Positions 1 to 64,000 of a stretch of 64,000 bases of DNA are shown piece after piece. The translations under genes and the position numbers were made by a program. Under the pieces are notes generated by a model, which saw nothing but the letters and a program-made list of their open reading frames with translations, had not been told where the DNA came from and did no database searches. Where the stretch lies: assembly GCA_018648805.1 (NCBI GenBank), contig JABGQM010000005.1:49433-113432 (forward strand). Direction: 5' to 3'. This stretch comes from Verrucomicrobiota bacterium (GTDB lineage Bacteria; Verrucomicrobiota; Kiritimatiellia; UBA8416; JABMPJ01). How positions within the stretch are numbered: position 1 is the stretch's first letter; each line of letters begins with the position of its first letter.

Positions 1-1
1 T

Positions 2-2947
2 CTTAAGGGAGACTTTGATGGTACGCTGGACGCCGATGATGCTGCTACGCAGTATCCGCAGGGCCATGGTGACGCTTACGGTCACTATCTATCAGCGTTA
101 AAGGGCTACTACGGTTACCTGCACCAGACCAATTTCAGTTGGTATCCGCAGGTCGAGGGCATCGTCGTGGGCGACTCCACCGAAGTAACCATTTCCTTCC
201 TTCACGAGAAGAAGTTTGTGACGGCCGCCGCTGCCCGTGCCCGCGCAGGTTCGGCTGTCATCAATCGAACCTGGCGCGACACCTACGCTGAGGACAATGG
301 ATGGCAGGCGGCGCGGGACAGCAATACGAACCGGGCATGGGGCGTGGGTGAATGGGGCTGCCGCGTGGGCATGGGGGCCTATTTCGATTGGCTGACGGCC
401 AATTCGCTTTTGCCGACCAGCGATCCCGACCCGGCTCACGAAGGCATTCGACTGATTGATCGGGTAAATACCCCGGAGCTGGCGGAGTTGGCCAACCAGG
501 GACATCGTGTTCAGCAACAGGTTGACTTTGCTGATACGTCCATGAATCCATTGGGCATTACATCCGATGCGGTACCTTTTGACATCAGCAGCTACGGCAT
601 TGATGACGGCCAGACTCATTTCGAACAGATGTATGATCGTGCCCTGGCCGCGCTGCATAACGCCCTGGGTATCCACAATCGGATCAAAAGCTGTGCGCAG
701 GCTATTCGTGATCAGAATGAGTCCGCGGATCTTGATGTGAAGATTCTGAGTGATGAGGCCCAGATGAACCGGGAGCTGATTGGGATTTACGGGTATCCGT
801 ATGAAGATGATATTGGCCCCGGAAAGATCTATCCACAGGGCTACAGTGGGCCGGACCTGCTGCACTATCTTTATGTGGATACCTGGCCTCTGGATCCGAG
901 CATCATTACCGATACACGTAACGTGCAGATGGAGCTCACCACGTACGACTACGCCTGGGAAACGGAAGATATTACGTTGGCCGCACCCATCTTCTGGGGA
1001 GGGGATGACCAGGACTATGAGATTACCTCTGTGGATTATCAGAGCACGGCGACACACACGGTTGACCTGAACATTGCGGGCAATGGCATTCCCGTCAAGC
1101 CGTCCAGTTACGGGGGCCAGCGTCGTGCCGAGGGGACGATTCAGGTCGCCTTGAGCGAATACTTGACTGCTATGGCGGATGTTTCCTCGGCGTTTGGCGA
1201 TGCTCAGTGGGCGGCCGACGAAGTACAGCGCGAGGCCGATGTGTGGTTGGCGACATACGAGAACCTCACGAATTCAATCTCGTACCGGATGGATACGGCC
1301 GACGATATCCGTCTGATGCAGGGATTCATCTCAGCCCTCGAGATCGCGCAGCTCTTCGGTAACTGGCTGAAGGATTCCATTAGTAAGGTTGATGCGGCTA
1401 TCATTGAGGGCATTCCGAAGGTGCTGGGGCTTGCGAGTGATGCGCTCGCGCCTACACGCGGTGCGCTCAAGATGTCGGCCAAGGCGATTGAGATTACGCA
1501 TGGGCTGACCACCGTCATCGGAGGGGCAGGCATTATCGGGCTGAAAGCCGGCATTGAGGACGAGAAGGTACGCTTGGAGCGTGACCTCGCCGCCTTGGAT
1601 CTGACCCGTGAGGCCACCGAGGCGGGGTACCGTATTCTCAGCCTGCTGCAGGAGCAGAATAACTGGTTGAGCACGGTGCAGGCGCAACTCCAGAAACTGG
1701 AATCGGCAAGAATGCGACTTAGTGCGGCAATCAATCAGGGCGATCTTCTGCTCATGAAACGTGAAACGGCACGCATGATCTGGGCGAGCGAATTGAACAC
1801 CAGCCGCTATCGCAACATGGCGTACCGCGTCTTCCGCAATGATGAACTGGCTCGCTATGACGAAGCATTCGACATGGCTGCCCGCTACGTTTACCTCGCG
1901 GCCAAAGCCTATGACTATGAGACAGGTTTACTGGAGGGTGGTGCCGAGCAAGAGGCCGGCCGCACGTTCATGCGCCAGATTGTCAAGGCCCGGACCTTGG
2001 GCCGTTTCACGGACTGGACCAACCCGAGTGATGGCGACCCGCTGACCGGTGGCCCGGTCGGTGAGCCCGGACTCGCGGATGCCATGGCACGGATGAAAGC
2101 CAACTGGAGCGTTCTCAAAGGCCGGCTGAACTTCAACAATCCACAGGAGGAAACGGGGCTGTTCTCTCTGCGCAGAGAGCTATTCAGGCTGTCGCCGGAG
2201 GCCTCCAGCGATGAGAGCTGGCAGGCCACATTGGCCGCACACAAGGTGTCCAATATTCGGGATATTCCAGAATTCAGGCGTTATTGTCTTCCGTTCGACC
2301 CTATCAAGGACGTAGAGCCGGGCATTGTTATTCCATTCTCGACAACGATCGATTTTGGAAAGAACTTCTTTGGCCGTCCGCTGGCCGCCGGCGACAATGC
2401 GTACGACTCGACGCATTTTGCCACGAAGATTCGGTCTGTAGGGGTGTGGTTTAGTAACTATACCAACGCCTTTGAGTATGGGTTGGCCAATCAGCCGCGA
2501 ATCTACCTGGTACCCGCCGGTGCCGATTCGATGCGTGTTACGTTCGGCGAATCGAGTCGCATCCGACAGTGGCAGGTCGTCGACCAAGCGCTGCCCCTTC
2601 CGTACCCGATTTCGGATGAGCAGTGGCAGGACCCTAACTGGAGTATGTTGGCCGACACACTTGGCAATGAACTCTACAACACGCGCCGACTGCCCGCGAT
2701 GCGCGCCTATCACGACGGTGGTGATGATCCCCTGGTTGAGGTGATGTGGAATTCCCGCTTGATCGGGCGTTCGGTCTGGAACTCCCGCTGGGTCCTGATC
2801 ATTCCGGGCGGCACGCTGTTGACCGACGCCAATGAAGGCCTGGCGCGGTTTATCTACGGTCGACCGACGCCTGCCGGCACACGCGATGGAGAGGGCGTCA
2901 AAGATATTAAGTTCTATTTCCATACGTACTCATATTCGGGTAACTGA
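2..2947 (+). CDS. Large hypothetical protein, 5'-truncated at the window edge
   Basis: ORF track 167..2947. The same frame read from position 2 (LKGDFDGTLDADDAATQYPQGHGDAYGHY...) has no stop, so the gene continues upstream of the window. No recognisable catalytic motif. GC-rich codon usage is consistent with real coding. Confidence 0.5.
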   Translation, partial: LKGDFDGTLDADDAATQYPQGHGDAYGHYLSALKGYYGYLHQTNFSWYPQVEGIVVGDSTEVTISFLHEKKFVTAAAARARAGSAVINRTWRDTYAEDNGWQAARDSNTNRAWGVGEWGCRVGMGAYFDWLTANSLLPTSDPDPAHEGIRLIDRVNTPELAELANQGHRVQQQVDFADTSMNPLGITSDAVPFDISSYGIDDGQTHFEQMYDRALAALHNALGIHNRIKSCAQAIRDQNESADLDVKILSDEAQMNRELIGIYGYPYEDDIGPGKIYPQGYSGPDLLHYLYVDTWPLDPSIITDTRNVQMELTTYDYAWETEDITLAAPIFWGGDDQDYEITSVDYQSTATHTVDLNIAGNGIPVKPSSYGGQRRAEGTIQVALSEYLTAMADVSSAFGDAQWAADEVQREADVWLATYENLTNSISYRMDTADDIRLMQGFISALEIAQLFGNWLKDSISKVDAAIIEGIPKVLGLASDALAPTRGALKMSAKAIEITHGLTTVIGGAGIIGLKAGIEDEKVRLERDLAALDLTREATEAGYRILSLLQEQNNWLSTVQAQLQKLESARMRLSAAINQGDLLLMKRETARMIWASELNTSRYRNMAYRVFRNDELARYDEAFDMAARYVYLAAKAYDYETGLLEGGAEQEAGRTFMRQIVKARTLGRFTDWTNPSDGDPLTGGPVGEPGLADAMARMKANWSVLKGRLNFNNPQEETGLFSLRRELFRLSPEASSDESWQATLAAHKVSNIRDIPEFRRYCLPFDPIKDVEPGIVIPFSTTIDFGKNFFGRPLAAGDNAYDSTHFATKIRSVGVWFSNYTNAFEYGLANQPRIYLVPAGADSMRVTFGESSRIRQWQVVDQALPLPYPISDEQWQDPNWSMLADTLGNELYNTRRLPAMRAYHDGGDDPLVEVMWNSRLIGRSVWNSRWVLIIPGGTLLTDANEGLARFIYGRPTPAGTRDGEGVKDIKFYFHTYSYSGN

Positions 2948-2987
2948 CCGAAGTCCACGGGAGCAACACAGAGGAGTGTTGAATACA

Positions 2988-3818
2988 ATGAAGCATATCG
3001 TCATCGCTGTCATCGCCACACTGTGTGCCGGTCTGTCTGTACGGGCTGGTACGCCGCAGCCCTGTGCGGTAGTCCATGGACTTCTTAAGGACGCCTATGG
3101 ATTCCCCTATGCTGAAGCCTGTACGTTGTCACTGCGCAAGAGTGGTGCGGAGTGTGATCGCTACGAGATCAGTGGTATTCTGGATGGAGGCGGGAATTAC
3201 AGGGTTGAACTCGACATGGATAGCGGAGGTACGCCGTATGCCCCCTATGCCGTCCACCCGGGGGATAAGATAGAGATTGCCGTCTCGGCGGGCGGTGTCA
3301 GCCAGCCGCTCATGCCCACCAACACGTTGTCCGTCGGTGCGGCCGGGTCGTTAACGCGCATGGATTTGTGTACCGGTACGGACCTGGATCATGACGGCCT
3401 GCCTGACGAGTGGGAGCAGCAGCTCGTGGCGCAGTCGGGTGGGGCACTCGCGGGCATTCAAGATGTCAATCCGGGTGATGACTTTGATGGTGATGGCCTC
3501 ACGAACCTGGAGGAGTTTCACTCCGGAACCTTTGCCTTTCTGTCGACTGACCTCTTCAAGATCGACAGGCTGGAGTCGATCTCGGCTAACCGTATGCGGC
3601 TTCGTTTCCTGACAAGTGAGTCTATTACCTATCGGCTGGTTGCCACGCAGAGCCTGTCACCGACATCGTGGGGACAGATCCCTTTTGCGGTGCAGGAAGA
3701 TGGCGCGCCCGGGTATCGGGAGCTTGTAGGGGATGGTGCCTTTCAAGTTATTTATATTGATCTGTCCGACTCGAATATCTTTATTCGGCTGGCGGTAACG
3801 ACGGATCCTCAGCCATGA
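2988..3818 (+). CDS. Secreted protein with calcium-binding DxDxDG motifs (thrombospondin type-3-like)
   Basis: ATG at 2988 is preceded by GAGGAG. N-terminus MKHIVIAVIATLCAGLSVRAG looks like a signal peptide. Motifs DLDHDGLPDEWEQQ and DFDGDGLTNLEEFHSGT are present. The ORF-track start at 2832 is probably too far upstream. Confidence 0.55.
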   Translation: MKHIVIAVIATLCAGLSVRAGTPQPCAVVHGLLKDAYGFPYAEACTLSLRKSGAECDRYEISGILDGGGNYRVELDMDSGGTPYAPYAVHPGDKIEIAVSAGGVSQPLMPTNTLSVGAAGSLTRMDLCTGTDLDHDGLPDEWEQQLVAQSGGALAGIQDVNPGDDFDGDGLTNLEEFHSGTFAFLSTDLFKIDRLESISANRMRLRFLTSESITYRLVATQSLSPTSWGQIPFAVQEDGAPGYRELVGDGAFQVIYIDLSDSNIFIRLAVTTDPQP

Positions 3819-4354
3819 ATGACCTGCCTGTAAAACGCCTGGCGCGAGCGGGCAGCGCGACTCTGAGCTTCCTGCTTCAGAGGATAAGCGTTCGGAGCTG
3901 GGGGCGCCGCCTTACTCCATCTCGAATTGTGGTGCTACTGCTCGGTCTGGTCTGTTGCCTGCCTATGCCGGTCCGTGGCGATATGTGGACCAATGTTGCC
4001 GGTCACGCCGTTGAGCTTGACCTGATCGATCTACAGGGCAACATGGCCACATTTGAACGGCCGGACGGGCAGCCGTTCCGGTTGCCCCTTGCCAGTCTCT
4101 GTGTCACAGACCGTGCGCGGGCCCGTCTGGAGTGGCATCAAGTGGCTATACCCATAGGCCTGCGCCCGGCGTACAATCAGTGCCGCCGCCAACTCAAGCG
4201 TTTGACTCGTCTGCGCCAAGCCAAGCGACTCGCACAGGATGACTATGTGGTCTATCGGCGCGGTTTTGTGGTGCATTTTAAGGCCGCTTGCATGCGCCTC
4301 AAACTCACAGAAGAGAATCGATCGCGCATCATAATGACACTCAGCGGGTATTAG
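3815..4354 (+). CDS. SHD1 (SLA1-homology) domain-containing secreted protein
   Basis: Hydrophobic leader IVVLLLGLVCCLPMPVRG. The segment MWTNVAGHAVELDLIDLQGNMATFERPDGQPFRLPLASLCVTDRARARLEWHQ fits the W-T-D...G...(V/L)...G..(V/I)P...LS..D pattern of SHD1 domains. The start codon overlaps the upstream stop. Confidence 0.45.
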   Translation: MNDLPVKRLARAGSATLSFLLQRISVRSWGRRLTPSRIVVLLLGLVCCLPMPVRGDMWTNVAGHAVELDLIDLQGNMATFERPDGQPFRLPLASLCVTDRARARLEWHQVAIPIGLRPAYNQCRRQLKRLTRLRQAKRLAQDDYVVYRRGFVVHFKAACMRLKLTEENRSRIIMTLSGY

Positions 4355-4370
4355 GCAGGCAGTGATACGT

Positions 4371-7300
4371 ATGACTAGACACATAGTAGCCGGAACTGGA
4401 CTTTTTCTACTTGCCGCTATACTCGGTACCACCGCTGTCGCAGAGCCGCCCGTGGCCGGAAGCGGCACGTTTGTTACCAATGCACACTCTTTGGTCGTGG
4501 ATTCCGGTGGTGCCCGCCGCTTCCTCAATATTGCGATTGGCGACATCAATGCCAGCGGTGCGCTTGACCTCATGGCGCCAAGTTGGAAGGGCTCAAGTGC
4601 GCTCCTTTTTACAAACGATGGCAGCGGTGTGTTTAGCGCCCAAACCGTGGATGTGCCCCTGGCCTCATTGGTCGACGTCGCGTTGAGCGATTTGAATGGC
4701 GACCTCCAGCCGGATGCCCTGTTTGGTTGCGAGACCCAAAGCGTGGTGACCGCCACCAACGATGGCGGTGGGCTGTTGTCCGGATGGCAGGCTGCCTACG
4801 CGGGAGGCGCGGACGATCCGGTACGCCGCGTTGTGACATGCGACTTGGATGGCGGCGGCAGCCAGGATGTCGTGGCGATTACGGAGCTCTCCGGCGAACT
4901 CGTTACACTGCTTAATGACGGGAGTGGTTCATTCAGTCTGGGCCAAACGATCCATTGCAGCGCGCCGCTGTATGATCTCGATGTGGGAGATCTGGACGGT
5001 AATGGGTCGTGTGATGCGGTGGTTGTTGGACCGGCGGGGTACGTCTCTGTTATGACCAACGACGGGTCCGGCACGCTGACGGCTGCCTATACCTATGACG
5101 TCGGTGCTCAGAGCCTCTTTGGTTGCCGGATTGCGGATATGGACACGGACGGGCTAATGGATATCGTGGTGGTTGGTGAAGAGGGACTCGTGGCTATCGG
5201 GCATGGGGCGGGATCAGGCTTTTCGTTTGCGACGATCGAACAAACCGTGATCGCGTCTACAATCTATGGTCTGGCGTTAGGGGACTGCGATGTCAATACC
5301 TATCCGGATATTGTGATCACGGGCTTCGAAAAAGTTGGCGTCCTGCTGAATGGGGATGGTAGCGAGTTTATCGTGAATAGATCCCCGGTCATTCTGTCAG
5401 GGAGGCATCTGCGCGACGTCGAGGTGGGCGACCTCGATGGGAACGGCAGTCTTGATATTGCGGTATGCGGCCTCTGGTCCGGATCACTTCATCTGCTTTG
5501 GAACACCTCCCCTTCGGCGCCGTCAGTCCTGGGCACGAATGGCACTCAGATCAGCAGTGGCGAGGCGGCGGACCTCGCCAAAGGCACAGACTTTGGCTCG
5601 TCGCCGCTTCTATCTCCTGTTACGAATCAATTCACACTGCTCAACCAGGGCGGAGGCGTGTTGGAGATTGTATCGGCTGAGCTCAGCGGCGTATCGACTT
5701 CCGTCATGTGGCTGGTGGATATGCCTGACCAAGTCCAAGCATCTGCGACCTCCCATTTTGGCGTCGTATTCTCGCCAGAGAGTCTGGGTCCTGTGTCGGC
5801 CGTGCTCAGAATCAACAATAATGGCCCCTTGGCAACGGATCCTTATGCTCTCAACCTGGCAGGCACGGGGGTCAAGAGGCCTGTCAGTGTGCTGGAGCTG
5901 AGTTCCACCAACCATGTCTATGACGGAACGGCGCACGAAGTGATTGTGGCTGTAGCGCCTGCGGTTACGACGGACGTATCCTATGTGGGGTATGCGATGC
6001 CTCCTACCAACGCGGGGCAATACACGGTAACAGTGGACGTGCAGGATCCAGTCTATGTTGGCTCGCTGACCGGACTGATGACTGTTGCGCAGCGTCCGTT
6101 GACCGTTAGCTGCGGCGACTACGCGCGTGGCTATGGTGTGACCAATCCGGTGTTTGCGCTCAGCTATACCAACTTCGCTCAGGCCGAAGGTATCAGCGAT
6201 CTGACCGTGGCGCCTCAGGCAACCACGCTGGCCACGCAGGGCTCAGATGTGGGAAGCTATGGAATTACGTTGTCGGGGGGTGTGGCATCGAACTACAGCT
6301 TCGCCTATCAGGGCGGAACGCTGAGCGTAACACAGCTGGTACTGCAGGTTGCGGCGGAGAATAAGAGTCGCTATTTTGGGGTAACAAATCCGCCGCTGAC
6401 CTTGGCGTGGAGTGGTTTTCACACAGGCGAGGGGCCCGATGTTCTCGACCAACGTCCCTCCGTGGCGACCACGGCCACACAGCTCAGCCTGCCCGGAACA
6501 TATCCTATCACCGTTACGGGTGGGTCTGATACGAACTATAGCCTCGTGCGCAGTAACGGCACGTTCCGGATTCTGGCTGCACCGGCATTCATTAGTCTTG
6601 GCGATCTGAATCAGCCATATACGGGCGGTCCCGCCCCCGTTTCGGTTGCGACGGTTCCCACCGGCCTAAGTCATCGCGTGACGTATGACGGCAGTACGAT
6701 CATCCCAACAGTCGCAGGCTCGTATGCGATCTTTGCCGAGATTACCGAGGCGCTCTACGCGGGCGAGGCGAATGGCACCCTGGTGGTATCCCGGGCGCAG
6801 CAAACCATCACATTTTCTTCGATCGCACAACAGGTCGCCACGAACACGACTGCGCTGGCGGCAACAGCCTCCAGTGGTCTTGATACGACGTTTACGCTTG
6901 TTGACGGTCCCGCCAGCCTTTCTGATGGATCAAACATCACATTCAGTGCGAGCGGTACCGTAGCGGTGGCAGCTCATCAAGTGGGCAATAGCAATTGGTT
7001 GGCCGCGGTGTCGGTAACACAGCAGTTCGATGTGGTGCGCGCACCCGTTGCTATTGCAATCGGCCTGACCAATCAACTCTACGATGCGACGGTCAAAACG
7101 GTAACAGTGAGCACGGTCCCGGGTGACCTGCCGTATAGCGTGACCTATGATGGTGCTGCGTTGACACCGACCAATGCCGGGCTGTATGCCGTAAGCGTCA
7201 GCGTGGACGAGCTCCTGCATGCCGGGACCGGTACGGGCTTGTTGACGGTCGCGCAGCGAGAACTTACGGTGTGGGCCGAAGACCAGTCGCGCGCCTATGG

Positions 7301-10300
7301 CGCAACCAATCCTGTGTGGACATTCAGCTACACCAACTTCGCTAGTGGCGAGGACCCGACGGACTTTAGTGTATGGCCCCAGGCCACGACGCCTGCCGTG
7401 ATCACCTCGACGGTGGGGGCCTACTCGATTGTTCCCAGTAATGCGTTCGCCGCCAATTACAGCTTTGCGTACTCGAATGGTACGTTGTCGGTTACACAGG
7501 CCGTACTGCAGGTGGCCGCGGACAATAAGGCGCGCGTCTATGGTGCAGCCAATCCGCCGCTGACATTGAGCTATCGCGGGTGGCGCAACGGCGACACCAC
7601 CCATGACCTCACCGTGATTCCGATGGGTGTTACGACTGCTTCTACTGCAACGTCGGTGGGGCAGTGCCTCATCAGCGTGACCAATGGTGTCGATGAAAAT
7701 TACGCATTCGACTATACCAATGGGCTCCTGACAATCTATGCAGCGACGGCAGTACTATCGATCGGAGAGACTCAACAAGTCTATAATGGTGCCGCCCGCC
7801 TGGTGTCGGTAACGACACAACCGTCGAATCTGAATGTGCGTGTCACTTATGCTGGCCGTGAGACGGCGCCGACCAATGCCGGTAACTATGCCGTTGAGGC
7901 CATCGTTGCTGAGACCAATTACGTTGGAACCAATACGTCCGTACTGACCGTGTCGCGGGCCCCACAGGCCATCACCGCGTTTCTACCGAGCAGCGGGGAC
8001 TACCCCAGCGAGAAGCTGTTGACGCTTGCGGCGGACGGAGCTGCTTCAGGCTTGCCTATCCAGTTTGAAATTGAATCCGGCCCCGGTGTGATGATGGCAA
8101 GTAATGTGGTGCGCTTTACGGCATGCGGGACCGTTCGGGTAACGGCAACGCAACAGGGCGACTCCAACTGGCTTGTTTCTCCGACCCTAACCAATAGCTA
8201 TGTGGTCATTGATACGAATGCCGTACACTACGTGGCTATGAATGGCCAGACCTCTGTGTGGCCCTATGCAAGCTGGGCGACAGCGGCCAGCAATCTGCAG
8301 GATGCCGTCGATATAGCGGCGGATGGTGATCGGGTGCTTGTGAACGACGGACTGTACGACACCGGTGGACGCGCGTTGCCGGGGCATCTGTTGACGAACC
8401 GACTGTGTGTCACGAACACCATTACCGTGCAGTCCGTGAATGGACCGCGCCACACCTTGATCGCAGGACAGGCAGGCACGGGCTCGGAGGCTCCGTTGGG
8501 GCCAGATGCCATGCGCGGCATTTACCTGGCCGATGGTGCCGTGTTGGCGGGCTTTAGCGTAACGAACGGCTGCACCCACGGGGCAGAAAGTGCGTCGGAA
8601 GTCGATCAGTCGGGCGGTGGTATCCTGATGTCGAGTGGCAGTGTGGTCAGCAACTCTCTGATCACCGGCAATGTGAGCCTATACGGCGGAGGGGCCTATG
8701 GCGGCACGCTATTGCGGTGCGAGGTCCTCGGCAACAGGGCGGTGTTCGATGGCGGTGGTGCGCACGGCAGTGTGGCGGCGAACAGCAGTTTTGTGGGCAA
8801 CACGGCCCGTTTTGGTGGTGGGATGTTCCGCGGGGTGTTGAGCCAAAGCACGGTGGTGCGTAACGAGGCGCTGTATGGGAGTGGCGCCTTTGAGTGCGAT
8901 GTGCGAAATACGATCATCTATCACAACCAGGACGAAGACCTCTTTGGCGGGAATGTCGTGAACTCCTGTGCCGGTGATGGTGTGGTGCAAGGCGTGGACG
9001 GCTGTATCACCAACAGCCCCATGCTTGTGGATGTAGCCGCTGGAGATCTGTACCTGCAGCATGAGTCGCCCTGTATCAATGCGGGATCGAATGGCGACGT
9101 TCCCATGACCGGTGGCGTGCCAGTGGCGGACCTGGCCGGCCGTCCGCGCATCATGCATGCGACGGTGGATATGGGCGCACACGAATATGACGGCACGCCG
9201 GACACGCCGGGTATCCTGGCCGCCACACAGATCGAAGCCCATCGCTTCACGGCCAACTGGACGGCACCGGGTGGTACGGTATTGGTGCGAGCTTACACGG
9301 TAGAGGTCACCAATGCTGTTGCGCAGACGTCCATCCCGGTCCTGGATGGTGCTCAGGAGAGTCTAACGGTTACCGGACTGACCGAATCTGTGTTGTATCA
9401 CTATCGTGTTCGCGCAGAGAACGAATACACCGTCGGGGGGTGGTCAGAGTGGACCAACCTGGTGACGCTGTCAGAAGGAGCAATGGCCCTGCCGAGCCGT
9501 TTGGGCTTTGAGGCGACCTACGGAGGTCCCAATCCGGTTGCCTATGTGTTTGCCTTCACCAACTATGGCGAAACGGCATTCGCTTGGTCCAACACGATCG
9601 CCTACAGCACACCGGCTGAAACATGGTTGACGATGAGCCCCTTGCAGGGCAGCGTGATGGCGATGGGAACGGCTCCCGTGACGGCCAGCGTCGATATGGC
9701 TGGGATGGACGCGGGGATTTACAGAGCCACCAACACCTATGTCTCGGCCACGGCGACCCATAGTCCGCAACTGCAGGCGGTCGAGTTCACGATTAGCCGG
9801 GGCGTGGATACGATCACGTTCACCCAGACCAACCACGTCTACGATGGGTCCTCAAAAGCCGTTGCGGCCAGCTCGGCGAGTGGATCACCGGTGAGTGTAA
9901 CCTATGATGGGGCCACTCAACCGCCCACGAATGCAGGGGCCTATGCTGTCGTCGGCGTGGTCGATACGATCAACTGGACCGGCACCAACACGGCCCTGTT
10001 GACCCTCAGCAGTGCTGAACAGTCGATCACGGCATTTCTGTCCCAACCCGGGACCTATGACAATACGAACGTATTAGCGTTGGCGGCCTCGGGTGGCGGT
10101 AGCGGTCAACCCGTGGTATTCAATGTGCTCTCAGGTCCTGCCGTTCTAGAAGGGATCGACCGGCTGCGCTTCACTGGTATTGGCGATGTTCAGGTTACCG
10201 CATCGCAGGCCGGCGACGCCAACTGGTCGGCCGCCCCGGTCCTGACCAACCTCTACACTGTTGTGCCGGTAAGTAACCTGGTGCATTACGTTGCCCAGAA

Positions 10301-12773
10301 CGGCCAGACATCGGTCTGGCCCTATGCCTCCTGGGATATGGCCGCCGGCACGATTCAGGATGCCGTGGATGCAGCCTATCCGGGCGACCGCATTATCGTA
10401 GGACCCGGCGTCTATGCCGCCGGAGGTGCATCCGCCACGGGGTTGACACTCTCTTCGCGGGTCTATGTCGATAAGGCTGTCACGATTCTGAGCGCCGATG
10501 GTCCGGAGACCACTTGGATTGTCGGGGCCGCCGCCTCAGGCGGCGGAAACGGTCCCGGCGCCGTCCGCTGTGCGAATCTGAGTGGGGGCGCCATACTCGA
10601 AGGCTTCATGCTGACCGGCGGCCATTCGCTGGGTGGCCTGGACCTGCTGGAAGACCGCTCGGGTGGCGGCGTATACCTGACTGATACGGCTGAAGTGCGC
10701 TATTGCGTGCTCCGTGACAACGGGGCACATGAGTATGGCGGGGGCGCCTACCTGGCTGAGGGAGGCCGGCTCATCAACTGTCTGGTCGTCAGCAATGAGA
10801 CTGTCGTGGGCGGTGGGGTCTACCTGTTCCGGGGCGGTGAGGTCTACAACAGTACAGTGGTTGGCAACCATGCCGCCGCCGAAGGGGGCGGGTTGCATCT
10901 TTTCGAAGGCGGCGCGGTGCACAACACGGTGTCATACGACAATACGGCCCTCCTTTCTGGGCACGATGTCTCCGTGCAGGGCGCCGGACCCAGCGTCGGC
11001 TACAGCTGTGCGTCTGATGGTGTTGTACACGGATTGAATGGATGTATCACCAATCCGCCGTCCTTTGTAAACGCAGCCATCGGCGATTACCATCTCCAGG
11101 CTGTATCGCCCTGTCGTGATGCGGGTGACGATACCGCTGTGCGCTCCAGTGTTGATTTGGATGGTGATCCGCGTGTTCTCAACGGCGTTGACATGGGGGC
11201 AGACGAATACATGACGGCACCATCACTAAACGTGCCATCCAACCAGGTGGTGAACGTGGTCTATGGCGACCCGAACCCGGCCGCGCTTGCCGTGCTTCTC
11301 GGCAATACGGGTGGGATGCCTTATGTCTGGTCCCATTCGGTTACCTACAGCGCTGCGGGTACTGGGTGGCTGACGGTCACGCCGGAGACGGGCGTTGTGG
11401 GGGCCCTGTCTGATGTCGAGCTTCTACTGAATGTTGACCTGTCCGGGTTGGGCGTCGGTAATTACGCTGCGACGAATGAGCTATCGGCCGGGGCGGCCAC
11501 CAACACGCCTCAGCAGTTTGTCGTGACGCTGACGATTACTCCTGCCCCCACAACGGGATCCATCGAGGGTACCGTCAGCTATGCCGGTGCCGAGACCGGC
11601 GTGGTCGTGGTGGCGGCGTACACCAACATCGCGATGGACCACGCCCCCGTGGCTTTCGTCGAGCAAACGGTCCCCGGCCCCTATGCCTTCACTGATCTGG
11701 ATCCGGGCACATACTATCTTGTTGCGACGATGCTAGTGGCTCCTCTGCCGGATGCTGATCACATTCGTTACTCTGATCCGTGGAGCATGTATACCTCGAC
11801 CACCAGCGCGGTGCCGGTCGCAGTGAACGCCGGTGACCTGCTTGACCAGCGCGACATGGCGTTGGTGGCAGGGACCATCGATGCGCCAAATCGCTTCGCG
11901 TCGCCCGGTGTGTATGGAGATTTTGATGGCGATTGGAGAGCAGACCCAGCCATCCGACGCGATACGGATGGTAAGATTCGGGTTCGGCTTTCGACGACCG
12001 GCACGGTATGGATGGAGTCGCGCGGCTGGAAGGCATGGATACCAGCGGTGGCTGACTACGATGGTGACGGGATGGCTGATCTGGCCTGGTATGCGCCTGG
12101 CGCAAGCGAGTGGCACATATTTGAAAGCAGCAGGGGCTATGCTGAGCGCCTGCCGCGTGAGCCTCTGGGAGTGACGGGTGACCTGCCTGTGCCGGCCGAT
12201 TACGACGGGGACGGCAGAGCCGACCCGGCCGTGCGGCGAAAGATCGATGGCAAAATTCGGGTTCGGCTTTCGACGACCGGCACGGTCTGGATGGAGTCGC
12301 GCGGCTGGAAGGCATGGATACCAGCGGTGGCTGACTACGATGGTGACGGGATGGCTGATCTGGCATGGTATGCGCCTGGCGCAAGCGAGTGGCACATATT
12401 TGAAAGCAGCAGGGGCTATGCTGAGCGCCTGCCGCGTGAGCCTCTGGGAGTGACGGGTGACCTGCCTGTGCCGGCCGATTACGACGGGGACGGGAAAGCC
12501 GATCCGGCCGTCGCCCGCAACTCCGATGGCAGGATTCGGGTGCGCCTTTCAACAACTGGTAAGATCTGGATGGCGTTCCGTGGCTCGAAGACATGGATAC
12601 CGGCAGTGGCTGACTACGACGGTGACGGGAAGGCTGATCTGGCGTGGTATGTTCCCGAGGTAAGCGCGTGGCGCATCTATGAGAGCAGCAGGGGCTATGC
12701 TGAACGTCTGCCTCGTGAACTCTTGGGTGCCACCATGGATCTTCCCGCTATTGGGCCGTGGTTCGCCTGGTAG
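4371..12773 (+). CDS. Giant multi-domain surface/adhesin-like protein (N-terminal FG-GAP repeats, many MBG repeats, two parallel beta-helix modules, FN3, C-terminal FG-GAP-like tandem repeats)
   Basis: Signal-peptide-like N-terminus MTRHIVAGTGLFLLAAILGTTAVA; a GTG at 4362 is an alternative start. FG-GAP motifs: DLNGDLQPDALFG, DLDGNGSCDAVVVG, DMDTDGLMDIVVVG. Repeated MBG-type units, e.g. YDGTA.EV...YVGY..PPTNAGQYTVTV. Beta-helix repeats: GGAYGGTLLRCEVLGNRAVFDGGGAHGSV... FN3-like: FTANWTAPGG...HYRVRAENEY..GWSEW. A single 8.4 kb uninterrupted ORF. Confidence 0.7.
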   Translation: MTRHIVAGTGLFLLAAILGTTAVAEPPVAGSGTFVTNAHSLVVDSGGARRFLNIAIGDINASGALDLMAPSWKGSSALLFTNDGSGVFSAQTVDVPLASLVDVALSDLNGDLQPDALFGCETQSVVTATNDGGGLLSGWQAAYAGGADDPVRRVVTCDLDGGGSQDVVAITELSGELVTLLNDGSGSFSLGQTIHCSAPLYDLDVGDLDGNGSCDAVVVGPAGYVSVMTNDGSGTLTAAYTYDVGAQSLFGCRIADMDTDGLMDIVVVGEEGLVAIGHGAGSGFSFATIEQTVIASTIYGLALGDCDVNTYPDIVITGFEKVGVLLNGDGSEFIVNRSPVILSGRHLRDVEVGDLDGNGSLDIAVCGLWSGSLHLLWNTSPSAPSVLGTNGTQISSGEAADLAKGTDFGSSPLLSPVTNQFTLLNQGGGVLEIVSAELSGVSTSVMWLVDMPDQVQASATSHFGVVFSPESLGPVSAVLRINNNGPLATDPYALNLAGTGVKRPVSVLELSSTNHVYDGTAHEVIVAVAPAVTTDVSYVGYAMPPTNAGQYTVTVDVQDPVYVGSLTGLMTVAQRPLTVSCGDYARGYGVTNPVFALSYTNFAQAEGISDLTVAPQATTLATQGSDVGSYGITLSGGVASNYSFAYQGGTLSVTQLVLQVAAENKSRYFGVTNPPLTLAWSGFHTGEGPDVLDQRPSVATTATQLSLPGTYPITVTGGSDTNYSLVRSNGTFRILAAPAFISLGDLNQPYTGGPAPVSVATVPTGLSHRVTYDGSTIIPTVAGSYAIFAEITEALYAGEANGTLVVSRAQQTITFSSIAQQVATNTTALAATASSGLDTTFTLVDGPASLSDGSNITFSASGTVAVAAHQVGNSNWLAAVSVTQQFDVVRAPVAIAIGLTNQLYDATVKTVTVSTVPGDLPYSVTYDGAALTPTNAGLYAVSVSVDELLHAGTGTGLLTVAQRELTVWAEDQSRAYGATNPVWTFSYTNFASGEDPTDFSVWPQATTPAVITSTVGAYSIVPSNAFAANYSFAYSNGTLSVTQAVLQVAADNKARVYGAANPPLTLSYRGWRNGDTTHDLTVIPMGVTTASTATSVGQCLISVTNGVDENYAFDYTNGLLTIYAATAVLSIGETQQVYNGAARLVSVTTQPSNLNVRVTYAGRETAPTNAGNYAVEAIVAETNYVGTNTSVLTVSRAPQAITAFLPSSGDYPSEKLLTLAADGAASGLPIQFEIESGPGVMMASNVVRFTACGTVRVTATQQGDSNWLVSPTLTNSYVVIDTNAVHYVAMNGQTSVWPYASWATAASNLQDAVDIAADGDRVLVNDGLYDTGGRALPGHLLTNRLCVTNTITVQSVNGPRHTLIAGQAGTGSEAPLGPDAMRGIYLADGAVLAGFSVTNGCTHGAESASEVDQSGGGILMSSGSVVSNSLITGNVSLYGGGAYGGTLLRCEVLGNRAVFDGGGAHGSVAANSSFVGNTARFGGGMFRGVLSQSTVVRNEALYGSGAFECDVRNTIIYHNQDEDLFGGNVVNSCAGDGVVQGVDGCITNSPMLVDVAAGDLYLQHESPCINAGSNGDVPMTGGVPVADLAGRPRIMHATVDMGAHEYDGTPDTPGILAATQIEAHRFTANWTAPGGTVLVRAYTVEVTNAVAQTSIPVLDGAQESLTVTGLTESVLYHYRVRAENEYTVGGWSEWTNLVTLSEGAMALPSRLGFEATYGGPNPVAYVFAFTNYGETAFAWSNTIAYSTPAETWLTMSPLQGSVMAMGTAPVTASVDMAGMDAGIYRATNTYVSATATHSPQLQAVEFTISRGVDTITFTQTNHVYDGSSKAVAASSASGSPVSVTYDGATQPPTNAGAYAVVGVVDTINWTGTNTALLTLSSAEQSITAFLSQPGTYDNTNVLALAASGGGSGQPVVFNVLSGPAVLEGIDRLRFTGIGDVQVTASQAGDANWSAAPVLTNLYTVVPVSNLVHYVAQNGQTSVWPYASWDMAAGTIQDAVDAAYPGDRIIVGPGVYAAGGASATGLTLSSRVYVDKAVTILSADGPETTWIVGAAASGGGNGPGAVRCANLSGGAILEGFMLTGGHSLGGLDLLEDRSGGGVYLTDTAEVRYCVLRDNGAHEYGGGAYLAEGGRLINCLVVSNETVVGGGVYLFRGGEVYNSTVVGNHAAAEGGGLHLFEGGAVHNTVSYDNTALLSGHDVSVQGAGPSVGYSCASDGVVHGLNGCITNPPSFVNAAIGDYHLQAVSPCRDAGDDTAVRSSVDLDGDPRVLNGVDMGADEYMTAPSLNVPSNQVVNVVYGDPNPAALAVLLGNTGGMPYVWSHSVTYSAAGTGWLTVTPETGVVGALSDVELLLNVDLSGLGVGNYAATNELSAGAATNTPQQFVVTLTITPAPTTGSIEGTVSYAGAETGVVVVAAYTNIAMDHAPVAFVEQTVPGPYAFTDLDPGTYYLVATMLVAPLPDADHIRYSDPWSMYTSTTSAVPVAVNAGDLLDQRDMALVAGTIDAPNRFASPGVYGDFDGDWRADPAIRRDTDGKIRVRLSTTGTVWMESRGWKAWIPAVADYDGDGMADLAWYAPGASEWHIFESSRGYAERLPREPLGVTGDLPVPADYDGDGRADPAVRRKIDGKIRVRLSTTGTVWMESRGWKAWIPAVADYDGDGMADLAWYAPGASEWHIFESSRGYAERLPREPLGVTGDLPVPADYDGDGKADPAVARNSDGRIRVRLSTTGKIWMAFRGSKTWIPAVADYDGDGKADLAWYVPEVSAWRIYESSRGYAERLPRELLGATMDLPAIGPWFAW
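11970..12773 (+). repeat. Tandem 279-bp (93-aa) coding repeat, ~2.9 copies, at the 3' end of the giant gene. Copies 1 and 2 are near-identical at nucleotide level; copy 3 has diverged.
   Basis: Unit starts at ~11970, 12249 and 12528, giving a 279-bp period. Encoded unit: DGKIRVRLSTTGTVWMESRGWKAWIPAVADYDGDGMADLAWYAPGASEWHIFESSRGYAERLPREPLGVTGDLPVPADYDGDG.ADPAV. Confidence 0.85.
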
Positions 12774-12876
12774 GTCTATGGCTCACGGCTCTCTTGAGTG
12801 TGTGCACAGGGGAACCCAATCGGGGTGACGCTTCTCATTTGCAGTTGGAGCCAGCGGATGGTACACACAGGCTATC

Positions 12877-15612
12877 TTGCGACGAACACTTCCATATCTT
12901 GTTCTGCTTCTCATCATAGGGATGGGCCTCTTTTTTCGCGGTGGCGGACTCTACCGCGGCCTCGATGAGCGCAAGTACGTCTACCACCCTGACTCCCCCA
13001 AGCAGATCCAGGCCGTCAGCAATTTCCTGAAAGGGACCTATGTCTGGCGCGGCGGCAGTTGGTTTATCGATGGCTATCCCTATGGGCTCAACCACATTGA
13101 TGCCGTATTTTTACGGCCGACGCTGGCCATCTGGAAGGGCCTAAGGCCCTCGCTGGAGAAATGGCTGGGACGTGAAGAGGGCATCACGCTCAACCTCTAC
13201 CACTGGGTCCGGTCGCTACGGCTCCTCTATGGACTGGTCTCCGTTCTCCTGGTCTGCCTGGCCTGTCGCCTTCTGCGCATGGGGTGGGGGGCCTCGCTCT
13301 TTGCCGCCGCCGTAGTGGCGATCTGTCCACTCACGGTCGCCGTCTCACATTTTGCGACGGGTGATATTGGGACCGACCTTTTCATCTCGTTCATGATGGT
13401 GATGCTGGCCGCTCACCTGCGTCAGCCGCGCCGCTTCATATGGATGGCAACCGCATCGCTCTGTACCGGCATGGCGTTCTCCTGCAAATACCAGGGCATC
13501 ATGGCCGCCTTCTGCATCGCCTTCATCATCCTGGTCGAATCCATCCGCAAACGCCAGTGGCTGGGATTCTTCCTGCGCGGCGGTGGCGCAGCGCTCTGCT
13601 GCGTGGCGGGTATCCTGATCCTGAAGCCGGAACTGATCATCAATACGGCACAGGCCTGGGATGACATGATCGTCAACTTCATTCGCATCCAGAGCTACAA
13701 CGTCCCTGCGGCATTCAAGGCGCTTCCCCTGCACGCGAAGTTGGCACAGAGCTGGTCCAACAGCCTGCCACGCCTCGCCCGCGCCATGTATGCCCCGCTC
13801 ATGATCGCTACGCTGGTGTCATCGGTCCTGTTTGTGTGGCGGGTGGTAGTGCATTGCCGCTCCGGGAAACCAGCCTGTTCGGCGCGCTGGGGGCGTGATG
13901 TAGGTGCGGCCGCGATCAGCCTGCTGGCGCCGGTGGTGCTGGTGCTGGCGGTGTCAGGCAAACCCATGCTGCATCCATTTCACTTTTCCTTCCTGGTGCC
14001 CGTTATGGCCGTGGGCGTAGCGGCGCTCCTGGATGCATCGCGCGGGAGCAGGGCCTGGACACGCTATGCCGCCGGCGTATTGGGTCTGCTGCTGGTGGCG
14101 ATGATGTGGCGCGACGCGGCGCACGAGCATTTCTTCTGGGTACGTGATGATAATCTGCATATCGCCCAGACCTACGCGCGTACCGTGGCGGAGTCGCCCT
14201 ACCGCGGCGAGAAACGCGGCATAAAGTTCCTGGACTTCGAGCCGCGTTCGGCTTCGGTATTCCGTAATCGCCATCCCTGGTCGATCGTACGAATGCGTGC
14301 GCTGAACTACTGGATCGACCATCGTACGTTGCCGCTGCCGACGGTGCCGTATCCGCGTGAGGTGGATTGGATGCTCTGTAACGGTCCGGTCTTTCTTCGC
14401 AACGATCGATGTTTCAATGTGCCAGCCGATGGCCGCGCTGAGCGGGCCTTGGTTTTTCCCGAACGATGCGATCGGATTGAGCTGGGCCTGCGCAGCGGCA
14501 CCCGCCCGACCGCCGTGACGATTCGTCGTCCCACGCGTCGGGTCTGCCACACGCTGCCACCTCACTCGCAAACCACGGTCGCGATGGATACGCGGGGATG
14601 GATCCGCAGCGCGACGCGTGACCGGAGCCAGCCGGTGTGGATCCTACCGCTGGAGGTCACGGCGGAGATGGGGGATGCCTGGGTCACGCTGCTTGCGACA
14701 GCGGAGGATCGCGCTCTATTCGAACTATACGGCGGGACCATGGGAGATCCGCCTGTCGCTCTGCTGGCGCAGCATGGCAAACGCAAGGTGACTATCGCGA
14801 CACAGGGCGCTCGGTTTGTCGACTGGACCCGTTTCACAGGCGGTCTGACCCATGTCCATGAAGCCGTCATGCCGGCGGGCGTCTACCGGTTGCGGTTGAC
14901 CGCAACGTCAGAGGTGGCCGGCAGCATTCGCATCGCTGTGAAGGGCGCCGACACGCAGCTGCTCTGGGAGGGGGTCGAGACGGTCCGCCCCATCCGCCCC
15001 GGCGAGAACGCCGTTGAACTCTCTTTCAGCAAGCCATTCGCCCCGTACGAACTGCGCGTGACGATTGAGCGTGATGACGCCACGATTCGGCCCACCCGCT
15101 GTTCGATCAAGCCGCTGGGAGGGCGCATCTTCAGTGAGTTGAGCGCGTGGTGCGAGGAGGGTGTGCGTCCGGCATGGTTGTCGCCCGCGGCCGCCGCACC
15201 TCGTCCATCCGGCGAAACGCTGAAGGCAGCCCAGACCGCGTTGGGCGACACCATAATGCTGCGCACAGTCACGCTGCCGGCGACGGTGCATCAGGGCGAT
15301 AAGATTGCCGCCTATCTCGACCTGGCCCTAGCGGCTCGTATCCTGCCCGACCTGGCGAACAGCCACCTTTTCATCCATCTTGTGAATGAGGCCGGAGAGC
15401 AGGTCCATGTGGGGGGCTGCCCCCTTGCAGGAGCCCTTGCCGCATCGACCCACGGGCGCCATGTCGAGTTCGACAATCCTGTGGCGGCGCCGGCGGGAGC
15501 GTATCGCTTGCGACTAGGTGTCTGGAACAGCCGCACGGCCGAAGCGTGGTCGGTCGGGGCGGAGGGCGGCGCCACCTATATCGAACTCGGTCCGTTCACG
15601 GTCACTCCGTAG
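12877..15612 (+). CDS. GT-C fold membrane glycosyltransferase-like protein (GT39/ArnT/PMT-like N-terminus) with a large C-terminal extracytoplasmic domain
   Basis: N-terminus MRRTLPYLVLLLIIGMGLFFRGGGLYRGLDERKYVYHPDSPKQ resembles ArnT/PMT family starts. Many predicted TM helices fill the first ~430 aa. A ~450-aa soluble C-terminal domain follows. Assignment is by resemblance only. Confidence 0.5.
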   Translation: MRRTLPYLVLLLIIGMGLFFRGGGLYRGLDERKYVYHPDSPKQIQAVSNFLKGTYVWRGGSWFIDGYPYGLNHIDAVFLRPTLAIWKGLRPSLEKWLGREEGITLNLYHWVRSLRLLYGLVSVLLVCLACRLLRMGWGASLFAAAVVAICPLTVAVSHFATGDIGTDLFISFMMVMLAAHLRQPRRFIWMATASLCTGMAFSCKYQGIMAAFCIAFIILVESIRKRQWLGFFLRGGGAALCCVAGILILKPELIINTAQAWDDMIVNFIRIQSYNVPAAFKALPLHAKLAQSWSNSLPRLARAMYAPLMIATLVSSVLFVWRVVVHCRSGKPACSARWGRDVGAAAISLLAPVVLVLAVSGKPMLHPFHFSFLVPVMAVGVAALLDASRGSRAWTRYAAGVLGLLLVAMMWRDAAHEHFFWVRDDNLHIAQTYARTVAESPYRGEKRGIKFLDFEPRSASVFRNRHPWSIVRMRALNYWIDHRTLPLPTVPYPREVDWMLCNGPVFLRNDRCFNVPADGRAERALVFPERCDRIELGLRSGTRPTAVTIRRPTRRVCHTLPPHSQTTVAMDTRGWIRSATRDRSQPVWILPLEVTAEMGDAWVTLLATAEDRALFELYGGTMGDPPVALLAQHGKRKVTIATQGARFVDWTRFTGGLTHVHEAVMPAGVYRLRLTATSEVAGSIRIAVKGADTQLLWEGVETVRPIRPGENAVELSFSKPFAPYELRVTIERDDATIRPTRCSIKPLGGRIFSELSAWCEEGVRPAWLSPAAAAPRPSGETLKAAQTALGDTIMLRTVTLPATVHQGDKIAAYLDLALAARILPDLANSHLFIHLVNEAGEQVHVGGCPLAGALAASTHGRHVEFDNPVAAPAGAYRLRLGVWNSRTAEAWSVGAEGGATYIELGPFTVTP

Positions 15613-15619
15613 CGGCGGT

Positions 15620-16408
15620 CTAATCCGCTTGCCGGGTCAGCGTGATCGTCATGGAGAACGCCATCAGACCATGCAATGGCTTGAGCAGCACGTCGTCAAC
15701 GACACGCATCGTGGGGTACATCCAGCCCGGCAGCATCTGGCGCGCCGTGAACCCCCCACTGACCAGGTAGCGCAGCGGCGTGTGTAGGCGCAGCGTCTGC
15801 AGCTTCAACTCTGGAAACGCCGCCTCGTAGCGCGCCCGGTCGCGTGCAAACACGATCCAGGGCAAGGCCTGGTTGCTGGCCGAGAGGGGGGTGCCGGGAG
15901 GCAAGGTCCAGTCGGCTGCCGTGTCAAACGGTTCGTGGTGGAAGTGTCTGAAAATGAAACGGCTGAGCAGCGTGTTGGCCGGCTCGATCGCCACCACTGT
16001 GCCGCCCGGTTTGAGGCAGCGCACACACTCGCGGAACATCGCCTCGATATCGGGGATGTGATGCATCGTGTTGATCATGCAGAAGCGATCCACCGAGGCG
16101 TCCTCAAACGGCATGGTTTCGGCGCCGAAGCATTGGTCCACATCAGGCAGCGGCAGTATATCTGAGGTAATGGCGTTAGGAATCACATCTTTGATGAATC
16201 CACCGCCACTACCCAACTCCACGATTGTGGCGGCTTCGGGGAGGTCAAGACCCTCCCGGAAGCTCGTGTAGTACTCCCCGTAGAGACGACGCAAGAAGAC
16301 CTTGTCCCGCAGGATCCTGGCATGCAGCAACGTGGTGCTGGTATCATCCGGACCCAATCCCTCCTGTTTCTCCGGCAGGACCAGAGCGCTGGGAAGCGAT
16401 GGTTTCAT
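15620..16408 (-). CDS. Class I SAM-dependent methyltransferase
   Basis: Motif I VELGSGGGFIKDV and LKPGGTVVAIEP. Start chosen at MKPSLPSAL (ATG 16408..16406, GGGGAG upstream). The longer track ORF (to 16483) overlaps the next gene and carries an odd HEGHEGHEG leader. Confidence 0.6.
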   Translation of the reverse strand: MKPSLPSALVLPEKQEGLGPDDTSTTLLHARILRDKVFLRRLYGEYYTSFREGLDLPEAATIVELGSGGGFIKDVIPNAITSDILPLPDVDQCFGAETMPFEDASVDRFCMINTMHHIPDIEAMFRECVRCLKPGGTVVAIEPANTLLSRFIFRHFHHEPFDTAADWTLPPGTPLSASNQALPWIVFARDRARYEAAFPELKLQTLRLHTPLRYLVSGGFTARQMLPGWMYPTMRVVDDVLLKPLHGLMAFSMTITLTRQAD

Positions 16409-16461
16409 GGACTGCTCCCCTTCATGCCCTTCATGTCCTTCATGGTGAAGAATCGATCCAC

Positions 16462-17793
16462 TCAAATGAACTTGATGCGCCACGCCGCGAAGAGCAGCAT
16501 CCTGAGCAGCAGTACGCCGTGGCTCCAGCGTGAGATGTTGGTGTCGCCATAGGTGCGCTCCCGGTACGTGATCGGCACCTCGACAATCTTAAGCCCCATA
16601 CGGGCACAACCGAAGATCAGGTCGAAGTCGCCAAAGGGGTCGAACTCCCCAAAGTAGTGACGGTGCGCGGCAAGCTTTTCATAGTTCTCGCGTGTCATCA
16701 CCTTGGTGCCGCATAGCGTGTCCCGGAACTGCTGACCCAGCACAAACGAGAACGCCGCCGCAAAGAACTTGTTGCCGATGATGTTGAAGAAGCGCATCGC
16801 CTCCTTCTCCATGGGATATACCAGTCGAGTGCCGTTAATGTACTCACCCTTATCGGTTCGAATGGCCTCGTAGAAGCGAGGCAGGTCTTCCGGAGGAACC
16901 GTCATGTCGGCATCCAGAATCATCAGGATGTCCTTGGTGCAGATGCCGAAACCTTTGCGCACTGCATCGCCCTTGCCTGTACCGTCCTGCTGGATCTTCA
17001 GGATAGGCATCTTATCTTTGTACTTCTCGGCCATCTCGCCGATCTTGTCCCACGTCTTGTCGGTCGAACCACCCTCCACGAAGACCAGCTCGTCGTCGGG
17101 TCCCATTCTCGGCACGCGCTGGATGATCTGCTCGATGTTCCCTTCTTCATTCCGGGCTGCCACAACGATCGACACGCTTGGGGCCGTCTCAGGTTCGGTG
17201 ACCGGCCACAATGGCCTCGCCAGGGCAATGTTGACCAGGCAGAGATGCCGGATGCCGGGCAGGGGCGCTATGAAGCGGTTGACCAGGTAGCTGATGATTG
17301 GGATGTACACCGGCAGCAGGACGCGACTCTCGCACCGCACGAGCTGGTAGTCGGAGATGAGCAGCATGTTTGTGATGTCGTCGTGTGTGATCCAGTTGCT
17401 CTCGGGGGTCTTGCTACGCACGCCGAGAGCCGAGGCCAGCGCGACCAGCGGCCGCCACAGCGAGCTGTAATAGGTGATCACGACACGTGTCGCCGGAGAG
17501 GTGTTCGACCGGATGTCCTGCAACAGCTTCTGGATATCGCGCTCACGGTGCAGCGTGCCGTTAAGCAGCACGAAGTCGGGTGCCTCCTTGCTCAGCTCCT
17601 CGACAGCGGCCAGGCGTTTGACGGCGGCATCTGCGGCCAGCGGCGTTGCGCTTTCGGCACGCTCCAGAACCGCACTCTGCGGGTAGCGACTGATGATGAT
17701 GGCGTTGGGCGGATCCACCTCGACCAGCCGGTCTTCCGGGCGCACGTAGAGTGAGATGTAACGGTATAGTAGTTTGTAGAGGTAGTTTCGCAT
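16462..17793 (-). CDS. GT2 glycosyltransferase, polyprenyl-phosphate sugar synthase-like (DPM1/GtrB/ArnC type), with an N-terminal extra domain and a C-terminal TM region
   Basis: GT2 signature VSIVVAARNEEGNIEQIIQRV...DELVFVEGGSTDKT...ILDADMTVPPEDL (DxD). C-terminal hydrophobic tail GVLLLRMLLFAAWRIKFI is typical of Dpm1/GtrB-like enzymes. Confidence 0.65.
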   Translation of the reverse strand: MRNYLYKLLYRYISLYVRPEDRLVEVDPPNAIIISRYPQSAVLERAESATPLAADAAVKRLAAVEELSKEAPDFVLLNGTLHRERDIQKLLQDIRSNTSPATRVVITYYSSLWRPLVALASALGVRSKTPESNWITHDDITNMLLISDYQLVRCESRVLLPVYIPIISYLVNRFIAPLPGIRHLCLVNIALARPLWPVTEPETAPSVSIVVAARNEEGNIEQIIQRVPRMGPDDELVFVEGGSTDKTWDKIGEMAEKYKDKMPILKIQQDGTGKGDAVRKGFGICTKDILMILDADMTVPPEDLPRFYEAIRTDKGEYINGTRLVYPMEKEAMRFFNIIGNKFFAAAFSFVLGQQFRDTLCGTKVMTRENYEKLAAHRHYFGEFDPFGDFDLIFGCARMGLKIVEVPITYRERTYGDTNISRWSHGVLLLRMLLFAAWRIKFI

Positions 17794-17807
17794 GTTTGTT
17801 CTCCCGG

Positions 17808-18995
17808 TTAGGGTGACTCGTGAATCAGATAACGTGCGGCCAGCGCCTGGTAGCCGGCGCGGGCCTGTTTCTTCAGAGTGGCCACCCGCGTGGTCCAGGC
17901 CGGTCGGAGCTCCCCGTCGTTGGCGCTGAGTCGTTGCACCTGGGCCGCCAGTCCAGCAGCGGAAAAATCCGCCAGCTCGATCAACGACTCGGGGGTGCCC
18001 ATCAGCTCCATGAAATGGCGCACCTTGGGCGCATAGGCCAGGCCGATGCAGGGCACATCCATGGCCGCCGCCAGGATGAGTGAGTGCAGGCGCATGCCCA
18101 CAAAATAGCGCATGCGCCCCATGGTTCCCATCAGCTCCTCAGAGGAGTACCGACCGTTGTCGAGCACAGCCACGCGGTCGCGACGGTTGACGTGTGCGAG
18201 GACCCCCTCGGCGTAGGCAATATCCATGATCTGGGTCACGACCAGCACCACGCGGCAGTCCTGCTCTTCAATCAGCAGGTCGACCGCTCTGGCCAGCTCC
18301 GCAGCAAACTGGGTGCCGTCAATTCCCTCCGACTTCTTGAGCCACTGGTCGACGTAGCTGTTGACGTTGATCCCGATCAGCGGCTGCGCCGTGTCGGCCA
18401 GGCCGTTTTCCTTCAGGATCTCGTCCACCCGTTCCTCACCGGCGGGCGGATCCACAAAGGCGGCATCCGCATAGACCTCAATCCGCTCGGACGGAATGCC
18501 CACCGATTCGAGCAGTGTCTTCGAGTCGTTCTCGCGCACCCAGATCGCGTCACAACGGTCGCACACAAAGCGTGCACATTTCTGGCCCAGCCGACTATCG
18601 AGCGGTCCGATGCCCACCAGGAAACAGATCACCGGTTTGCGGAACAGTCGCGCCAGCGGCACGACGAACACCAGCAGGATCAGGAAGTTGAAAATCGGGT
18701 TGAGCAGCTTGACGTCAAAGATGATACCGTCGGTGATCAATACCGCATCGGATCGTTTGATCGAGCAGGCGGTGGTCCACCCGATGAAGCGCAGGCTCAA
18801 GTTCCACGGCATCATCGGCACGCCGCGCACCACATCCGACGGATAGCGGCGACTGATATCGCGCTTGCGTGGGGCCGGTACCTCGAAGCGCGTCCCGGGC
18901 GCCTGCTCCAGCGTGTTGTGTATAATTGAGGAGAGAATCGCCGCATCGCCGGCATTTCGCCCCGAGTTCGAGCCCAGTACACAGAGTGTTGCCAT
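17808..18995 (-). CDS. Polysaccharide pyruvyl transferase family protein
   Basis: N-terminus LCVLGSNSGRNAGDAAILSSII (G..GN.GD motif). C-terminal YFVGMRLHSLILAA..VPCIGLAYAPKV matches the WcaK/CsaB-type family pattern. Confidence 0.65.
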   Translation of the reverse strand: MATLCVLGSNSGRNAGDAAILSSIIHNTLEQAPGTRFEVPAPRKRDISRRYPSDVVRGVPMMPWNLSLRFIGWTTACSIKRSDAVLITDGIIFDVKLLNPIFNFLILLVFVVPLARLFRKPVICFLVGIGPLDSRLGQKCARFVCDRCDAIWVRENDSKTLLESVGIPSERIEVYADAAFVDPPAGEERVDEILKENGLADTAQPLIGINVNSYVDQWLKKSEGIDGTQFAAELARAVDLLIEEQDCRVVLVVTQIMDIAYAEGVLAHVNRRDRVAVLDNGRYSSEELMGTMGRMRYFVGMRLHSLILAAAMDVPCIGLAYAPKVRHFMELMGTPESLIELADFSAAGLAAQVQRLSANDGELRPAWTTRVATLKKQARAGYQALAARYLIHESP

Positions 18996-19016
18996 TCAAA
19001 GTCCTCTCGCGGCGCC

Positions 19017-20015
19017 CTACAGCAGCCCTTCCGTGCGGTACCATTCGGCCGTGCGGCGAATGCCCTCGGCCAGGCTCACGCCCGGTGTATAGCCGATCGT
19101 CTGACGCGCCTTATCAATCTTGAAAGCACGGCTCTTTGTGAAGAAGTCGACTCGGCGCCGGTAAATCGGCGGCGGAATCCGCAGCGGTACGCAGACCTTC
19201 TCCACCACCGTGCCGAGCAACTGGATCGGCCAGGCCGGGATGTGCAGCTTTGGCGGCGGTACGCCCAAGGCGTCGGCGATGATTCTGAACAGCTCGTTGA
19301 GCGGCACGTACTCCTCGCCGGCCACGATAAAGAGTTCGCCGTCGGCGGTATCCGATTCCATGCCGCGGATGAAGCCCTCCACCAGGTCGTCGATATAGAC
19401 GGTGTGAAATGTGGGTTTGCCGCTGCCGATCACAAAGAAGCGCCGCTTGGCGATCATGCTGAACAATTTGAGCAGCCGCAGGTCGCCGGGTCCGTAAATC
19501 GAAGCGGGCCGAATCACCGTGCCACGCAGGCGGCCCGAGCGGAACGCCTCGAGGGCCAACTTCTCGCCTTCCATCTTGGTGACCTGGTAGATGTCGCCCG
19601 GGTTGTAGGGCGTCTCTTCGTCGGCCGGCGGATTGGCAATATGGCCGCATACCCCGATCGTGCTGCAGTGCACCATCTTCTCAACCCCGGCTTCAACCGC
19701 GGCATCAATCAGCAGCGTGGTCGCATCGCGGTTGATGCGGGTGTACTCCGCGTCGGGCACATTGGCCCGCCGGAACAGCGCCGCAATGTGGAAGAGGTAG
19801 CCGCAACCTTTCACGATGCGGGTACAATCCTCTGCCAGGCCCACATCGGCTTCGACCACTTCGACCCCAGCCTCCATCAGCTCTGCGGTGTCGCTGTTGC
19901 CCCCGGGCCGCACCGTGCCGCGCACCGTGTAACCCTCGTGCGCCAGCCGCAAGGCCAGTGCTTTACCTGTGAACCCGGCCGCGCCGGTCACCAAAATCTT
20001 ACGGTCTTTATCCAT
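19017..20015 (-). CDS. NAD-dependent epimerase/dehydratase (SDR family, sugar-nucleotide modifying)
   Basis: Rossmann motif KILVTGAAGFTGKALALRL. Catalytic YQVTKMEGEK (YxxxK). Length 332 aa. Confidence 0.75.
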   Translation of the reverse strand: MDKDRKILVTGAAGFTGKALALRLAHEGYTVRGTVRPGGNSDTAELMEAGVEVVEADVGLAEDCTRIVKGCGYLFHIAALFRRANVPDAEYTRINRDATTLLIDAAVEAGVEKMVHCSTIGVCGHIANPPADEETPYNPGDIYQVTKMEGEKLALEAFRSGRLRGTVIRPASIYGPGDLRLLKLFSMIAKRRFFVIGSGKPTFHTVYIDDLVEGFIRGMESDTADGELFIVAGEEYVPLNELFRIIADALGVPPPKLHIPAWPIQLLGTVVEKVCVPLRIPPPIYRRRVDFFTKSRAFKIDKARQTIGYTPGVSLAEGIRRTAEWYRTEGLL

Positions 20016-20185
20016 CGTACGGTCCGAACTGCGATCCCTACAGCCTATAGCCTACAGCCTAAACGCCTGGCAGCATCCGGAGGATGCCGCCTCAAATCTA
20101 CCCTTGCGCCGCTGTTGAGCTGATGTCTATGCTCTGCTCCATCTAGGGCGCGCCCGAAAGTGTCGGTCGGATAATAGGGATAGAG

Positions 20186-22816
20186 GTGTTTCCGTTGCAA
20201 GACTATAGCAGAGACGGGGGGCGTCGCCGCAGTGTGATTCTCTATGTTATTGCCGCGATAGCCTTCTTGCTGCTGGCCCTGGTTTGGACCCGGCCGTTGC
20301 ATCGTTACCTATTCAAAGGCATTCCCTATGAGGTCGAGCCGCATGCGGGGATCGAGGTGGTGCATGTCTCCCCGCAGGACTGTTTGCAGCTCTACTACAA
20401 GTACTGGCTCTTCTCGGAGTTCGTGGCCGGACGCATCCCGGTCTTCAGCGACCCCTACGAGTTCGCGCTGCCGGGCGCACGTGGCTTCACCAGTCAGCAA
20501 TTCCCGGTCAGCCTGATTTTCGCTGCCCTGCGGCCGATCAGCCCCATTTTCGCCTACAACGCCATCATCCTGCTCTCCTTCCTGGGGTGCGGTCTCTTCA
20601 TGATGATGCTCGTGCGTTGCACGATGGATGACTGGTGGGCTGCGGCCCTGGCCGGGCTCATCTTCTGCATCATGCCCTTCCGTCTGCCCCAGCTCATGGC
20701 CGGACACCCCAACGGGGTGGTGGTGATGCTCCTGCCGCTGGTGCTCTACTTTGCCCATCGCGGGCTGGAGGGCAAACGCGCGGCGGCCATCGGTGCCGGG
20801 TTGACCGCCACCGCGATTGCCCTCATGGATATGCAGTTGGCCTACTTCAGCGCCATGCTGATCACGGCCTTCGTGCTGTGGCGCACATGCGGCTATATCG
20901 TCGTACACTGGCGTCCGGTGGGCCCGCGTATTGTGGCCAAGCTATTGCTGCCACGACTCCTGTTGATGGGCGTCTCGGCGCTGCCGGGCGTGATCTATCT
21001 GATCTTCGTCAAGCGGGTGGTGCTCAAGGCCTCCGCCATCCATGGCAGCGGCGTGGCGGGCAGCGGCCAGATCGGACCCGCCCTCAAAGATATTTGGGAT
21101 ATTACCGTCTGCGGCGAACGACGCATCTACATGGGTCCCTACGTGTTGGCTTTTGCCGTGGCCGGCTTGATCCTGCCCTACCTCCTGAAGCACAAGCGCG
21201 TCGTACGCTGGCGTGCCGACGCCATCTTCTGGCTCCTCATGGTGGTCGGTGGCATTGTACTCAGCCTCTCGCTCAATCCCCCCTTCAATCGCTGGGTTGA
21301 CGGCATCCCGATCGCCCGCCTCTCGCGCACCCCCGCCCGCGCCGCCGTGATCACGTTTACCGGCCTGGCGCTCCTGGCGGCACAAGCGTTGTCTGTGCTG
21401 CGCGGCTGGTTGCAGCGTTGGCGCAACGGGCGTGCCATCGGCGCCGCTGTGGCGGTGGCCTGCATGGCGCTTGTTGTAGCGGACTACTGGCTTGAGGGCC
21501 CACGCGGCATCAACGTGCTGGCGGTACCGTCGCCGGTCTACCAGAACATCACGGCGTCTACCGATGACCCACGCGTTCTGGCGGTGCCTATCTGGCCGGG
21601 CGACAGCTCGATGAGCTCCAGCCTCTTTCATCACATTGCCCGCAGCCGCGTCCACCTGATCAATGGCTACAGTCCCGTGGCTTCGGCGGATTACCGCGCC
21701 AAGGTGTTCGAGCCGTTTAGCCTGGCCAATGTGGGCCAGTTCGGGAGCAACGAATGGGCCTTGGCGCAAGCGATGGGCGTCACGCACGTAACCTTTCATC
21801 CGGAGAGCTTTCCGGCACCGGGTCACGTCAGTGTATTTCCCGCCGATCTCACCCTCGACCGTCTCAAACAGACCCCCGGCCTCACCTGGCTTGAGCATCA
21901 CGATCCGGTGGACGGATTTCGCCTGCAGGATGCACCGGAGTGGTCGACGGCTCCGCCGCGTGCCATTTCACCTGTCTCCTACAATGTCTCCGGTTATCAC
22001 TGCGGCATGCCCGGCGAGACCGCGCTCGAGAGTCCGCCCAGCATTGCGGGCCACATCCAGACCGGCTCGGGCGGAACCACCAACGCGGTTTTCCAGTGGC
22101 GTGGCCGCGTCTTACCGAGCGGGGCGTACACGGTCGGCTTGCGCATGCGCGTCATGCCGATGGGGGACAGCATGCCCACCCCCGTGCGCTGGAACGTGGA
22201 GGCGGTAGACAGCCTGACCAGCAACGTGCTCACAACAGCAGCCTTCCCGGACGGCGTCGCCGAGGCCGGCGAGTTCGAATGGTTCTCGTTGCCGCTATCT
22301 CTCGACACGGCGCGACGCGTCGGGCTGCGCCTGACCTCACCCGACCGCGTGCGCTTCGAACTCGATCTCTGGACTATTGGGTTTAGCGCTGCCCGTAATC
22401 AGATGGCGTGGGAAGCCGAAGACTTTTACCACGCCGGCCGCACGCTGGCCGTGGAGGGGGCCGGCGGCCGCGGTGTGGTCAATCTGGGCGCGAACGATCC
22501 CACCGAAGGCGTGATTCGTGGGCCCTTTAAATACATTCCCGCCGGCGACTACGCTCTGACCGTCCGTTATCGAGGACGGAGCGATGACGCCGGACCGGTC
22601 GCGCGTATTTTGCTGGCCAGCCATCTCTCGCCGGCCCATCGCCACAAGGTCGATCTTGGCGCGCTGGATCTGTCGGTCGGCGGCGACGCCCAGCAGTGGC
22701 GCGAGGCGACACTGCCCTTTACGGTACCGTCGAGTGGGGTCATATTTGAATGCTGCATTGACCGCCTGCCTGGCGGTCTAATCGAGGTGGATCATTTCCG
22801 GCTGGCCTCCAAGTGA
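20186..22816 (+). CDS. Large polytopic membrane protein (putative GT-C-like glycosyltransferase) with a C-terminal carbohydrate-binding-like beta-sandwich region
   Basis: GTG start. The N-terminal ~480 aa are very hydrophobic with many TM helices (VILYVIAAIAFLLLALVW...). C-terminal soluble region ...AWEAEDFYHAGRTLAVEGAGGRGVVNLG...YALTVRYRG. No confident family assignment. Confidence 0.45.
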   Translation: MFPLQDYSRDGGRRRSVILYVIAAIAFLLLALVWTRPLHRYLFKGIPYEVEPHAGIEVVHVSPQDCLQLYYKYWLFSEFVAGRIPVFSDPYEFALPGARGFTSQQFPVSLIFAALRPISPIFAYNAIILLSFLGCGLFMMMLVRCTMDDWWAAALAGLIFCIMPFRLPQLMAGHPNGVVVMLLPLVLYFAHRGLEGKRAAAIGAGLTATAIALMDMQLAYFSAMLITAFVLWRTCGYIVVHWRPVGPRIVAKLLLPRLLLMGVSALPGVIYLIFVKRVVLKASAIHGSGVAGSGQIGPALKDIWDITVCGERRIYMGPYVLAFAVAGLILPYLLKHKRVVRWRADAIFWLLMVVGGIVLSLSLNPPFNRWVDGIPIARLSRTPARAAVITFTGLALLAAQALSVLRGWLQRWRNGRAIGAAVAVACMALVVADYWLEGPRGINVLAVPSPVYQNITASTDDPRVLAVPIWPGDSSMSSSLFHHIARSRVHLINGYSPVASADYRAKVFEPFSLANVGQFGSNEWALAQAMGVTHVTFHPESFPAPGHVSVFPADLTLDRLKQTPGLTWLEHHDPVDGFRLQDAPEWSTAPPRAISPVSYNVSGYHCGMPGETALESPPSIAGHIQTGSGGTTNAVFQWRGRVLPSGAYTVGLRMRVMPMGDSMPTPVRWNVEAVDSLTSNVLTTAAFPDGVAEAGEFEWFSLPLSLDTARRVGLRLTSPDRVRFELDLWTIGFSAARNQMAWEAEDFYHAGRTLAVEGAGGRGVVNLGANDPTEGVIRGPFKYIPAGDYALTVRYRGRSDDAGPVARILLASHLSPAHRHKVDLGALDLSVGGDAQQWREATLPFTVPSSGVIFECCIDRLPGGLIEVDHFRLASK

Positions 22817-24972
22817 GTCGCCACCACCCAAAGCGGAATCACCCAGCGCGCAGGACGCCGGTTGCGCAGACCGTGCTGCTGGTGGCGCTGGGTCTACTGC
22901 TCGTCTTCGGCACGTACCTGAGTGGTGCCTGGCTGAATGTGGGATGGATGCTCCGTGCGCTCTGGGTGCTTCCACTCTGGCTGGTTGGCGGCTTTGTTGC
23001 CTGGCGACAAGCGTCACAGGCCCCGCGGCGCTGGCCACTCATCGTTCTGCTTGGCCTGCTGGGCCTCTACCTCTTCTCACGCGCGGCCGCGGCGCCGGAC
23101 TTCTTCTTCCTGAATTGGGCGCCGGTGGTACCGTGGAAGCCCTGGCGGGGCTGGATCGAGCGCGCCCTCGCGCTGGGCGCCATCTTCCTGCTCGCGCGCG
23201 CTCTGGGCCGGCGTGCCCTGACCGCTGTGATGGCGCTCGCACTGGTGGGCTGCATTGGGGCGGCCGTTGTTGCGCTTATGCACGCCACGGGCGGCGATCC
23301 GCTCTACCGCATCGATCACCCCTCCTTCTTCTACCGCCTCTGGTCGTACGGCCAGTCGATGCCGCGTTTTATCTATTACGACCCGCATTGGAACGGCGGC
23401 ACAGTGATGCCCTACCTCGTGGCCTCAGGCGTGATGGGACCCGGACTCTTCCTCTGGCCGATCTGGAAATGGTGCGCCACGGCCACGGTCTATACCCCTG
23501 CCTTTGCCCTGCTCTTCCTCGTTGTGGTGCCGCTCTTGGCGGCGGCGGCCTGTCGTGCCCTCACGCGCGACCGCCTGGCATGGATCGCGGCGGCGTTCCT
23601 CGGACTCGGCACCTCGCATTTCTACTACGTTCACCTGGTCCACTACGGCACCTTTGGATCGATCTTTGCCGCCGCTTTCCTGATGCCCCTGACGGCCTGC
23701 CTCTACCGTATCGTCATGCTGGGGCGTACCGACCGCTGGACCTGGATCGGTGTTGTGCTCTGCGGGGCCGCGGCCCTGAGCTGGCCGCCCGCGGCCCTCA
23801 TGGCCCTGCCGCTGGGTGTGGCCCTGCTCTTCAACTGGCGCCGCCTGCGCTGGCCGGTCATGGCCGGCCTGCTGGCCTGCGCACTCGCCCTGGTGCTTAT
23901 TTTTGCGCTGCCGGCACTCAGCCTTATGACTCACTCCCGGGTGGGGAAGATTGCGGCCACCTATGCATCGCCCTTCACGCTCGACTTCGTGCGCGCCGGT
24001 TTTGTGCAGCTCGGCGAGCTGCTGCGTCAGAGCCATCCGGTCATCCTCTTCGCCGGCCTGCTCGGCCCGTTGGCACTGCCCTGTCGCCGCCTGCGCCGCT
24101 GGTTTGTGCCGCTGCTCGTTAGCAGCCTGCTGATTGCCGCCTGGGGCAAGGGCTGGAAGCGCGACCTGCAAATCGACCGGGTCTGGCTGAACGCCCTCTT
24201 CATCGGCATTCTCCCGGCCGCCATCGTGCTGGCCCGCCTGGCGCGACAGCGCGCCTGTCTCGCCCGCGTCACGGCGGCCCTACTGTGTGGCCTGCTTGTT
24301 ATGGGCGGCTACACCGCCATCAAATACATGGGCAACCAGGGCCGCGCCGGCTTCACCACCATGACGCCCGAGTTGCGCGAGATCGTGGAGTGGATCCGCG
24401 GGAATGTACCCGAAGAGGGGCGCGTTATGTTTGCCGGCGCGGCTGTGCACGGCTACAGCGGTGGCAAGGTCGCCGCCCTGCCGGTCTATACCGGGCGTGA
24501 GATGATGGCCTGCGACTACTACGGGTTCTCACCCAAGCTGGTCGAATACAACTACCCGACCCGCGAATTTCGCAAACACGGTCCGCAGAAGCTGTTCGAC
24601 TTCATGAATCTTTACAATATCACCCACATCATCACCTACCACGACGACTGGAAGGCCGCCTTCCGGCGCCTCGACACGCAGTACGCCGAGGCGGCCAGCT
24701 TCGGCAAGAAGACCCTCTTCCGCGTCTTGCGCGATTCGAGCATGATCGCCGATGGGGCAGGGGAGGTCGACGCGGGCATCAATCGCATCGTCGTGACCCC
24801 GGCCGACCCGAATACGCCCGTCGTCGTGAAGTACAACTGGGTAGACGGCATCAGTTGCACGCCGGCCCAGGCCTCGATTGAGCCATGGGATACGGGCACC
24901 AGCGTCAAACTGATCCAGGTGAATCCGGGCGGAGCCGAGACCGTGACGATCGGCTACAAGAGGTGGTACTGA
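22813..24972 (+). CDS. Polytopic membrane protein (putative GT-C-like glycosyltransferase or polymerase)
   Basis: GTG start overlaps the upstream stop (translational coupling). More than 12 predicted TM segments across ~520 aa, then a soluble C-terminal region. Rich in R/W-flanked helices. Confidence 0.45.
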   Translation: MSRHHPKRNHPARRTPVAQTVLLVALGLLLVFGTYLSGAWLNVGWMLRALWVLPLWLVGGFVAWRQASQAPRRWPLIVLLGLLGLYLFSRAAAAPDFFFLNWAPVVPWKPWRGWIERALALGAIFLLARALGRRALTAVMALALVGCIGAAVVALMHATGGDPLYRIDHPSFFYRLWSYGQSMPRFIYYDPHWNGGTVMPYLVASGVMGPGLFLWPIWKWCATATVYTPAFALLFLVVVPLLAAAACRALTRDRLAWIAAAFLGLGTSHFYYVHLVHYGTFGSIFAAAFLMPLTACLYRIVMLGRTDRWTWIGVVLCGAAALSWPPAALMALPLGVALLFNWRRLRWPVMAGLLACALALVLIFALPALSLMTHSRVGKIAATYASPFTLDFVRAGFVQLGELLRQSHPVILFAGLLGPLALPCRRLRRWFVPLLVSSLLIAAWGKGWKRDLQIDRVWLNALFIGILPAAIVLARLARQRACLARVTAALLCGLLVMGGYTAIKYMGNQGRAGFTTMTPELREIVEWIRGNVPEEGRVMFAGAAVHGYSGGKVAALPVYTGREMMACDYYGFSPKLVEYNYPTREFRKHGPQKLFDFMNLYNITHIITYHDDWKAAFRRLDTQYAEAASFGKKTLFRVLRDSSMIADGAGEVDAGINRIVVTPADPNTPVVVKYNWVDGISCTPAQASIEPWDTGTSVKLIQVNPGGAETVTIGYKRWY

Positions 24973-27296
24973 TGGCCGACGGGGCGGCTCAGAGTCAATA
25001 CGCGTGGCGCTGGCGAGTGGGGCTCCTTTTGGTCCTGCTGGCCGGATTCGGCCTGCGCATGGCGCTGGCCGTCACGGCCTTTGCCTCGACCCGTGACACC
25101 TCGACGGTGGGCATCATGGCCGGCCAAATCCTCAATGGCAGCCGGCCGCTCTTCTACGCCGGACAGGAATACATGGGCGCCCTCGAAGCCTATCTGGTCG
25201 CCATCGTGTTCCGTTGCTGTGGCGTCTCGCCCGTGACATTGGCGCTCATCCCGTCGCTCATGGCCCTGCTATGGGCCGGCGCCCTGTTCGCACTCTTCCG
25301 CCGGCTCTTCGCCTCACCGGCGGCCGGCCTCGCCGCGGCCGCCTGCGCCTCTTTCGGCGGACACTACACGATGTGGTACACCATGGGTGCCTACGGCGGC
25401 TATCCCGAGATGTATCTGTTCGGGACCCTCGCCCTCCTCCTGGCCATGATGGTCAGTCGCAGCGATGCACCCGAGGCCCGGTGGCGCCACTGGCTGCTGC
25501 TGGGTGGCGTGCTCGCCCTGGGGGTCTGGACCAATATGCAGGTGATTCCGTTCTTCCTGACCGCGGGCCTCTGGATAGCGGTCGACTGGTTGCGCCACCG
25601 CCGCCGCTCGTGGCGTCGCCCGGCGGCCATGCTGACCGCCCTCTCCATCGGACTGCTCGGTCTGCTGCCCTCCCGCTTCGTACCGCATAGCGAGAACAAC
25701 GAACTGGTGGGCATGGTGCTGCCGCGCCTCTCCCTCCTGGCCCGCCATGGATCCACTTTTGCGCGCCACAACCTCCCACGCGCACTGTGGTGGCCCGATA
25801 CCCATCTGGTCTGGATCTGGTGCCTCGGTCTGCTGCTCCTGCTGCCAGTGACGTGCTACCTGGCGGGACTCTTCACACGTCGCGGCGAAGCCCGACGTCG
25901 CGTGCCGCTGATCTTCGTGGCGCTCTTCCTGCTGCTCTATCTCTCGCATCCGCTCGCCGCCCTCTCGGCGCCGCGTTACCTTATCTCATTCGTTACCCTC
26001 TCACTGGCCGCCGGGTTCGCCGCCATGCTGGTGGCCCGTCCGCGTCTGCTACGCCTCGCCGGACTCCTCTTGCTGTTGCTGTGGTGTGGCTACAACGTCA
26101 GTGGCACGCTCAACAAGTGCCTGACCTCGCGTGCCGCCAAAGCACAGGAACTCATGATTCGGCATCGCCTGATCGACAAAGCCGAACAGGCCGGTCTGCA
26201 AAACGTGAAGATTATCGGGGGTATCGCCGACTGCCTGCGCGGTCTCAAGCTCTCCTTCTCAGCGGGCGGCCGTGTCGCCTTTCTCGGCTTTCGGGACGAC
26301 CGCATCCTGGCCCATCACACCGCCTGGGCGGCTGATGACCGGGCCGGCTACGCTTTCTCGCCGCGCCTGCGCTTCTATTTCGAAGGCGCCATGACCGCCC
26401 TCGCGGCCGAGAGCTACACCTTCGTGGATGATCCCAACCTGATGATGCTGGCCGATATAGTGCCGTCCCATGCGCGCCGCCGTGCGGTGGACGTGGCTTC
26501 TGTTATCACCGAGGGCGTATCCGGTCGTGGCATCGATCTCTTTGATCGTGTGCGCAGCACCGCCCTCGCCCCCACCGGCGCCGTGCAGCAGATCACCTTC
26601 GCACTGGAGGGCGTCACCACCCTCAGCGGGATGCGCTTCATGCCGGCCGGGGAGGATCTGCCGCGCGGGCCCTACGATCTCGCGGTCTCAACCGATGGCG
26701 CGCACTTCACGCCTATCCTGACCAATATTACGCGTGTGGGGGAGTCGTATGTGAACGGCAACCGGATCTATCTTAAGGATGTCGAGCCGGCTCAGGACCA
26801 CTGCTGGTCACCGGTTGAGGCCTCGCATGTTCGCTTCACCTGCCGCAGCAGCGGAAAAGCCGCCGGCTGGGCCATCGCCGAGGCCTACCTCTTCGAGCAC
26901 GTCGGTGAGCTGGGTCCGGTGGGGGAGGCGGAAGTGGAGGCGATCAGCCGCCACTGCACCTCACGTGCTATCGATTTCGCCTGGTGCGACCGCTGGCTCA
27001 GTCGCAAGCTGGTGGGGGTTGCCACGCCGCCCGCCCCCAACAGTCGCTACGCGCAGACACTCATCCCGCGTCGGGTCGACTTCCGTTCCGGCCTGGCCGT
27101 GATCGTCGACCGCGCCATTGCGGCCGACACCGAGCGCACGCTCACCCGTGCTCTCCCGACCGGTCGGCGCGTCATGCGCGAAGACTTCGATCACTACAGC
27201 GTGTTCCACACCGAAGGGACGTCCACGGCCACACCGGCGGGTGATCCGGACCTGGTCTGGAACGGCCACACCGTCCTGCTGACCCCGTCGCCCTAA
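24972..27296 (+). CDS. GT39/ArnT-like membrane glycosyltransferase with a C-terminal discoidin (F5/8 type C)-like domain
   Basis: ATG at 24972 overlaps the upstream TGA. N-terminus MADGAAQSQYAWRWRVGLLLVLLAGFGLRMALAV is ArnT/PMT-like. The C-terminal segment PRGPYDLAVSTDGAHFTPILTNITRVGESYVNGNRIYLKDVEPAQDHCWSPVEASHVRFTCRS...WAIAEAYLFEH resembles a discoidin domain. Confidence 0.5.
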   Translation: MADGAAQSQYAWRWRVGLLLVLLAGFGLRMALAVTAFASTRDTSTVGIMAGQILNGSRPLFYAGQEYMGALEAYLVAIVFRCCGVSPVTLALIPSLMALLWAGALFALFRRLFASPAAGLAAAACASFGGHYTMWYTMGAYGGYPEMYLFGTLALLLAMMVSRSDAPEARWRHWLLLGGVLALGVWTNMQVIPFFLTAGLWIAVDWLRHRRRSWRRPAAMLTALSIGLLGLLPSRFVPHSENNELVGMVLPRLSLLARHGSTFARHNLPRALWWPDTHLVWIWCLGLLLLLPVTCYLAGLFTRRGEARRRVPLIFVALFLLLYLSHPLAALSAPRYLISFVTLSLAAGFAAMLVARPRLLRLAGLLLLLLWCGYNVSGTLNKCLTSRAAKAQELMIRHRLIDKAEQAGLQNVKIIGGIADCLRGLKLSFSAGGRVAFLGFRDDRILAHHTAWAADDRAGYAFSPRLRFYFEGAMTALAAESYTFVDDPNLMMLADIVPSHARRRAVDVASVITEGVSGRGIDLFDRVRSTALAPTGAVQQITFALEGVTTLSGMRFMPAGEDLPRGPYDLAVSTDGAHFTPILTNITRVGESYVNGNRIYLKDVEPAQDHCWSPVEASHVRFTCRSSGKAAGWAIAEAYLFEHVGELGPVGEAEVEAISRHCTSRAIDFAWCDRWLSRKLVGVATPPAPNSRYAQTLIPRRVDFRSGLAVIVDRAIAADTERTLTRALPTGRRVMREDFDHYSVFHTEGTSTATPAGDPDLVWNGHTVLLTPSP

Positions 27297-27997
27297 AACT
27301 GGTAATCAAACCTCTCTATATCATCCCTATACAGCTTAGCGACTTGGTCAATTGTTGACGGACTGTTGTAGTAGTCATGGTAGTGGTTTCGATTCGTCGT
27401 GTTCCGCTTTTCCAATTCCAATGGCTCTCTCCCCATTGCCCTCAAGAGCCTGTTCATATCTCTATCGAAGTGTTCCACTTTTCCTGTAAAATCCAATTTG
27501 TCAGGGGTGAACAGGACTTGCGGCTGCCAATGATGATTGCCCTTGCTGACTGCAAACTCAACGAAGTGGTCAAATTCTGTTAGATCTTCGTTTGTCATCG
27601 TCCTCAACTGTGCAATGCGACGTGGCTGCGTCGTGAACATTTTCCAATTGGACACCATTCGATCCCAAGGATTACGAACAAAAGTAAACTTAAGATAACT
27701 GGCCAACTCCTTCTTGGGATTTCGCAATGAAGCCGATGATTTATTCTGAAACAATGCCCTTCGAATGGTAGTAGATGCTGCCTTTGGCACATCAAAATAC
27801 ATCAATTTACTCAACTCATCTATATAAACAAAGCTATAGCGATGAGCCGACACCGCTGGGCACTTGCACTTGGGGCATTCACAAGGAATATTCTCTCGTG
27901 CATACCGGTAATAGTACGGTGCACTCTTCTCCAATAGAAAATTGTTGTGCCATTTCTTCCCTAACTTCCAGCACGTTGATCGAATAGTCTCTTTCAT
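27293..27997 (-). CDS. Sulfotransferase family protein (Sulfotransfer_2-like), encoded in a low-GC island
   Basis: 5'-PSB-like motif YFDVPKAASTTIRRAL. 3'-PB-like FVRNPWDRMVSNW. Local GC is ~43-45% against >60% in the flanks. Confidence 0.55.
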   Translation of the reverse strand: MKETIRSTCWKLGKKWHNNFLLEKSAPYYYRYARENIPCECPKCKCPAVSAHRYSFVYIDELSKLMYFDVPKAASTTIRRALFQNKSSASLRNPKKELASYLKFTFVRNPWDRMVSNWKMFTTQPRRIAQLRTMTNEDLTEFDHFVEFAVSKGNHHWQPQVLFTPDKLDFTGKVEHFDRDMNRLLRAMGREPLELEKRNTTNRNHYHDYYNSPSTIDQVAKLYRDDIERFDYQF

Positions 27998-28091
27998 TTA
28001 CTTCTTACACTGATAGGAATTCACTTTCCTGCTGGTCATTCACACGACCCGCAAGTGGCCGCTAAACGCGCCTGGTGCATGCAGACTATGT

Positions 28092-29480
28092 CTATCGCTT
28101 AAGCTTCTGGTATTTCCGCTTCTTGAGCACCAACCGCAGCTTGATCAGTGGAATGGCCGCGCTGGAGGTCAGGAACTTGATCACGAGGAAGCGCAGTCGC
28201 GGGAAGCGGCTGAGTCCAATCAAGCCCGAGATCACACGCTCCTTAATGACATCCTTCTTCGTGTGATCAGGCGTATCACGGTCGTAGGTCGGTACGGCCC
28301 TTCCTGCCTTCTTGAGGCGCGCCACGCGTAGTGGGGCGTTGACCCCTTTGCGCCGGGTCTGGATGCGATGCGTGCGGTAACTTGGATCGTCCGAGACGCA
28401 GATCGTGGTGATCGCACCGGCCTCAACCGCATCGTCCAGCGCCTTGGCCCCGCGCTCGGTTCGTACCAGGATGCGCGAGTGGCCTTTGAACTTGTAGTTG
28501 CCCTCGCGGTCGCGTGTCCAGGCATCGCTGACCGATAGATCTGAAAACTCGCCGGAGCCATCCAGACAGGTCTGGCAGCGCGGCGGCATGTAGAGCGAGA
28601 TCAGGTAGTTGTAGGCACCATCCTTGTAGTTGGAGTAGTGCATGTCGCGGATGGTGTCGTTCTTGAGCAGGGCACGCATCTTGCCCGGCCATTCGCCACC
28701 GCGAAACTCGAAGCCGTTGATGTCATCCCGCCCCAGGTGCTTGGTCTTCAGCAGGTCGGTGACCACCTCCGGTTCGAGTGAGCCACCGCAGAAGAGACCG
28801 ATGGCCAGATGAATCTTGCCCGCCAGTTCAGGGCAGGCTTCCTGCATCAGGCGGTAGCCATGCATCTGGCAGGGCAGGGCGGCCAGAGCAAAGCGGCCCT
28901 GCTCGCGTCGCAGCAGGGCGAAGACCTCGTTGACCGGAATGATCATGTAGCGTGAGCCCTGGCTCTGCAGCAGCTCGGTGCGCGTGCGGGCAATAAAGGC
29001 TTCGCCGCGCCATGGCTGGTCCGGCTTCATACGCGTCACGATGCAGCCATCCACGACCTTGTGCTCCAGCAGATCGGCCAGCAGTCCCGTGATAATGCCG
29101 CCGCCCGCGCCGCGTGCCTGAATCTCCGGGTCGGTCGACTTGCCGACAAATGTCTCACGCACATGTCCGTCGAACGAATCGGTGTCGTGGTCATGTCCAA
29201 ACGTGATCTGGGTGAGGTGTTTGTATTCCACCGTGCCGCCCGGACAGGTCTTGGTGCACAGCCCGCAGTCGATGCACGCGTCCTCATCAATCACCGGGTA
29301 GAGATCGTCACCCATCGTGATGGCGCCCGTCGGGCAGACCCCCGCACAGGTCCCGCAGCGGGTGCAGAGGGTCTTGTCCGTGAACGCGATACTGAGATGG
29401 TCCGGGGAAATTGCCATGCGCGCAAGCAAACCCGATGCACCATACGCAGTCAAGGGGAAAGGCTCCTGTGCGTTTGCCAT
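28092..29480 (-). CDS. Coenzyme F420 hydrogenase/dehydrogenase beta-subunit (FrhB)-like protein with two N-terminal 4Fe-4S ferredoxin motifs
   Basis: CTRCGTCAGVCP and CIDCGLCTKTCP clusters precede an FrhB-like body. Start chosen at MANAQEP (ATG 29480..29478). The track's longer N-terminus is read through the upstream inverted repeat. Confidence 0.6.
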   Translation of the reverse strand: MANAQEPFPLTAYGASGLLARMAISPDHLSIAFTDKTLCTRCGTCAGVCPTGAITMGDDLYPVIDEDACIDCGLCTKTCPGGTVEYKHLTQITFGHDHDTDSFDGHVRETFVGKSTDPEIQARGAGGGIITGLLADLLEHKVVDGCIVTRMKPDQPWRGEAFIARTRTELLQSQGSRYMIIPVNEVFALLRREQGRFALAALPCQMHGYRLMQEACPELAGKIHLAIGLFCGGSLEPEVVTDLLKTKHLGRDDINGFEFRGGEWPGKMRALLKNDTIRDMHYSNYKDGAYNYLISLYMPPRCQTCLDGSGEFSDLSVSDAWTRDREGNYKFKGHSRILVRTERGAKALDDAVEAGAITTICVSDDPSYRTHRIQTRRKGVNAPLRVARLKKAGRAVPTYDRDTPDHTKKDVIKERVISGLIGLSRFPRLRFLVIKFLTSSAAIPLIKLRLVLKKRKYQKLKR

Positions 29481-29504
29481 GCTCTTTCCGACCAGGGGGA
29501 GATT

Positions 29505-29610
29505 CAACGCCCAACAACCAACGCCCAACAACCAACTTCCAAGGGAAGACGAACGTTCTGTGCCTCCCTACTTGGATGTTGGGCGTTGGATGTTGGATGT
29601 TGGAGGTTCA
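29505..29610. repeat. Long imperfect inverted repeat (predicted stem-loop) with nested small palindromes, in the divergent intergenic region
   Basis: Left arm caacgcccaacaaccaacgcccaacaaccaac contains a 15-nt direct repeat. Right arm ggatgttgggcgttggatgttggatgttgg pairs with it at ~21/23 positions. The loop contains cttcc-aag-ggaag and the perfect palindrome gaacgttc. Confidence 0.5.
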
Positions 29611-29716
29611 GTTTTCCTTACTGTTCTTCCCGCACCACGTGTGGTCTATTCCTTTTGCACACGGCGAAAATTTCTCGCAAAGCCCTCTGCTTTGCGACAG
29701 GGTAACTATCTTCAGC

Positions 29717-32254
29717 ATGAAATCTACGCCTGACAGCCTGCACTCTGACGCGACGCGCCCTGCCTCTGTGGGGTATCGGCTCAGCATGGTGCCGGGACTC
29801 CTCGGTAGCGCTTGGCTGATCGCGTGGACCTGGGCCTGGAACCAGCGTTACGAGCTGCGCACCGGATACGACAAGACCAGCGACCTGCTGGTCGCTGTGC
29901 CCACGCCGCGACTCTGGATCATCGTCATGGCGGCCCTCGGGCTGGCCGGTCTGTTGTGGCTCGTGGCGCGGCACTGGCCCATCGATACGCGTGCGCGCAC
30001 GCTGCGCCGCTGTCGCGTGGTCTTGACCGTCTTTGCGCTGCTCTCGCTTCCGTTTGGTCTGCTTTCCCGCACCCTCGCCCCCGACGGGCTCGGGCTCGGC
30101 ATGCTCTGGCATATCGGACTGCCCGTGGTGGCCCTGGCGGCACTGGTGGCGCTGGTCGCCCTGCTCCTGCCGCTGCTGGAAGGGCGGAGGGGGACGGTCC
30201 CATCCGGGCGCCACCGCTATCGTCTATGGATCTTCTTCTTTATTGCCGTGCACCTGCCCTCGCTCTGGTTTGCACGCCCCTGGGAGAGTGACCGTTTCTA
30301 TCGCCACCGCCACCTCGGTGGCGATGAGCCGCGCTACCTTCTCATGACGCATAGCCTGGCCCAGGACCGTGATTTCAATCTCCTGAACAACTACGTGGAG
30401 AATCACCGCGACCGCTACATCTGCTGGACCAATCCGTACAACGACCCCGGTGATGCCGCTTACGCTAGCCGTGCCGTGAAGTGGGGCGCCGATGCACCGC
30501 ATTCCACCCCGGAGTACTGGCAGGGGCGGCGCTACGGAATCGAGCGATTGGGGATGCCGCTGCTGATCGCCCCCGCCTACAAGATCGGACTCAAGTGTGG
30601 TCAGCGGCAGCGCTATGGCGTGGTCCTCATGTTGAACCTGGTGCTGGTCTTCAGCATGGCCAACATCTACCTCTTTGCCGCGCAACTTGGCGTCGCGCAC
30701 GGGGCCGCCCTGCTCGCCGCGCTCGGCGCCGGTCTGAGTGCCCCGCTGTGTCTCTATGGCGTGTCGGCCTACACCGAGCCGGTCAGTGCCGCCCTGATCA
30801 TCTTCTGTCTGCGCATGATCCACGCCTTCCGCGCCCGACGCCTCGAGGGGGGGATGCCGGCGCTGCTCCCGCTCCTCAGTTTTGCCGTCGGCCTGGCCTA
30901 TCTGCCCTGGGTGCATGAGAAGATGATTCCCTTGGCCCTGTTCCTCGGGCTCTGTTTCATCCTGGCCGCCCGTCCGCGCTGGCGCACCCTACTGCCCATC
31001 GCGCTCGCACTCGCGCTCAGTTTCGCGCTGCAGGGCCGCTATTACTGGCTGCTCTACGGCCAGGTCACCCCGGCGCACGTCCACGGCCACTCGTTCAGTG
31101 CCGCCGCCCTGTTCAGAGAGGGGCTCTGGGGACTGCTGCTCGACCAGAAGCGGGGCGTCATGCCGGCGGCCCCCTGGGTACTTGCCGGAGGGGTCGGTCT
31201 GGGGATCTGGTTCCGCCGTCAGTGGCGCTTTGCTGTGGCACCGGCCGTCATGGTCGTGGCCTTTCTGCTCATGACCGGGGCCTTTGGCGGCTGGTATGGC
31301 GGCGGATCGGCCCAGCCACGCTACCTGCTCAATATCTTGCCGATCCTGGCGGTTGGTGTGGCCGTGGCGTGGGCGCACGGCCGCCGCCCGTTGCGCGGGC
31401 TGATCCTGGTGACGGTTCTACTCGGCATGGCCCAGGGCATCAACGCCGTGCTGACCCCTGACTTCCTTGTCTGGCACCGCGCGCCCTTCCTGCGCGATCT
31501 CTATCCTTGTGTGTTCAAGCTCGATCCGGTGGAGTGGATGACGATCACCGCCTGGATGGTCGCCCTGCTCTGGCTGGGTGTGGGACTGCCGCAGTGGCCC
31601 CGGCGCAAGAGCCTGGCGGTGATCCCCGCCTGCTGCTGCCTCCTGATCATGGGCGGCTCTGTGTGGCGCTTCCACAAGAGTACGCGCCCCACGATTGCCG
31701 TCCAGAACCCCGCCCTTCTCTCGAGCTTCTACCGTGACGACCTCCGCTTTGCGACCTTCAACAAGCGCATCATGATGCGCCGCTGGGAACGGGCCTATTC
31801 GGCGCAGCAGACCCCCGACACGGTTATGGGGGCCCGCACCCAGTATGAGAACAAGGTGTCAGGCCACTGCAGCGTGGTTCAGGACCCCACGGCCGAGGGA
31901 GGTGCTGCAGCGCGCTGGGAGGGTGAGGCCCACAGTGACTGGCTGCCGCTTACCGTGGGTCCCATCCTCTCGCTCTATGAAGGCGACTACCGTGCCACGT
32001 TCCATCTGCAGGTGCGTGGCCGTGCGGTCGAGGAGACGCAGCCCCTCACCGTGCGGCTGGTGGTCAGTGCGGGTGGCGTCATTTTCAATAGCACCGTTCT
32101 TGAACCGAAGTCATTGACCGGCGACTGGGCCGACTATCAGCTCCCCTTTACGCTCGCCACCCCCGTGCGTGGCGTGGACATGTCGGTCCAGGTGGTGGGC
32201 GGCGGCACGTTGCAGATGGACCGTGTTCAGCTGGATTATCTTGTGCTGCCCTGA
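29717..32254 (+). CDS. Large polytopic membrane protein (putative GT-C-like) with a C-terminal beta-sandwich domain
   Basis: ATG at 29717. The track's 29411 start runs through the inverted repeat. Many TM helices across ~560 aa. C-terminal domain ...YEGDYRATFHLQVRGRAVEETQPLTVRLVVSAGG...MDRVQLDYLVLP. Confidence 0.45.
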   Translation: MKSTPDSLHSDATRPASVGYRLSMVPGLLGSAWLIAWTWAWNQRYELRTGYDKTSDLLVAVPTPRLWIIVMAALGLAGLLWLVARHWPIDTRARTLRRCRVVLTVFALLSLPFGLLSRTLAPDGLGLGMLWHIGLPVVALAALVALVALLLPLLEGRRGTVPSGRHRYRLWIFFFIAVHLPSLWFARPWESDRFYRHRHLGGDEPRYLLMTHSLAQDRDFNLLNNYVENHRDRYICWTNPYNDPGDAAYASRAVKWGADAPHSTPEYWQGRRYGIERLGMPLLIAPAYKIGLKCGQRQRYGVVLMLNLVLVFSMANIYLFAAQLGVAHGAALLAALGAGLSAPLCLYGVSAYTEPVSAALIIFCLRMIHAFRARRLEGGMPALLPLLSFAVGLAYLPWVHEKMIPLALFLGLCFILAARPRWRTLLPIALALALSFALQGRYYWLLYGQVTPAHVHGHSFSAAALFREGLWGLLLDQKRGVMPAAPWVLAGGVGLGIWFRRQWRFAVAPAVMVVAFLLMTGAFGGWYGGGSAQPRYLLNILPILAVGVAVAWAHGRRPLRGLILVTVLLGMAQGINAVLTPDFLVWHRAPFLRDLYPCVFKLDPVEWMTITAWMVALLWLGVGLPQWPRRKSLAVIPACCCLLIMGGSVWRFHKSTRPTIAVQNPALLSSFYRDDLRFATFNKRIMMRRWERAYSAQQTPDTVMGARTQYENKVSGHCSVVQDPTAEGGAAARWEGEAHSDWLPLTVGPILSLYEGDYRATFHLQVRGRAVEETQPLTVRLVVSAGGVIFNSTVLEPKSLTGDWADYQLPFTLATPVRGVDMSVQVVGGGTLQMDRVQLDYLVLP

Positions 32255-32290
32255 GTTCCGGACCTTGACTTGGCCTTGGGCTGTGACATT

Positions 32291-33187
32291 ATGGGGGTCA
32301 TGCAGACGAGGACCCACAACACGATTGACCGTGATGCGCCGCAGGAAGAGCTGCCCGTGGTAGTCTATACGCGTGACCGGTTTCAACGGCTCGGATGGCG
32401 TGTATGGAGGTTGATGTTTCATGACCTCGTGCGGTCACGCGGCCTTATCTGGCGTCTTTTTGTTCGCAGTTGGTCGGCCCAGTACCGCCAGTCCTGGATG
32501 GGGTATGTATGGGCCATCGTGCCGCCCGTAGTGGCTGCTGTGGCCTTCTCGTTTGCCGTCCGCCACAGGGTTCTACGCGTGGGACCCACGCCCATTCCCT
32601 ACGTCTGCTACGCCCTGTGGGGCATGACCGTCTGGCAGTTGTTCACCGGGATCTACAACTCATCCTCGGGTGTTCTCAAGGGTGCCAGCCAGATGATCTC
32701 ACGCATCAACTTTCCCAAGGATGCTCTCGTGTTTGCCTCTATCGGGCAGCCGCTTTTCACCTTTCTTATTCGGCTGGTTGTTGTGTTTCTGGTTTTCGGC
32801 TTTAAGGGCGTCATGCCCGGTTGGACCGCTTTGCTTGCCCCCTTTGCGTTGATTCCCCTTGTACTGATCGCTCTGGGTATGGGCATGATCATGGCCGTGG
32901 TCTCAGTGGCAGGCTCGGATATACGCCGGGCCTTCGGGGCGTTTCTTAACTTCGGTATGCTGCTGACCCCCGTGATCTATCCGCCGCCGGTCTCGTGGCC
33001 ATCCGCTGCCGTGAACGTTGTTAACCCGCTCAGTCCGGTGTTGTCGGTGTCACACAGTCTGCTGCAGGGCGCCCCCATCACAACCCCCGTACTTTACCTG
33101 GCGGCGTGGATCTTCGGGTTGCTGATGTTTGGGTGTGGCTGGCGGATCTTTCGAATGGCGCTGCCACGCATTGCGGAGAGATTCTGA
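32291..33187 (+). CDS. wzm: ABC-2 type polysaccharide exporter permease (Wzm/TagG/KpsM-like)
   Basis: VRSRGLIWRLFVRSWSAQYRQSWMGYVWAIVPPVVAAVAFSF matches the ABC-2 permease N-terminal signature. Six predicted TM helices. Sits immediately upstream of the ATPase. Confidence 0.75.
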   Translation: MGVMQTRTHNTIDRDAPQEELPVVVYTRDRFQRLGWRVWRLMFHDLVRSRGLIWRLFVRSWSAQYRQSWMGYVWAIVPPVVAAVAFSFAVRHRVLRVGPTPIPYVCYALWGMTVWQLFTGIYNSSSGVLKGASQMISRINFPKDALVFASIGQPLFTFLIRLVVVFLVFGFKGVMPGWTALLAPFALIPLVLIALGMGMIMAVVSVAGSDIRRAFGAFLNFGMLLTPVIYPPPVSWPSAAVNVVNPLSPVLSVSHSLLQGAPITTPVLYLAAWIFGLLMFGCGWRIFRMALPRIAERF

Positions 33188-33188
33188 T

Positions 33189-34388
33189 ATGCGCAACGAC
33201 GTGTTAGTTGAGGTGAACGGCATCGGCAAGAAGTTTTGTCGATCCCTCAAGCGCGCCATGTTCTATACCGGCGTTGACGTCATGTGCGGCGTGGTTAACC
33301 GCGTCCCGCGCGGCGATCGTCTGCGCAAAGAGGAGTTCTGGGCGCTCGACGATATATCCTTCGCGCTACGCCGTGGCGAATGTCTCGGGTTGGTTGGGCC
33401 CAACGGCTCGGGCAAGACCACGCTCTTGCGTATCCTGAACGGCATTATCAATCCGGACACAGGGTCGGCCACGGTGCGTGGCAGCACCGGTGCCCTGATC
33501 CATCTGGGTGCGGGATTTCACCCCACGCTCACAGGCCGTGAGAACGTCTATATCAGCGGTGCCATTCGCGGTATGTCACATCGTGAGGTAGACGCCCGGT
33601 TCGATGAGATCGTCGAGTTTGCCGGCGTCGGTGAGTTTATTGATATGCCCATACAGCACTACAGTGCCGGGATGTTCGTGCGGCTGGGATACTCCGTGGC
33701 GGCTCACATTGATCCCGATGTGTTGCTGATGGATGAAGTACTCGCCGTGGGTGATGCCGAATTCAAGTCGAAGTGCCTTGATCATCTGGCCCGTAAGATC
33801 GAGGGTGGATGCACGCCTGTTTTTGTTAGTCATTCCATGGCCAGCGTGGCTGAGATCTGTACGCGGGTGATCGTGCTCGCCAAGGGGGGCATTGTATTCG
33901 ACGGCGATGTGGATGCGGGGATTGCGGCGTACCAGGAGGAACTGTCGCGACATCGTTGGTCCGATATGGAGCATGCAGGGGGGAGCGGCCCGATTCGCGT
34001 AGAGGAGCTCCGGCTCCTGTCGCCCACGGCCACCACGGGCGTACCGATGGCGCTGGGGCTCGAGCTCTCCTCGGCTTCACCGGCCGGTCGACTACGTGTT
34101 GAGTTGGCCCTGCAGTCGGCCCGCTACGGTCCCGTGGCGGTCATGCGCTCTCACCCCGTAGATGCACCGTCACTCGGGCAGGTGCTTCCGATGCAGGTGC
34201 GCGTGGCTGAGAATCCACTCTTGCCTGGCTATTACCTGATTGTAGCACACGTGGTGGATGATGCCACCGGACGCGTTGTATCGCGGCATGCCGCCCAGCT
34301 TCCCTTCCGCGTCGCTCCGGGCGGCGACGGCTACGGTGCCTCCAAAGGGCTGTTGGATTTGGGTGAAACGTGGAGTGCGGCGGTATAG
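33189..34388 (+). CDS. wzt: ABC transporter ATP-binding protein (Wzt/TagH-like) with a C-terminal ~150-aa beta-sandwich carbohydrate-binding domain
   Basis: ATG at 33189 lies 2 nt after the wzm stop. Walker A GPNGSGKTT, signature YSAGMFVRLG, Walker B LLMDEVLAVGD. A C-terminal extension (GGSGPIRVEELRLL...FRVAPGG) has the layout of Wzt C-terminal glycan-binding domains. Confidence 0.75.
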   Translation: MRNDVLVEVNGIGKKFCRSLKRAMFYTGVDVMCGVVNRVPRGDRLRKEEFWALDDISFALRRGECLGLVGPNGSGKTTLLRILNGIINPDTGSATVRGSTGALIHLGAGFHPTLTGRENVYISGAIRGMSHREVDARFDEIVEFAGVGEFIDMPIQHYSAGMFVRLGYSVAAHIDPDVLLMDEVLAVGDAEFKSKCLDHLARKIEGGCTPVFVSHSMASVAEICTRVIVLAKGGIVFDGDVDAGIAAYQEELSRHRWSDMEHAGGSGPIRVEELRLLSPTATTGVPMALGLELSSASPAGRLRVELALQSARYGPVAVMRSHPVDAPSLGQVLPMQVRVAENPLLPGYYLIVAHVVDDATGRVVSRHAAQLPFRVAPGGDGYGASKGLLDLGETWSAAV

Positions 34389-34406
34389 TTCAAGGCGGAT
34401 GCACGA

Positions 34407-35138
34407 ATGATTCTTTCAGACCGGTTTGTCTTTATCCACTATCCAAAGACGGGTGGGTCTTTTGTGCGTTCCGTACTCAAGCGTGTGCTGGATGCGGCGA
34501 AGATAGCCTACACGGAAGGCGGGATGCATGATACCTGCGCGGATATTCCCGTGGCGTATCACGGCGTCCCCGTTGTGACATGCGTACGCAACCCGTATGA
34601 CATTCGTGTGTCAGAGTACAAGTATCGGTGGTGGGCAACGGATGCCTCCCCAGCGCTGCAAGAGCAGTTTCTCTCCTATTATGCGCACTACCCGGAGCTG
34701 TCATTTGAGGAGTATGTCCGAGCATGGCACCACTGTACGGAGATATCGGTGATCTCTGAAGGGATCAACCCCTACATGGCCAGCATGGGACAGTACAGCA
34801 AGCGCTTCATCAAGACGTTCGCCCGGGACCCTTCAGCGGTGTTCCTGGCCATGAGCAACGCGTTCATGCAGAGCGACGCGTTTCACGCGGCCTTGCATGA
34901 TGTGACCTATCTGCACACGGACTCCCTGAATGCTGATCTGTATGCGTTTCTGTGCAAGCAGGAATTCTCACGGAGGCATATCCGGTTTGTGAGAAGCGCC
35001 GCGAAGATCTTGCCGCCGGGAGGTCATCAGAGGGACGGCCAAGACCATTGGCTGAGTTACTATACGCCCGAGTTGAAGGCTGAGGTCCGGGCGCAGGAAC
35101 GACTGCTCTTTCGTATGTTTCCGCGCTATGATGTATAG
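34407..35138 (+). CDS. Sulfotransferase family protein (carbohydrate sulfotransferase-like)
   Basis: FVFIHYPKTGGSFVRSVL is a PAPS 5'-phosphosulfate-binding loop of PKTGGT type. VRNPYDIRVSEYKY is 3'-PB-like. Confidence 0.55.
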   Translation: MILSDRFVFIHYPKTGGSFVRSVLKRVLDAAKIAYTEGGMHDTCADIPVAYHGVPVVTCVRNPYDIRVSEYKYRWWATDASPALQEQFLSYYAHYPELSFEEYVRAWHHCTEISVISEGINPYMASMGQYSKRFIKTFARDPSAVFLAMSNAFMQSDAFHAALHDVTYLHTDSLNADLYAFLCKQEFSRRHIRFVRSAAKILPPGGHQRDGQDHWLSYYTPELKAEVRAQERLLFRMFPRYDV

Positions 35139-35156
35139 GTGTATCATGGGAGATGG

Positions 35157-35972
35157 ATGATGATATGTACGGATGATTTTGTGTTTGTTCACTTTCCCAA
35201 GACGGGAGGAACCTTTGTGGCCGATGTGCTGCAGCGTGTTCTGTCGCAGACGGGGCGGCGCTACGAGGAGGAGGAGATGCACGCCCGTGCTACCGGTATC
35301 CCTTCCGTGCACCAGGGCAAACCCATTCTGGCCTGTGTGCGCAGCCCTTATGACCTGAAAGTCTCTCAATACCAGTATCGCTGGTGGAAGAGTCGCGAAT
35401 CCAAACCGATCCTGAAAGAGCTTCACAAGCGCTGTCCGGGTTACCGGAACTGGACATTCGAGGAGTACGTCGTGGGGTGGGACCAGTTTGTACCGTTGGC
35501 GTTGAGCAACGCCGCGCGCAATCCGTTTACGCGGACGGTGGGTCAGTACTCTCAGAAGTTCATCGATTTTTTCTTCCGTGCGCCAGATGCATTCTTTGCT
35601 GACCTCACGGAGGAGATGCTCCTGGGGGATCTGGAGCAGGCGATGTTTCCCGTCACCTTCCTTACCACGGAGACGTTGAACGATGGTCTGTGCGATTTTC
35701 TGCTCCGCCATGGGTTCAAGGAGGAAGAGGTGGCATTCATTCGAGACGAGAAGCGGATTCTGCCGCCTGGGGCGGTACGCAGCCGGAACGATCGATGGCA
35801 ACAGCACTACACGCCCGGCCTCAAGGCATACGTCCGCCAGCAGGAGCGGTTGATGTTTAAGCTCTTCCCTGAGTTCGAAGAGCGCACCCCGTCCACGGGA
35901 TCGTCCGGTGTGTCGGATGCCCCCGAACCAACGGATGCCATGCACGGGAACCCGTCGACGGTGGCTTCGTGA
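35157..35972 (+). CDS. Sulfotransferase family protein, tandem paralog of 34407..35138
   Basis: FVFVHFPKTGGTFVADVL and VRSPYDLKVSQYQY. ATG at 35157 is preceded by GGGAGA. The track's GTG at 35139 is an alternative start. Confidence 0.55.
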   Translation: MMICTDDFVFVHFPKTGGTFVADVLQRVLSQTGRRYEEEEMHARATGIPSVHQGKPILACVRSPYDLKVSQYQYRWWKSRESKPILKELHKRCPGYRNWTFEEYVVGWDQFVPLALSNAARNPFTRTVGQYSQKFIDFFFRAPDAFFADLTEEMLLGDLEQAMFPVTFLTTETLNDGLCDFLLRHGFKEEEVAFIRDEKRILPPGAVRSRNDRWQQHYTPGLKAYVRQQERLMFKLFPEFEERTPSTGSSGVSDAPEPTDAMHGNPSTVAS

Positions 35973-37492
35973 TATGGCGCTGCATGCATCCACGGCTCGC
36001 TACCGTTCTGCTGTGCATGCTGGTTGCGGCTCTGTATGGGGCTAGCCGAGCAGGTAATCTTGACCGCCCCCTCGTGTACGAGGGGTACTCCTATCTGCAG
36101 CCGGGACTCTCCCTTTTCAATACCGGGCACTATGCCCTGGATGCCGGGGTCCTTGATCCGGATGCCAACACGTTTCACAAGCCGCCCTTAACATTTCTCC
36201 TGCTGGGAGCAAGTGCCCGGTGCCATGCCGATCCGGTCAGAGGCGCCCGGCTGGTTCCCATGCTCGTGGGGTTGTGGGTGGTCCTGGTGCCCTTGCTCGC
36301 CACCGGATCTGTCGTGCCGTCCCTGGTCATTCTCATGTCGCCATTTTTCTACGCGGCAGCAGGCCATATCCAAACCGACCCCATTGTCGGTCTTCTCGGG
36401 TGCAGCCTCGTGACATGGGGGATGTTGCGTCTGTGGGAGCGGCGTGAGGTACTGCGGCTGGATACGGCGGCCCAGTGGTTGATTGCCGTGGGTCTGTCGA
36501 CTCTCTGGCTGGGCAAGCTGGAAACAGCGGTACTGGCGTCTGCCGGGGTGGGGCTGCTCAGCCTGGCGCTCCCACGTGGCATGCGCCGCCAAAGCATTGT
36601 CCGGCTCCTCCAGGTATCACTCTGCGGCATGCTTCTCTTTATCCTGGTGACCTTTCTGTTGGGCCTGACCAACGCTAAGTTGTTTGATGAATCGGTTGGT
36701 CGTGTGGTGCGGACCCTCTATACGCAGACCGACGCGATTAGCCGTAGTAATGAGGCCGCGGGTGGTACGGTCGTGGCCCGGCATAGTATTTTCAAGATGT
36801 TCGTACGCTATCGGTTGCCGTTGCTGTTTGCTCTGGCCCTGCTGCCGGCTCTCATAAGCCTGCCGCGTCATAGGGCGCGGGTGCCGCTGACACTTTTGCT
36901 GGTGGGCGCGGCGGTCGTTCTGGCCGTACCGTATATGGTGCTGGGAATACGGGGAGAGGGGTATCCCCGCTACTTTCTGACGGCCTTCATTCCGTTGCTT
37001 CTTCTGCAAGGGAAGAGTCTGAGCGTGATGTCACGCAAGGTGCGATGGAGCATATCAGCCGTCATCCTTGTGGTGGCAGCGGTGGGCTTGCTTCCTCGCA
37101 CCTGCGCACTTATGGCCTCGCCGGGCAGTCCCACGGCCTGGTATGGAACCGTGGGCACCCGCCAGGCCGTCAACCGGCTCCAGGAGGTCACGCGCGAAGG
37201 CGACCTGGTCATGGGGCCCGGTGCGGCATTGTTTTACCTCCACAACAGGCAGAAGCTCACGCTCGAATCGTTCATCCACTCACAAGCGCGTACCTCTCAG
37301 GCAGTCGCGCTGGGGAGCCAGGTGCAGGCGGCCGTAGTCTTTCCTCGCATGGGGATTCACCATTCCCGCACACCTGTGGGGTGCGCCCTCGCATCGCTGC
37401 TGGCCCGGGATCCGGTCATCGAGAAGGTGGGGAGCTGGCGCCTGATTTATGCTCCCCGGCAGCGTATCGCCACGGGCTCAACGCTTGACTAG
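35969..37492 (+). CDS. Polytopic membrane protein, GT39/ArnT-like (putative GT-C glycosyltransferase)
   Basis: GTG at 35969 overlaps the upstream stop; ATG at 35984 (MHPRLATVLLCMLVAALYG) is an alternative start. More than 10 TM helices, with a short C-terminal soluble part. Confidence 0.45.
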   Translation: MIWRCMHPRLATVLLCMLVAALYGASRAGNLDRPLVYEGYSYLQPGLSLFNTGHYALDAGVLDPDANTFHKPPLTFLLLGASARCHADPVRGARLVPMLVGLWVVLVPLLATGSVVPSLVILMSPFFYAAAGHIQTDPIVGLLGCSLVTWGMLRLWERREVLRLDTAAQWLIAVGLSTLWLGKLETAVLASAGVGLLSLALPRGMRRQSIVRLLQVSLCGMLLFILVTFLLGLTNAKLFDESVGRVVRTLYTQTDAISRSNEAAGGTVVARHSIFKMFVRYRLPLLFALALLPALISLPRHRARVPLTLLLVGAAVVLAVPYMVLGIRGEGYPRYFLTAFIPLLLLQGKSLSVMSRKVRWSISAVILVVAAVGLLPRTCALMASPGSPTAWYGTVGTRQAVNRLQEVTREGDLVMGPGAALFYLHNRQKLTLESFIHSQARTSQAVALGSQVQAAVVFPRMGIHHSRTPVGCALASLLARDPVIEKVGSWRLIYAPRQRIATGSTLD

Positions 37493-37507
37493 TGTGCGCC
37501 CTCTGAG

Positions 37508-38302
37508 ATGATGGCGGTCAGGAATAGAACAATGCGCAACTGTATGATACTTGGAGCGGGACGCAGCGGTACCAGCTTGGCGGCGGGATGTCTCGCGTCG
37601 GCCGGTTATCACATGGGTGACGACCTGATTGAACCGTGTGAGACGAATCCGCAAGGGTTCTTTGAATGCCGGCGTATCAATGCTTTGAATGAGGATATCC
37701 TGCGTGCCGTGGATGCACGCGGCGCGCCCCGCTACCTGGGGCTATTCGGCCGTCAGCGGTTGCGGCACGACCAGTACTGGTTGGCCTGTCTCTCGCCGCG
37801 GACCACGTTTCGGCCTGACCCGGCCATCCGGGAGCGTATTCGAGACTGCTTGTCACGACGGCCTTACTGCTTCAAGGATCCCCGTTTCTGCTATACACTA
37901 CCCGTCTGGCAGCCCGAGCTAGGGCGTGCCGCCTTCCTGTGTGTCTTTCGCCATCCGGGCGCCACAGTGCGGAGTACGCTGCGGGAGTGCGAGCGGATGG
38001 ATTACCTGGGTGACGTGCACATGACCGAACGATGGGCCTGGCAGCTCTGGACCTGTATGTACCGTGCGGTCCTGGCCATGCCGGACCGCGACCGCACATG
38101 GCTGTTTGTGCACTACAACCAGATACTGGAGGGGGATGCCTTCTCGCGCGTGGCCGAGCACCTCGATGTGACGATTCAATCGGACTTCGTTAATCCCGCG
38201 TTGAGTCGCACCCCTACGATGCCCATCACCTCTTCCTCCGTGGCGCGGCTCTACGATGCACTGTGTGAACGGGCGGGCTATGACAGGAGTAGAGACAGAT
38301 GA
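37508..38302 (+). CDS. Sulfotransferase family protein (Sulfotransfer_3/Stf0-like), a third sequence family
   Basis: ILGAGRSGTSLAAGCL is a P-loop-like 5'-PSB motif. Size 264 aa. No similarity to the other sulfotransferase families at the motif level. Confidence 0.55.
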   Translation: MMAVRNRTMRNCMILGAGRSGTSLAAGCLASAGYHMGDDLIEPCETNPQGFFECRRINALNEDILRAVDARGAPRYLGLFGRQRLRHDQYWLACLSPRTTFRPDPAIRERIRDCLSRRPYCFKDPRFCYTLPVWQPELGRAAFLCVFRHPGATVRSTLRECERMDYLGDVHMTERWAWQLWTCMYRAVLAMPDRDRTWLFVHYNQILEGDAFSRVAEHLDVTIQSDFVNPALSRTPTMPITSSSVARLYDALCERAGYDRSRDR

Positions 38303-40770
38303 GTGAGACGGATCGAGTTGGGCCTGACCATGAGATGCCGGTCGTCTCTGTGGTGATTCCGTGTTTCAACGCGGCCGCAACCATCTTGGAAACGCTGGAA
38401 AGTGTGACGGCTCAAACGTATGCGTCGTGGGAGGCGGTCATCATCAATGACGGATCGACGGATGATACCACGGCTCTGGTTGAGGGGGTTCAGGCCGGTG
38501 ATGATCGCATTCACCTGATCAACGTGCCTCTGAATGAGGGGTTGTCCTCCGCCCGCAACAGGGCGATTCGTGCGGCGCGAGGGGCGTTCATCAAGTTCCT
38601 GGATGCCGATGACCGGTTGACCCCCGATGCGCTGGGCCTGATGGTCGACCGGGCTCGTGAGCGTCCGGAATGTGCGGGTGTCTATGCGTCCTGGATACAC
38701 TGCTATCCGGACGGACGGCAACGCGCGTGGCCCGTGGCACAGGAGCACGCACTCTCCTTTGAGACGCTGGTGAGTGGCAATCGACTCCATATTCAGGCCG
38801 TCATGCTCCGCAAGACGGTGATTGAGGAGGCCGGCCTGTTCTTTGATGAGGGCTTTGTGGACTATGCACAGGGCGCGGAAGACTGGGATGTGTGGATTCG
38901 TCTCTACCGCTGTGGCTATCGGTTGGCTCGTCTGAATACACCCGTGGCACTCTACCGTGAACGGGCAGACAGCATGAGTCACGATCATCTGTCGCAGTGG
39001 CGCTCGGGGTGTCACACCCTTGATCTTGCCTTTGTGCCTGATGCACGTTGTCCGAAGGCACTGCCCGAGTTCGCGGAGGGGCCTCCGTCGGTGACGAAGA
39101 CGCAGTCGCAGCTGGCATGGAACACTGAACATCTCAAGGGCTGCATCCTCGAGGGGGACGTTGGCGCTGTCGAGGGGCTGATTGAGGCTATCCGTGTGAA
39201 GGCGTTGCCCTTCCCCAGTTCGGTTGAATTGGCGCATGCCATGGTGTTTGCGCTGAAAAGTGAGCCCGAGGGTTTCGCTCGGCTGACAGCAGACTGGCCC
39301 AACCGTTATCGGTGCCTGCTCTGCGCCTTGCGCGCCATCCGCCGCGCCACGATGTCGCCCTTCTATGTGGCCGAGTTCATGGCGGCATGGTTGGCCTGTG
39401 TGCCGCACGACATTGATCCGCGGCCGATGCTCGCCGCCGCCCTCCGCCATGGGGGAGTGTCCTGGCTGCAATACCTTAGGCGCCGAAGCCACTGGCGTGA
39501 GCTGGAACGTAACCTGTGCCGTGAACGTCCGTCCGAACGCCGTGTGGCCATCGTGTGCGACTGGGTACCCTACCCGGTGCGGTCGGGGGATAACAAGCGT
39601 ACCGCCGAGATGATCGACGTGCTGCGGCAGAAGGGGTGGTGTGTCCATCTCGTGCTGACCCGCCCCCTGACCCGCAAGAGCCAGAAACGGCTCTGCCTGA
39701 CACATGCCGATGCCTTGCATGTCTTCTTTGGCGGCAACCTGCTCGGTCACGCCTTTCGGTTTGCCGTACGCAAGGTCGATGGCCTGCTCTTTCATCTCAA
39801 ATTGCCGCCGCTGCGCGACACGGTCAGCCGGTTGCTTGGTCGCCAACGCCACCTCGCGGTCGCCCTGTTCAGCCAGATGCCGACCTACCAGTCCGGGTTC
39901 AAGGAATACCTGGCCAAACTGGCGATCCGTCACGAATGGAATGCGGTCGTCATCAACTACCAGTGGCTCTACCCCTCAATCGAAGCGCTGCCCCCATCCG
40001 TTGTAACCCTCCTCGATACGATCGACCTCCAGCATAAGCGTGTCGAACAGTTCGAATCGCGCGACCTGAACGGCGTGCACGCCATCACACGCGCGGAAGA
40101 AGCGGAAACCATGCGTGGGTTCGATGCCATCCTTGCCATCCAGGAAGAGGAGGCCGGCGAAATACGTCAGATGTGTCCCGGACACGCCGTGATCACCGTC
40201 GGAACCAGCTCCCCGCCGCCGCCGCCACGGGATGTGCCCCTGCGCCCCTATTCACTGTTTTACGTGGGCGGTGCCAATGCGGCCAATATCGATGGCCTGC
40301 GGCACTTCCTGGATCGTTGCTGGCCCCGCATCTGTGCGGCCCGGCCGGATGCCGAGCTGCGCGTCTGTGGGCATGTCTACCAGGCGTTTCTTGGAGAATC
40401 ACGCGATAGGGTCACGTTCCTGGGCCATGTCGATGATGTCGAGCTGGAGTACGCACAGGCGGCTGTGGTGATCAATCCGATCTGGGTCGGCACCGGCCTG
40501 AAGATCAAGACCGTCGAAGCCCTGGCGCGCGCCAAACCGCTGGTCACGACCCAAAAGGGGATTGAGGGGATGTCCGGCAATCCCGACGCGGCATGCCGGG
40601 TTGTCGATGGGGATGAGGCCTTTGTTGATGCCGTCGTGCAACTTGTCGCGACCCCGTCAGCGTGTCGTGACCTGGCCCGGGAAGCGGCGACCTACCGTGA
40701 TCAGTTCTTGTCACCCGATGTGGTATACCGCGAGCTATTCGCCTTTCTTGATGAAAATTCTAGTCGATAA
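38299..40770 (+). CDS. Bifunctional glycosyltransferase: N-terminal GT2 domain plus C-terminal GT4 (group 1) domain (WbdA-like multidomain polymerising GT)
   Basis: GT2 segment VVSVVIPCFNAAATILETLESVTAQTY...IINDGSTDDT...FLDADD. C-terminal GT4-like segment SLFYVGGANAANIDGL...VINPIWVGTGLKIKTVEALARAKPLVTT. Confidence 0.65.
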   Translation: MSETDRVGPDHEMPVVSVVIPCFNAAATILETLESVTAQTYASWEAVIINDGSTDDTTALVEGVQAGDDRIHLINVPLNEGLSSARNRAIRAARGAFIKFLDADDRLTPDALGLMVDRARERPECAGVYASWIHCYPDGRQRAWPVAQEHALSFETLVSGNRLHIQAVMLRKTVIEEAGLFFDEGFVDYAQGAEDWDVWIRLYRCGYRLARLNTPVALYRERADSMSHDHLSQWRSGCHTLDLAFVPDARCPKALPEFAEGPPSVTKTQSQLAWNTEHLKGCILEGDVGAVEGLIEAIRVKALPFPSSVELAHAMVFALKSEPEGFARLTADWPNRYRCLLCALRAIRRATMSPFYVAEFMAAWLACVPHDIDPRPMLAAALRHGGVSWLQYLRRRSHWRELERNLCRERPSERRVAIVCDWVPYPVRSGDNKRTAEMIDVLRQKGWCVHLVLTRPLTRKSQKRLCLTHADALHVFFGGNLLGHAFRFAVRKVDGLLFHLKLPPLRDTVSRLLGRQRHLAVALFSQMPTYQSGFKEYLAKLAIRHEWNAVVINYQWLYPSIEALPPSVVTLLDTIDLQHKRVEQFESRDLNGVHAITRAEEAETMRGFDAILAIQEEEAGEIRQMCPGHAVITVGTSSPPPPPRDVPLRPYSLFYVGGANAANIDGLRHFLDRCWPRICAARPDAELRVCGHVYQAFLGESRDRVTFLGHVDDVELEYAQAAVVINPIWVGTGLKIKTVEALARAKPLVTTQKGIEGMSGNPDAACRVVDGDEAFVDAVVQLVATPSACRDLAREAATYRDQFLSPDVVYRELFAFLDENSSR

Positions 40771-41953
40771 TGGAAACTATCAGCTCGTGAATCTTGGCGA
40801 TATCGCCATGATGGATGTGTTTGTGCAGCGGATCATGGCGATGTTCGGCAATCCCGAGATCATGCTGGTCACGCGCAACCCGGATGCGGCAGCACGTCAG
40901 TTTCCAGGTATAACGCCGGTCGATCCCCATCTCCTGGTGCCTTCTGCCCGGCCCCTGAACCGGTTGGCTCGGTGGCGCCGGAAGGCGGGAGTACGGGTAG
41001 GGGTACCGCGGCCAGCGCCAACGGAAATCCCACTCATTGATGGCGTGGATGCTGTGCTGTTTTCCGGGTGTGGGTTTCTCAATGATCATTTTTCTTTCGG
41101 GGCGGCCATGCGCCTGCGTCGTTTGTTGTACGCCGCGAAGCGGGGCAAGGTTGTGGCCCTGTTTGGACAGGGGGTAGGGCCGGTCAGTGCACCGGCCCTC
41201 AGGCAGGCCATGGCTGCAACATTGCCGCTGGCTGATCTCATCGGCGTCAGGGAGCGGGTGGAAGCGCCGCGTATTCTGCGTGAGGTAGGTGTCGCGCAAG
41301 AGAGGATTGCCGTGGTCGGAGATGATGCCACGGAGCTTGCCTTCAGGCGATGTCGCGAGCACCCGGCAGCGCTCCGTATCGGCGTCGGTGTACGGGCGGC
41401 ACCCTACGCTGGAATCGGTAAGGCCGAAGCGCATCTGCTTGCGGACTCACTCGCGCGGGTGCTGGGCGAGCATGGCGCGCAAGCGGTGCCTATTCCGATC
41501 ACCTTCCAATCAGAATTCTCGGATCGCACGACGCTGCAGCGCCTGCTGGCATGCAGCGTCCCTGGCATGGGGGACATGACCGTGGATCGGATCATTGACG
41601 ACGTCGGTAGCTGTGGTGTTGTGGTCTCCGGCACGTACCATGCTGCCGTTTTTGCCCTGGCCCAGGGCATACCGGTGGTCGGAATCTATGCCAACGACTA
41701 TTACCGGACCAAGTTGCACGGCCTGTTCGATATGTATGGGTGGTCGGAGGAAAACCTGCTGCACGTTCAGCAGGCCGACTTCTCCGGCTTGCTGGCCACG
41801 CGTGTTCGCGATCTGCTGATCCACAAAGACCGCTTCACGACGCCCCTGCGCGATGCCGCCCGGCACCAGATCCACGCCTCGCGGGATAGCTACAGTCGCT
41901 TGGCCGTCTTGTTGGGGGGCGCGCCTCTGCCTCCGTTCCGCAAGGCCGTGTAA
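40751..41953 (+). CDS. Polysaccharide pyruvyl transferase family protein (second copy)
   Basis: ATG at 40751, in frame with the track ORF 40562 and overlapping the upstream gene by 20 nt. N-terminus MKILVDNGNYQLVNLGDIAMM is a typical family start. Confidence 0.6.
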   Translation: MKILVDNGNYQLVNLGDIAMMDVFVQRIMAMFGNPEIMLVTRNPDAAARQFPGITPVDPHLLVPSARPLNRLARWRRKAGVRVGVPRPAPTEIPLIDGVDAVLFSGCGFLNDHFSFGAAMRLRRLLYAAKRGKVVALFGQGVGPVSAPALRQAMAATLPLADLIGVRERVEAPRILREVGVAQERIAVVGDDATELAFRRCREHPAALRIGVGVRAAPYAGIGKAEAHLLADSLARVLGEHGAQAVPIPITFQSEFSDRTTLQRLLACSVPGMGDMTVDRIIDDVGSCGVVVSGTYHAAVFALAQGIPVVGIYANDYYRTKLHGLFDMYGWSEENLLHVQQADFSGLLATRVRDLLIHKDRFTTPLRDAARHQIHASRDSYSRLAVLLGGAPLPPFRKAV

Positions 41954-41957
41954 TGGT

Positions 41958-42932
41958 TTACGGTTTGCCGGGCCTACCCGCGGCGGCTATGCGGCCGAGC
42001 ATGGCACGCAGTCGTTGCGGGAAGCCGCGGCCGGGGGGCGACGGGTGCCTGGGCTGTGATGTGCCATCGTCCAGACTCTCCTCGGCCATGCCGACCAGGA
42101 CCGCCATGGCATCCTGGGTCTCGCGGCTGACCTCCTTGCCTCGCAGCCACGCCATGTAGTCGTCGTGTTGCGTGAAGAGCAGGCGCGTGGCCATATCGAT
42201 CACCGCGCGGTTGCGGCGCAGGACCTCCTTCGATATTGTTTGTCCCCAAAATGCGACGCGTGGGCGGGACCCGGCACCATGATGATAGACCAGGTCACCA
42301 TAGATCCCTCCGAGCAGGGGGTGGTAATTGCGTTGGTTGCTGCGCCTGAGCTTGAAGATTGTCTCGCCGTGCTCCTGTGCGGTTCTCGTAAAGAGGGAAA
42401 GCGTGTCAGAGCGCTGCCCATCCTTCATTCCGGGGATGACATCGAGCCGGAGGTTGTAGCCTTCGATGAAATCTGCACGAGCAGCCAGGCAGCTGGCGTG
42501 GAGATAGGGGGCGATGGCCGGCGCCAACTCGTCACGCCACACACCGGCCAGCGCGGCGCCATCATCCAGGGCCGCTGTGAGACGGGGCAGCCAGTCGTGA
42601 TGCACCGGATGCGCGTCGCTGTCCATCACCACAATGGACTGAATGCCATCCGCGCGCGCCATTTCGTAGAGCGTGTGAAGTGGCGTGGCGTGACAGTGCG
42701 CCAGCTCAGCGTTGGCGGGACACTGTGTCAGCGTCACAGTGTCGAGGGGAGCCAGCAGTGCCTTAACCGTGTGGTCGCGCGTGCTGTTGTTCCAGACGTA
42801 GAGATGGTAGCTCCCCGCCACGGTGTGACGGATAATGTTGTTGATGCAAAGCGGAAGCCAGCGTCCCTGCTGTGGATCACGCCCGCCATTGACAATCAGT
42901 ATTCCGGTTGTTTGGGATATCTGACGATTCAT
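41958..42932 (-). CDS. Hypothetical protein, possible nucleotide-sugar-dependent glycosyltransferase
   Basis: ILIVNGGRD...VVMDSDAHP contains a DxD-like motif. The minus-strand ORF is more protein-like than the overlapping plus-strand ORF 42165..42935. Confidence 0.35.
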   Translation of the reverse strand: MNRQISQTTGILIVNGGRDPQQGRWLPLCINNIIRHTVAGSYHLYVWNNSTRDHTVKALLAPLDTVTLTQCPANAELAHCHATPLHTLYEMARADGIQSIVVMDSDAHPVHHDWLPRLTAALDDGAALAGVWRDELAPAIAPYLHASCLAARADFIEGYNLRLDVIPGMKDGQRSDTLSLFTRTAQEHGETIFKLRRSNQRNYHPLLGGIYGDLVYHHGAGSRPRVAFWGQTISKEVLRRNRAVIDMATRLLFTQHDDYMAWLRGKEVSRETQDAMAVLVGMAEESLDDGTSQPRHPSPPGRGFPQRLRAMLGRIAAAGRPGKP

Positions 42933-43690
42933 TAAAGCTTCGCTCCACTATTCGTGCCTTCGACGGGCGGATCCACCACGCTCTCTTCGACTGTGGGGCC
43001 GTCGCCCATCGTCTCCTCAATCTGCTTGCCCTTGGGCGGCAGCACTCCCTCTGAGACCAGTTGGTCATCCATGGCCGGTGTCAGGGGGATCGGAAGGGGA
43101 GCCTCCCCGCGGCGCAGCCGTTCCATCTGTGTTTCGCGCCGCTTGTCCTCGCTACTCTTGGCCGCTTCCTGTCTGGCTTCCATGGCGTCGCGCTTACGCT
43201 GTACCGCCTCGCGCCGCTGGCGCAGCCGCTGGGCAAACGAAAGGGCCAGGGGGGACTTATCCTTGTCGGGGGCCATCGGGTCCAGAACCGAATCTTCGGG
43301 GCCCATCGACAGCCACTGTGTGTGGACGCCCTTGCGTATCAAGGCGCGGGCCTGCGCATAGTCGGCCTCCAGCAACTCGATGCCGTTTTCGCTTTCTCCC
43401 AAGCCGATGAGATACGATGTCGGGGGTTTGGTCTGGTTATCTACCAGGCCGACACAGAGCTTCTCCCCATCCGACGTGATGGCACACATACGATAGTGCT
43501 TGAAGGCCTCGCGTGCCGCAACGTCCTCGTCCGCTGGTTGGGGCGCCACCTCCCTGACGACGGCAGCGAAGGGCCGCCGCTGCAGAATGACGTCATAGCG
43601 TTCGAACGGGAGAGGCCGTCGCGAGTTGTTGCCCGCCGCGGTGGCGGCAAGAACCAGCCACAAAATACACGATGTACTTCTCGTTCTCAT
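42932..43690 (-). CDS. Secreted hypothetical protein with a charged, coiled-coil-like C-terminal half
   Basis: Start chosen at MRTRSTSCILWLVLAATAAG (signal peptide). C-terminal region is rich in R/E/Q (RQRREAVQRKRDAMEARQEAAK). Confidence 0.4.
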   Translation of the reverse strand: MRTRSTSCILWLVLAATAAGNNSRRPLPFERYDVILQRRPFAAVVREVAPQPADEDVAAREAFKHYRMCAITSDGEKLCVGLVDNQTKPPTSYLIGLGESENGIELLEADYAQARALIRKGVHTQWLSMGPEDSVLDPMAPDKDKSPLALSFAQRLRQRREAVQRKRDAMEARQEAAKSSEDKRRETQMERLRRGEAPLPIPLTPAMDDQLVSEGVLPPKGKQIEETMGDGPTVEESVVDPPVEGTNSGAKL

Positions 43691-43845
43691 CTCTTGCATT
43701 ATGGGCCAATCCGGCAGCCCCATCAAGGTGTCGTTGTGCCCGTTGTATATCTTGGGCTGGCAATCCCTCGCCTCTCGGGTGATACTTCGCCCGTATTGAA
43801 GTGGGAGTCTGTTGTTGAATCCGTGTGCAGAGCGTATATGAGTAG

Positions 43846-45294
43846 GTGTGTCTCTTGGTCTTCAGTTCACTAGTCTTTCTTCTTCTGTTCCTCCCCGCCT
43901 TCCTTTTGCTGTACTATGCCTGTCCCTCCCGCTGGCGCAATATGGTGGCCCTTGCCGGAAGCATGGTGTTCTATGCTTGGGGCGCCCCTCGCTTCATTCT
44001 TGTGCTGTTGGGGTCCTGTCTACTGGACTATCTCTGTGCACGGAAAATAGAGAGTGCGCCCCACCGCACACGCCGCCTGATTATCCTGGCGGTGGTGTTC
44101 AACGTTCTGGTCCTGGTATTCTTTAAATATGCCAACTTCTTTGTGGCTCAGCTCGACTCCCTGCTTGGCGCCGCGGCGCATGGCGGGGCGATTCCCTGGA
44201 AGCCGATCGCGCTGCCCATCGGAATCTCGTTTTTCACGTTTCAGAAGATTAGTTATCTGATTGACGTCTACAGAGGGCGCGTCGAACCGGCCCGGTCCTA
44301 CCGTGACTACGTGCTGTATGTGAGCCTCTTCCCGCAACTCATTGCCGGTCCCATCGTGCGCTATCACGACGTGGCGGATCAGATCCGGTCGCGGATCTGT
44401 TCATCCGCCATGATTTCGGACGGGTTTCGTCGCTTTACTATCGGGCTGGCTAAGAAGGTCCTGATCGCCAACCATGTCGGCGAAGTGGCCGATACCATGT
44501 TTAACGGGCCTCCTCTCCAGATGTCATGTGTGCAGGCCTGGGTGGGGCTGCTCTGCTACAGCTTTCAGATATACTTCGATTTCTCGGGATATTCGGATAT
44601 GGCTATCGGCTTGGGGCGCTTGCTGGGCTTCAAGTTTCTCGAGAATTTCAACCGTCCCTATATGGCCGCGAGTTTCACTGACTTCTGGCGCCGCTGGCAC
44701 ATCTCGTTGTCAAACTGGATGCGGGAGTATCTTTATATCCCGCTTGGGGGCAATCGCGTGTCGCACCTGCTCCAAGTCAGGAACCTTTGGATCGTGTTTC
44801 TGGTCTCAGGATTCTGGCATGGCGCCAGTTGGAACTTTATTGCATGGGGGGCGTATCACGGGTTCTTCCTCTCACTCGAGCGGATAACGTTTGTGCGTCG
44901 AGTCCATGACGCCCTGCCGCGCTTGGTACGCACGTTGGGCACTTTTGTCCTGGTCTCGATCGGCTGGTGTTTCTTCCGTGCCGAGGACCTCTCCGGGGCG
45001 TGGGCCTTCCTCATGCGGCTTTTTGCTTGCGGCAATACGGGGCAGGGCTTGTATCCCACTCGTCTGCTCTACTATATTGTCTCGCCACGTATTGCGGTGG
45101 CATTCGTGGCCGCCTGCCTGCTCAGTTTCTGGCCCGCTCGCGCGACAAAGCTTGACCTGGAGTGCTCCGGGGGTGCCCAGTGGGGCCTCGCTAGGCTTGT
45201 CGGCGCCAACCTGTTTACGATCGTGCTTCTGGCTTTCTCGCTAGGGGCTTTGGCTACCCAGGCGTTTAACCCGTTTATATACTTCAGGTTTTAG
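43846..45294 (+). CDS. MBOAT family membrane-bound O-acyltransferase (AlgI/DltB-like), copy 1
   Basis: FFTFQKISYLIDVYRG, YFDFSGYSDMAIGLGRLLGF, and FWRRWHISLSNWMREYLYIPLGGNR with the conserved His. The start may be the TTG/GTG a few codons in (MVFSSLVFLL). Confidence 0.75.
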   Translation: MCLLVFSSLVFLLLFLPAFLLLYYACPSRWRNMVALAGSMVFYAWGAPRFILVLLGSCLLDYLCARKIESAPHRTRRLIILAVVFNVLVLVFFKYANFFVAQLDSLLGAAAHGGAIPWKPIALPIGISFFTFQKISYLIDVYRGRVEPARSYRDYVLYVSLFPQLIAGPIVRYHDVADQIRSRICSSAMISDGFRRFTIGLAKKVLIANHVGEVADTMFNGPPLQMSCVQAWVGLLCYSFQIYFDFSGYSDMAIGLGRLLGFKFLENFNRPYMAASFTDFWRRWHISLSNWMREYLYIPLGGNRVSHLLQVRNLWIVFLVSGFWHGASWNFIAWGAYHGFFLSLERITFVRRVHDALPRLVRTLGTFVLVSIGWCFFRAEDLSGAWAFLMRLFACGNTGQGLYPTRLLYYIVSPRIAVAFVAACLLSFWPARATKLDLECSGGAQWGLARLVGANLFTIVLLAFSLGALATQAFNPFIYFRF

Positions 45295-45414
45295 ATGAGA
45301 CGCATGCTGCAACTTCTACCCCTGATGCTCTACATGGCTGTTGCCGGAACGATCGCGTTGCAGGGAAATCATGCGTTCGTGGCCCGACAACGTCTGTATG
45401 GAGAGCCTAATTAG
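45295..45414 (+). pseudogene. 5' fragment (39 codons) of an AlgJ/AlgX/DltD-like partner gene, cut by an IS insertion
   Basis: Starts directly after the MBOAT stop, the same arrangement as copy 2 at 50775. MRRMLQLLPLMLYMAVAGTIALQGNHAFVARQRLYGEP is homologous to the copy-2 N-terminus MRRFLQLGPIMVYAAVVASVAIQQYTRRVELHPLDGEP. The frame then runs into the IS and stops. Confidence 0.7.
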
Positions 45415-47299
45415 AGCCCATCTGAAAAGGGTTTCGGACCGGGGTTCTGAGTTCAAAGTTCACGGTTCAAGGTTGCCTCCGGGCGTGACAAGCACCCCCC
45501 TTGAGCATTTTTCGGATGCCGTGCCTCAATGACGCGTGATTTCACCATTTTTTGAGACAGCTCGTCCATGCTGTTCCCTCCACTCCGTACGAATCGGCCA
45601 TTCAGGCCGCTTTATCCAAAGCCTCCCGTCGTCGCTTCCTCATCAGGATGATGCGGCAGCAGTTGTAGGCCAGCACCTTTTCCATCAACTCCGACCGAAC
45701 CGCCTCTATACCCCGGCGACCCAATTCGCCGAATTCAAAGCCGTCCTTTATCGTGAACATCAGAGACTCGACCGCCGAGCGGTCCCGCCGAGCTCCGCGA
45801 TATGTCTCGCTTTCCCACTCATTGAGGCCGGTCAACTTCTTGCCTTTGGCCCCGCTGATGCTGATATCCTCTACGCCCATGTCCAGCACTTCATCGCGCC
45901 CCTTTGCTGAAGCATATCCATCGTCAGTACTGACCAGTGCGGCCGTCACTCCCGTGCGCTTGATGGACTCACGGATTGCCGGCACCAGTTCAATAGAGTC
46001 AGCCGCGTTCCCCTCCGGAACGATCAGGCTGGTGACAAAACCGTTTGCGCTACGAACCAGTTGTGGCCTATATCCGATAACCGGCAAGCGGCTGCCCTTC
46101 TTGATATAGGCAGCCGATCCGTCCGACAGGCTCAGGACCTTCTCCGTCGAGGGAAGCTTCTTGTCGTGAAACACTCGGTCATTGGCGTAGTCGATAACTC
46201 TGTTTCCATCGGCGAGGTCAGCTTTGACCTGATCCAACACTCGCTGTAGAAGCACGCGGCGACTGGGCGGGAGCGTCTCTATCAACAGTTCCTGCTCAAG
46301 GCGGTTGAGTTCCGTTGTCAACGCGTTCGCCGCCTTGCGTCCAAGTCTGAGCAATCCCCGATAACGTTTCTTCAATTTGACGATGGAATTCGCCTTGCCC
46401 GCTACCAGGCAAATCTGAAACACCAGCTTGTCCATCTCTTCGAGCCAGCGAGCAACCCAGCCTTGCCGAAAATTCTCGAACCCGAATACATTCAGTTTCT
46501 GCCCCAGACGATTCGCCCGCATCAGCAGCCCCGTAAGGATCTTCGCATCGGTGGGCCAACTGCTGTTGGCCTTCACCGAGGTACTGTCGATCGTCAGTTT
46601 CAAGAAGTCATCCAGATCTTCTTTGAGAACAAACTTGATCTGTTCATCGAATATCACGTTCAACGTCTTGGCGCTCACCAGATTTATGTTTTCCAGAATC
46701 GTGGTTACGCCCGGCATCGTCAGATCACGGTTATCAAGATAAGCGTATAAGCTCATCGACTCGCGCAGAAAGCGCCTCGATGTCTTTGACGCCAACGAGC
46801 CACCCAGAAATCCGCGGATCATCACAAACAGATAAACCAGCTCCGCCGACATACGTGGCCGCCCCGTGCCTAGCTCCAATTGATCAGCCAGGAGCTCCGC
46901 GTCCGCCACATGAAGGTCGGGTAGATCCAATGTCGTGATCTCAAAGAACTTCCGATCCTCGATTCGAAGCTTCTTCTTGGCGCGTGCATTGGCATCCAGG
47001 TCTTTCTCGATTTCCTCAATGATTTTCGGTGCGAATCGGGACAACGCGTCCACTTCGTCGAGATAATCACGAAAGTCGGTGTCTGGAACCGGCAAAATCA
47101 GGTTGTAGATAGGGGCGGCTTCTGCTAGCTTCTGCTGTGTCGCACATGTTGGCATGCTCAACTCCTTGAGTAGTGTTAAGTTGTTGAACACTAGCATGTT
47201 GCGACACATTCTTGCAAGCCTGAAATCGGATATTGTCAACTTTTTCTTTGCGGTCCTTGCGTTCTTTCGCGGTGAATAAAGACCTTCTCAGATAACGTC
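45414..47299 (-). mobile_element. Insertion sequence (~1.89 kb, IS5/IS1182-superfamily-like) with a TAATTA target-site duplication and imperfect terminal inverted repeats
   Basis: Direct repeat ctaatta/taatta at 45407-45413 and 47299-47305. Left end gagcccatctgaaaagg versus right-end reverse complement gacgttatctgagaagg match at 12/17 positions. Interior GC is lower than the flanks. Removing the element plus one TSD copy restores the interrupted reading frame. Confidence 0.65.
45602..47239 (-). CDS. DDE transposase (IS1182/IS5-like)
   Basis: 545-aa ORF fills the IS. C-terminal RRDRSAVESLMFTIKDGFEFGELGRRGIEAVRSELMEKVLAYNCCRI resembles the conserved C-terminal block of IS5/IS1182-type DDE transposases. 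Confidence 0.6.
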   Translation of the reverse strand: MTISDFRLARMCRNMLVFNNLTLLKELSMPTCATQQKLAEAAPIYNLILPVPDTDFRDYLDEVDALSRFAPKIIEEIEKDLDANARAKKKLRIEDRKFFEITTLDLPDLHVADAELLADQLELGTGRPRMSAELVYLFVMIRGFLGGSLASKTSRRFLRESMSLYAYLDNRDLTMPGVTTILENINLVSAKTLNVIFDEQIKFVLKEDLDDFLKLTIDSTSVKANSSWPTDAKILTGLLMRANRLGQKLNVFGFENFRQGWVARWLEEMDKLVFQICLVAGKANSIVKLKKRYRGLLRLGRKAANALTTELNRLEQELLIETLPPSRRVLLQRVLDQVKADLADGNRVIDYANDRVFHDKKLPSTEKVLSLSDGSAAYIKKGSRLPVIGYRPQLVRSANGFVTSLIVPEGNAADSIELVPAIRESIKRTGVTAALVSTDDGYASAKGRDEVLDMGVEDISISGAKGKKLTGLNEWESETYRGARRDRSAVESLMFTIKDGFEFGELGRRGIEAVRSELMEKVLAYNCCRIILMRKRRREALDKAA

Positions 47300-47348
47300 T
47301 AATTATGCCAAGATCCCTCGCCCCACCGGCAGTGTCACACGGTGGTGG

Positions 47349-48392
47349 ATGGGCACATTCCAGGCCGATTTCGGCCAGTGGTATGCACGGGCATTCGGGT
47401 TTCGTCCGCGGTTGATACGCTGCTACAACGAGGTGATGTACAGGGCGCTTCGCGAATCCGCAGAAACGAAGCGGCAGAAACGGTTCGTGGGTCGTGACGG
47501 GTGGCTCTATTCGTGGGACTATATTGAGCATCTCTGCTTCCCGCGGGCCCTTGAGCAGGGGCTGTTGTCGCATCGTGTCGCTACGCTGGCGAAGGCCCGG
47601 GATATTCTTGCCCAAGAGGGCGTTGCACTCGTTGTGGCTGTGGCTCCCAGCAAAGCCAACGTGCATGCCGATATGCTACCTGCACGTTTCCGTCGCCTTG
47701 CACCGCCCCCCTCCGAATGCTACCAGAGCATGATTAACATGTTTGAAGAGAGCGAAATCCCCTATGTTGATTTCGACGCCCAGTTCATTCGTCATCGGAA
47801 GGAAGACCGTGATTTCATGCCATTTCCGTCGACCGGCATTCACTGGAACTATGTTGTCGCGGGAGATGCGCTGGAGCAGATTATGGGTATGGCCGAGCAG
47901 CAACTCGGTTTTCCTATAAAGCGTAGTGTGCCGAGAGGGGTGATCCAGCGAGAGAGCATTGCCTCCGACCGCGACTTGCTGGATATGCTCAATATCGCCA
48001 CAACTGAGCGCTTCGTCCTGCCGTCACCCTACCCCCGCTACGAGAAATGCGCACCTGAAGGGGCACAAGAGGTGAAGATGTTCTTCGTTGGCGACAGTTT
48101 TGCGAGCCAGTTGATCCGAATTATTGCCGATCAGAGAATGTGTCCGCAACCTACCTTTTGGAGTTACTTCTGCGACGAGAAGGAGGTCGGCTCAACGTAT
48201 AGACGTGCCTTCCGCACATCCCGCATTGATAAGCCCGCAATTGACTGGGATGAGGTCATCGCGGAGCATGATATCATCGTTATTGAGTTCAACGTGGTTT
48301 TCTGCTGGAATCAGCAGGAACACGGGTTCGGGTGGGGGTTTGCTGATAGGCTTGTTGCCGCTATGGAGAGATCCTGCGAGGAGGAACACTGA
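47349..48392 (+). CDS. AlgJ/AlgX/DltD-like (SGNH-like) O-acyltransferase partner, copy 1, 3' portion: N-terminally truncated by the IS insertion and probably inactive
   Basis: Homologous throughout to 50775..52019 (GIHWNYV vs GVHWNHV; KMFFVGDSFASQLIRIIADQ vs RVLLVGDSFAGQIVRIMADQ). Homology extends upstream of the ATG to the IS right end. The signal-anchor segment is left on the other side of the IS. Confidence 0.6.
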   Translation: MGTFQADFGQWYARAFGFRPRLIRCYNEVMYRALRESAETKRQKRFVGRDGWLYSWDYIEHLCFPRALEQGLLSHRVATLAKARDILAQEGVALVVAVAPSKANVHADMLPARFRRLAPPPSECYQSMINMFEESEIPYVDFDAQFIRHRKEDRDFMPFPSTGIHWNYVVAGDALEQIMGMAEQQLGFPIKRSVPRGVIQRESIASDRDLLDMLNIATTERFVLPSPYPRYEKCAPEGAQEVKMFFVGDSFASQLIRIIADQRMCPQPTFWSYFCDEKEVGSTYRRAFRTSRIDKPAIDWDEVIAEHDIIVIEFNVVFCWNQQEHGFGWGFADRLVAAMERSCEEEH

Positions 48393-48396
48393 ACGC

Positions 48397-49170
48397 ATGA
48401 AACTGTTTGTCCAGGAACTGCTGCTCAAGACCTATGCCCTGATCGTACGCACTGGCGTGCTCGAGACTCGGGCTGGCCGCCGGCTCTTCGCGGGGGCTTA
48501 TAACCTCTACAAACTCCTGCTTGAGGCGTGTGAGATACGGTTCTTGCGTGCCTACGTGAAGCCCGGTGAGGTCGTTGTGGATGTTGGCGCCAACGTCGGG
48601 TTCTTCACGCGGCGTTTTGCCCAGTGGGTCAGTGATGGCGGGTTCGTCATTGCGATTGAGCCCGAGGAAACCAACTTCCGGAATCTGCTGCGCAATCTGG
48701 ATCGGTATCATCTTGCGGCCGCCGTCAGGCCGTTCCAGGGCGTTGCGGCTGAAGCGCCCGGCACGCTCAAGCTCGAGATCAATCCGATCCACCCGGCCGA
48801 CCACAAGATCGGTGCCGAAGGCGTCGATGTGACCGCCTACACGGTTGACGGCCTGGTTCGGCAGGAGGGTGTCAGCCGCGTCAGCCTGATGAAAATCGAT
48901 GTGCAAGGCGCCGAAGAACGTGTCCTGCGCGGCGCCGGCGAGATGATCGCGCGTGATCACCCCGTCATCTTCATCGAGATGGATGACACCGGGCTGCGCA
49001 AGATGGACTCCAGCGCCCAACGCGTGATCGATCTGCTCACAGAAGCCAACTACGAGATCCGCCACTTCAGCAAGGCCGGTAAACCCGAGCTGATCTCAAT
49101 CGAGACGGCACTCGGCCTCTGCGCCGATGGCCGCTATACCGACCTGCTGTTTGTGCCTGTTGTTGCGTAG
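48397..49170 (+). CDS. FkbM family methyltransferase
   Basis: ATG at 48397 with GAGGAG upstream. VVDVGANVGFFTRRFA (SAM motif I) and GFVIAIEPEETNFRNL are typical FkbM-family features. Confidence 0.65.
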   Translation: MKLFVQELLLKTYALIVRTGVLETRAGRRLFAGAYNLYKLLLEACEIRFLRAYVKPGEVVVDVGANVGFFTRRFAQWVSDGGFVIAIEPEETNFRNLLRNLDRYHLAAAVRPFQGVAAEAPGTLKLEINPIHPADHKIGAEGVDVTAYTVDGLVRQEGVSRVSLMKIDVQGAEERVLRGAGEMIARDHPVIFIEMDDTGLRKMDSSAQRVIDLLTEANYEIRHFSKAGKPELISIETALGLCADGRYTDLLFVPVVA

Positions 49171-49337
49171 CCCTCTGGGGCGAATAGGCGCGCCAGGAGC
49201 GTGCAGGAGTAGGGCTGCTGGAGTAGAGGCCTATAGCGTAATGTGGCTCTCGCATCCAGGTTTGCTTCCCGTGATCTTATCATTTACTGTCAGTTGGTTC
49301 ATTCATTTCAACGGCGTCTCTTCTGGGTGGGATTCGA

Positions 49338-50774
49338 TTGGTCTTTAGTTCTCTACTCTTTCTGTTGGTGTTCCTTCCCGTCTTTCTTGGGATTTACTAC
49401 GCCAGCCCCAGGTCCTGGCGCAATGCCGTAGCGGTAGCAGGCAGTCTGCTCTTCTACGCGTGGGGTGCTCCGCGATTCATAGTGGCCCTGCTGGGCTCCT
49501 GCCTGGTTGACTATGTCTGTACACGCAAGATGGGATCCGACCCCCAACGCACGCGTGCTCGTATTGTTCTTGCGATTGCCTTCAATGTGAGCGTTCTCGT
49601 CTTCTTTAAATACTCGAACTTCATGGTGCAGCAGTGCAATGGGCTCCTTGGCTCGATATCATCTGGTGGTGTGATTCCCTGGAAGACCATCGCGCTGCCC
49701 ATCGGGATCTCTTTCTTCACATTCCAGAAGATCAGCTATCTGGTGGATGTGCGGCGAGAGCGCATGGAGCCGGCCCGCACCTTTCTGGATTACCTGCTCT
49801 ATGTCTGTCTGTTTCCTCAACTGATAGCAGGACCCATCGTGCGGTACCACGATGTGGCCCGTCAGATCACGAGTCGTGTTCACTCCACACTGCTGGTCTC
49901 TGATGGGTTCCGCCGGTTCGTGATCGGGCTGGCCAAGAAAGTGCTGATTGCCAACCATGTGGGGCTGATTGCTGACGCGACGTTCAACGGATCGCCCAGT
50001 CATCTGTCCTGTGGCCAGGCGTGGATCGGGGTCATCGCCTATAGCTTTCAGATCTACTTTGACTTCTCTGGTTACTCCGACATGGCTATCGGTTTGGGTC
50101 GGCTGATGGGGTTTCGGTTTCTCGAGAACTTCAATAGGCCTTACCTCGCGATCGGTTTTACCGATTTCTGGCGTCGATGGCATATCTCGCTTTCCAACTG
50201 GATGCGGGAGTATCTGTATCTACCCCTCGGGGGAAATCGCGTATCACACTTTGTGCAGATTCGGAATCTCTGGATTGTGTTTCTGGTGTCTGGACTCTGG
50301 CATGGCGCCAGTTGGAATTTTGTGGCGTGGGGTGCCTATCATGGTCTCTTCCTCTCCTTGGAAAAGGGGCGTAGGGTACAATCGCTTCTCACGGTTCTGC
50401 CCGCCTGGGTTCGCAGGTCTGTGACGTTCCTGCTGATATCCATTGGATGGTGTTTCTTTCGTGCCGGTACGTTCGAGGGGGCTCTGGCAATGATCTCACG
50501 GTTGTTCACCTTAGGTCCGGCTACAGCGGCGATCGTTCCCATACGAAGCTTGGCGTATTTGCTGAGCCCTAGAATCGCAGTGGCCCTGCTGGTCGCCGCC
50601 ATACTCAGTTTTTGGCCGGAATCCGGGCGTAGCCATCGGAAGGTGGTGCCGGGTTCTGGGGTGTGGACAGTGGACCATCTGTTCTCTGCCGCCGGGACGA
50701 TCGTGCTGTTGCTGGCCTGTGTCGGGGCTCTGACGGTCCAAGATTTTAACCCCTTCATCTACTTCAGGTTCTAG
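49338..50774 (+). CDS. MBOAT family membrane-bound O-acyltransferase (AlgI/DltB-like), copy 2
   Basis: Paralog of 43846..45294 with the same motifs: FFTFQKISYLVDVRRE, YFDFSGYSDMAIGLGRLMGF, WRRWHISLSNWMREYLYLPLGGNR. N-terminus MVFSSLLFLLVFLPVFLGIYY. Confidence 0.75.
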   Translation: MVFSSLLFLLVFLPVFLGIYYASPRSWRNAVAVAGSLLFYAWGAPRFIVALLGSCLVDYVCTRKMGSDPQRTRARIVLAIAFNVSVLVFFKYSNFMVQQCNGLLGSISSGGVIPWKTIALPIGISFFTFQKISYLVDVRRERMEPARTFLDYLLYVCLFPQLIAGPIVRYHDVARQITSRVHSTLLVSDGFRRFVIGLAKKVLIANHVGLIADATFNGSPSHLSCGQAWIGVIAYSFQIYFDFSGYSDMAIGLGRLMGFRFLENFNRPYLAIGFTDFWRRWHISLSNWMREYLYLPLGGNRVSHFVQIRNLWIVFLVSGLWHGASWNFVAWGAYHGLFLSLEKGRRVQSLLTVLPAWVRRSVTFLLISIGWCFFRAGTFEGALAMISRLFTLGPATAAIVPIRSLAYLLSPRIAVALLVAAILSFWPESGRSHRKVVPGSGVWTVDHLFSAAGTIVLLLACVGALTVQDFNPFIYFRF

Positions 50775-52019
50775 ATGCGTCGCTTCCTACAACTGGGCCC
50801 GATCATGGTTTACGCGGCAGTGGTGGCCTCTGTGGCCATTCAGCAGTACACTCGTCGTGTGGAGCTCCATCCGCTCGATGGGGAACCGTTGCCCGAAAAT
50901 ATCCCGGCGCCCGTCTGTGACCTGCGGCATTGGTTTGATGGAACGCTGCAGGCAGAGCTGTCATCCTGGTACCCTAAGATTCTCGGGTTCAGGCCGTTGA
51001 TCATTCGCCTCTACAATGAGGTCTTGTATTCTGCGTTGCATGATGCGAACAGCGGGTCCCGCTCGAAGGTGGTTGTGGGAAGGGATGAAGAACTCTTCAC
51101 ATGGTATTTCGTCTCCCGTAGCATCTACCATGCAACGCTGAACGAGGCGCTCCTCGAAGCGCGCGTGGAGAAGCTGAAGCGAGTACAGAGCATTCTGCAT
51201 GATCGGGGCATTGCCCTTGTGGTGGTGATCACGCCGAGCAAGGCGAGTGTTTACCATGATAAACTCCCGTATCGTTTCTCTCGCGGGTGGACGTCGCAAC
51301 CGCCTCCCCTCTATGCGCGAATGCGCTCGTTACTTGAGGACGCCGGGGTCCGGTACTTGGATTTCGATAGAGAGTTTCTACGCAAACGCACAATGGATGA
51401 CCAGTTTGGGCCTTTCCCGAAGACCGGCGTTCACTGGAACCATGTGTCCGCCGGATATGCGTTGGAGCGTATCTTCAAAGAGGGGGAAGCACAGCTTGGG
51501 GTGGACATTGAGCGCCGTGTTCCCGTGGGAGTGGCCTCGCGCCGCACCATTGATACGGACCGCGACGCTCTGAGTATGCTCAATCTGCTATCAGATTCGC
51601 GGCGGGCCCTGCCGTCTCCGTATCCGCTGTATCGCCCCCATGGAGTTGATGGTGCTTTACGGGCCCGCGTGCTTCTCGTAGGCGATAGTTTTGCGGGGCA
51701 GATTGTCAGGATCATGGCCGATCAGGATATGTGTGACTATGTGACGTACTGGTGGTACTTCCGGTCAGAAGCCACAGTGGGATCCACGGTTACCCCCGCG
51801 TTTGCCCGAAAGCCGATTGCCAAGGATTCCATTGACTGGAACCAGCTGCTGGACGACCACAACCTGGTCGTCATCGAGTTCAACAAGGCCTTTTGCAAGT
51901 CCCAGCAGGTTCAGGGGTTCGGCTGGGGGTTTGCGGATGCGCTTGCCGATGCCTTCCCCGCTCCGTCCGAGACATCGCCCGACGGTATACGGTCTCAAGT
52001 CGATCCCTCACAACCGTAG
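50775..52019 (+). CDS. AlgJ/AlgX/DltD-like (SGNH-like) O-acyltransferase partner, copy 2 (intact, with N-terminal signal anchor)
   Basis: ATG follows immediately after the MBOAT stop. N-terminal hydrophobic segment MVYAAVVASVAIQQY. Motifs GVHWNHVSAGY and LLVGDSFAGQIV. Confidence 0.55.
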   Translation: MRRFLQLGPIMVYAAVVASVAIQQYTRRVELHPLDGEPLPENIPAPVCDLRHWFDGTLQAELSSWYPKILGFRPLIIRLYNEVLYSALHDANSGSRSKVVVGRDEELFTWYFVSRSIYHATLNEALLEARVEKLKRVQSILHDRGIALVVVITPSKASVYHDKLPYRFSRGWTSQPPPLYARMRSLLEDAGVRYLDFDREFLRKRTMDDQFGPFPKTGVHWNHVSAGYALERIFKEGEAQLGVDIERRVPVGVASRRTIDTDRDALSMLNLLSDSRRALPSPYPLYRPHGVDGALRARVLLVGDSFAGQIVRIMADQDMCDYVTYWWYFRSEATVGSTVTPAFARKPIAKDSIDWNQLLDDHNLVVIEFNKAFCKSQQVQGFGWGFADALADAFPAPSETSPDGIRSQVDPSQP

Positions 52020-53058
52020 GGCCGAACTGCTCATGCATGTTTCGGCTTGCCGTGTGTCCGAGCCGCTGCTTCAGGTCTGCGTCATCCAAGAGCCGCGTGA
52101 CGGCCTCAGCCAGAGCGGAGGTGTCCCCCGGAGGCACTAGAAGACCTGTCTGCTCGTGCTGCACGACTTCGGGAATGGCGCCAATGCGCGAGGCGATGAT
52201 GGGCTTGCTGAACGAGGCGGCTACGAATGGGATGCTGCTCTGGCTGGCTTCAAGATAGGGCGCCAGGGCAATCGAACATCGCTCAAACAGCGCCGCGCTC
52301 TCGGCATCCGAGACAAACCGGTTGATCACCTCGATGCGGTCACCCAGTTGCGCTATCGGGGCGGCGTAGGGGGTCAGGTCGCCTTGTCCGGCCAGGATAA
52401 GCTTGGCATCGGGCTGGTGTTCGAGAATATCGGGCATGGCTTCCAGAATCGTGCGGATGCCCTTGTACTCCCGCAGGCGGCCGTACAGGAGAAGGGTGTT
52501 GGGCTCCTCGGCAATGCCCGTACGCCACGGCTCGAAGACATCATGAAAGGCCATGGGTGTCACGCACACGCGCGCCGGTGCCAAGTGCCACTTGGCGAGT
52601 GCCAATTCGCGTAGTTTTTCGCTGTGCACGGTAATGATGCGGCTGTGTTTGAGCAGTGGGGCCAGCTTCATGCGGTCGAACGGACGCGGCTCACCCAGGT
52701 GCGGGTCGATGTCATGAATGGTCGATACCATGGGGTAACGGCGTGCCAGGGCACCCAGGAAAAGCCCATAGAGAATGTGGCCGCTGTTGACGTGAATGAT
52801 ATCGGGCTGCCAGTGGTGAATGTCGCGTACGATACGGTGTACCAGCATGGGTGCCGCCAGGTAGCGCAGCAGTTCACCGAGTGTGGCCCACTGCGGCACA
52901 CCGTAAGTGAAGGATCGACTGGCGCTGGACAAATGCTCGTCTGAAACGCCTCTTGGAAGGAAACATGCGACCTCATGGCGCGGTCGCAAGGCGTGCGCCA
53001 GGCTGCTGGCATAGTGCGCCATTGCACCCACATGTAGACTGAGAATAGCTACCCGCAT
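51880..53058 (-). CDS. Glycosyltransferase family 4 (group 1)
   Basis: MRVAILSLHVGAMAHYASSLAHALRPRHEV and a typical GT4 C-terminal half (...LLYGRLREYKGIRTILEAM...EVINRFVSDAE...). The 3' end overlaps the convergent gene by ~140 nt. Confidence 0.65.
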   Translation of the reverse strand: MRVAILSLHVGAMAHYASSLAHALRPRHEVACFLPRGVSDEHLSSASRSFTYGVPQWATLGELLRYLAAPMLVHRIVRDIHHWQPDIIHVNSGHILYGLFLGALARRYPMVSTIHDIDPHLGEPRPFDRMKLAPLLKHSRIITVHSEKLRELALAKWHLAPARVCVTPMAFHDVFEPWRTGIAEEPNTLLLYGRLREYKGIRTILEAMPDILEHQPDAKLILAGQGDLTPYAAPIAQLGDRIEVINRFVSDAESAALFERCSIALAPYLEASQSSIPFVAASFSKPIIASRIGAIPEVVQHEQTGLLVPPGDTSALAEAVTRLLDDADLKQRLGHTASRNMHEQFGPTVVRDRLETVYRRAMSRTERGRHRQAHPQTPSRTPEPAGTCKRPC

Positions 53059-54288
53059 TCAGTTCTCCCGTATAGCACTCACGTGGGCCGCGTAACGCGA
53101 CCAGATGGAGGCCCAGTCATAGGCCTCGGCCGCAACACGGCAGGCGGCGCCCAGGGCCCGCCGCCGCTCTGGTGCATCGATCAGTGCTTCGAGGGCTGCG
53201 CGCAGGGCCTCCGGTTGGGCCGGCGGCACCAGCATTTCGGCCAGCTCGCCCTGTAGCACCTGCGGAATATCACCCACGGGGGTGGTCAGGCAGGGCAGAC
53301 CCGAGGCCATTGCCTCCATCAAGGCCAGTGGCAACCCCTCCTGCTGCGTTGGCAACACAAAGATGTCGGCTGCGCGCAGTTCGGGGGCCAGCACCTCCTC
53401 GTCGGCCAGCCCTTTGAGTGTCATGGTGCCCTGCAGCCCGGCCTTATCAATCTGCTCGCGTAAGACCGATTCGTACGGCCCGGATCCGTAGACATCTGCC
53501 TGCAGGCGTGCCCGCGTCCCGGCCGGCATACCCGCAATGGCTTCAATCAAGTGCTGAATGCCCTTGCGCTCGATCAATTGGGCCACCGTGATCAGCCGGA
53601 TGGTGCTGTCATCGCGGGCGTCGCCCTCTGTGGCGGGGTGAAATACGCGCGTATCGACCCCGTTCGGAATCACGCCGAACTCGCGTGAGGGTAGCGTCTG
53701 TTTCGCCAGATCGGCCAGCGGGGAGCTTACGGCGCTGACGTGGGCCGCGCGGCGCCAGACATAGCGTGCCACCGCCCGCATGATCGGATGCAGCAGAGCG
53801 AAACGGCCCGGCTGGTAGCCCGGCACATCCGAGCCCTGTAGCACGGTGATGAAGGGGGTGCCGTAGCGCCGCGACCAAGCCGCCCCCAGCAAGCCGGCCG
53901 GCATGGTGAAGACCGCTATGATGGCTTGCGGGTTCAGCTTGTCTTCCAGCGCGGCCATGTGGCGGCGTCCGGACCGGTAAAACGCGAGAAGCTCCAACAC
54001 CGAGTGGCGCGTCCAGTTCTTTTTGGGGCAAGGGATGCGGTGGACATCGACCCCGTTGCGCTGCTCCTCGGCCGGCAGGCGCCCCCCGATGTCGGAAGTC
54101 AGCACGCTGACAGCGTACTCGCCCGAGGCTGCGGCCTGCTCGGCAATGGCTGCCGCCGCACGCTCAGCTCCACCGTAGTAGGGGGGGTAGCCCTGGCAGA
54201 TTACGAGCAGGCGCGTCTGTGCCTCGCGCGGCTGTGTTGACGCCGCCGGCTCAGGCGTCGTCGGTTGCATCTTCTTCTCGGCGCTCAT
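53059..54288 (-). CDS. Glycosyltransferase family 4 (group 1)
   Basis: LLVICQGYPPYYGGAERAAAAIAE (GT4 N-terminal motif) and a C-terminal EGLPLALMEAMASGLPCLTTPVGDIPQVL (E-x7-E-like region). Confidence 0.7.
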   Translation of the reverse strand: MSAEKKMQPTTPEPAASTQPREAQTRLLVICQGYPPYYGGAERAAAAIAEQAAASGEYAVSVLTSDIGGRLPAEEQRNGVDVHRIPCPKKNWTRHSVLELLAFYRSGRRHMAALEDKLNPQAIIAVFTMPAGLLGAAWSRRYGTPFITVLQGSDVPGYQPGRFALLHPIMRAVARYVWRRAAHVSAVSSPLADLAKQTLPSREFGVIPNGVDTRVFHPATEGDARDDSTIRLITVAQLIERKGIQHLIEAIAGMPAGTRARLQADVYGSGPYESVLREQIDKAGLQGTMTLKGLADEEVLAPELRAADIFVLPTQQEGLPLALMEAMASGLPCLTTPVGDIPQVLQGELAEMLVPPAQPEALRAALEALIDAPERRRALGAACRVAAEAYDWASIWSRYAAHVSAIREN

Positions 54289-55195
54289 GATCCTCCCAGA
54301 ACAGGCTGGTCTGGGAACTCATTTCCTTGCGGAGCGAAGCAATCTGGTCCCCGAGCAAACCAAAGTGAAAGATGATGATACCGGCCAGGAGCGATAGGAT
54401 CGCGCCACCTTCGATATGCATGCCCCATTTCGCAAAGATGTAGGCCTGGTAGAGCACGCCGATAGCCATCAGGCCTATGGCCGGATACCCGAAGGCGCGC
54501 ATCGGGTCGAACAGCATCATCAGGCGCAAAGAAAGTAAGAGTGTCTTCATGCCGTCATACACGATGCGCACCGTGCTTGACCCCTTACGCGGGTGCACGA
54601 TCACTGGTACGAAGATTGTGGAGAAACGGCTGCGCATACCGAACATAAGCGAGGTGGTTGAGAACGAAAAGCCATCCGGCAACAGATCCAGCATCTGCAT
54701 ATAGATGCGTCGCCGCCCACCGCGCAGGCCGCAGTTGATATCCGGAATCTTGCGCGCGGCCAGGAAGTTGCAGACCCAATGTAGAATCCATTTTCCCGGT
54801 CGCCGCACCATCGGTACCCCGGCATGCTTGGCGCGCTCGCCGAAGACCATCTCGTGGTCTTTGAGCGCGTCGATCAAGGCCGGCAGGTTGCAGGGATCAT
54901 GCTGGCCGTCGCTGTCGAGAAAGATAACGTTCAGCGCCCGCGTGGCGCGGATGCCAGTCTTGAGCGATGCCCCGTAGCCGTGGTTGGAGGGATGCCGGAT
55001 CACGCGGATGCGGTCACCGAACCCCTGCAGCACTTCGCTGGACCCATCCTCCGAGGCATCATCCACCGCGATCACATCACAGGGCTGACCCGCCACGGCA
55101 TCCAGTACCCCCTGAATCACATCCCCGACGGCCTCGGCTTCATTGTAGACCGGGATAATAATGGCAAACTGGTTTGAATCCTTGGGTGTGGTCAA
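54251..55195 (-). CDS. GT2 polyprenyl-phosphate glycosyltransferase (GtrB/ArnC/DPM1-like) with two C-terminal TM helices
   Basis: FAIIIPVYNEAEAVGDVIQGV...VIAVDDASEDGS...IFLDSDGQHDP. C-terminal TM region LLLSLRLMMLF...ILSLLAGIIIFHFGLLGDQI. Confidence 0.7.
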   Translation of the reverse strand: MTTPKDSNQFAIIIPVYNEAEAVGDVIQGVLDAVAGQPCDVIAVDDASEDGSSEVLQGFGDRIRVIRHPSNHGYGASLKTGIRATRALNVIFLDSDGQHDPCNLPALIDALKDHEMVFGERAKHAGVPMVRRPGKWILHWVCNFLAARKIPDINCGLRGGRRRIYMQMLDLLPDGFSFSTTSLMFGMRSRFSTIFVPVIVHPRKGSSTVRIVYDGMKTLLLSLRLMMLFDPMRAFGYPAIGLMAIGVLYQAYIFAKWGMHIEGGAILSLLAGIIIFHFGLLGDQIASLRKEMSSQTSLFWEDHERREEDATDDA

Positions 55196-55289
55196 CGGCG
55201 GTTCCTCTCGTTCGGTTACTCAATCACGGCATGCTATAGGAAGCGGTGTGCGGTGTCGAGGCGGGACATCCCGCGCCGTGTTAGCCGTG

Positions 55290-57926
55290 TTAGCCTGCCG
55301 GTGCTCTTTCAAGTTCTTTCCGCAGGGCGGCGGCCACCGTCGCAACATACGCGTCATGCAGGATGGTCGTGTGTTCACCGGGGATGTCGACATAATCGAT
55401 CCCTGCGCAGAGCCGGCGCCATTCGTGCTTCCACGCCTCCCGCATCCCCTCGCCGGATGATCTGAAGTAGGTGACCCGGCCGGGATAACGGCGGGCAATA
55501 TAGCGCCAACGCGCCTGCATATGTGCCGTGCGAATGCGTTCGTGTGGGTCAATGGCCATCAGTGGGTGGGGGGCGTTGCACGGACCTGTTGCCAGTGGCT
55601 CCCGATTCTCGCCCCGGGTCTTGCGAAACAGGTGCCTGTATGCGTGGGCGGCGACCCGTAAGGTGCCGTAGTAGCACTGTTTCATGTTGCGTATGGGGTC
55701 TGCCTGGGGTCGCTTGTTGCGCCCCTTGAGTGTATATCCGGGCGGCATGCGGGAGTCCAGCACCGCCAGCAGGTGTATCGGCATCTCCGCGGCATGAAGC
55801 TGTTGCGCCATTTCGAAGGCCACGACACCTCCCAGGCAGCGTCCTCCAATATAGTAGGGCCCGTGCGGCTGAACGTCGCGCATGGCCCGGACGTAGTGGG
55901 CCGCCATGTCTTCGATCCGATTCTGCGGCGGTAACCGTCCGTCGATACCTGCAGGTTCAAATCCGTAGACAGGGCGGTCGCACCCCAGGTGCAGGGCCAA
56001 TGATCTGAACCCCAGTGTGCTGCTGGCGGCAGGCGGAACCAGGAAGAGGGGCGGCAACGATCCCTGTGGCTGAAGGACCACCAGGCCATCGGATGCCGCC
56101 GGTGCCTCCTTCGATCGAATGATGTCTGCCTGGGCCGCGACGGTAGGTGCATGAATCAACGTGGTCATGGGCAGTTGCATGCCGAATACGTGCTCGATGG
56201 CGGCAAGGATCTGTACGGCATGCAGCGAGTCGCCGCCGAGATCGAAGAAATGGTCATCTGGACCGACGTATGGAATGCCCAACGTCTGCTTCCACATCTC
56301 GGAGAGGTCGTGTTCCACACTGCCTTTGCCGATGACCGTGGACCTGGTTGTGGCTGGCGGTTCGGGAAGATCCGGAAGCGCATTTCGATCAATCTTGCCC
56401 GTCGACGTCAGCGGCAGCGCCGCGACCGCGATGAAGCGGGAGGGCACCATGTATTCCGGGAACCGCTCGTGCAGCAGGTGCCGCAGATCGGTTGTTAGCA
56501 GGTGTTCTGGTTCATTCTCAACCAGGTAGGCGACCAGGCAGAGGTCGCCATTCTGGTCCTTGCGGGGCACGACCGCCACATGGTCGATCGATGCTGTATT
56601 TCTGATGGCTGTTTCGACCGCGCCTGTTTCAACGCGGAACCCGCGAATCTTGACCTGGTCATCCTGTCGTCCCGTGTATACCAGGCAGCCATCTTTACGT
56701 TGTCGTCCCCTGTCGCCTGTGAAATAGGTTCGCGCATTAGCCCCCGTGGCGGCGGGGCGGAATTTGGCGCGCGTCAGTTCTGGCCGGTTCCAGTAGCCCG
56801 GCGAAAGAAAACGGCTTTCCACGACGAACTCGCCGACGGTGCCCGGCGGCACGATCGCCCCATTGCTGTCCCGGACGGTGACGACCTTGCCTCGATGTGC
56901 ATACCCCACCGGGAGGTCGCTGCCCTTCAGCACGTCCTGGCCATGCAGAGCATACTGCGCATAGCTCAGTGTCTCGGTGGCGCCAATGTTGTTGATGAAG
57001 GTCGATGTTACAGGGAAGTGCTGTCGCCACACCTCTATGTCGCGCGTGGTGACCCTTTCGCCTCCCAGCCAGCACAAGCGCACGTCCGGGAACTGCTTGC
57101 CACGGGGGAGCGTGGCCGCCAGGAGGCGGAATAGGGTGGGTATACATCGCAGAAAGGTAATGCGCGCTTCAAGTAGCCATGCCGCCAGGTGGGCCAGTCC
57201 ATCCTGTGCCACATCGTAGGGATGTATCGATGCCCCGCACAGCAGGGCGCACAAGATCGTCCCCTGTGCGGAGATCGAGCCTGGTGTATGTAGCATCGAG
57301 AGGCGGTCATCGGCAGAGAGGGCCAGCCGGTCCTGCAAACAACGAACCGATTGCAGATAGGTGCGGTGACTATGAATCACGCCCTTGGGGGTGCCCGATG
57401 AACCCGATGTATAGATGATGATGGCCGGGTCGTCGGGGGCAATGGAGCGGTCCGGGTCTGGGAGGGCATCGGTCTTTGCGATGTCATCAATATTGATAAC
57501 CCGTGTCTGTGGGGATGTCACTCGCGCGGCGGTCATCATCGTTCTTGAGTTGCAGAGCAGGACTCGCGCACTGACATCGTTCAGAATCCGCATCAGGGCG
57601 GTGTCGGGGTCTGTCGGGGTGACGGGCACGGAAATCTTGCCGGCCTTCCATATTCCCCATGCGGCACAAACATAATCACAGCCAAGAGGCAGCAGTGCGA
57701 CGACCGGGTGGCGACCGGCATCGGTCTCGGCAAGAAGGGCGCCGGCAATCCTGTTGGCCTCTCCGTTGAGCTCGGCGTAGCTCAGTGTGCGTTCGCCGTC
57801 CCGAACGGCCAGCCGGTGCGGATGCCGCCGTACCTGCTCCTCAAACGGCTGCACGAACGAGGATCCTGTTTCGCGGTCCTCGACGGTCTCGATCTGGTGG
57901 GGCCAATCTGATCTGGCAGCAGTCAT
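55290..57926 (-). CDS. Stand-alone NRPS-like tridomain protein: adenylation (AMP-binding) domain, carrier (PCP/T) domain, and a thioesterase/alpha-beta hydrolase domain with Cys in the nucleophile position
   Basis: A-domain core motifs LSYAELNGEANRIA, IIYTSGSSGTPKGV, YTGDRGRQRKDGCLVYTGRQDDQVKIRGFRVE. Carrier motif FFDLGGDSLHAVQI. TE-like PLFLVPPAASSTLGFRSLALHL...YYIGGRCLGGVVAFEMA, where Cys replaces the usual Ser in the G-x-S-x-G position. Confidence 0.75.
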   Translation of the reverse strand: MTAARSDWPHQIETVEDRETGSSFVQPFEEQVRRHPHRLAVRDGERTLSYAELNGEANRIAGALLAETDAGRHPVVALLPLGCDYVCAAWGIWKAGKISVPVTPTDPDTALMRILNDVSARVLLCNSRTMMTAARVTSPQTRVINIDDIAKTDALPDPDRSIAPDDPAIIIYTSGSSGTPKGVIHSHRTYLQSVRCLQDRLALSADDRLSMLHTPGSISAQGTILCALLCGASIHPYDVAQDGLAHLAAWLLEARITFLRCIPTLFRLLAATLPRGKQFPDVRLCWLGGERVTTRDIEVWRQHFPVTSTFINNIGATETLSYAQYALHGQDVLKGSDLPVGYAHRGKVVTVRDSNGAIVPPGTVGEFVVESRFLSPGYWNRPELTRAKFRPAATGANARTYFTGDRGRQRKDGCLVYTGRQDDQVKIRGFRVETGAVETAIRNTASIDHVAVVPRKDQNGDLCLVAYLVENEPEHLLTTDLRHLLHERFPEYMVPSRFIAVAALPLTSTGKIDRNALPDLPEPPATTRSTVIGKGSVEHDLSEMWKQTLGIPYVGPDDHFFDLGGDSLHAVQILAAIEHVFGMQLPMTTLIHAPTVAAQADIIRSKEAPAASDGLVVLQPQGSLPPLFLVPPAASSTLGFRSLALHLGCDRPVYGFEPAGIDGRLPPQNRIEDMAAHYVRAMRDVQPHGPYYIGGRCLGGVVAFEMAQQLHAAEMPIHLLAVLDSRMPPGYTLKGRNKRPQADPIRNMKQCYYGTLRVAAHAYRHLFRKTRGENREPLATGPCNAPHPLMAIDPHERIRTAHMQARWRYIARRYPGRVTYFRSSGEGMREAWKHEWRRLCAGIDYVDIPGEHTTILHDAYVATVAAALRKELERAPAG

Positions 57927-58030
57927 GCGGCGTATCGTAAGGTCCGGCGCCCTAAATGCCAGCGTTGTTTTGTGCGCCTCCCTCGATTCGTCTTAACCGC
58001 GTGGCGGGGATGTGATACATAGTCGACATC

Positions 58031-60682
58031 ATGGTTGTGATTGGACTCATCGCGGCATTGTGGGCCGTTATTCTGGCAGCGGTCGCACGCATTGTGGCCG
58101 GCAACTTTGATGCCGCTGTGATGCGCAAGGGCTATGCAGGCGTCGTGTTGTTGCTTCTGGCGCTGGCATCCATCGCCTATTTTCGGCCGCATGAAGACGT
58201 CTTTGGCGGACAGGACCAGGGCGCTTACATCAATGCCGCCGTGACCTTCGCCCGTACCAAAACGTTGAAGCACGTCGATCCGCTCTTGGACGTAGTGCCC
58301 GAAGCACAACGTACCGGTTTCCACTACCGCAGTTCCCTCAGCGGGTTACCCACTTTGGCACATGTTTTGCGCCTTGAAGCCGTTGACTCCGCTAGACAGG
58401 TGCCGTGGTTTCAGCCCTCCTTTTCCTTGATATTGGCCCTGCCCGCCCTGTGCGGCTGGAGCGATGGGGTACTCTATGTCTCGCCACTATTAACACTCTT
58501 GATTGCCCTGGCCCTGTGGGGGCTGGCCCATCAACTTTGGGCGGGCCGTAGTGCGGGACTCATTGCGGCGGCCACGTTTCTTGCGTCGCCACTGCTTCTC
58601 TGGCATGGCCGTAATGCGCGCGCTGAACTGCCCGCTCTGCTGTTTTTGGTCTGTGGCGCTTCGTTGCTGCTACAGGCCATCCGGCCGAGGCCAGGGCGTC
58701 GGTCGTGGGACTGGGCACTTGCCGGGCTCTGTTTTGGCCTGGCCCCACTGTCGCATATTACCGCGGCCCCCATGTCGCTCTTGGCGGGACTGGTCCTGCT
58801 CGTGTTGATTCGCCGGGGACACAGGCATGGCTGGTTGGCTCTCGCGTTCCTGGTTGCGATGGCGCTGCTCTTTGTGGGGCAAACCCTCTGGATCACCGAC
58901 CCCTACGGCTTGGCCGGGGCCTTGCGTGTGTGTGGGCAGCATAGTGGACTATGGATAGTGTTGTTGGGCGCCATTACGGTCGGGGCTGCTATGCTTGCAT
59001 TGCCTCTACCCCTTGCAGTGGCCGTTGCGCGGCGGACGTGGCTTGTTCCGGCCTTACAGTGGGGGCTGGCCATTGTCGGGGTGGGGTGGTTGTTCGCGGT
59101 CGCTCGGATCGGCCCCAATCGTCTGTTCGGTGCCGGGAGCGCCTTGCGCATTGTCGGATTGGCAGACCTGGCTGGGTTTGTCGAAATCGCCGGTCCTGCA
59201 GCAGCGATCTGCATGTTGCTTGGGTGGTTGGTCTTGGTGTTGGGGTCGGGGGCCGGGTGGGCTCGGCGTGTAGCTGTTGCCGTCATTCTACTGCCCTGTG
59301 CCACGCTCGGTGGCGTAATATCCTCCGGCCTGCTCTACGGATCACGCTACATGCTGATTGCCATCGCGCCACTCGCCGCGCTCAGCTTGGTAGGGCTTTT
59401 CATGTGGCTGCAGTCGTGGTCGTGCCGCTGTCGCTGGTGTCGCTGGTGTTTAACCGGTTTCGTCGCACTGGCCTGTCTGTGGGGGGTGTATGCCCAGCGC
59501 CCCCTGCTATTCGAACGCGACTATCCCGGACTCAACGCCTTCATCCGGCGTGTTGCCGCGCCCATGCGAGGGGGTCTGGTTTTGTGCGAGTACTCACGCG
59601 TGGCGGCCCCGCTGAAATACTTGGCCGGCCTCGATCTGTTGGGCATCGACAGCGAGACTCAGCGTGACTACACAGCCATTGAGATTGGGTGGGCCGGTAT
59701 TATGGTCGCCCATCCGGGTCGCGCGGCCTACTTTGTAACCCCCTATGCCACCCCGCCGCTCAGCGAGCGGTTCACGTTCGAGCCCAAGGGCATCTTTACC
59801 TATAGCGGAGCACGCCTCCGCTCGGGTGCGAGCGAGGTCGATGCTGCGAGTTCTCCGCTGACCAAACAGCTCCACGTCTACCGTATGCACCCACCCACGC
59901 CGCCGGCCAATCCGACGCAACCCTTTACGCGCGCTATCCCGCCCATCAGCAGCATGGGGCTGCGCCGCTTCCATGATAACCGCATGGTCGGCCCCAATCA
60001 GCGCGGCATTGTCGTGCCCGTCAGGCCTGCCCCCCCGCTGCGCATCGGGGCGCTCAGCTCTCCCTCGGCCCCGGTCCGGATTGGGCTCGTACTCGTTAGC
60101 GATACCGCACCGTGTCTTACCGATGCGACGGCAGCCCCCATTCAGGTCCTTCCGCTGCAGCCCCCCTGGTGGCTGGCCGTGGCAGATCAGACCACCTTGG
60201 CGGAGGGGCTGAGCTCTGCCCCGGCCGGTCCGGCCGTGCGGCTGGTAGATGTCTGGAAACTGGGTGCCACACCGCAGCCGCTGACCAACTGGGCGGATGG
60301 ACTCGAACTTCAGGCGGTCGATCTGCCCTCCACCCCAGGCCGTTGGATGGCACAGGGAGCCGAGATTCTTCTCCCGGAACGGGCGTCTGGCACCCTTTTT
60401 GCTTTGTTAATCAAAGTGCGTTCCGCTGATGATGCCGTGGATCCACGTTTGCGGCTGACGGTTGCAGGAGGGGGCTCCCGTGTTTTTGCACTGGATCCCG
60501 CTAGCGGAGCGATGAGGTGGTATTTTGTCAACAGTGAGAATGGAAAGGAATCCGACCTGGATTACAGATGGGTGCGTATGGCCATGCGTCCGCCTTACCG
60601 GGTGCGGATCGGACGCTCCATGGGCGCACGCGTCGGTGTGCTGGCGGCGGCCTGCTCACTGCCCTTGACAACAGAGCCATGA
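58031..60682 (+). CDS. Large polytopic membrane protein (putative GT-C-like) with a C-terminal soluble domain
   Basis: N-terminus MVVIGLIAALWAVILAAVARIV. More than 12 TM helices across ~500 aa, then a ~350-aa soluble region. Contains an unusual CRCRWCRWC run. Confidence 0.45.
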   Translation: MVVIGLIAALWAVILAAVARIVAGNFDAAVMRKGYAGVVLLLLALASIAYFRPHEDVFGGQDQGAYINAAVTFARTKTLKHVDPLLDVVPEAQRTGFHYRSSLSGLPTLAHVLRLEAVDSARQVPWFQPSFSLILALPALCGWSDGVLYVSPLLTLLIALALWGLAHQLWAGRSAGLIAAATFLASPLLLWHGRNARAELPALLFLVCGASLLLQAIRPRPGRRSWDWALAGLCFGLAPLSHITAAPMSLLAGLVLLVLIRRGHRHGWLALAFLVAMALLFVGQTLWITDPYGLAGALRVCGQHSGLWIVLLGAITVGAAMLALPLPLAVAVARRTWLVPALQWGLAIVGVGWLFAVARIGPNRLFGAGSALRIVGLADLAGFVEIAGPAAAICMLLGWLVLVLGSGAGWARRVAVAVILLPCATLGGVISSGLLYGSRYMLIAIAPLAALSLVGLFMWLQSWSCRCRWCRWCLTGFVALACLWGVYAQRPLLFERDYPGLNAFIRRVAAPMRGGLVLCEYSRVAAPLKYLAGLDLLGIDSETQRDYTAIEIGWAGIMVAHPGRAAYFVTPYATPPLSERFTFEPKGIFTYSGARLRSGASEVDAASSPLTKQLHVYRMHPPTPPANPTQPFTRAIPPISSMGLRRFHDNRMVGPNQRGIVVPVRPAPPLRIGALSSPSAPVRIGLVLVSDTAPCLTDATAAPIQVLPLQPPWWLAVADQTTLAEGLSSAPAGPAVRLVDVWKLGATPQPLTNWADGLELQAVDLPSTPGRWMAQGAEILLPERASGTLFALLIKVRSADDAVDPRLRLTVAGGGSRVFALDPASGAMRWYFVNSENGKESDLDYRWVRMAMRPPYRVRIGRSMGARVGVLAAACSLPLTTEP

Positions 60683-60788
60683 ATTGGTATAGTGGATCCC
60701 CAAATAGCAGGTAGGTAGCCTGATACCCCGTGGTCATCCCGACGACGGGGAACTTGAACCAGTAAACACTAATATGGAGAATCATAAC

Positions 60789-62543
60789 ATGACGCTATAC
60801 AAGTATATCGCGGCAACGGCCGGCATGGCGCTGCTGATGGGTGCCTCGGCAAGCGCCACGCCGAGCACTGTCACGTTTGAAGGCGTGAGTCGGGCCGATG
60901 GGTCAACACTGATGCGCGCCGACGGCATTACATTTGATGTCACGGCGGGCGGAGTTCTGGAGCGGCTGGATATCACGGTCGCGGCGGACACCAATACACC
61001 GTGGCTGACTCACTCCCTCTCGAGCGATTCCACAGCACTGGCGACGTACTCCGCCACGAATGGCAACCCCAAGAGCGAAGGCATCCTCTCCATGGATGTC
61101 GAGCTTTCTTCGCCGACCCAGCTGCAGTGGAGCATCGAATTCAATACCGCGCATCCCGCCTGGCAGCGCCAGTTGATGGATGCCCCTTCCGTCGACATGA
61201 CCCTTACCGCAACGGCATGGGACGGTTCGGGCGGATCCGCCACGACCAGCCTCACCTATCGCGTCATGAATGCCGCCAAGGCGGACTACGACGGCGACGG
61301 GATCTCGGACAAATGCGTCTACCGGAAAGATGGCAAAATGGAGTGGATAAGCTCCAAGAGCGGGGACACCAACGTGACGACCCACGCACTGGAGGACGTC
61401 TATCCCGTGGCCGGAGACTTCAATGGCGACGGCTTGTGTGACTTCGTCTGGTTCACTAAAGCGAATGTCGGGCAGTGGGACATCATCTTTGCAGGGGACA
61501 CTACACTGCATGAGTATGTGTTTGGGCCCAAGAACTCGGTGCCGGCCGTTGGTGACTACGACGGTGACGGAGTTGACGACCTTGGCGTTATCCTGACCGA
61601 CGGACGTCTGCGCTGGTGGAAATCGACATCGCCGAGTAACTGGTTCGAATCGGTAGGTGGCTCGAAGATCATTAAGACGACCGGCTTCGGAGGCCCCGGC
61701 CTCAAGGCCGCCCAGGGCGACTACGATGGCGATGGTTTCTGCGACCGCGCCTGGTATGAGCCGAGCAAGGCGAAGTTCACTATTGTCAGCACCCTGAACG
61801 GCGGGAAAGTATGGCGTCGCTATCTCGGTGGCAGCGCGGCTATTCCCGTTCCGGGCGACTATGACGGCGATGGCCGGGCTGATGTGGCCGTCATGCATGG
61901 TGACCGCCGCGTTTCCTGGTTACGCTCAGACTCCGGCAATAAGATCAGACGCAAGACCATGGCCACGAGGGCCTGGCTGAGAAAGTACAAAGACGCCACC
62001 TTTGCTGGCGGCGACTACAATGGCGACGGTATTTCCGATCTGGTCTGGTTCCTCAATACGGGCGCTGCAGCTGGTAACACGTGGCATATGCGCCGGTCAG
62101 TGCGCACCCTTACCAGTGTGGCTTTTCCTGCGATGAATGTTTATTTCGGTGCGGAGGATTCTTACCCGGTGACGGGCTCTGTCGATGGGATCATGGGACC
62201 TCACCTTCCGATTATCTACCCCGCCAACTTCAACGGAACGCTCTGGAAGACGCCCAACCACTCGCACGACGGTACAGTCGTTCTCGTGGCCAGCTCGTTC
62301 ATGGCTGATTATCAAGCCGGCTTGTGGGAGAAGGCTGTGGTCTCGACTGACCCTTCGGGCGAGAACGTTCTGTTGCCGTGGGGGGTGGGTCGCATCGTAG
62401 CTCCGTATCATGAGCGTCCGGCCATCCGGTTCGACGTGCTGGGTTCGTGGTTCGGGCCCGGCCCGGTGTACATGGTGATTATCTATAAGGATGGTCGCCG
62501 TCAGCCCTGGTATCTCCCGAATCCGGGCTTACGCACCGAGTAG
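60789..62543 (+). CDS. Secreted FG-GAP-like repeat (beta-propeller) protein
   Basis: ATG at 60789 with GGAGAA 7 nt upstream; ATG at 60774 is an alternative start. Signal peptide MTLYKYIAATAGMALLMGASASA. Repeated DYDGDGxxD...W units: DYDGDGISDKCVY, GDFNGDGLCDFVWF, DYDGDGVDDLGVI, DYDGDGFCDRAWY, DYDGDGRADVAVM, DYNGDGISDLVWF. Confidence 0.55.
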   Translation: MTLYKYIAATAGMALLMGASASATPSTVTFEGVSRADGSTLMRADGITFDVTAGGVLERLDITVAADTNTPWLTHSLSSDSTALATYSATNGNPKSEGILSMDVELSSPTQLQWSIEFNTAHPAWQRQLMDAPSVDMTLTATAWDGSGGSATTSLTYRVMNAAKADYDGDGISDKCVYRKDGKMEWISSKSGDTNVTTHALEDVYPVAGDFNGDGLCDFVWFTKANVGQWDIIFAGDTTLHEYVFGPKNSVPAVGDYDGDGVDDLGVILTDGRLRWWKSTSPSNWFESVGGSKIIKTTGFGGPGLKAAQGDYDGDGFCDRAWYEPSKAKFTIVSTLNGGKVWRRYLGGSAAIPVPGDYDGDGRADVAVMHGDRRVSWLRSDSGNKIRRKTMATRAWLRKYKDATFAGGDYNGDGISDLVWFLNTGAAAGNTWHMRRSVRTLTSVAFPAMNVYFGAEDSYPVTGSVDGIMGPHLPIIYPANFNGTLWKTPNHSHDGTVVLVASSFMADYQAGLWEKAVVSTDPSGENVLLPWGVGRIVAPYHERPAIRFDVLGSWFGPGPVYMVIIYKDGRRQPWYLPNPGLRTE

Positions 62544-62645
62544 TTCTGCCGGTCTTTTGAAATCTGGAATGAGGTGTTGCACCAGGTGTAATACCTCATT
62601 CCGCTATATGCGAATATCTATCCAGACCCAACGGAGGACAGAGAG

Positions 62646-64000
62646 ATGAAGCCACTGAAGACCCTGACCATCATGGCCGCCTTGGCCTGTGTGGTGCCCT
62701 GTGCCGTCGCTTCGCCGGCTGGGCCTCGCATTGTGAGCGTGTCACCCCCGGGCGGATCCACCCTCACAAGAGGCAGTGGTGTGACCTTCGATGTGACCTC
62801 GGATGGAATCCTGGAAAAGCTGGACGTCACGATTGCCGTGGGTGCGGACGCGCCCTGGTTGAGCCACAGCTTGTCCAGCGACTCCACGGTGTTAGCCGCC
62901 TATTTCGCTCGAACGGGAAACCCCAAAGCAGAAGGCGTAGTGGCGATGGGCGTGGACTTCTCTTCGCCAACCCGCGCGCAGTGGAACATGGAGTTCAATA
63001 CCGCACACAGCGCGTGGCAGGCGCAGCTCAATGGCAAGCGCACGGTTGACATCACCCTGACGGCGACCGTATACAACGAGAACACGTCAACCCATTCCGT
63101 CAGTGTGACCTATCGTGTGATGAACGCCGTTCCGGCGGACTATGATGGCGATGGCCTTACTGACCGAAGCGTGTACCGGGAGAATGGCAAGCTTCAGTGG
63201 GTTAGGAGTCAGTCTGGTGACACCGTCGGCACCACCCATCATGCGGTCGAGAACGCCTATCCTGTCGTTGGCGATTTCGACGGCGATGGACTATGTGATC
63301 GCGGCTGGTTCAGAAAGGGTAATGTTGGGCGCTGGACTATCGTGATGACCACACGGGGCGTACTGAGCGAATTCTCATTCGGTGCGAAAAACTCATTGCC
63401 TGCGGTGGGCGACTACGATGGGGATGGTATAGATGACCTGGCGGTCATCTTGGCTGATGGCCGTTTGCGCTGGTGGGAATCTTCGTCACCGAACAACTGG
63501 TTGGCCACTACGGGCTCAACCAAGATCATCAAGACGACTGCTTTTGGGTTGCAGCGCATGAGGGCGGCTCCGGGCGATTACGATGGAGATGGCCTGTGCG
63601 ACCGCGCCTGGTTTGATCCGGCCAAGGCTGAGTTTACAATCGTTAAGACGTCAAGTGGCGGTAAGGTACTGACCCATAAGCTTGGGGGGAGCGGGGCCTT
63701 TCCTGTGCCCGGCGACTACGATGGCGATGGCCTCACGGATCTTGCCGTCATGGACAGCGACCGCCGCGTCTCCTGGCTCTGCTCAAGCAGTGGCGACACT
63801 GTGCGTCGCAAGACATCGGCCACGGCGGCCTGGTTGAATAAGTACAAACGCGCCGTTTTTGCCCCTGGCGACTACAATGGCGATGGCATCTCGGACCTGG
63901 TTTGGTACCTCGATACCGGTGTCACCGGTGGAGGGACCTGGCACATGCGTCGCTCGAAGCGCACGCCCACGAGCGTAACGTTCTCTGCCTTTAACACGTT
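62646..64000 (+). CDS. Secreted FG-GAP-like repeat protein, paralog of 60789..62543, 3'-truncated at the window end
   Basis: ATG at 62646 with GGAGGA upstream. MKPLKTLTIMAALACVVPCAVASPA is a signal peptide. Collinear with the upstream paralog (GVTFDVTSDGILEKLDVTIAVGADAPWLSHSLSSDST...DYDGDGLTDRSVY...). No stop before position 64000. Absent from the ORF track because it is open-ended. Confidence 0.55.
   Translation, partial: MKPLKTLTIMAALACVVPCAVASPAGPRIVSVSPPGGSTLTRGSGVTFDVTSDGILEKLDVTIAVGADAPWLSHSLSSDSTVLAAYFARTGNPKAEGVVAMGVDFSSPTRAQWNMEFNTAHSAWQAQLNGKRTVDITLTATVYNENTSTHSVSVTYRVMNAVPADYDGDGLTDRSVYRENGKLQWVRSQSGDTVGTTHHAVENAYPVVGDFDGDGLCDRGWFRKGNVGRWTIVMTTRGVLSEFSFGAKNSLPAVGDYDGDGIDDLAVILADGRLRWWESSSPNNWLATTGSTKIIKTTAFGLQRMRAAPGDYDGDGLCDRAWFDPAKAEFTIVKTSSGGKVLTHKLGGSGAFPVPGDYDGDGLTDLAVMDSDRRVSWLCSSSGDTVRRKTSATAAWLNKYKRAVFAPGDYNGDGISDLVWYLDTGVTGGGTWHMRRSKRTPTSVTFSAFNT

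Follow-up and report, generated by a model that had tools for sequence, protein, structure and literature searches.

A compositionally foreign sulfotransferase gene, probably acquired on its own, in a surface-polysaccharide locus of a marine Verrucomicrobiota bacterium

The polysaccharide locus described here carries a sulfotransferase gene that was, with good probability, gained by horizontal transfer as a single gene added to an existing pathway. The gene lies in a 64-kb stretch of Verrucomicrobiota DNA (64,000 nucleotides, hereafter the window). Its composition is foreign, its motifs and fold are intact, the same site is empty in the closest orthologous locus (L088), and its homologs are scattered patchily across phyla. 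From these observations we infer the direction and the timing of the event. Horizontal acquisition had been proposed in a first-pass annotation of the window; codon usage, homolog distribution and the empty site in L088 all favour it. The features on which the argument turns are the following.

24885 to 27296, plus strand: GT-C-like membrane glycosyltransferase (PMT_2 and F5/8 type C by Pfam), resident, left flank of the proposed insertion
27293 to 27296: left junction, where GC switches exactly at the overlapping convergent stop codons
27293 to 27997, minus strand: sulfotransferase gene (234 aa, Pfam Sulfotransfer_2), the one intact gene in the islet
27998 to 28040, minus strand: AT-rich 5' leader of the sulfotransferase gene, about 43 nt, GC 0.37
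28041 to 28091, no strand: intergenic remnant with native-like GC of 0.61, between the islet and the FrhB-like stop codon
28092 to 29417, minus strand: FrhB/FdhB-like Fe-S protein (Pfam and NCBIfam), resident, right flank of the proposed insertion

Extent of the GC islet

The islet is real. In sliding windows, GC is 0.42-0.46 across 27350-28099, compared with 0.63-0.69 to the left and 0.59-0.66 to the right, where it is back at about 0.6 by 28100-28300. The 705-bp sulfotransferase gene is the lowest-GC stretch of that length in the 64-kb window, with a GC of 0.437 versus a window mean of 0.604 (sd 0.036; z = -4.6; host GC is taken from the window alone, 64 kb of an 80.6-kb contig). The earlier description of a low-GC island in a locus of more than 60% GC therefore stands: the stretch from 27294 to about 28040 has 44% GC in a 62-66% neighbourhood. 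In a two-state change-point fit, GC is 0.446 inside the islet and 0.636 outside it (log-likelihood ratio 51). The same fit pins the left edge to 27287-27304 and places the right edge loosely, at 28020-28190.

On the left, the TAA of the GT-C gene (27294-27296, plus strand) overlaps the TAG of the sulfotransferase gene (27293-27295, minus strand), so there is no left intergenic flank. Both intergenic flanks had been annotated as low in GC; this holds on the right only, and there for 27998-28040 but not for the 0.61-GC remnant at 28041-28091. The AT-rich leader contains a Shine-Dalgarno-like AAGAAG element 4 nt upstream of the sulfotransferase ATG and, judging by its composition, probably arrived together with the gene. 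Intergenic DNA aligns weakly with that of L088, too weakly to set the right breakpoint.

An extension of the islet into the 3' end of the FrhB-like gene, also proposed earlier, was not borne out. The final 60 nt of that gene have a GC of 0.50, inside the sampling noise for 60 nt, and the Lys-rich C-terminal tail that they encode (…IPLIKLRLVLKKRKYQKLK) is kept in the L088 ortholog. The mild GC dip is therefore native coding sequence. This conservation, together with the 61%-GC spacer in between, speaks against an islet that reaches into the FrhB-like gene.

The polysaccharide locus is a compositional mosaic beyond this one islet. The GT-C block (20000-32000) has a GC of 0.64-0.67, several points over the window average of 0.604, and a block at 44-52 kb has a GC of 0.54-0.58.

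Authenticity of the junctions and the empty site

A lower-GC fragment from another organism, misjoined into a high-GC contig during assembly or binning, would produce an islet of this kind. A metagenome-assembled genome (MAG) as the source, an abrupt switch in composition and a base-exact left junction are all what such a chimera would predict. The window, however, recurs in separate assemblies. It is 100% identical to L002 (GCA_018673455.1, contig JABHCQ010000008.1, Verrucomicrobia bacterium); its identity to L001 (GCA_018692835.1) is 99.995%, and to L094, a JGI metagenome contig, 99.98%. The same islet junctions are present, with 0-1 mismatches, in all three, that is, in two separately deposited MAGs and the JGI contig, which makes a chimeric assembly very unlikely. 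Moreover, both flanks are syntenic with L088, and an intact open reading frame (ORF) ends in a precise overlap of stop codons. We therefore give a chimera almost no weight. The three copies represent one population, at least 99.98% identical throughout, and are thus silent on timing.

The GT-C gene has a small set of orthologs (36-58% identity) in syntenic loci. The closest orthologous locus is L088, with a GT-C ortholog that is 58% identical and an FrhB-like ortholog that is 80% identical. In this one relative the same three GT-C genes are followed by the convergent FrhB-like gene across a 30-bp spacer, with no sulfotransferase gene. The enzyme had been described as a decoration function added to an existing pathway, and the lack of the gene at exactly this junction in L088 agrees with that description. 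P0158, a 74% relative of the FrhB-like protein, is not syntenic and provides no second empty site. A Sulfotransfer_2 gene is present elsewhere in the locus of L257; it has motif-level similarity only, and native GC.

What lies 3' of the third GT-C gene varies among these loci. This slot holds the FrhB-like gene only in L088, and the FrhB-like and sulfotransferase genes in the window. In more distant loci it holds an FtsJ-type methyltransferase (L254), a Hexapep acyltransferase (L092, L093 and L257), a GT2 glycosyltransferase (L090) or unrelated housekeeping genes, that is, the end of the locus (L089). From these gene orders, the slot appears to mark a module boundary for the exchange of tailoring genes.

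Such variability also lends itself to another account, in which homologous recombination replaced the whole downstream module, FrhB-like gene included, as in O-antigen and capsule locus switching, and only the sulfotransferase gene still looks foreign. Besides the variable slot, the mosaic composition of the locus, with its ISNCY element, and the loose statistical right boundary (28020-28190) fit an exchange of this size. The FrhB-like gene itself does not. It is host-like in composition (GC 0.61, GC3 0.78), it adjoins the GT-C gene in L088 too, its relatives form a smooth identity series, and a 61%-GC spacer stands between it and the AT-rich leader. We judge a larger exchanged segment improbable, and prefer the gain of the sulfotransferase gene alone.

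The sulfotransferase

The 234-aa protein matches Sulfotransfer_2 (PF03567) over profile positions 5-252 of 252, scoring 75.3 bits (E = 1.1e-20) where the cutoff is 22. It contains the motifs PKAASTT (5'-PSB) and RNPWDRMVS (3'-PB), which we take, from established knowledge of the superfamily, to be the elements that bind the 5'-phosphosulfate and the 3'-phosphate of PAPS. Residues P70, K71, R107, P109, R112 and S115 do not vary among 37 homologs. The predicted structure model has, with confidence, the sulfotransferase fold (P-loop-kinase-like alpha/beta), and shows no signal peptide and no transmembrane segment. A sequence-profile search of the PDB gave no match, so that the link to solved sulfotransferases is through fold comparison only, and among NCBIfam models no family matched at E <= 0.01. 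The subfamily is thus uncurated; it has neither a solved structure nor a curated family model.

Outside the Pfam domain, the N-terminus carries a C-x4-C-x-C-P motif that is invariant across the homologs. The cysteines are C39, C44 and C46, with C41 in addition in this copy, and the cluster could, from its sequence, bind a metal. This motif is lost from the NCBI gene call, whose 173-aa product begins with the TTG of codon 62 and so lacks the N-terminal 61 codons (27815-27997). Because the homologs align over the whole protein and the N-terminal motif is invariant, the real gene is the full-length ORF of 234 aa, and the first-pass coordinates (27293-27997) are correct. The atypical composition may have misled the gene caller.

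Relatives of the sulfotransferase

The best matches outside the host population, among the matches listed, are 70, 68, 67, 66 and 66% identical. In the contig scan for homologs, most of the matches listed were relatives with about 30% identity, and only two of those listed were close. The loci that we compared, with identity to the window protein, are these.

L004: 70%; a locus with several sulfotransferases; context GC 0.35, gene GC 0.35
L005, L006 and L007: 67%; a Flavobacteriales-type genome, by its S12 cluster; context GC 0.39, gene GC 0.33
L003: 66%; Oceaniferula marina N1E253; context GC 0.52, gene GC 0.47
L008: 66%; an Akkermansiaceae MAG; context GC 0.51, gene GC 0.46
L095: 62%; context GC 0.44, gene GC 0.39
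L019: 52%; a cyanobacterium (Phormidesmis); context GC 0.43, gene GC 0.36

The nearest homologs (62-70%) thus sit in genomes of 35-52% GC, in two phyla and in mutually unrelated gene contexts. In a bootstrapped neighbour-joining tree, the one kind of tree made and one with sparse taxon labels, the window protein is sister to P0002 and P0003 (83% bootstrap); the contig of P0002 has 35% GC. This group is nested in a clade of 11 with 100% support, which unites Verrucomicrobiota with the Flavobacteriales-type genome. Within the clade, identity to the window protein is 66% for Oceaniferula marina, 66% for the Akkermansiaceae MAG and 67% for the Flavobacteriales-type protein. Equal identity within and across phyla, together with the unrelated contexts, implies that the sulfotransferase gene moves on its own.

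The neighbouring gene behaves differently. Relatives of the FrhB-like protein form a smooth series of identities (81, 80, 74, 73, 69% and onwards), and the named matches are in Verrucomicrobia and Kiritimatiellae. The first-pass annotation had proposed comparing the taxonomic affinity of the sulfotransferase with that of its neighbours; the contrast between this 81-69% series and the nearest non-host sulfotransferases, at 62-70% in 35-52% GC genomes, supports its reading.

In L005 (10001-10711; also in L006 and L007) the homolog is a lone gene between a Por_Secre_tail gene and the housekeeping genes Bax1-I, SurE and LpxB, and is itself 6 GC points under its flanks. This gap suggests that members of the subfamily have been inserted independently, as single genes, elsewhere.

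Source of the GC deficit

Low GC in a gene can come from the amino acids that it encodes or from the codons that it uses for them. Here both contribute. GC1, GC2 and GC3 of the sulfotransferase gene are 0.43, 0.37 and 0.51 (GC3 0.511), whereas the 34 other ORFs of the window have GC of 0.54-0.67 and GC3 of 0.60-0.83, and the genes directly flanking it have GC3 of 0.78-0.83. Recoded with the synonymous codon frequencies of the window, the gene would have a GC of 0.526, compared with an actual 0.438; the same recoding comparison gives 0.603 +/- 0.024 for the other window genes. The synonymous component, observed minus host-codon-expected GC, is -0.088 (z = -4.55), and the amino-acid component has z = -3.3. 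Roughly half of the deficit is amino-acid composition and roughly half is synonymous codon choice. The reservation attached to the first-pass annotation, that AT-rich amino acids only might account for the low GC, is ruled out by the recoding and by GC3, and the composition and codon checks that it suggested came out on the side of transfer.

The difference in GC between gene and flanks is -0.167 for this copy, and on average -0.037 (sd 0.036) over 83 other loci of the family. It is the most extreme among the 84 members, 3.6 sd past the family mean. Family copies in Nocardioides reach 0.74 GC, and the family is therefore without an intrinsic AT constraint. Family regressions (n = 88) predict that a copy equilibrated in a host of 0.60-0.65 GC would have 0.57-0.62 GC; relative to that prediction this copy stands at z = -4 to -5.5. 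More distant members of the subfamily in hosts of about 70% GC have GC3 of 0.89-0.92, and so the subfamily adapts to high-GC hosts given time.

These data bear on a further alternative: that the sulfotransferase gene is ancestral to the locus and was deleted in the lineage of L088, its low GC reflecting family amino-acid composition or selection (for example, low expression). There are points in its favour. About half of the deficit does come from amino acids, since the host-codon expectation for the gene is 0.526 when other genes have 0.603; family members are on average 3.7 GC points under their flanks; the one empty site is in a distant relative, L088; and L257, a related locus type, contains a distant Sulfotransfer_2 paralog. 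However, an ancestral gene would not be expected to show a GC3 of 0.51 beside genes at about 0.78-0.83, a synonymous deficit at z = -4.55 or an overall deficit 3.6 sd past the family mean. Subfamily members whose hosts have about 70% GC show complete adaptation (GC3 0.89-0.92), so that a long-resident copy should have drifted. The L257 paralog is similar at the level of motifs only and has native GC, and the close homologs are in unrelated contexts in two phyla. We therefore consider ancestry followed by loss unlikely, and take horizontal gain as the better account of the deficit.

The polysaccharide locus

The surrounding locus spans about 42 kb (12.9-55 kb) and contains the following.

Four GT-C-like membrane proteins, and GT2 and GT4 glycosyltransferases
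Two pyruvyl transferases, a methyltransferase and an epimerase/dehydratase
A Wzm/Wzt-like ABC exporter and two MBOAT/AlgX O-acetylation pairs
An adenylation-PCP-thioesterase protein

Of the three large membrane proteins encoded at 20186-27296, the third is the product of the GT-C gene (24885-27296) that flanks the sulfotransferase gene. The four GT-C-like proteins (20186-27296 and 12877-15612) are polytopic and 719-911 aa long, with weak matches only, to PMT_2, PTPS_related or DUF6541; in one of them an F5/8 type C (discoidin) domain lies at the C-terminus. Together they make up a small, lineage-restricted family of orthologs without a curated model.

The sulfotransferase gene lies 94 nt downstream of the FrhB-like gene (GC 0.61, GC3 0.78, both host-like) on the same strand. 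A scan for promoters and terminators between the two predicted none, although promoters of Verrucomicrobia may not fit the sigma-70 consensus. Read-through transcription is therefore likely, and this arrangement suggests that the two genes are probably co-transcribed.

The locus probably encodes a second sulfotransferase. A 264-aa ORF at 37508-38302 (plus strand) has native GC (0.606), an N-terminal P-loop-like motif (GAGRSGTS) and a weak Sulfotransfer_3 match, which at 22 bits falls short of the cutoff (27); neither NCBIfam nor the PDB gave a match to its sequence. From these features it is a probable resident sulfotransferase of the same polysaccharide locus, and the host may therefore already supply PAPS to the pathway.

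Just upstream of the locus, 4362-12773 (plus strand) encodes what is probably a giant surface adhesin, 2803 aa long, whose repeats are of the FG-GAP, MBG and fibronectin type III kinds. Another FG-GAP protein is encoded at 60774-62543.

Donor, timing and mechanism

The family regressions also give an estimate of the home-genome GC: 0.48 +/- 0.03 from gene GC, 0.50 +/- 0.03 from GC3 and 0.47 +/- 0.05 from GC1+2. The donor genome thus probably had about 47-50% GC. The first-pass annotation had proposed a low-GC donor, and this is upheld insofar as the donor would be lower in GC than the host; it would be so only moderately, and is not necessarily or classically low-GC. The closest homolog outside the host population, among the matches listed, is 70% identical, and some members of its clade belong to the host's own phylum.

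The sulfotransferase gene lies on the family GC12-GC3 equilibrium line (residual z = +0.6), so that drift toward host composition is undetectable. Judged by the empty site in L088, the transfer would postdate the split from the L088 lineage, a distant one given protein identities of 58-80%. The description of the acquisition as recent is accordingly fair on the timescale of compositional drift, and on that timescale only.

We looked for a vehicle at the borders of the islet. There are no tRNA genes in the 64-kb window, no significant border repeats (the lone candidate, an 8-nt microhomology, TCCTGCTG, at 27274-27281 and 28027-28034, could be chance) and no insertion sequence at the islet borders, the nearest transposase being 17.6 kb away. 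An origin as a mobile element or genomic island has no support from these searches, which yielded no tRNA, no border repeats and an ISNCY element that is too far away. Viral contigs contain only relatives with at most 38% identity to the sulfotransferase, and plasmids only relatives with 24-27%; neither a phage nor a plasmid vector finds support in them. An integron cassette is rejected too: because the stop codon overlaps that of the neighbour, there is no non-coding DNA beyond the ORF in which an attC site could lie, and there is no border inverted repeat. The most economical inference is an illegitimate or microhomology-mediated insertion between convergent genes. Insertion at such a site disrupts no transcription unit.

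The ISNCY-family transposase (NCBIfam NF033593, 266 bits; Pfam DDE_Tnp_1) belongs to an element at 45405-47308 (ORF 45602-47239, minus strand) with 26-nt imperfect inverted repeats at its ends and the second-lowest GC in the window (0.49). With an MBOAT gene (43846-45294) on one side and an AlgX-like gene (47349-48392) on the other, it apparently splits one of the two tandem MBOAT/AlgX O-acetylation pairs.

We propose the following course of events. A single gene, in a segment of about 750 bp, would have come from a donor of lower GC (about 47-50%; known clade members are at 35-52%) and entered the short spacer between two convergent resident genes, in an ABC-transporter-dependent surface-polysaccharide locus of a marine Verrucomicrobia bacterium. 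There it would most likely be read through from the promoter of the FrhB-like gene. The product, a Sulfotransfer_2 enzyme, is predicted to be cytoplasmic and to sulfate carbohydrates in a PAPS-dependent way. With no signal peptide or transmembrane segment, and with PAPS in the cytoplasm, it would most likely place a sulfate ester on a sugar of the lipid-linked glycan, at the cytoplasmic face of the membrane before export, and so would alter the charge of the polymer at the cell surface. The acceptor and the physiological effect proposed here are extrapolated from gene content.

Discussion

Imported tailoring and transferase genes of low GC are a textbook feature of the O-antigen (rfb) and capsule loci of Enterobacteria, where they are seen as diversifiers of glycans. 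Those loci and this one are both mosaic surface-polysaccharide loci with lower-GC tailoring genes, and with insertion at a module boundary. The present case differs in that the foreign DNA is a single gene rather than a block and the host is a high-GC marine member of the Verrucomicrobia. It also differs in the function imported, since few of the bacterial polysaccharide loci characterised include sulfation. Tailoring genes of foreign composition being textbook in such loci already, the conceptual gain is small. What the locus offers is a base-resolved example of a probable single-gene acquisition in an uncultured marine member of the Verrucomicrobia, with the empty and the occupied site both at hand.

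Two bacterial systems come closest in function. Synechocystis PCC 6803 makes the sulfated exopolysaccharide synechan from the xss cluster, which includes the sulfotransferases XssA and XssE (PMC8205485). Both clusters have sulfotransferase genes inside a set of genes for an extracellular polysaccharide. The present locus is of the ABC-transporter type with GT-C-like proteins, and its sulfated product is deduced from the genes. The window enzyme has a cyanobacterial homolog (Phormidesmis, 52%). From the host's own phylum comes Pontiella sulfatireligans (Kiritimatiellae, Verrucomicrobiota), for which a cluster for a putative sulfated glycosaminoglycan-like exopolymer has been described and sulfated exopolymers were chemically detected (PMC7356697). 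Its sulfotransferase genes are in a polysaccharide cluster rich in GT2 and GT4; the enzymes carry PF13469 (Sulfotransfer_3), not PF03567, and the report makes no argument from horizontal transfer or composition. Further afield, eukaryotic Golgi carbohydrate sulfotransferases, such as heparan sulfate 2-O-sulfotransferase (PDB 3f5f), share the Sulfotransfer_2 family with the window enzyme.

A wider reading is possible, and we put it forward tentatively, as a conjecture that may well prove wrong. The enzyme would represent a so far uncharacterised bacterial clade, whose members are small, soluble glycan sulfotransferases that share the invariant C-x4-C-x-C-P motif. This clade would travel as a single-gene module between polysaccharide loci, and even housekeeping regions, of marine Bacteroidota, Verrucomicrobiota, Cyanobacteria and Proteobacteria. 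In the present locus it would sulfate a polymer that is built by the GT-C and ABC-transporter machinery and already served by the resident Sulfotransfer_3-like enzyme.

The locus adds to the still small body of evidence for sulfated surface glycans in bacteria other than cyanobacteria. Sulfated bacterial polymers are recalcitrant and are degraded via sulfatases, which ties them to marine carbon cycling; they also bear on metal binding, on interactions with phages and grazers, and on biotechnology. If the single-gene-module reading is true, sulfation of cell-surface glycans would be a horizontally tradable trait in the ocean.

Follow-up and report, generated by a model that had tools for sequence, protein, structure and literature searches.

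A verrucomicrobial Wzm/Wzt polysaccharide exporter with a basic cap-binding pocket, encoded next to PAPS-type sulfotransferases, may read sulfated glycans

Cap-gated export by Wzt carbohydrate-binding domains (CBDs) is textbook quality control in O-antigen and S-layer glycan assembly. To our knowledge, only three cap chemistries are known, methyl, methyl-phosphate, and beta-Kdo, and in Escherichia coli O9a the terminator gene wbdD lies directly 3′ of wzt. In a 64,000-nucleotide stretch of DNA from a Verrucomicrobiota bacterium, called the window below, two putative sulfotransferase genes directly follow wzt, which raises the question of whether sulfation might be the terminating or recognition modification in this pathway. 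The original prediction to that effect listed methyl and phosphomethyl among the caps but left out beta-Kdo (PMC11231755). The genes considered are as follows.

15620-16483: methyltransferase
17808-18995: second pyruvyltransferase
27293..27997, minus strand: fourth sulfotransferase (Sulfotransfer_2; PF03567, 1.1e-20)
29411..32254, plus strand: GT-C-like membrane protein of up to 947 aa, directly 5′ of wzm (NCBIfam LA_3751/2 putative glycosyltransferase, 2.7e-7)
32291..33187, plus strand: wzm, ABC-2 type polysaccharide exporter permease (weak NCBIfam matches; partner of wzt)
33189-34388, plus strand: wzt, whole gene, 399 aa
33189..33940, plus strand: nucleotide-binding domain (NBD), Wzt aa 1-250 (ABC_tran, TagH/Wzt, and Aquifex Wzt matches)
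33942..34388, plus strand: predicted C-terminal CBD, Wzt aa 252-399, divergent Wzt_C (profile homology)
34284..34289, plus strand: codons of R366-H367, at the alignment position of Trp362, the methyl-cap lid in Aquifex Wzt (two alignments)
34407..35138, plus strand: ST-A, PAPS-type sulfotransferase, 243 aa, distant Sulfotransfer_2-like family (motifs, family profile, AF2/Foldseek)
35139..35972, plus strand: ST-B, paralogue of ST-A, 277 aa from GTG or 270 aa from ATG at 35160 (identity to ST-A, motifs)
35969..37492, plus strand: multi-pass membrane protein, 507 aa, weakly GT-C-like (about 6 hydrophobic segments; NCBIfam LA_3751/2 family, 0.017)
37532..38302, plus strand: ST3, Sulfotransfer_3-like sulfotransferase, 256 aa (PF13469, 2e-4)
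38299..40770, plus strand: two-domain GT2 + GT4 glycosyltransferase, candidate polymerase (Pfam)
40790..41953, plus strand: CsaB-like polysaccharide pyruvyl transferase, another possible source of anionic groups (PF04230, 1.8e-23; TIGR03609 CsaB, 8e-17)
48124-49170: methyltransferase

wzm, wzt, ST-A, and ST-B were found close-packed on the same strand at the positions predicted for them, with the wzm stop 1 nt 5′ of wzt, and genes of the operon have overlapping start and stop codons. wzm had no match in Pfam and only weak ones in NCBIfam (galactan Wzm, 1.8e-6; KpsM, 9e-5); it is identified as the permease by its partner genes, and a local HMM trained on relatives' wzm genes gave matches throughout. 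The NBD of the adjoining Wzt is of the Wzt/TagH type, as indicated by matches to ABC_tran in Pfam (1e-18), to the TagH/Wzt models of NCBIfam (about 1e-50), and, for aa 47-253, to Aquifex Wzt (PDB 6amx/8dku; 5e-55). The protein is 100% identical to an NCBI entry labelled 'MAG: Verrucomicrobia bacterium'. Upstream of wzm, the GT-C-like protein has about 11 hydrophobic segments and probably starts downstream of 29411.

The C-terminal extension of Wzt, about 148 aa long, did not match Pfam Wzt_C directly, even at E=10. A profile of the extension and its homologues nevertheless matched the CBD of Aquifex Wzt (6o14/8dky; 4e-10) and Wzt-C of Raoultella terrigena (5hno; 1e-3), PF14524 was matched by 22 of 26 aligned homologues, and hhalign of the five closest extension sequences against the remaining homologues gave a probability of 97.8%. 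Membership of the family is therefore transitive, by way of a divergent subfamily. The concern raised beforehand, that the extension might not be a Wzt_C-type beta-sandwich, came out negative: the fold is a beta-sandwich (jelly roll) like that of 2r5o, 5hno, and 6o14, and the nearly invariant C-terminal Trp of the family is present (W144 of the fragment). By profile homology this is a genuine Wzt_C domain, predicted to bind glycan as first proposed.

ST-A and ST-B had been described as paralogous PAPS-type sulfotransferases, and this held. The two proteins are 40% identical (E 5e-70). ST-A carries HYPKTGGS (5′-PSB), H41, and VRNPYDIRVSEY (3′-PB), and ST-B has the same motifs, FVHFPKTGGT and VRSPYDLKVSQY. 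Both thus contain a 5′-phosphosulfate loop of the PKxGxT/S type (HYPKTGGS/FPKTGGT) and a 3′-phosphate-binding R-x-P-x(5)-S motif (RNPYDIRVS/RSPYDLKVS); these align with the same motifs in SULT1A3, and the T15, G16, R61, P63, and S69 columns are invariant or nearly so across 42 relatives. H41 is the predicted catalytic base: at least 90% of relatives conserve it, and the alignment pairs it with the His of the SULT1 K-x-H motif. No family model of Pfam or NCBIfam matched either protein (best, Sulfotransfer_1, E 0.042), but 25 of the 42 relatives matched Sulfotransfer_2 (PF03567), and the family profile matched only PAPS sulfotransferases in the PDB (SULTs; 1cjm, 4.6e-6). The AF2 model of ST-A (pLDDT 92.5) likewise has a sulfotransferase fold: its best 50 Foldseek matches in the PDB were all PAP(S)-bound sulfotransferases, at TM scores of only 0.33-0.48.

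We then asked what the CBD might read. In Aquifex, W362 is the lid of the 3-O-methyl pocket, and the W362L mutation abolishes LPS binding. The window Wzt lacks this aromatic lid: hmmalign and an independent MAFFT L-INS-i alignment both place R366 in that column, at the same spacing from the conserved G-x-Y and F-x-V motifs on either side as in Trp-lid homologues. Arg occupies the column in 21 of 22 members of the Wzt clade, Trp in about half of the homologues outside it (51-55 of 98). At 11-14% identity, the alignments map the Aquifex pocket residues L300/T346/A348/W362 onto A307/V352/H354/R366 in the window and mostly R/K/.../R in the wider clade, the L300 position being Arg in 10, the T346 position Lys in 14, and the V380 position Arg or Lys in 16 of the 22 members. 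The basic pocket residues of the window protein are R366, H354, H367, and K386, and its trap loop is two residues shorter than that of Aquifex Wzt. As judged from these alignments, the cap-binding pocket of the clade is remodelled from hydrophobic/aromatic to basic. With the methyl-binding Trp of the reader replaced by Arg, sulfate may be the export signal.

The gene neighborhoods point the same way. Sulfation genes lie within a few genes of wzt in all nine clade loci examined at a Wzt identity of at least 47% (the window, L001, L002, L009, L010, L037, L055, the P0009 locus, and the cyanobacterial L089), and in four of them (P0009, L009, L037, and L055) the order is cysC-cysD-cysNC-wzm-wzt-ST3 in one operon; these loci are mutually related, so the observations are not independent. 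A sulfotransferase is found directly 3′ of wzt in the window, L001, L002, L009, L037, L055, and L091; such a location alone does not make it a cap-forming enzyme. Trp-lid wzt genes are instead followed directly by a methyltransferase in L094, L125, L133, L170, and L173, and by a FrhB-pyruvyltransferase and then a methyltransferase in L092. The 71 ORFs of 26 aromatic-lid loci included methyltransferases (at least 12) but no family of two or more sulfotransferases. Arg-lid lineages were also picked blind to sulfotransferase content (the window clade, L091, L095, L113, L093, and L157). In L091 a sulfotransferase overlaps the wzt stop and is followed by a PMT_2-like membrane protein, in the same position as the 507-aa protein of the window; L095 has a Sulfotransfer_3 (1.5e-18) and L113 an APS kinase directly after wzt. 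No sulfotransferase was present at the L093 and L157 loci, and in L157 a methyltransferase-GT fusion follows wzt. Roughly four of six Arg-lid lineages were thus positive for sulfation genes, compared with 0 of 28. Across these loci the lid residue tracks the neighboring enzyme, Trp with methyltransferase and Arg with sulfation genes.

The partner of wzt that relatives retain is the ST3 family, not the tandem ST-A/ST-B pair. ST3 matches PF13469 below the curated cutoff, yet that domain is present in most of its at least 750 relatives, and the genes that immediately follow wzt in L009 and L002 share 45% and 42% identity with ST3. Elsewhere, neither of the two sulfotransferase families is linked to wzt. 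Only about 15 of 80 ST3-family loci encode a Wzt within 8 kb, and relatives of ST-A were encountered in three settings that lack wzt, namely L005 with its multiple sulfotransferases, the cyanobacterial L007, and L008, a Cystobacter locus resembling secondary metabolism. The predicted fused GT2-GT4 glycosyltransferase is present (Glycos_transf_2, aa 17-145, 3.5e-34; Glyco_trans_1_4, aa 652-783, 5e-19), its C-terminal half being 68% identical to a separate GT4 of L001.

These data are consistent with an operon for a sulfated surface polysaccharide made by the ABC route, in which the basic pocket of the CBD reads a sulfated non-reducing-end sugar, a reading that we hold tentatively, at a little under even confidence. 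GT2-GT4 and other glycosyltransferases would assemble the glycan at the cytoplasmic face, on a polyprenyl carrier; it would be sulfated there from PAPS by ST-A, ST-B, ST3, and the Sulfotransfer_2 enzyme, and exported by Wzm/Wzt. If the CBD recognizes a sulfated terminal sugar, only sulfated chains would be licensed for export, and the same sulfate might stop chain growth. It may be supplied by ST-A/ST-B, adjacent to wzt here, or by ST3. With the comparative evidence, a sulfate-reading CBD is more credible than it was from gene order only, and sulfation as a recognition mark gains from the clade's sulfation genes, the basic pocket, and the methyltransferases at Trp-lid loci; a cap placed by ST-A/ST-B specifically is weakened by the presence of at least four sulfotransferases, the occurrence of their family without wzt, the conservation of ST3 as partner, and the lack of an evident coiled-coil ruler among the Pfam matches of the operon. 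Characterized terminators have such a ruler (PMC11231755), whereas the catalytic domain fills ST-A, ST-B, and ST3, which are small and have a single domain. A sulfate cap is best called plausible.

The sulfotransferases might instead act only on internal repeat-unit residues, as in cyanobacterial sulfated exopolysaccharides, with the CBD reading a methyl, a pyruvyl ketal, or an unmodified sugar; their adjacency to wzt would then be just operon packing in a cytoplasmic pathway. We regard this as a real possibility, if on balance improbable. The window encodes at least four sulfotransferases in three families, together with two pyruvyltransferases, two methyltransferases, two MBOAT/AlgX pairs, and acetyltransferases. 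Tandem paralogues are typical of multi-site decoration, and the dedicated PAPS-synthesis genes of relatives point to a larger flux of sulfate than a single one per chain would call for. Given so many modifying enzymes, a large part of the sulfate is probably placed on internal residues, and the cap could be of another kind, since the methyltransferases and pyruvyltransferases could each provide one. The ST-A and ST3 families mostly occur without wzt, and sulfotransferase genes are known from cyanobacterial ABC-type EPS clusters (PMC8205485). Decoration alone leaves unexplained, however, why the lid Trp and three other pocket positions have become basic in a clade that always has sulfation genes, and why Trp-lid relatives have methyltransferases and no sulfotransferases; pyruvyltransferases, moreover, are absent from L001, L002, L009, and L010 within the sequence retrieved.

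The basic pocket and its association with sulfation genes would also suit a checkpoint in which the CBD binds sulfated backbone epitopes and some other mechanism, such as export-synthesis coupling, sets chain length. Neither a coiled-coil ruler nor a multidomain terminator was seen in the operon, and some clade loci have a single sulfotransferase with a PAPS-synthesis operon (L009, L037, and L055), but every characterized Wzt CBD has a small pocket that binds the cap at the non-reducing terminus (PMC9445017), and it is the homologous positions that have changed here, so that we consider such a checkpoint unlikely. Finally, the missing direct Wzt_C match in Pfam and the Cystobacter relative of ST-A could be taken to mean that the domain is a structural or regulatory appendage lacking glycan specificity, or that the sulfotransferases modify a non-glycan substrate. 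This seems very improbable given the conservation of the CBD across the clade, including pocket-position residues and the C-terminal Trp, and the fact that the sulfotransferase genes belong to a glycosyltransferase/exporter operon in which start and stop codons overlap.

Should the sulfate-reading account prove true, it would bring a recognition chemistry and a class of terminator enzyme that are both new, and it offers a residue-level hypothesis in which a lid Trp denotes methyl and a lid Arg sulfate. The locus also adds evidence that sulfated polysaccharides are encoded well beyond cyanobacteria, outside which they are scarcely known according to the authors of the synechan study (PMC8205485), which matters for the carbon and sulfur cycles of the sea and for making heparin-like polymers in microbes. 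If decoration is all that occurs, what is left is a well-annotated but ordinary ABC pathway for a sulfated glycan.

In every system studied, the Wzt CBD reads an export-gating terminal cap (PMC9445017, PMC11231755). In the polymannose system of E. coli O9a and Klebsiella pneumoniae O3, the cap is a methyl-phosphate added by the kinase-methyltransferase WbdD, which has a coiled-coil ruler (PMC3482155, PMC11231755), whereas the neighbors of wzt in the window encode small PAPS sulfotransferases without a ruler, and similarity between the CBDs is seen only with profiles. The cap is 3-O-methyl-Man/Rha in Aquifex aeolicus WzmWzt (PDB 6o14, 8dky, and 8dku) and a whole sugar, beta-Kdo, in K. pneumoniae O12/R. 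terrigena and K. pneumoniae O4 (5hno), where the cap enzyme is a glycosyltransferase domain of a ruler-containing polymerase. Like the synechan (xss) and other cyanobacterial clusters, the window combines several sulfotransferases with PAPS-dependent cytoplasmic sulfation before export (PMC8205485); synechan, though, depends on Wzx/Wzy and bears internal sulfates, whereas the verrucomicrobial locus depends on Wzm/Wzt with a CBD. PAPS-dependent sulfation could even be a further class of non-reducing-end cap, read by an Arg-lid, Arg/Lys-lined CBD subfamily across Verrucomicrobia/Kiritimatiellia, Planctomycetes, cyanobacteria, and Nitrospirae, a rather unlikely generalization that might explain the orphan sulfotransferase of Aeromonas salmonicida. 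In strain A450, compared here by description, the Kdo terminator may already come from a WbbB homologue, and the published O-antigen structure has no sulfate; its 438-aa Wzt is followed directly by the sulfotransferase-domain ORF19, which the authors left unexplained, and later by a GT-C-like (ArnT-like) membrane protein, as in the window (PMC4483657).

The wzm and wzt genes belong to a single densely packed operon on the + strand (29.4-42.0 kb), in which genes are spaced by 0-36 nt or overlap by 4 nt. In operon order, it comprises:

29411-32254, +, GT-C-like membrane protein
32291-33187, +, wzm
33189-34388, +, wzt
34407-35138, +, sulfotransferase ST-A
35139-35972, +, sulfotransferase ST-B
35969-37492, +, 507-aa membrane protein
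37532-38302, +, sulfotransferase ST3
38299-40770, +, GT2-GT4 fusion
about 40790-41953, +, pyruvyltransferase

A fourth sulfotransferase gene (Sulfotransfer_2, 1e-20) is found at 27293-27997 on the - strand. In a promoter scan, the number of sites did not exceed that of shuffled sequence. NCBI proteins labelled 'MAG: Verrucomicrobia bacterium', encoded by a contig of up to 174 kb, are identical to Wzt, ST-A and ST3.

The nucleotide-binding domain (NBD) of Wzt was unambiguous (NCBIfam TagH/Wzt models, ~1e-50; Aquifex aeolicus Wzt, 5e-55, aa 47-253). Wzm is divergent, its sole matches being NCBIfam Wzm (1.8e-6) and KpsM (9e-5), and a Pfam scan gave none. Identifying ST-A, ST-B and the C-terminal extension of Wzt took family profiles and structure prediction. 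Pfam and NCBIfam scans of the extension were empty, and Pfam Wzt_C was unmatched even at E=10; PF14524 is present in full-length Wzt homologues at about 50% identity. A profile built from the extension and 25 homologues matched the Aquifex carbohydrate-binding domain (CBD; 6o14/8dky) at 4e-10 and that of Raoultella terrigena Wzt (5hno) at 1e-3, and 22 of its 26 members individually matched Wzt_C. Using hhalign, the five closest extension sequences, all lacking Pfam matches, aligned with the remainder at 97.8% probability over 128 columns. As generic Ig-like sandwiches give similar scores, the Wzt_C assignment is carried jointly by fold and profile. The profile, member and hhalign matches bear out the original prediction of a Wzt_C-type domain.

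ST-A and ST-B are 40% identical. Neither matched any curated model in Pfam and NCBIfam scans, and a PDB search with the single ST-A sequence returned only noise. Conserved in their family (42 members) are a PKTGG loop, one His and the motif RNPYDxxVSxY; the family profile retrieved only PAPS sulfotransferases from the PDB, aligning precisely these motifs, and 25 of the 42 members matched Sulfotransfer_2. Structural matches to the AF2 model (pLDDT 92.5) were likewise sulfotransferases only. Thus, the two genes that follow wzt do code for paralogous PAPS-type sulfotransferases, as had been proposed. ST3 is one of at least 750 proteins in a large Sulfotransfer_3 family. Taken together, the window very probably encodes ABC-transporter-dependent production of a sulfated glycan, by a pathway whose Wzt bears a true CBD.

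Sulfation genes lie next to wzt in every relative at least 47% identical for which usable context was available. In L001, the closest related locus, an ST-A-like gene lies 11 nt upstream of wzt and a Sulfotransfer_1-like gene just downstream; L002 has two sulfotransferase genes upstream of wzt and ST3 downstream, and L010 has two sulfotransferases. Four loci share the operon cysC-cysD-cysNC-wzm-wzt(CBD)-ST3 (L009, 5714-12030; L037, 2464-8741; L055, 2484-8741; and the P0009 locus), linking a PAPS-synthesis module directly to the exporter and a single sulfotransferase. It is the ST3 family, not the ST-A/B family, that is conserved immediately downstream of wzt, with 45% and 42% identity to the window gene at 37532-38302. 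Neither family is generally coupled to wzt: ST-A-family genes occur without a Wzt CBD in L005, L007 and L008, and a Wzt gene lies within 8 kb in only ~15 of 80 representative-genome loci of the ST3 family. ST-A- and ST3-family genes were also found together in several unrelated clusters (L005, 5781-12414; L012; L027; a Phycisphaerae contig with both P0128 and P0244), some with five or six sulfotransferases and no Wzt. Their products may have a multiply sulfated target motif in common.

We compared the residues of the Aquifex 3-O-methyl cap pocket, L300, T346, A348 and W362 (PMC9445017), between the 22-member Wzt clade of the window protein (clade) and 98 other homologues. W362 forms the lid of the pocket, and its replacement by Leu abolishes LPS binding (PMC9445017). 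R366 of the window protein falls on W362 both in hmmalign and in an independent MAFFT L-INS-i alignment, and it lies 17 residues past the tyrosine of G-x-Y and 7 ahead of the phenylalanine of F-x-V, just as the lid residue does in Trp-lid homologues.

Cap-pocket residues, by Aquifex Wzt position.
W362 (lid): clade, R in 21/22; others, W in 51-55/98, R in 14/98; window, R366 (plus H367)
L300: clade, R in 10/22; others, mostly T, S, G or A; window, A307
T346: clade, K in 14/22; others, mostly S, G or T; window, V352
A348: clade, L in 9/22, V in 6/22; others, mostly A, S or I; window, H354
V380 (of the partner protomer): clade, R/K in 16/22; others, mostly G, N or A; window, K386

Another candidate sulfate ligand, the conserved arginine of the 'LQSARYG' motif (R312), was discarded because it aligns with Aquifex loop 302-308, a segment docked on the hinge and H-loop helices of the NBD, and not with the ligand site. 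The net charge of the whole CBD, which spans -7 to +2, was uninformative.

We then related the lid residue to the genes next to wzt. The control set consisted of 80 metagenomic Wzt loci among the matches listed, a roughly random sample rather than the closest relatives. Its 26 aromatic-lid loci provided 71 neighboring ORFs, of which at least 12 are methyltransferases, and no sulfotransferase family is represented by two or more members; local sulfotransferase HMMs gave no match among the ORFs of these loci. A methyltransferase gene is immediately 3' of wzt in Trp-lid loci L094, L125, L133, L170 and L173, and in L092 wzt is followed by an FrhB-pyruvyltransferase and then a methyltransferase. 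The choice of Arg-lid lineages took no account of sulfotransferases. The window clade has sulfation genes, as do L091, where a 410-aa Sulfotransfer_3 ORF overlaps the wzt stop codon, L095 (Sulfotransfer_3, 1.5e-18) and L113, with an APS kinase directly after wzt. In L091 a PMT_2-like membrane protein, a GT2 and an ST3-like gene come next, paralleling the window order. L093 and L157 are negative, wzt of the latter preceding a methyltransferase-GT2-WbsX fusion; an Arg lid is hence not a sufficient predictor of sulfation. Sulfation genes thus accompany about 4 of 6 Arg-lid lineages versus 0 of 28, in small samples with often short flanks and with kinship ignored, which is suggestive of lid chemistry tracking the neighboring enzyme.

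Across unrelated metagenomic loci (L094, L125, L133, L170 and L173), the gene that comes next after a Trp-lid, CBD-bearing wzt, starting at or overlapping its stop codon, usually encodes a SAM methyltransferase, and the L125 enzyme also has a coiled-coil-like TPR_MLP1_2 match. As a general rule, the gene after wzt may encode the terminator. In L092 (11195-14849) and L094 (11251-14974), the proteins (912-924 aa) encoded directly after wzt and beside a methyltransferase gene are fusions of an FrhB-like Fe-S domain and a pyruvyltransferase, whereas the FrhB-like gene of the window is separate (28092-29531, -). Pyruvylation of the terminus may also be linked to wzt.

A very large glycan region makes up the window, with several GT2 and GT4 glycosyltransferases, at least five large GT-C-like membrane proteins, two pyruvyltransferases, an FrhB-like Fe-S protein, methyltransferases (Methyltransf_11 and FkbM) and two MBOAT/AlgX pairs. 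Given so many modification genes, sulfation is one decoration among many, and other caps are available. Six large multi-pass membrane proteins (12877-15612, 20186-22816, 22813-24972, 24885-27296, 29411-32254 and 35969-37492; 507-947 aa, 6-11 hydrophobic segments each), several with weak matches to PMT_2, PTPS_related or LA_3751/2 (GT-C-like), are unusually many for a single glycan cluster. Their possible roles include those of periplasmic glycosyltransferases, ligases and oligosaccharyltransferases. A stand-alone GT4 of L001 (10297-11583) shares 68% identity with the GT4 half of the GT2-GT4 fusion, so the fusion or split is recent in this lineage.

The cluster is flanked by a 2803-aa FG-GAP/MBG/fn3 repeat protein (4362-12773, +) and a second FG-GAP protein (60774-62543, +), and in L001 a giant FG-GAP/Laminin_G protein (1-4544) is just upstream of wzm. 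They may be surface glycoproteins connected with the pathway. A DDE transposase gene (DDE_Tnp_1, 1.9e-8; 45602-47239, -) lies between the two MBOAT/AlgX O-acetylation modules (43846-45294 with 47349-48392, and 49338-50774 with 50775-52019); GC content around it drops to 0.54-0.57, and acquisition or rearrangement may have shaped this segment of the cluster. A stand-alone NRPS-like adenylation/carrier/thioesterase protein (878 aa; 55290-57926, -) adjoins glycosyltransferases and may acylate the glycan.

What the CBD reads is less certain than the pathway itself. It quite plausibly recognizes a sulfate-bearing epitope. The stricter proposal, that ST-A or ST-B adds sulfate as a cap that terminates the chain, appears rather doubtful. 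The number of sulfotransferases counts against it, as do the PAPS-synthesis operons of the relatives, which imply flux, the two Arg-lid counter-examples and the absence of the coiled-coil ruler that known terminators have (PMC11231755).

The caps known so far are methyl, methyl-phosphate and beta-Kdo (PMC9445017, PMC11231755); sulfate is mentioned neither in the Aquifex cap-recognition paper (PMC9445017) nor in that on the Klebsiella pneumoniae O4/O7 terminators (PMC11231755). Sulfated polysaccharides are said to be hardly known outside cyanobacteria (PMC8205485). As a precedent, the wb O-antigen cluster of Aeromonas salmonicida A450, in which wzt (438 aa) is followed by a sulfotransferase-domain ORF and which also encodes an ArnT-like protein, echoes the window gene order; the published O-antigen structure is devoid of sulfate, leaving that ORF unexplained (PMC4483657). 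A. salmonicida is culturable and genetically tractable, which makes the idea testable there.

Follow-up and report, generated by a model that had tools for sequence, protein, structure and literature searches.

A pair of predicted paralogous AlgI-AlgJ/PatA-PatB-type O-acyltransferase cassettes, one interrupted by an insertion sequence, at a polysaccharide-decoration locus, probably of Verrucomicrobiota

Organization of the cassette region

The window analysed in this work is a 64-kb stretch of DNA in which two cassettes, each consisting of an MBOAT gene followed by a gene for an SGNH-like partner, lie on the forward strand and are separated by an FkbM-family methyltransferase gene. This layout, including the abutment of stop and start codons within both cassettes and the disruption of the copy 1 partner by an insertion sequence (IS), had been proposed in a first-pass annotation and is borne out by the open reading frames, the profile matches and the IS features given below. 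The MBOAT gene of copy 1 (MBOAT1, database entry P0003) extends from position 43855 to 45294 and encodes 479 amino acids, and that of copy 2 (MBOAT2, P0001) extends from 49338 to 50774 and encodes 478 amino acids; both products exceed the 27-bit cut-off of the MBOAT profile PF03062 (116.5 and 108.9 bits, respectively). The earliest in-frame start candidate of MBOAT1 is a GTG at 43846, but the N-terminus of the family (MVFSS...) favours the TTG at 43855, and a TTG start is also used by copy 2 and by the metagenomic orthologue of MBOAT1 (P0002) on contig L005.

The partner gene of copy 2 is intact, encompasses positions 50775 to 52019 of the forward strand and encodes 414 amino acids that match PF16822 (ALGX) with 60.1 bits, the cut-off being 26.5 bits. 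The partner gene of copy 1 is split in two. Its 5' fragment (45295 to 45413, forward strand) comprises 39 codons, which translate into the N-terminal membrane anchor, and is closed by a stop codon (45412-45414) that arises at the IS junction. The 3' part (47306 to 48392, forward strand) carries the SGNH-like domain, also above the PF16822 cut-off (59.2 bits), and contains a 347-aa reading frame from an ATG at 47349 (47349-48392) that is devoid of the anchor. The MBOAT stop codon abuts the ATG of the partner (TAGATG) in copy 1, copy 2 and L005, an arrangement that would couple the gene pair in each cassette.

The IS is 1885 bp long (45414 to 47298, reverse strand), is bounded by imperfect terminal inverted repeats at 45414 and 47298 (..ATCTGAAAAGG / CCTTCTCAGAT..) and contains a DDE transposase gene on the reverse strand (45602-47197/47239; PF01609, DDE_Tnp_1). 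A 7-bp direct repeat, CTAATTA, flanks the element on the left (45407 to 45413) and on the right (47299 to 47305) and constitutes the target-site duplication. The best NCBIfam model of the transposase is ISNCY (NF033593), whose 266.5 bits stay below the cut-off of 325 bits, and the models for IS1182 and IS5 trail far behind; judging from its size and repeat length, the element presumably belongs to the ISDol1-like subgroup. Within the 64-kb window it occurs in one copy only. Deletion of the IS and one repeat in silico restores an uninterrupted partner 1 reading frame of 401 codons. Across the junction this frame reads GEPNYAK, in agreement with GEPDYAR in the L005 orthologue, an intact protein of 401 aa. 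The ISNCY-like element appears to have entered after codon 39 of partner 1 recently and without other damage. Its junctions are 100% identical in contigs of three other samples (the left one in L003 and L004, the right one in L001). The interrupted allele is the sole form found: three further JGI samples contain it, as do three proteins of NCBI MAGs, recognised by the 347-aa fragment, and a search of a 15-billion-protein collection for the intact 401-aa form of partner 1 yielded none.

The FkbM-family gene (48397 to 49170, forward strand) begins 4 nt past the partner 1 stop codon and encodes a protein of 257 amino acids with matches to TIGR01444 (94.1 bits, cut-off 37.7) and PF05050 (70.7 bits, cut-off 22.7), probably a sugar O-methyltransferase. 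Downstream, the region is bounded by a convergent GT4 glycosyltransferase gene (51880 to 53058, reverse strand; Pfam GT4/GT1 domains), whose product has a non-conserved C-terminal tail of 34 residues; the part of the gene that encodes this tail shares 140 nt with the partner 2 gene. The GT4 gene belongs to the context and is outside the duplication; in L005, an orthologue directly adjoins the partner gene of copy 1 type. The wider locus encodes acyl-, methyl-, pyruvyl- and sulfotransferases, and is a large polysaccharide-decoration cluster, probably that of an uncultured marine Verrucomicrobiota lineage.

Conserved motifs and predicted folds

An alignment of 20 MBOAT sequences revealed that all invariant columns of the family, including H282, H322 and Y475 (residue numbers follow copy 2, the first sequence of the alignment), are kept in MBOAT1 and MBOAT2. 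The two histidines lie in the motifs WRRWHISL (H282) and SG[FL]WHGASW (H322) and are invariant in all sequences of the alignment. From its WHG motif, rather than from a direct alignment to PatA, H322 is the likely equivalent of PatA His315 and DltB His336. Both proteins terminate in NPFIYFRF, as do 114 of 120 family matches. This terminus contains the FxYxxF hexapeptide that has been defined as the C-terminal acyl shuttle of PatA-type MBOATs; in PatA, the tyrosine of the shuttle is auto-acetylated from acetyl-CoA, and the invariant histidine is required (PMC12148441). By sequence, MBOAT1 and MBOAT2 are assigned to the AlgI/PatA type with a fused shuttle. Biochemical work on PatA defined the hexapeptide only recently; it shows hardly any variation across this very large MBOAT clade and is not specific to this window.

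In partner 2, residues 2-26 form an N-terminal transmembrane helix, and the AlphaFold2 model of the protein has a mean pLDDT of 91.5, which makes it a confident one. The best Foldseek matches of the model are AlgJ (PDB code 4o8v, E = 8e-11), AlgX (4knc, E = 2e-7) and PatB1 (5v8d, E = 6e-6), all with a probability of 1.00; these are the three acetyltransferases partnering an MBOAT whose structures have been solved. The modelled fold is circularly permuted SGNH-like, with H220 ahead of S305. The motifs of partner 2 are PSK, G-x-H220-W and GD-S305. The serine (VGDSFA) is invariant across 119 sequences of the partner family and is the presumed block I nucleophile. Motif 1 of the AlgJ signature, three hydrophobic residues followed by P-x-K (PMC9487903), is present in both proteins, partner 2 reading VVVITPSK and partner 1 VVAVAPSK; P154 and K156 are invariant in alignment A1, and K156 is at least 90% conserved in A2. 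By contrast, motif 2 of AlgJ, (R/K)TDTHW, is not matched by KTGVHW in partner 2 or STGIHW in partner 1. The block V aspartate is replaced by glycine, G218 of partner 2 aligning with D190 of AlgJ, whereas the histidine and the tryptophan are kept. Of 159 family members having a single x-x-H-W match, 138 have glycine here, and aspartate occurs as the sole match in none. Because of this replacement, the assignment of the partners is limited to a subfamily that resembles AlgX/AlgJ but has a variant block V, and their catalytic apparatus would therefore differ in detail from that of the solved enzymes. The subfamily, which comprises at least 16,943 cluster representatives, is devoid of the canonical aspartate throughout, so that the feature is not specific to the window; no acid compensating for it was identified in the partner family. 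Neither partner contains the TDHHW, KDS or DxRY motifs of DHHW proteins, and PF16822 is the only Pfam match at E <= 0.01.

The AlgI/AlgJ (AlgX) system of Pseudomonas alginate has the same arrangement of an MBOAT gene followed by the gene of a membrane-anchored, permuted SGNH-like acetyltransferase of PF16822. AlgJ, the best match of the partners in sequence and fold, has the PxK motif in common with them, as well as the block V H-W and a serine further on. It differs in its block V (TDTHW versus TGVHW and TGIHW, a subfamily-wide difference) and is 18-19% identical to partner 2 in the structural alignment. Furthermore, alginate genes, AlgF and a carbohydrate-binding module of the AlgX type are all missing from this locus, which encodes sulfo-, pyruvyl- and methyltransferases.

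PatA/PatB, which acts on the peptidoglycan of Campylobacter and Neisseria, likewise combines an MBOAT containing the catalytic histidine and the FxYxxF tyrosine with a separate SGNH transferase (PMC12148441). However, PatB is an SGNH protein of canonical order, whereas the partners described here are of the permuted AlgX/AlgJ type, and their genes lie in a locus for a secreted or surface polysaccharide, not in the peptidoglycan-metabolism context of PatA/PatB. In Bacillus anthracis and B. cereus, a single organism is known to have two paralogous MBOAT/partner pairs, PatA1/PatB1 and PatA2/PatB2, which act on the same secondary cell-wall polysaccharide (PMC7759979). PatB1 was one of the best structural hits of partner 2, but it belongs to the DHHW family, whose TDHHW and KDS motifs are unmatched here, and Bacillus is Gram-positive.

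Divergence and probable origin of the cassettes

MBOAT1 and MBOAT2 are 67% identical over 461 amino acids (E = 0), and the two partners are 46-47% identical (E = 2e-112). At the nucleotide level, the identity drops to 65% for the MBOAT genes and 54% for the partner genes, and synonymous sites are saturated (pS 0.71-0.74) with dN/dS values of 0.13 and 0.18. The saturation and the low dN/dS argue for an old duplication, as the first-pass annotation had proposed from the divergence of the nucleotide sequences, and for long selection on both copies; purifying selection on both cassettes is thereby supported. The MBOATs and the partners yield the same topology. The two cassettes are paralogues of long standing, and each diverged as one unit. 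The whole cassette would have been duplicated long ago, ahead of the split from the L005 organism, and both copies retained. The partner, the protein that faces the acceptor, diverged much faster than the MBOAT, as fits two copies that specialised for distinct positions or residues of the acceptor.

In a phylogeny of the best 60 matches from 5.8 billion proteins, MBOAT1 (M1), MBOAT2 (M2) and the L005 orthologue form an exclusive clade, (M2,(M1,P0002)), in 100 of 100 bootstraps, and the next relatives in that collection are at most 54-55% identical. Independent acquisition of the two cassettes from distant sources is rejected because of this clade. Yet the closest relative of MBOAT1 is its L005 orthologue, from another organism (75% identity), and not MBOAT2 (67%). 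The 3' part of partner 1 is 55% identical to the intact 401-aa partner of L005.

The claim of a tandem duplication was upheld in part. The cassettes are paralogues, but their duplication in situ is not proven, because in L005 the copy-1-type cassette directly adjoins the convergent GT4 gene, with neither the FkbM gene nor a second cassette in between. Two histories are compatible with the sequences: either the duplication is ancient and was later undone by loss in the L005 relative, or the FkbM gene and cassette 2 were inserted from a close relative. According to the latter, cassette 2 and the FkbM gene were placed between partner 1 and GT4 from a close donor or a genomic paralogue, and the tandem layout is secondary. 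We regard this as possible, if clearly the less probable course of events. It agrees with the direct abutment, in L005, of the copy-1-type cassette on the orthologous convergent GT4 gene (tblastx E = 2e-10), with the sister relationship of M1 and L005 in 100 of 100 bootstraps, and with the lack of similarity between the regions upstream of copy 1 and copy 2. In addition, nearly all 40-residue windows of both genes place L005 nearer to copy 1 than to copy 2, and no recombinant 3' end was seen in these. However, nothing else among 5.8 billion proteins exceeds 55% identity to either copy, so the donor would have come from the same narrow lineage, and such a donor is hard to distinguish from an old duplication with a deletion in the L005 lineage. 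Moreover, contig L005 spans just 2.9 kb, and a second cassette could sit upstream. The algI/algJ genes also behave as a mobile or duplicable unit, and Franklin et al. in 2004 reportedly titled a paper on the lateral transfer of that cassette.

Probable present activity and acyl donor of the cassettes

Taken as a whole, the region likely represents two paralogous AlgI-AlgJ/PatA-PatB-type cassettes that arose by an old duplication of the unit, of which cassette 1 is inactivated by the IS and cassette 2 works in a PatA/PatB-like manner. By analogy to the PatA/PatB paradigm, the MBOAT would pick up an acyl group at the cytoplasmic side of the membrane, acetyl-CoA being the most probable source and acetyl the most probable group, and the invariant histidine of the WHG motif would pass it onto the tyrosine of the protein's own C-terminal F-I-Y-F-R-F shuttle on the external side of that membrane. 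The partner, held by its single N-terminal helix, would accept the acyl group on Ser305 of the GDS motif, with His220 of the G-x-H-W motif as the base, and would then esterify a hydroxyl of the exported glycan.

The first-pass annotation had envisaged two O-acyltransferase systems. With partner 1 cut after codon 39, and the cut allele the sole one found, this does not describe the present state; cassette 1 appears to be a decoration function that was inactivated only recently and whose MBOAT is now an orphan, and cassette 2 alone is intact today. A continued function of cassette 1, and hence two activities, would demand that MBOAT1 pairs with partner 2 or that the 347-aa remainder is expressed from a promoter in the IS. 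MBOAT1 is indeed fully intact, the remainder retains an in-frame ATG and all catalytic motifs, and a weak outward-facing promoter-like site lies inside the IS end (47038-47067). Nevertheless, we consider this improbable, as the N-terminal anchor or signal is encoded before the IS and the remainder could not reach the periplasmic face; promoter-like sites are not above expectation (three, versus a mean of 4.0 in shuffled sequences); and cross-pairing is uncertain between partners that are 46% identical. IS insertion is a common route of surface-polysaccharide variation, and cassette 1 would be a case in which one of two O-acylation modules at a glycan locus was recently switched off by this route.

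Since the catalytic histidine and the C-terminal FxYxxF shuttle are kept in both MBOATs, their sequences point to acyl-CoA, most likely acetyl-CoA, as the donor rather than to a Dlt-like carrier protein. DltX and DltC are missing where the MBOAT carries the fused motif (PMC12148441). A Dlt-like function was nonetheless weighed, in which an A-PCP-TE protein activates a carboxylic acid and its PCP arm delivers it to one of the MBOATs, giving a non-acetyl ester on the glycan; the first-pass annotation had linked this gene to additional ester substituents. The Dlt system of teichoic acid D-alanylation also combines an MBOAT with an SGNH-type partner, and an adenylation/carrier gene is likewise present in the wider locus here, 3.3 kb from the cassettes. 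DltB is the sole NCBIfam and PDB sequence match of the two MBOATs (6bug, E = 3e-26); to our knowledge, it is the only solved bacterial MBOAT. In the A-PCP-TE protein, a cysteine replaces the usual serine of the TE domain, and the A domain reads LHTPGS at the presumed position of the A4 motif. Amino-acid-activating A domains usually have FDxS at this motif, and the A domain here may be devoid of the usual aspartate.

The assignment of the MBOATs as DltB was rejected, as the scores for TIGR04091 (162.3 and 157.2 bits) fall more than 200 bits short of the 375-bit cut-off, the only A-PCP gene lies 3.3 kb away in a convergent operon, and the shuttle is fused instead of being on a separate DltX microprotein. 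The matches end within the 478-482-aa proteins (residues 10-346 in copy 1 and 7-341 in copy 2), and the C-terminal remainder ends in FxYxxF, the mark of the acyl-CoA class that is devoid of DltX and DltC. The Dlt partner is DltD, whereas the partners here are AlgJ-like. The A-PCP-TE gene is neither co-located nor co-oriented with the cassettes; it runs convergently to them as the first gene of a GT2-GT4 operon, the start of which (A-PCP, GT2, first GT4) is kept in the Verrucomicrobia MAG contig L087, which ends there. More distant homologues occur in non-glycan contexts without MBOATs. None of 81 related MBOAT loci (80 genome loci and L005) contains a detectable adenylating-enzyme homologue among open reading frames of at least 90 amino acids within 10 kb, and in this screen the protein does not co-occur with the MBOAT clade. 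In view of this, the carrier-fed function is very unlikely, and the earlier link of the A-PCP-TE gene to the ester substituents found no support. A hybrid in which one cassette moves a non-acetyl group through a Dlt-type donor, A-PCP-TE, and a PatA-type fused shuttle is hardly to be expected. Along with this hybrid, the partner family may use a Ser-His dyad, or an acid at another position, given the glycine in place of the block V aspartate.

The preferred reading of two PatA/PatB-like cassettes, one of them inactivated, mostly serves annotation, the two-gene O-acetylation module itself being well known. A partner match is present in 68 of the 82 surveyed regions (the 81 related loci and the window). 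Arrays of several cassettes, with at least two MBOATs and/or several partners, occur in six of the 81 related loci, the locus L081 encoding four MBOATs and six partners and L055 three MBOATs and five partners.

Two divergent copies of the cassette

The window carries two copies of a cassette in which an MBOAT gene is followed by a partner gene encoding an AlgJ/AlgX-like SGNH protein, with an FkbM methyltransferase gene (48397–49170) between both copies. This arrangement was described in the first-pass annotation, and the ORF map and domain matches agree with it. The MBOATs match PF03062 with a cut-off of 27 bits (MBOAT1, 43846/43855–45294, 116.5 bits; MBOAT2, 49338–50774, 108.9 bits), and both partners match PF16822, the "SGNH hydrolase-like domain, acetyltransferase AlgX" family, with a cut-off of 26.5 bits (partner 1, which is split, 45295–48392, 59.2 bits; partner 2, 50775–52019, plus strand, 60.1 bits). 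In both copies the MBOAT stop codon directly precedes the partner ATG in a TAGATG junction, and the abutment noticed earlier is thus conserved. The start codon of MBOAT1 is probably the TTG at 43855, a correction of the earlier coordinate, because this codon yields the family N-terminus M-V-F-S-S that is common to copy 2 and the orthologue on contig L005 (below). Promoter-like and terminator-like sites in the region were no more numerous than the shuffled expectation.

MBOAT1 and MBOAT2 share 67% identity across 461 residues, and the two partners share 47% identity (E = 2e-112). At the nucleotide level the MBOATs are 65% and the partners 54% identical between copies, and synonymous differences are saturated (pS 0.71–0.74). 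The divergence and old duplication proposed from the first reading are thereby borne out, the paralogy being old and real. The dN/dS values between copies are 0.13 and 0.18; purifying selection has, therefore, acted on both copies through most of their history. The partners diverged much faster than the MBOATs, a pattern in the sequences that would fit cassettes specialized for acceptor sites of their own.

Copy 1 is indeed disrupted, as had been noted, by an insertion sequence (IS) of 1885 bp (45414–47298) that cuts partner 1 after codon 39. The element encodes a minus-strand DDE transposase (PF01609 match), for which the best NCBIfam model is ISNCY with 266.5 bits, below the 325-bit cut-off, and its ends display imperfect inverted repeats, flanked by a 7-bp direct repeat, CTAATTA. 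In silico deletion of the IS together with one repeat restores a clean 401-codon ORF. The boundaries are considered right because the restored junction ...GEPNYAKIP... aligns to ...GEPDYARQS... in an orthologue that is intact at 401 aa, and the lack of further decay in partner 1 marks the insertion as recent. The membrane anchor, which corresponds to helix 2–26 of the structural model, is encoded in the 5' fragment and is, therefore, absent from the annotated 347-aa remainder. Three contigs, found in three other JGI samples, match the window at 100% identity over their whole length and all break inside the IS, two of them (L003 and L004) spanning its left junction and one (L001) its right junction. 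The 347-aa fragment is also found in three Verrucomicrobia MAG proteins at NCBI (7 contigs in all), and the exact restored 401-aa protein is absent from a collection of 15 billion proteins. The disrupted allele is the sole partner 1 allele seen among these contigs and in this collection. The window holds one copy of the IS, and its exact transposase is recorded solely on the 173-kb source contig. Surface-glycan decoration genes are commonly inactivated by IS. Cassette 1 is inactivated at present, and cassette 2 alone is intact.

Origin of the second copy

When 5.8 billion proteins were searched, MBOAT2 had just three hits above 55% identity: itself, MBOAT1 and P0002 (66%), an MBOAT encoded next to an intact 401-aa partner (S5) on L005, a 2.9-kb metagenomic contig of a relative from ENA ERZ23499087. 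P0002 is 75% identical to MBOAT1. When the 60 best hits are placed in a neighbour-joining tree, the three proteins form an exclusive clade, (M2,(M1,P0002)), in 100/100 bootstraps, within which MBOAT1 (M1) and P0002 are sisters, also in 100/100. The identities of partner 1 (S1), partner 2 (S2) and S5 follow the same order (S1–S5 55%, S2–S5 49%, S1–S2 46%), implying that the cassette evolved as a unit. The first-pass annotation named as a refutation that the two MBOATs are not each other's closest homologues, and the result is mixed: strictly they are not, because copy 1 has a nearer orthologue in another organism, but both fall with P0002 in one narrow lineage.

On L005, the copy-1-type partner is directly followed by a convergent GT4 gene orthologous to that at 51880–53058 of the window (tblastx E = 2e-10), and neither an FkbM gene nor a second cassette lies between them. 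The position adjoining GT4 is thus occupied by copy 2 in the window and by a copy-1-type cassette in L005. Within the 2.9 kb that L005 covers, two histories remain: either the duplication predates the split and the L005 lineage later lost FkbM and cassette 2, or a close relative was the source of FkbM and cassette 2, which were inserted in the lineage of the window. An origin by tandem duplication in situ is not proven. A simple tandem duplication that included the overlap with GT4 would leave a relic of the GT4 3' end behind partner 1, and no such relic was found, and a comparison of the regions upstream of copy 1, copy 2 and the L005 cassette revealed no similarity beyond the coding start. 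The L005 cassette shows no sign of being a copy 1/copy 2 recombinant left by an unequal crossing-over deletion: along both genes, almost all 40-residue windows are nearer to copy 1 than to copy 2, and there is no recombinant 3' end. Independent acquisition of the two cassettes from unrelated sources is ruled out by the exclusive clade of M1, M2 and P0002.

The convergent GT4 (minus strand) and partner 2 genes of the window overlap by 140 nt (51880–52019), in a stretch that encodes a non-conserved 34-aa tail of GT4 past the conserved ...LETVY. The corresponding overlap in L005 is only about 42 nt, and partner 2 has a C-terminal extension of 13 aa relative to partner 1 and the L005 partner.

Proposed acyl transfer by the MBOATs and their partners

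The sole NCBIfam match of the MBOATs is DltB (162 bits versus a cut-off of 375), which covers the first ~340 residues and is also their sole bacterial sequence match in the PDB. The remaining ~135 residues terminate in both proteins in F-I-Y-F-R-F, the FxYxxF "acyl shuttle" motif, and a C-terminal NPFIYFRF is found in 114 of 120 homologues. Both MBOATs retain each residue that is invariant in the family alignment, including H282, H322 and Y475 (MBOAT2 numbering). In PatA, the shuttle tyrosine is auto-acetylated from acetyl-CoA in dependence on the invariant MBOAT histidine; the Dlt system has DltC as donor and carries the motif on a separate microprotein, DltX, whereas it is fused to the MBOATs of the window. 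MBOATs with a fused motif are described as having neither DltX nor a carrier protein (PMC12148441).

The cassettes had initially been linked to a stand-alone adenylation-carrier-thioesterase (A-PCP-TE) gene (55290–57926, minus strand), the first gene of a convergent GT2-GT4-GT4 operon. This link found no support. Among 81 related MBOAT loci, comprising 80 genome loci found with the MBOAT alignment (40–51% identity, many phyla) and L005, none has a detectable A-PCP-TE homologue in the ORFs of 90 aa or more that lie up to 10 kb away; more distant A-PCP-TE homologues (43% identity) occur in unrelated contexts with no MBOATs. Together with the fused shuttle motif, the absence of homologues from these loci argues against a Dlt-like carrier-fed system. 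The first-pass suggestion that the glycan carries more than one ester substituent is, accordingly, speculative.

The partners are part of a very large family, for which a profile search retrieved 16,943 cluster representatives with E <= 1e-3, and 2,368 with E <= 1e-30. Partner 2 is modelled confidently by AlphaFold2 (pLDDT 91.5, pTM 0.88), and the model's only significant fold matches in the PDB are AlgJ, AlgX (including an AlgKX complex entry) and Bacillus cereus PatB1, all of them acetyltransferases that work with MBOATs. Like AlgJ, the partners contain the signature PxK and the block V His-Trp, and an invariant serine (S305 in partner 2, GDS) that follows the histidine, giving the permuted order H...S. 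By contrast, the block V aspartate of AlgJ (TDTHW) aligns to glycine in the partners (TGVHW/TGIHW). Glycine occupies this position in 138 of the 159 subfamily members with a single match, and aspartate is the only match in none; judged from the alignments, the substitution is a family-level variant and not a peculiarity of this locus. AlgJ, AlgX and PatB1 have D-x-H-W, whereas G-x-H-W extends across the subfamily of AlgJ-like partners, which counts at least 16,943 cluster representatives, so that the canonical block V aspartate of the catalytic triad is missing family-wide. Candidate replacement acids are D196, D231, D262, D264 and D304, each at least 90% conserved.

If the cassettes work like PatA/PatB and AlgI/AlgJ, an acyl-CoA, most probably acetyl-CoA, would supply the MBOAT with an acyl group, and His322 would transfer this group onto Tyr475 on the membrane's outer face. 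Ser305 of the anchored partner, with His220 as the base, would then receive the acyl group, and the partner would esterify the exported glycan. It is regarded as highly improbable that the acylation is non-acetyl and carrier-fed and/or that the partner family has an Asp-less catalytic apparatus.

Genomic setting

The cassettes are located in a glycan biosynthesis and decoration locus at about 15.6–58 kb of the window (15600–58000). It also encodes several GT2 and GT4 genes and methyltransferases, a GT2-GT4 fusion (38299–40770), an FrhB-like Fe-S protein (28092–29531, minus) and an ABC-transporter ATPase (33129–34388). Decorating enzymes are doubled in this locus, with two pyruvyl transferases (17808–18995, minus; 40562–41953, plus) and two sulfotransferases (27293–27997, minus; 37508–38302, plus). 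Four of its ORFs have no Pfam or NCBIfam match: 41958–42932 (minus) and 42932–43726 (minus), just upstream of and divergent from MBOAT1, and 29411–32254 and 34407–37492 (plus). A giant ORF of 2803 aa is found at 4362–12773 (plus), and the ORFs near it at 167–2947, 12877–15612 and 20186–22816 (876–926 aa) have no Pfam match.

In the survey of related loci, one MBOAT with one partner is the arrangement at 55; two or more MBOATs are present at six, and seven further loci have several partner genes (at least two) for one MBOAT. The arrays include four MBOATs and six partners within 15.8 kb in a Bacteroidales MAG (CAMIWN010000011.1), three MBOATs and five partners in Bacteroidia RUG12856, and, at L012, one MBOAT followed by four consecutive partner genes. 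In Bacillus anthracis, one polysaccharide is served by two MBOAT/partner pairs (PMC7759979).

The order A-PCP, GT2 and first GT4 is kept on a contig of a Verrucomicrobia MAG (L087), which ends there and whose A-PCP is 60% identical. The nucleophile motif of the A-PCP-TE thioesterase has a cysteine (GRCLGG), as in 28 of the 63 homologues with a recognisable motif. The A domain of the A-PCP-TE protein has LHTPGS at the place of the A4 motif, which is usually FDxS in amino-acid-activating domains, and this suggests that the substrate may be other than an alpha-amino acid.

What the first reader, a model, noticed from the sequence alone, without database searches (positions are those of the whole stretch)
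45295..48392. IS element precisely interrupts copy 1 of the AlgJ/DltD-like partner gene, separating its signal anchor from the catalytic domain
A 1.89 kb element (45414-47299) carrying a 545-aa DDE transposase is flanked by a TAATTA direct repeat. Removing the element plus one repeat copy rejoins the reading frame exactly (…RLYGEP-NYAK-IPRPTGSVTRWW…), collinear with the intact paralog (…PLDGEP-LPEN-IPAPVCDLRHWF…). The insertion therefore looks recent. It probably inactivates one of the two MBOAT partner genes, while copy 2 (50775-52019) stays intact. This is a clean natural knockout and a marker of ongoing IS activity in an accessory island.
Basis: seen in the sequence. Interest (0 to 1): 0.6.

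Follow-up and report, generated by a model that had tools for sequence, protein, structure and literature searches.

The report
Insertion sequence splits a polysaccharide-acylation gene
A 1.9 kb mobile element has jumped into one of two duplicated genes that help decorate a surface polysaccharide in an uncultured marine Verrucomicrobia bacterium; this is a real but ordinary gene knockout.

Summary
An 1886-bp insertion sequence (window 45414-47299, transposase on the minus strand) sits between two copies of TAATTA (45408-13 and 47300-05). Removing the element plus one copy restores a 401-aa AlgX/AlgJ-type gene. That gene aligns end to end with its intact paralog (46% identity) and with an uninterrupted 401-aa ortholog found elsewhere (56%), with no gap at the junction.

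A second, 100%-identical copy of the element lies at another locus in related assemblies, flanked by a different 6-bp repeat (TAAATA). This proves the element's boundaries, the 6-bp target duplication and recent mobility. About 72%-identical relatives occur at least 69 times in one Candidatus Moanabacter genome. There 40 of 69 copies have perfect 6-bp duplications with the consensus T-A-G-N-T-A.

The transposase is a DDE enzyme closest to the ISNCY category, but it scores below the curated cut-off and NCBI calls it only "transposase".

The insertion separates the 38-aa signal anchor from the catalytic domain, so loss of function is likely, though this is inferred. Every sampled contig carries the insertion and no empty allele was found.

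Verdict: a real, ordinary IS knockout by an unnamed member of a known kind. Interest is low.

The parts
43846..45294 (+). MBOAT copy 1 (AlgI/DltB-type membrane O-acyltransferase). Its stop codon TAG directly abuts the ATG of the interrupted partner gene.
   Evidence: Pfam PF03062 E 2e-33. NCBIfam DltB model 162 bits, below its 375 cut-off. 67.6% identical to MBOAT copy 2 and 75% to the ortholog in L097.
45295..45414 (+). N-terminal remnant of partner copy 1: 38 codons carrying the signal anchor, closed by a TAG made of the last two bases of the target duplication plus the first base of the IS.
   Evidence: Sequence read. The only segment with Kyte-Doolittle mean above 1.6 is residues 4-22. It matches the paralog at 18/38 and the ortholog at 22/38, and 0 of 200,000 shuffles reach this. 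Called as a 38-aa gene in public assemblies.
45408..45413 (.). Left copy of the 6-bp target-site duplication TAATTA.
   Evidence: The ortholog has GAC TAC (D-Y) where the restored gene has AAT TAT (N-Y), so one copy is native.
45414..47299 (-). Insertion sequence, 1886 bp, GC 0.537.
   Evidence: Boundaries are fixed by comparison with a second, 1886/1886-identical copy in a different context (L002). It is single-copy within the window.
45414..45430 (.). Terminal inverted repeat at the transposase-distal end (GAGCCCATCTGAAAAGG).
   Evidence: 12 of 17 bases match the other end. The motif GAC..AT..GA.AAG is shared with the Moanabacter relatives.
45602..47155 (-). DDE transposase, 517 aa from ATG 47155 (maximal ORF 545 aa from TTG 47239).
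   Evidence: Pfam DDE_Tnp_1 E 1.9e-8. NCBIfam ISNCY_1 NF033593 266.5 bits, E 3.5e-79, cut-off 325; next best is IS1182 at 62 bits. D190, D411, E463 and R(3)E(6)K are invariant in relatives, including an ISMlo5-family ISNCY transposase. The SD AAGGAG lies upstream.
47283..47299 (.). Terminal inverted repeat at the transposase-proximal end (reverse complement GACGTTATCTGAGAAGG).
47300..47305 (.). Right copy of the 6-bp target-site duplication TAATTA.
47306..48392 (+). C-terminal part of partner copy 1, the AlgX/AlgJ-type SGNH-like catalytic domain. The first available start is ATG 47349 (347-aa ORF without an anchor).
   Evidence: Pfam PF16822 ALGX E 6.8e-16. Upstream, the frame is closed by a TAA inside the IS at 47277-79 (read). 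No hydrophobic segment above 1.6. Identical 347-aa product P0001 on 12 contigs.
48397..49170 (+). Methyltransferase (Methyltransf_21) starting 4 nt after the interrupted gene's stop, so it may suffer polar effects.
   Evidence: Precomputed Pfam PF05050 on the identical contigs. Coordinates mapped through.
49338..50774 (+). MBOAT copy 2.
   Evidence: Pfam PF03062 E 4.2e-31.
50775..52019 (+). Intact partner copy 2 (414 aa, ALGX domain).
   Evidence: Pfam PF16822 E 3.5e-16. Full-length alignment with the restored copy 1.

Best explanation
A cut-or-copy-and-paste DDE insertion sequence of the ISNCY category, unnamed and in a clade with a roughly 95-aa N-terminal extension, inserted into the only TA-R-N-TA hexamer of an algX/algJ-like gene.

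Shown: the insertion duplicated the 6-bp target TAATTA. It split the gene after codon 38 into a 38-aa signal-anchor peptide and an anchorless 347-aa catalytic-domain ORF. A sequence-identical copy sits at a second locus with its own duplication (TAAATA), so the element transposed recently.

Inferred: the catalytic domain of this enzyme class must work outside the cytoplasm, next to its MBOAT partner. The anchorless fragment is therefore non-functional, and MBOAT copy 1 is left without a partner. One of two O-acyl decorations of the polysaccharide made by this glycosyltransferase / pyruvyltransferase / methyltransferase cluster is probably lost, while pair 2 remains intact. Transcription of the downstream methyltransferase may also be reduced.
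For: - Precise restoration of a 401-aa ORF that is collinear with the paralog and with an uninterrupted 401-aa ortholog. That ortholog follows an MBOAT with the same TAG|ATG junction and reads GEP-DY-A at the insertion point.
- A second site has TAAATA/TAAATA and an 1886/1886-identical element.
- Both sites are represented in one MAG, GCA_018673455.1 (contigs 65 and 30).
- In 72%-identical relatives, 40 of 69 copies have perfect 6-bp duplications with consensus T-A-G-N-T-A.
- The restored gene has exactly one TARNTA site, and it is the one used.
- The DDE triad is conserved and ISNCY_1 is by far the best family model.
- The only hydrophobic segment lies in the detached 38 aa.
- The partner matches AlgJ, PatB1 and AlgX structures by profile.
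Against: - No expression or phenotype data are available.
- The 347-aa fragment is still an intact ORF. One promoter-like site inside the IS points toward it (47038-47067), but that is no more than chance gives.
- The insertion is present in every sampled contig and no empty allele was seen. Loss of the gene is therefore tolerated or even favoured, which weakens 'knockout' as a deleterious event but not as a mechanism.
- The transposase scores below NCBIfam's curated cut-off (266 against 325), so the family assignment is by best resemblance.
Confidence: 0.88

Rival explanations
1. TAATTA is not a target duplication but the outermost part of the element's inverted repeats (it is a palindrome). 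The element would then be 1898 bp and would make no duplication. Removing all of it also keeps the reading frame.
For: TAATTA equals its own reverse complement, and the repeat finder extends the inverted repeat through it (I1). Removing 1898 bp also leaves a multiple of three.
Against: The identical element at the second locus is flanked by TAAATA on both sides, which is not a palindrome and differs from TAATTA. Relatives carry many different 6-bp direct repeats. The ortholog and paralog need the two extra codons (N-Y / D-Y) for an ungapped alignment.
Confidence: 0.02
2. The arrangement is an assembly artefact: a repeat placed into the gene by a metagenome assembler.
For: Metagenome contigs do mis-join through this very element. 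Contigs L005 and L100 have TAAATA on one side and TAATTA on the other, and many contigs break inside it.
Against: Both junctions of the window's arrangement recur in independent assemblies from NCBI, ENA, JGI and Logan. The two flanks are the two halves of one gene with a matching duplication, which a random mis-join would not produce.
Confidence: 0.03
3. The insertion is not a simple loss of function but a selected state. It could be surface-polysaccharide variation to escape phage or grazers. Alternatively the element could drive or insulate expression of the anchorless domain and the downstream methyltransferase / MBOAT2 / ALGX2 genes.
For: The insertion is fixed in all sampled contigs from 10 or more samples. 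Both fragments remain open reading frames. IS-mediated switching of capsule loci is described in other bacteria (title and abstract of PMC12057282, seen).
Against: All contigs are 100% identical over up to 16 kb, so the samples may hold a single clone and fixation carries little weight. There is no promoter signal above chance. There is no evidence of reversible excision.
Confidence: 0.15
4. The gene was already a decaying pseudogene and the insertion is old.
For: No uninterrupted near-identical allele was found.
Against: Apart from the insertion, neither fragment has a frameshift, stop or indel relative to the paralog and ortholog. The duplication is perfect, and the two IS copies are identical at all 1886 positions.
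Confidence: 0.05

Closest known systems
ISNCY-category insertion sequences with IS4/IS5-like DDE transposases (NCBIfam NF033593 'ISNCY family transposase'; PGAP-named 'ISNCY-like element ISMlo5 family'; from memory, the ISDol1 group of ISfinder: 1.6-1.9 kb, 6-7 bp duplication)
   Same: It has a single DDE_Tnp_1-type transposase ORF and imperfect terminal inverted repeats. It is 1886 bp long and makes a 6-bp duplication. NF033593 is the best model by more than 200 bits. It aligns with an ISMlo5-family transposase with D, D, E conserved.
   Different: Identity to the named plasmid-borne ISNCY transposases is only 23-26%, and the score is below the curated cut-off. It has a roughly 95-aa N-terminal extension that is absent from the ISMlo5-type protein. 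NCBI labels it only 'transposase'. It has a marked target preference, TA-R-N-TA. No comparison with ISfinder entries was possible.
AlgI-AlgJ/AlgX (alginate) and PatA-PatB (peptidoglycan / secondary cell wall polysaccharide) two-component O-acetyltransferases
   Same: An MBOAT gene is followed directly by a gene for an anchored SGNH-like ALGX-domain protein. A profile of the family hits AlgJ 4o8v (E 3e-9), PatB1 5v8d and AlgX 4knc. His (..HW..) and Ser (GDSF) align with the catalytic residues.
   Different: The Asp of the canonical D-x-H-W motif is Gly (T-G-I-H-W) in all five clade members aligned. The genetic context is a GT2 / GT4 / pyruvyltransferase / methyltransferase cluster in a Verrucomicrobia MAG, not an alginate operon. 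The acyl group and the substrate are unknown.
IS-mediated inactivation of surface-polysaccharide genes (for example capsule loci of Klebsiella)
   Same: An IS lands in a polysaccharide-modification gene inside a biosynthesis cluster, producing a clean knockout with the duplication intact.
   Different: No phenotype, reversibility or population polymorphism is shown here. A paralogous gene pair remains intact.

Membership tests
DDE insertion sequence, ISNCY category (NF033593 type) | Transposase matches the family model at or above its curated cut-off | tested here: not met
   NF033593 is the best hit (266.5 bits, E 3.5e-79, covering 418 of 444 model positions), but the cut-off is 325. The next family, IS1182, scores only 62 bits. 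It is therefore a relative of this family but not a curated equivalog.
DDE insertion sequence, ISNCY category (NF033593 type) | Conserved D-D-E catalytic residues | tested here: met
   D190 (DSTS), D411 (DDGYAS) and E463 with R(3)E(6)K are invariant across four relatives and an ISMlo5-family transposase. Pfam DDE_Tnp_1 scores above its gathering score.
DDE insertion sequence, ISNCY category (NF033593 type) | Terminal inverted repeats at the mapped ends | tested here: met
   GAGCCCATCTGAAAAGG / GACGTTATCTGAGAAGG match at 12 of 17 positions. The same motif sits at the ends of the Moanabacter relatives.
DDE insertion sequence, ISNCY category (NF033593 type) | Target-site duplication of fixed length at independent insertions | tested here: met
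   6 bp at two loci (TAATTA and TAAATA). 40 of 69 relatives have perfect 6-bp repeats and 5 more have one mismatch.
DDE insertion sequence, ISNCY category (NF033593 type) | More than one copy, showing mobility | tested here: met
   Two loci carry 1886/1886-identical copies. A variant with 90% nucleotide identity occurs elsewhere (L098/L099).
ISDol1 group of ISfinder | Sequence similarity to ISDol1 itself; size 1.6-1.9 kb and 6-7 bp duplication (group values recalled from memory) | not testable with these tools
   ISfinder is not available. Size (1886 bp) and duplication (6 bp) agree with the recalled values. The literature held only confirms that ISDol1 is a subgroup of ISNCY.
AlgX/AlgJ/PatB SGNH-like O-acyltransferase (Pfam PF16822) | Domain match above the gathering score | tested here: met
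   59.2 bits (fragment) and 60.1 bits (paralog) against a cut-off of 26.5. A family profile hits AlgJ, PatB1 and AlgX.
AlgX/AlgJ/PatB SGNH-like O-acyltransferase (Pfam PF16822) | Catalytic Asp-His-Ser triad (D-x-H-W motif and a Ser) | tested here: not met
   His219 and Ser304 (GDSF) align with the catalytic residues. The Asp position is Gly217 in all five aligned clade members. This is a clade-wide variant, not a lesion of the disrupted copy.
AlgX/AlgJ/PatB SGNH-like O-acyltransferase (Pfam PF16822) | N-terminal signal or anchor, and an adjacent MBOAT partner | tested here: met
   There is a hydrophobic segment at residues 4-22 of the restored protein. The MBOAT stop abuts the start codon in copy 1, in copy 2 and in the ortholog.
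DltD / Dlt system | DltD family match for the partner, and a DltB equivalog for the MBOAT | tested here: not met
   The partner has no DltD hit in Pfam or NCBIfam. The MBOAT scores 162 bits on the DltB model against a cut-off of 375.

The most novel reading that the evidence does not exclude
The element may represent an unnamed, distinct subgroup of the poorly characterised ISNCY category. Its features would be an N-terminal extension, a sequence-specific TA-R-N-TA target, spread across phyla (Verrucomicrobiota, Lentisphaerota, Gammaproteobacteria, Chloroflexota) and the capacity for bursts of about 70 copies. In addition, the ATPase-IS-MBOAT1 junction, seen in two independent assemblies, may be a real IS-mediated duplication or deletion that reshapes the polysaccharide locus, with the fixed knockout being adaptive surface variation.
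Probability: 0.2. Interest if true: 0.35.

Novelty: new member of a known kind. Interest (0 to 1): 0.15.

Why it matters
The practical value is mostly annotation.
- The 38-aa and 347-aa ORFs should be annotated as one IS-disrupted pseudogene.
- The transposase, named only 'transposase' by NCBI, can be assigned to the ISNCY category with defined ends, a 6-bp duplication and a TA-R-N-TA target preference.
- The element explains why assemblies of this organism break or mis-join at this locus.

Biologically, it suggests this marine Verrucomicrobia lineage has lost one of two O-acyl decorations of a surface polysaccharide. That is a modest, testable hypothesis. It bears on no long-standing question.

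Tried and rejected
- The look-up of the 545-aa maximal ORF found nothing. The 517-aa product did.
- Two scans of metagenome contigs returned zero hits, one for the empty site and one for the IS end as a positive control. That collection evidently does not hold this organism's contigs, so the absence of an empty site there means nothing. The argument for 'no empty allele' rests only.
- The genome-contig scan did not return the source genome (best identity 76%), so genome-wide copy number in the source could not be counted.
- The promoter/terminator scan and the Rfam scan of 45.0-48.5 kb gave nothing above chance.
- L077 and L087 transposase stretches contain stops, probably frameshifted copies, and were left out of the alignment.
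- The Siguier et al. 2014 FEMS review is not held, and no paper mentions ISMlo5. The ISDol1 group properties are therefore from memory.
- I considered and rejected three readings: TAATTA as part of the inverted repeats, assembly artefact, and old pseudogene (see the rival explanations).
Full report
**1. What is in the sequence**

Reading 45100-48500 shows an MBOAT gene (43846-45294). Its TAG stop is followed directly by an ATG at 45295. That ORF runs for 38 codons (MRRMLQLLPLMLYMAVAGTIALQGNHAFVARQRLYGEPN) and stops at a TAG formed by ..TA|G.. at 45412-45414.

TAATTA occurs at 45408-45413 and again at 47300-47305, with 1886 bp between the two copies. Joining 45295-45413 to 47306-48392 gives a 1206-nt ORF of 401 aa without stops. 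Of the nine alternative joins tested, only those differing by multiples of three stay open.

The restored protein aligns with the paralog at 50775-52019 from residue 1 to 398 (46% identity, E 9e-121) with no gap at the junction. The detached 38-aa piece alone matches the paralog at 18/38 positions and an external ortholog at 22/38. In 200,000 shuffles the maximum was 13.

**2. The element is a bona fide IS and its ends are now fixed**

The minus-strand ORF (maximal 545 aa from TTG 47239) most likely starts at ATG 47155, giving 517 aa. AAGGAG lies upstream. The 517-aa product is on record in public gene calls, whereas the 545-aa one is not.

The exact 517-aa protein is encoded on seven contigs.
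- Several have the same context as the window.
- L002 (MAG GCA_018673455.1) and L006 carry it between a cation-transporting ATPase and a polysaccharide deacetylase.

Alignment shows that similarity to the window begins and ends exactly at 45414 and 47299. At this second locus the element is flanked by TAAATA on both sides, and the two copies are identical at all 1886 positions.

This settles three points.
- The boundaries are right.
- The duplication is 6 bp and is target-derived. TAATTA is a palindrome and could otherwise have been read as part of the inverted repeats.
- Transposition was recent.

In GCA_018673455.1 the second site is assembled through (contig 65), and contig 30 begins inside the IS end that abuts the ALGX fragment. 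Both sites are therefore occupied in one bin.

**3. Family of the element**

Pfam gives DDE_Tnp_1. NCBIfam's best model is the ISNCY family transposase NF033593 (266.5 bits, E 3.5e-79, nearly full model length). This is below the curated cut-off of 325, and the next family (IS1182) scores 62 bits.

tblastn against plasmids finds only 23-26%-identical genes, annotated 'ISNCY family transposase' or 'ISNCY-like element ISMlo5 family transposase'. NCBI names the protein of this MAG just 'transposase'.

In an alignment with four 69-72%-identical relatives and the ISMlo5-family protein, D190, D411 and E463 are invariant, the last within an R(3)E(6)K motif. The relatives share a roughly 95-aa N-terminal extension that the ISMlo5-type protein lacks.

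The ends are imperfect inverted repeats (12/17). Size and duplication length agree with what I recall for the ISDol1 group of ISNCY (1.6-1.9 kb, 6-7 bp), but I could not test that against ISfinder. The held literature only confirms that ISDol1 is an ISNCY subgroup and that ISNCY means 'not characterised yet'.

**4. Behaviour of the clade**

A scan of one genome per species found no 100% copy, so the source genome is not among the returned representatives. It did find 68-76%-identical transposases in MAGs labelled Victivallales, Lentisphaerae, Competibacteraceae and Chloroflexota, and most strikingly in one Candidatus Moanabacter MAG.

In that genome I mapped 69 distinct copies (modal length 1917 bp) with ends GACCTTATCCGAAAAG...CTTTTCGAATGGGGTC.
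- 40 have perfect 6-bp direct repeats.
- 5 have one mismatch.
- The consensus is T(36/40) A(29) G(27) N T(32) A(35).

TAATTA and TAAATA fit TA-R-N-TA. The restored gene contains exactly one such hexamer, the one that was hit. The 62-kb IS-free window has only two TAATTA. The insertion point is thus explained by target preference in a 60% GC genome.

**5. What was hit**

Both the C-terminal fragment and the paralog match Pfam ALGX (PF16822, E about 1e-16). A profile of the family hits AlgJ (4o8v, E 3e-9), PatB1 and AlgX. There is no DltD match, and the MBOAT is well below the DltB cut-off. 'AlgJ/AlgX/PatB-like' is therefore the accurate label.

An uninterrupted 401-aa ortholog (P0002, 56% identity) lies on an ENA contig directly after an MBOAT. 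That MBOAT is 75% identical to copy 1 (67% to copy 2) and has the same TAG|ATG junction. At the insertion point the ortholog reads GAA CCA GAC TAC GCG (E-P-D-Y-A) against the restored GAG CCT AAT TAT GCC (E-P-N-Y-A). One TAATTA copy is therefore native sequence.

The only hydrophobic segment of the protein (residues 4-22, mean hydropathy 1.85) lies in the detached 38 aa. The 347-aa ORF, from Met55, has none above 1.6.

The following step rests on established knowledge of AlgJ/AlgX/PatB-type enzymes, which act on the outer side of the cytoplasmic membrane together with an MBOAT. An anchorless domain should stay in the cytoplasm and be inactive. This step is inferred, not shown.

The methyltransferase gene starts 4 nt after the disrupted gene (48397), so polarity is possible. 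Promoter, terminator and Rfam scans gave nothing above chance.

**6. Age and population state**

Apart from the insertion, the gene fragments carry no lesion, the duplication is perfect, and the IS copies are identical. All of this indicates a recent event.

However, every contig that carries either fragment also carries the IS end. These come from NCBI MAGs, ENA, JGI and Logan assemblies of at least ten samples, and all are 100.000% identical to the window over up to 16 kb. The protein collection holds no near-identical full-length allele.

The sampled population therefore looks clonal and fixed for the insertion. It is not demonstrably a polymorphic 'natural knockout'. My two scans of the JGI contig collection found neither the empty site nor the IS end used as a positive control, and are uninformative.

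**7. Rivals**

- TAATTA as part of the inverted repeats is refuted by the TAAATA site and by the ortholog.
- An assembly artefact is very unlikely, because the two flanks are halves of one gene and both junctions recur in many independent assemblies.
- An adaptive or regulatory role cannot be excluded but has no positive evidence.
- An old pseudogene is contradicted by the lack of decay.

**8. Verdict**

What is there is a routine, recent insertion of an unnamed ISNCY-type element into one of two paralogous polysaccharide O-acyltransferase partner genes. It is a new member of a known kind.

The small additions from this work are the true transposase start, proof of the 6-bp duplication from a second site, the TA-R-N-TA target preference, and the observation that the insertion is fixed in all available assemblies. 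Interest is low (0.15).

Noticed in passing
L005 3132-5017 and L100 2411-4296 (with flanks): Two independent assemblies (MEGAHIT ERZ27246207 and SPAdes ERZ508549) join the ATPase flank of site 2 (TAAATA) through the IS to the N-fragment/MBOAT1 flank of site 1 (TAATTA). This is either a mis-join through the 1.9-kb repeat or a real IS-IS recombination product (deletion, circle or tandem duplication). The reciprocal junction (ALGX-C-IS-deacetylase) was not seen.
   Followed up: partly
L017-L095 (Candidatus Moanabacter sp. MAG CBDCEW01): A 72%-identical relative of the element has expanded to at least 69 copies of about 1917 bp in one long-contig MAG. 24 copies lack matching duplications (two or more mismatches), which suggests IS-IS rearrangements. 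Some copies are adjacent or tandem and share one hexamer (L027, L041, L081).
   Followed up: partly
window 47306-48392 and 50775-52019; alignment A1: In this clade of ALGX-domain proteins the canonical catalytic D-x-H-W motif of AlgJ/PatB1 reads G-[IV]-H-W in all five members, while the His and the GDSF Ser are kept. The Asp of the triad must be supplied elsewhere or dispensed with.
   Followed up: partly
window 55290-57926 (-): An 878-aa protein with AMP-binding + PP-binding (carrier) + thioesterase domains lies about 3 kb from the MBOAT/ALGX pairs. This recalls the DltA/DltC logic and suggests that the acyl donor for one MBOAT pair could be carrier-bound rather than acetyl-CoA.
   Followed up: no
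window 50775-52019 vs 51880-53058 (-); L008, L010: The intact copy-2 partner gene overlaps the convergent GT4 gene by 140 nt through a non-conserved C-terminal tail. It is not listed among the called genes of the two NCBI MAG loci (L008, L010) although the DNA is identical, whereas the ENA and JGI gene calls include it.
   Followed up: no
L098 2496-4244, L099 1-1743: A variant of the element with 90% nucleotide identity occurs in two other JGI metagenomes (3300013120, 3300013117), in flanks unrelated to the window. Its transposase falls in the same 90% protein cluster.
   Followed up: partly
window 43846-52019: The MBOAT/ALGX/methyltransferase module has lower GC (0.567) than the rest of the window (0.61), and the IS is lower still (0.537). 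This is compatible with a variable sub-region of the polysaccharide cluster, but no comparison with related genomes was made.
   Followed up: partly
window 4362-12773 (+): A 2803-aa ORF with multiple MBG, FG-GAP and fibronectin type III domains is probably a giant surface or adhesin-like protein upstream of the polysaccharide cluster.
   Followed up: no
window 28092-29531 (-), 17808-18995 (-), 40562-41953 (+): A FrhB/FdhB-like 4Fe-4S protein and two polysaccharide pyruvyl transferases lie in the same cluster, alongside several large ORFs (167-2947, 12877-15612, 20186-22816, 22813-24972, 29411-32254) that have no Pfam match.
   Followed up: no
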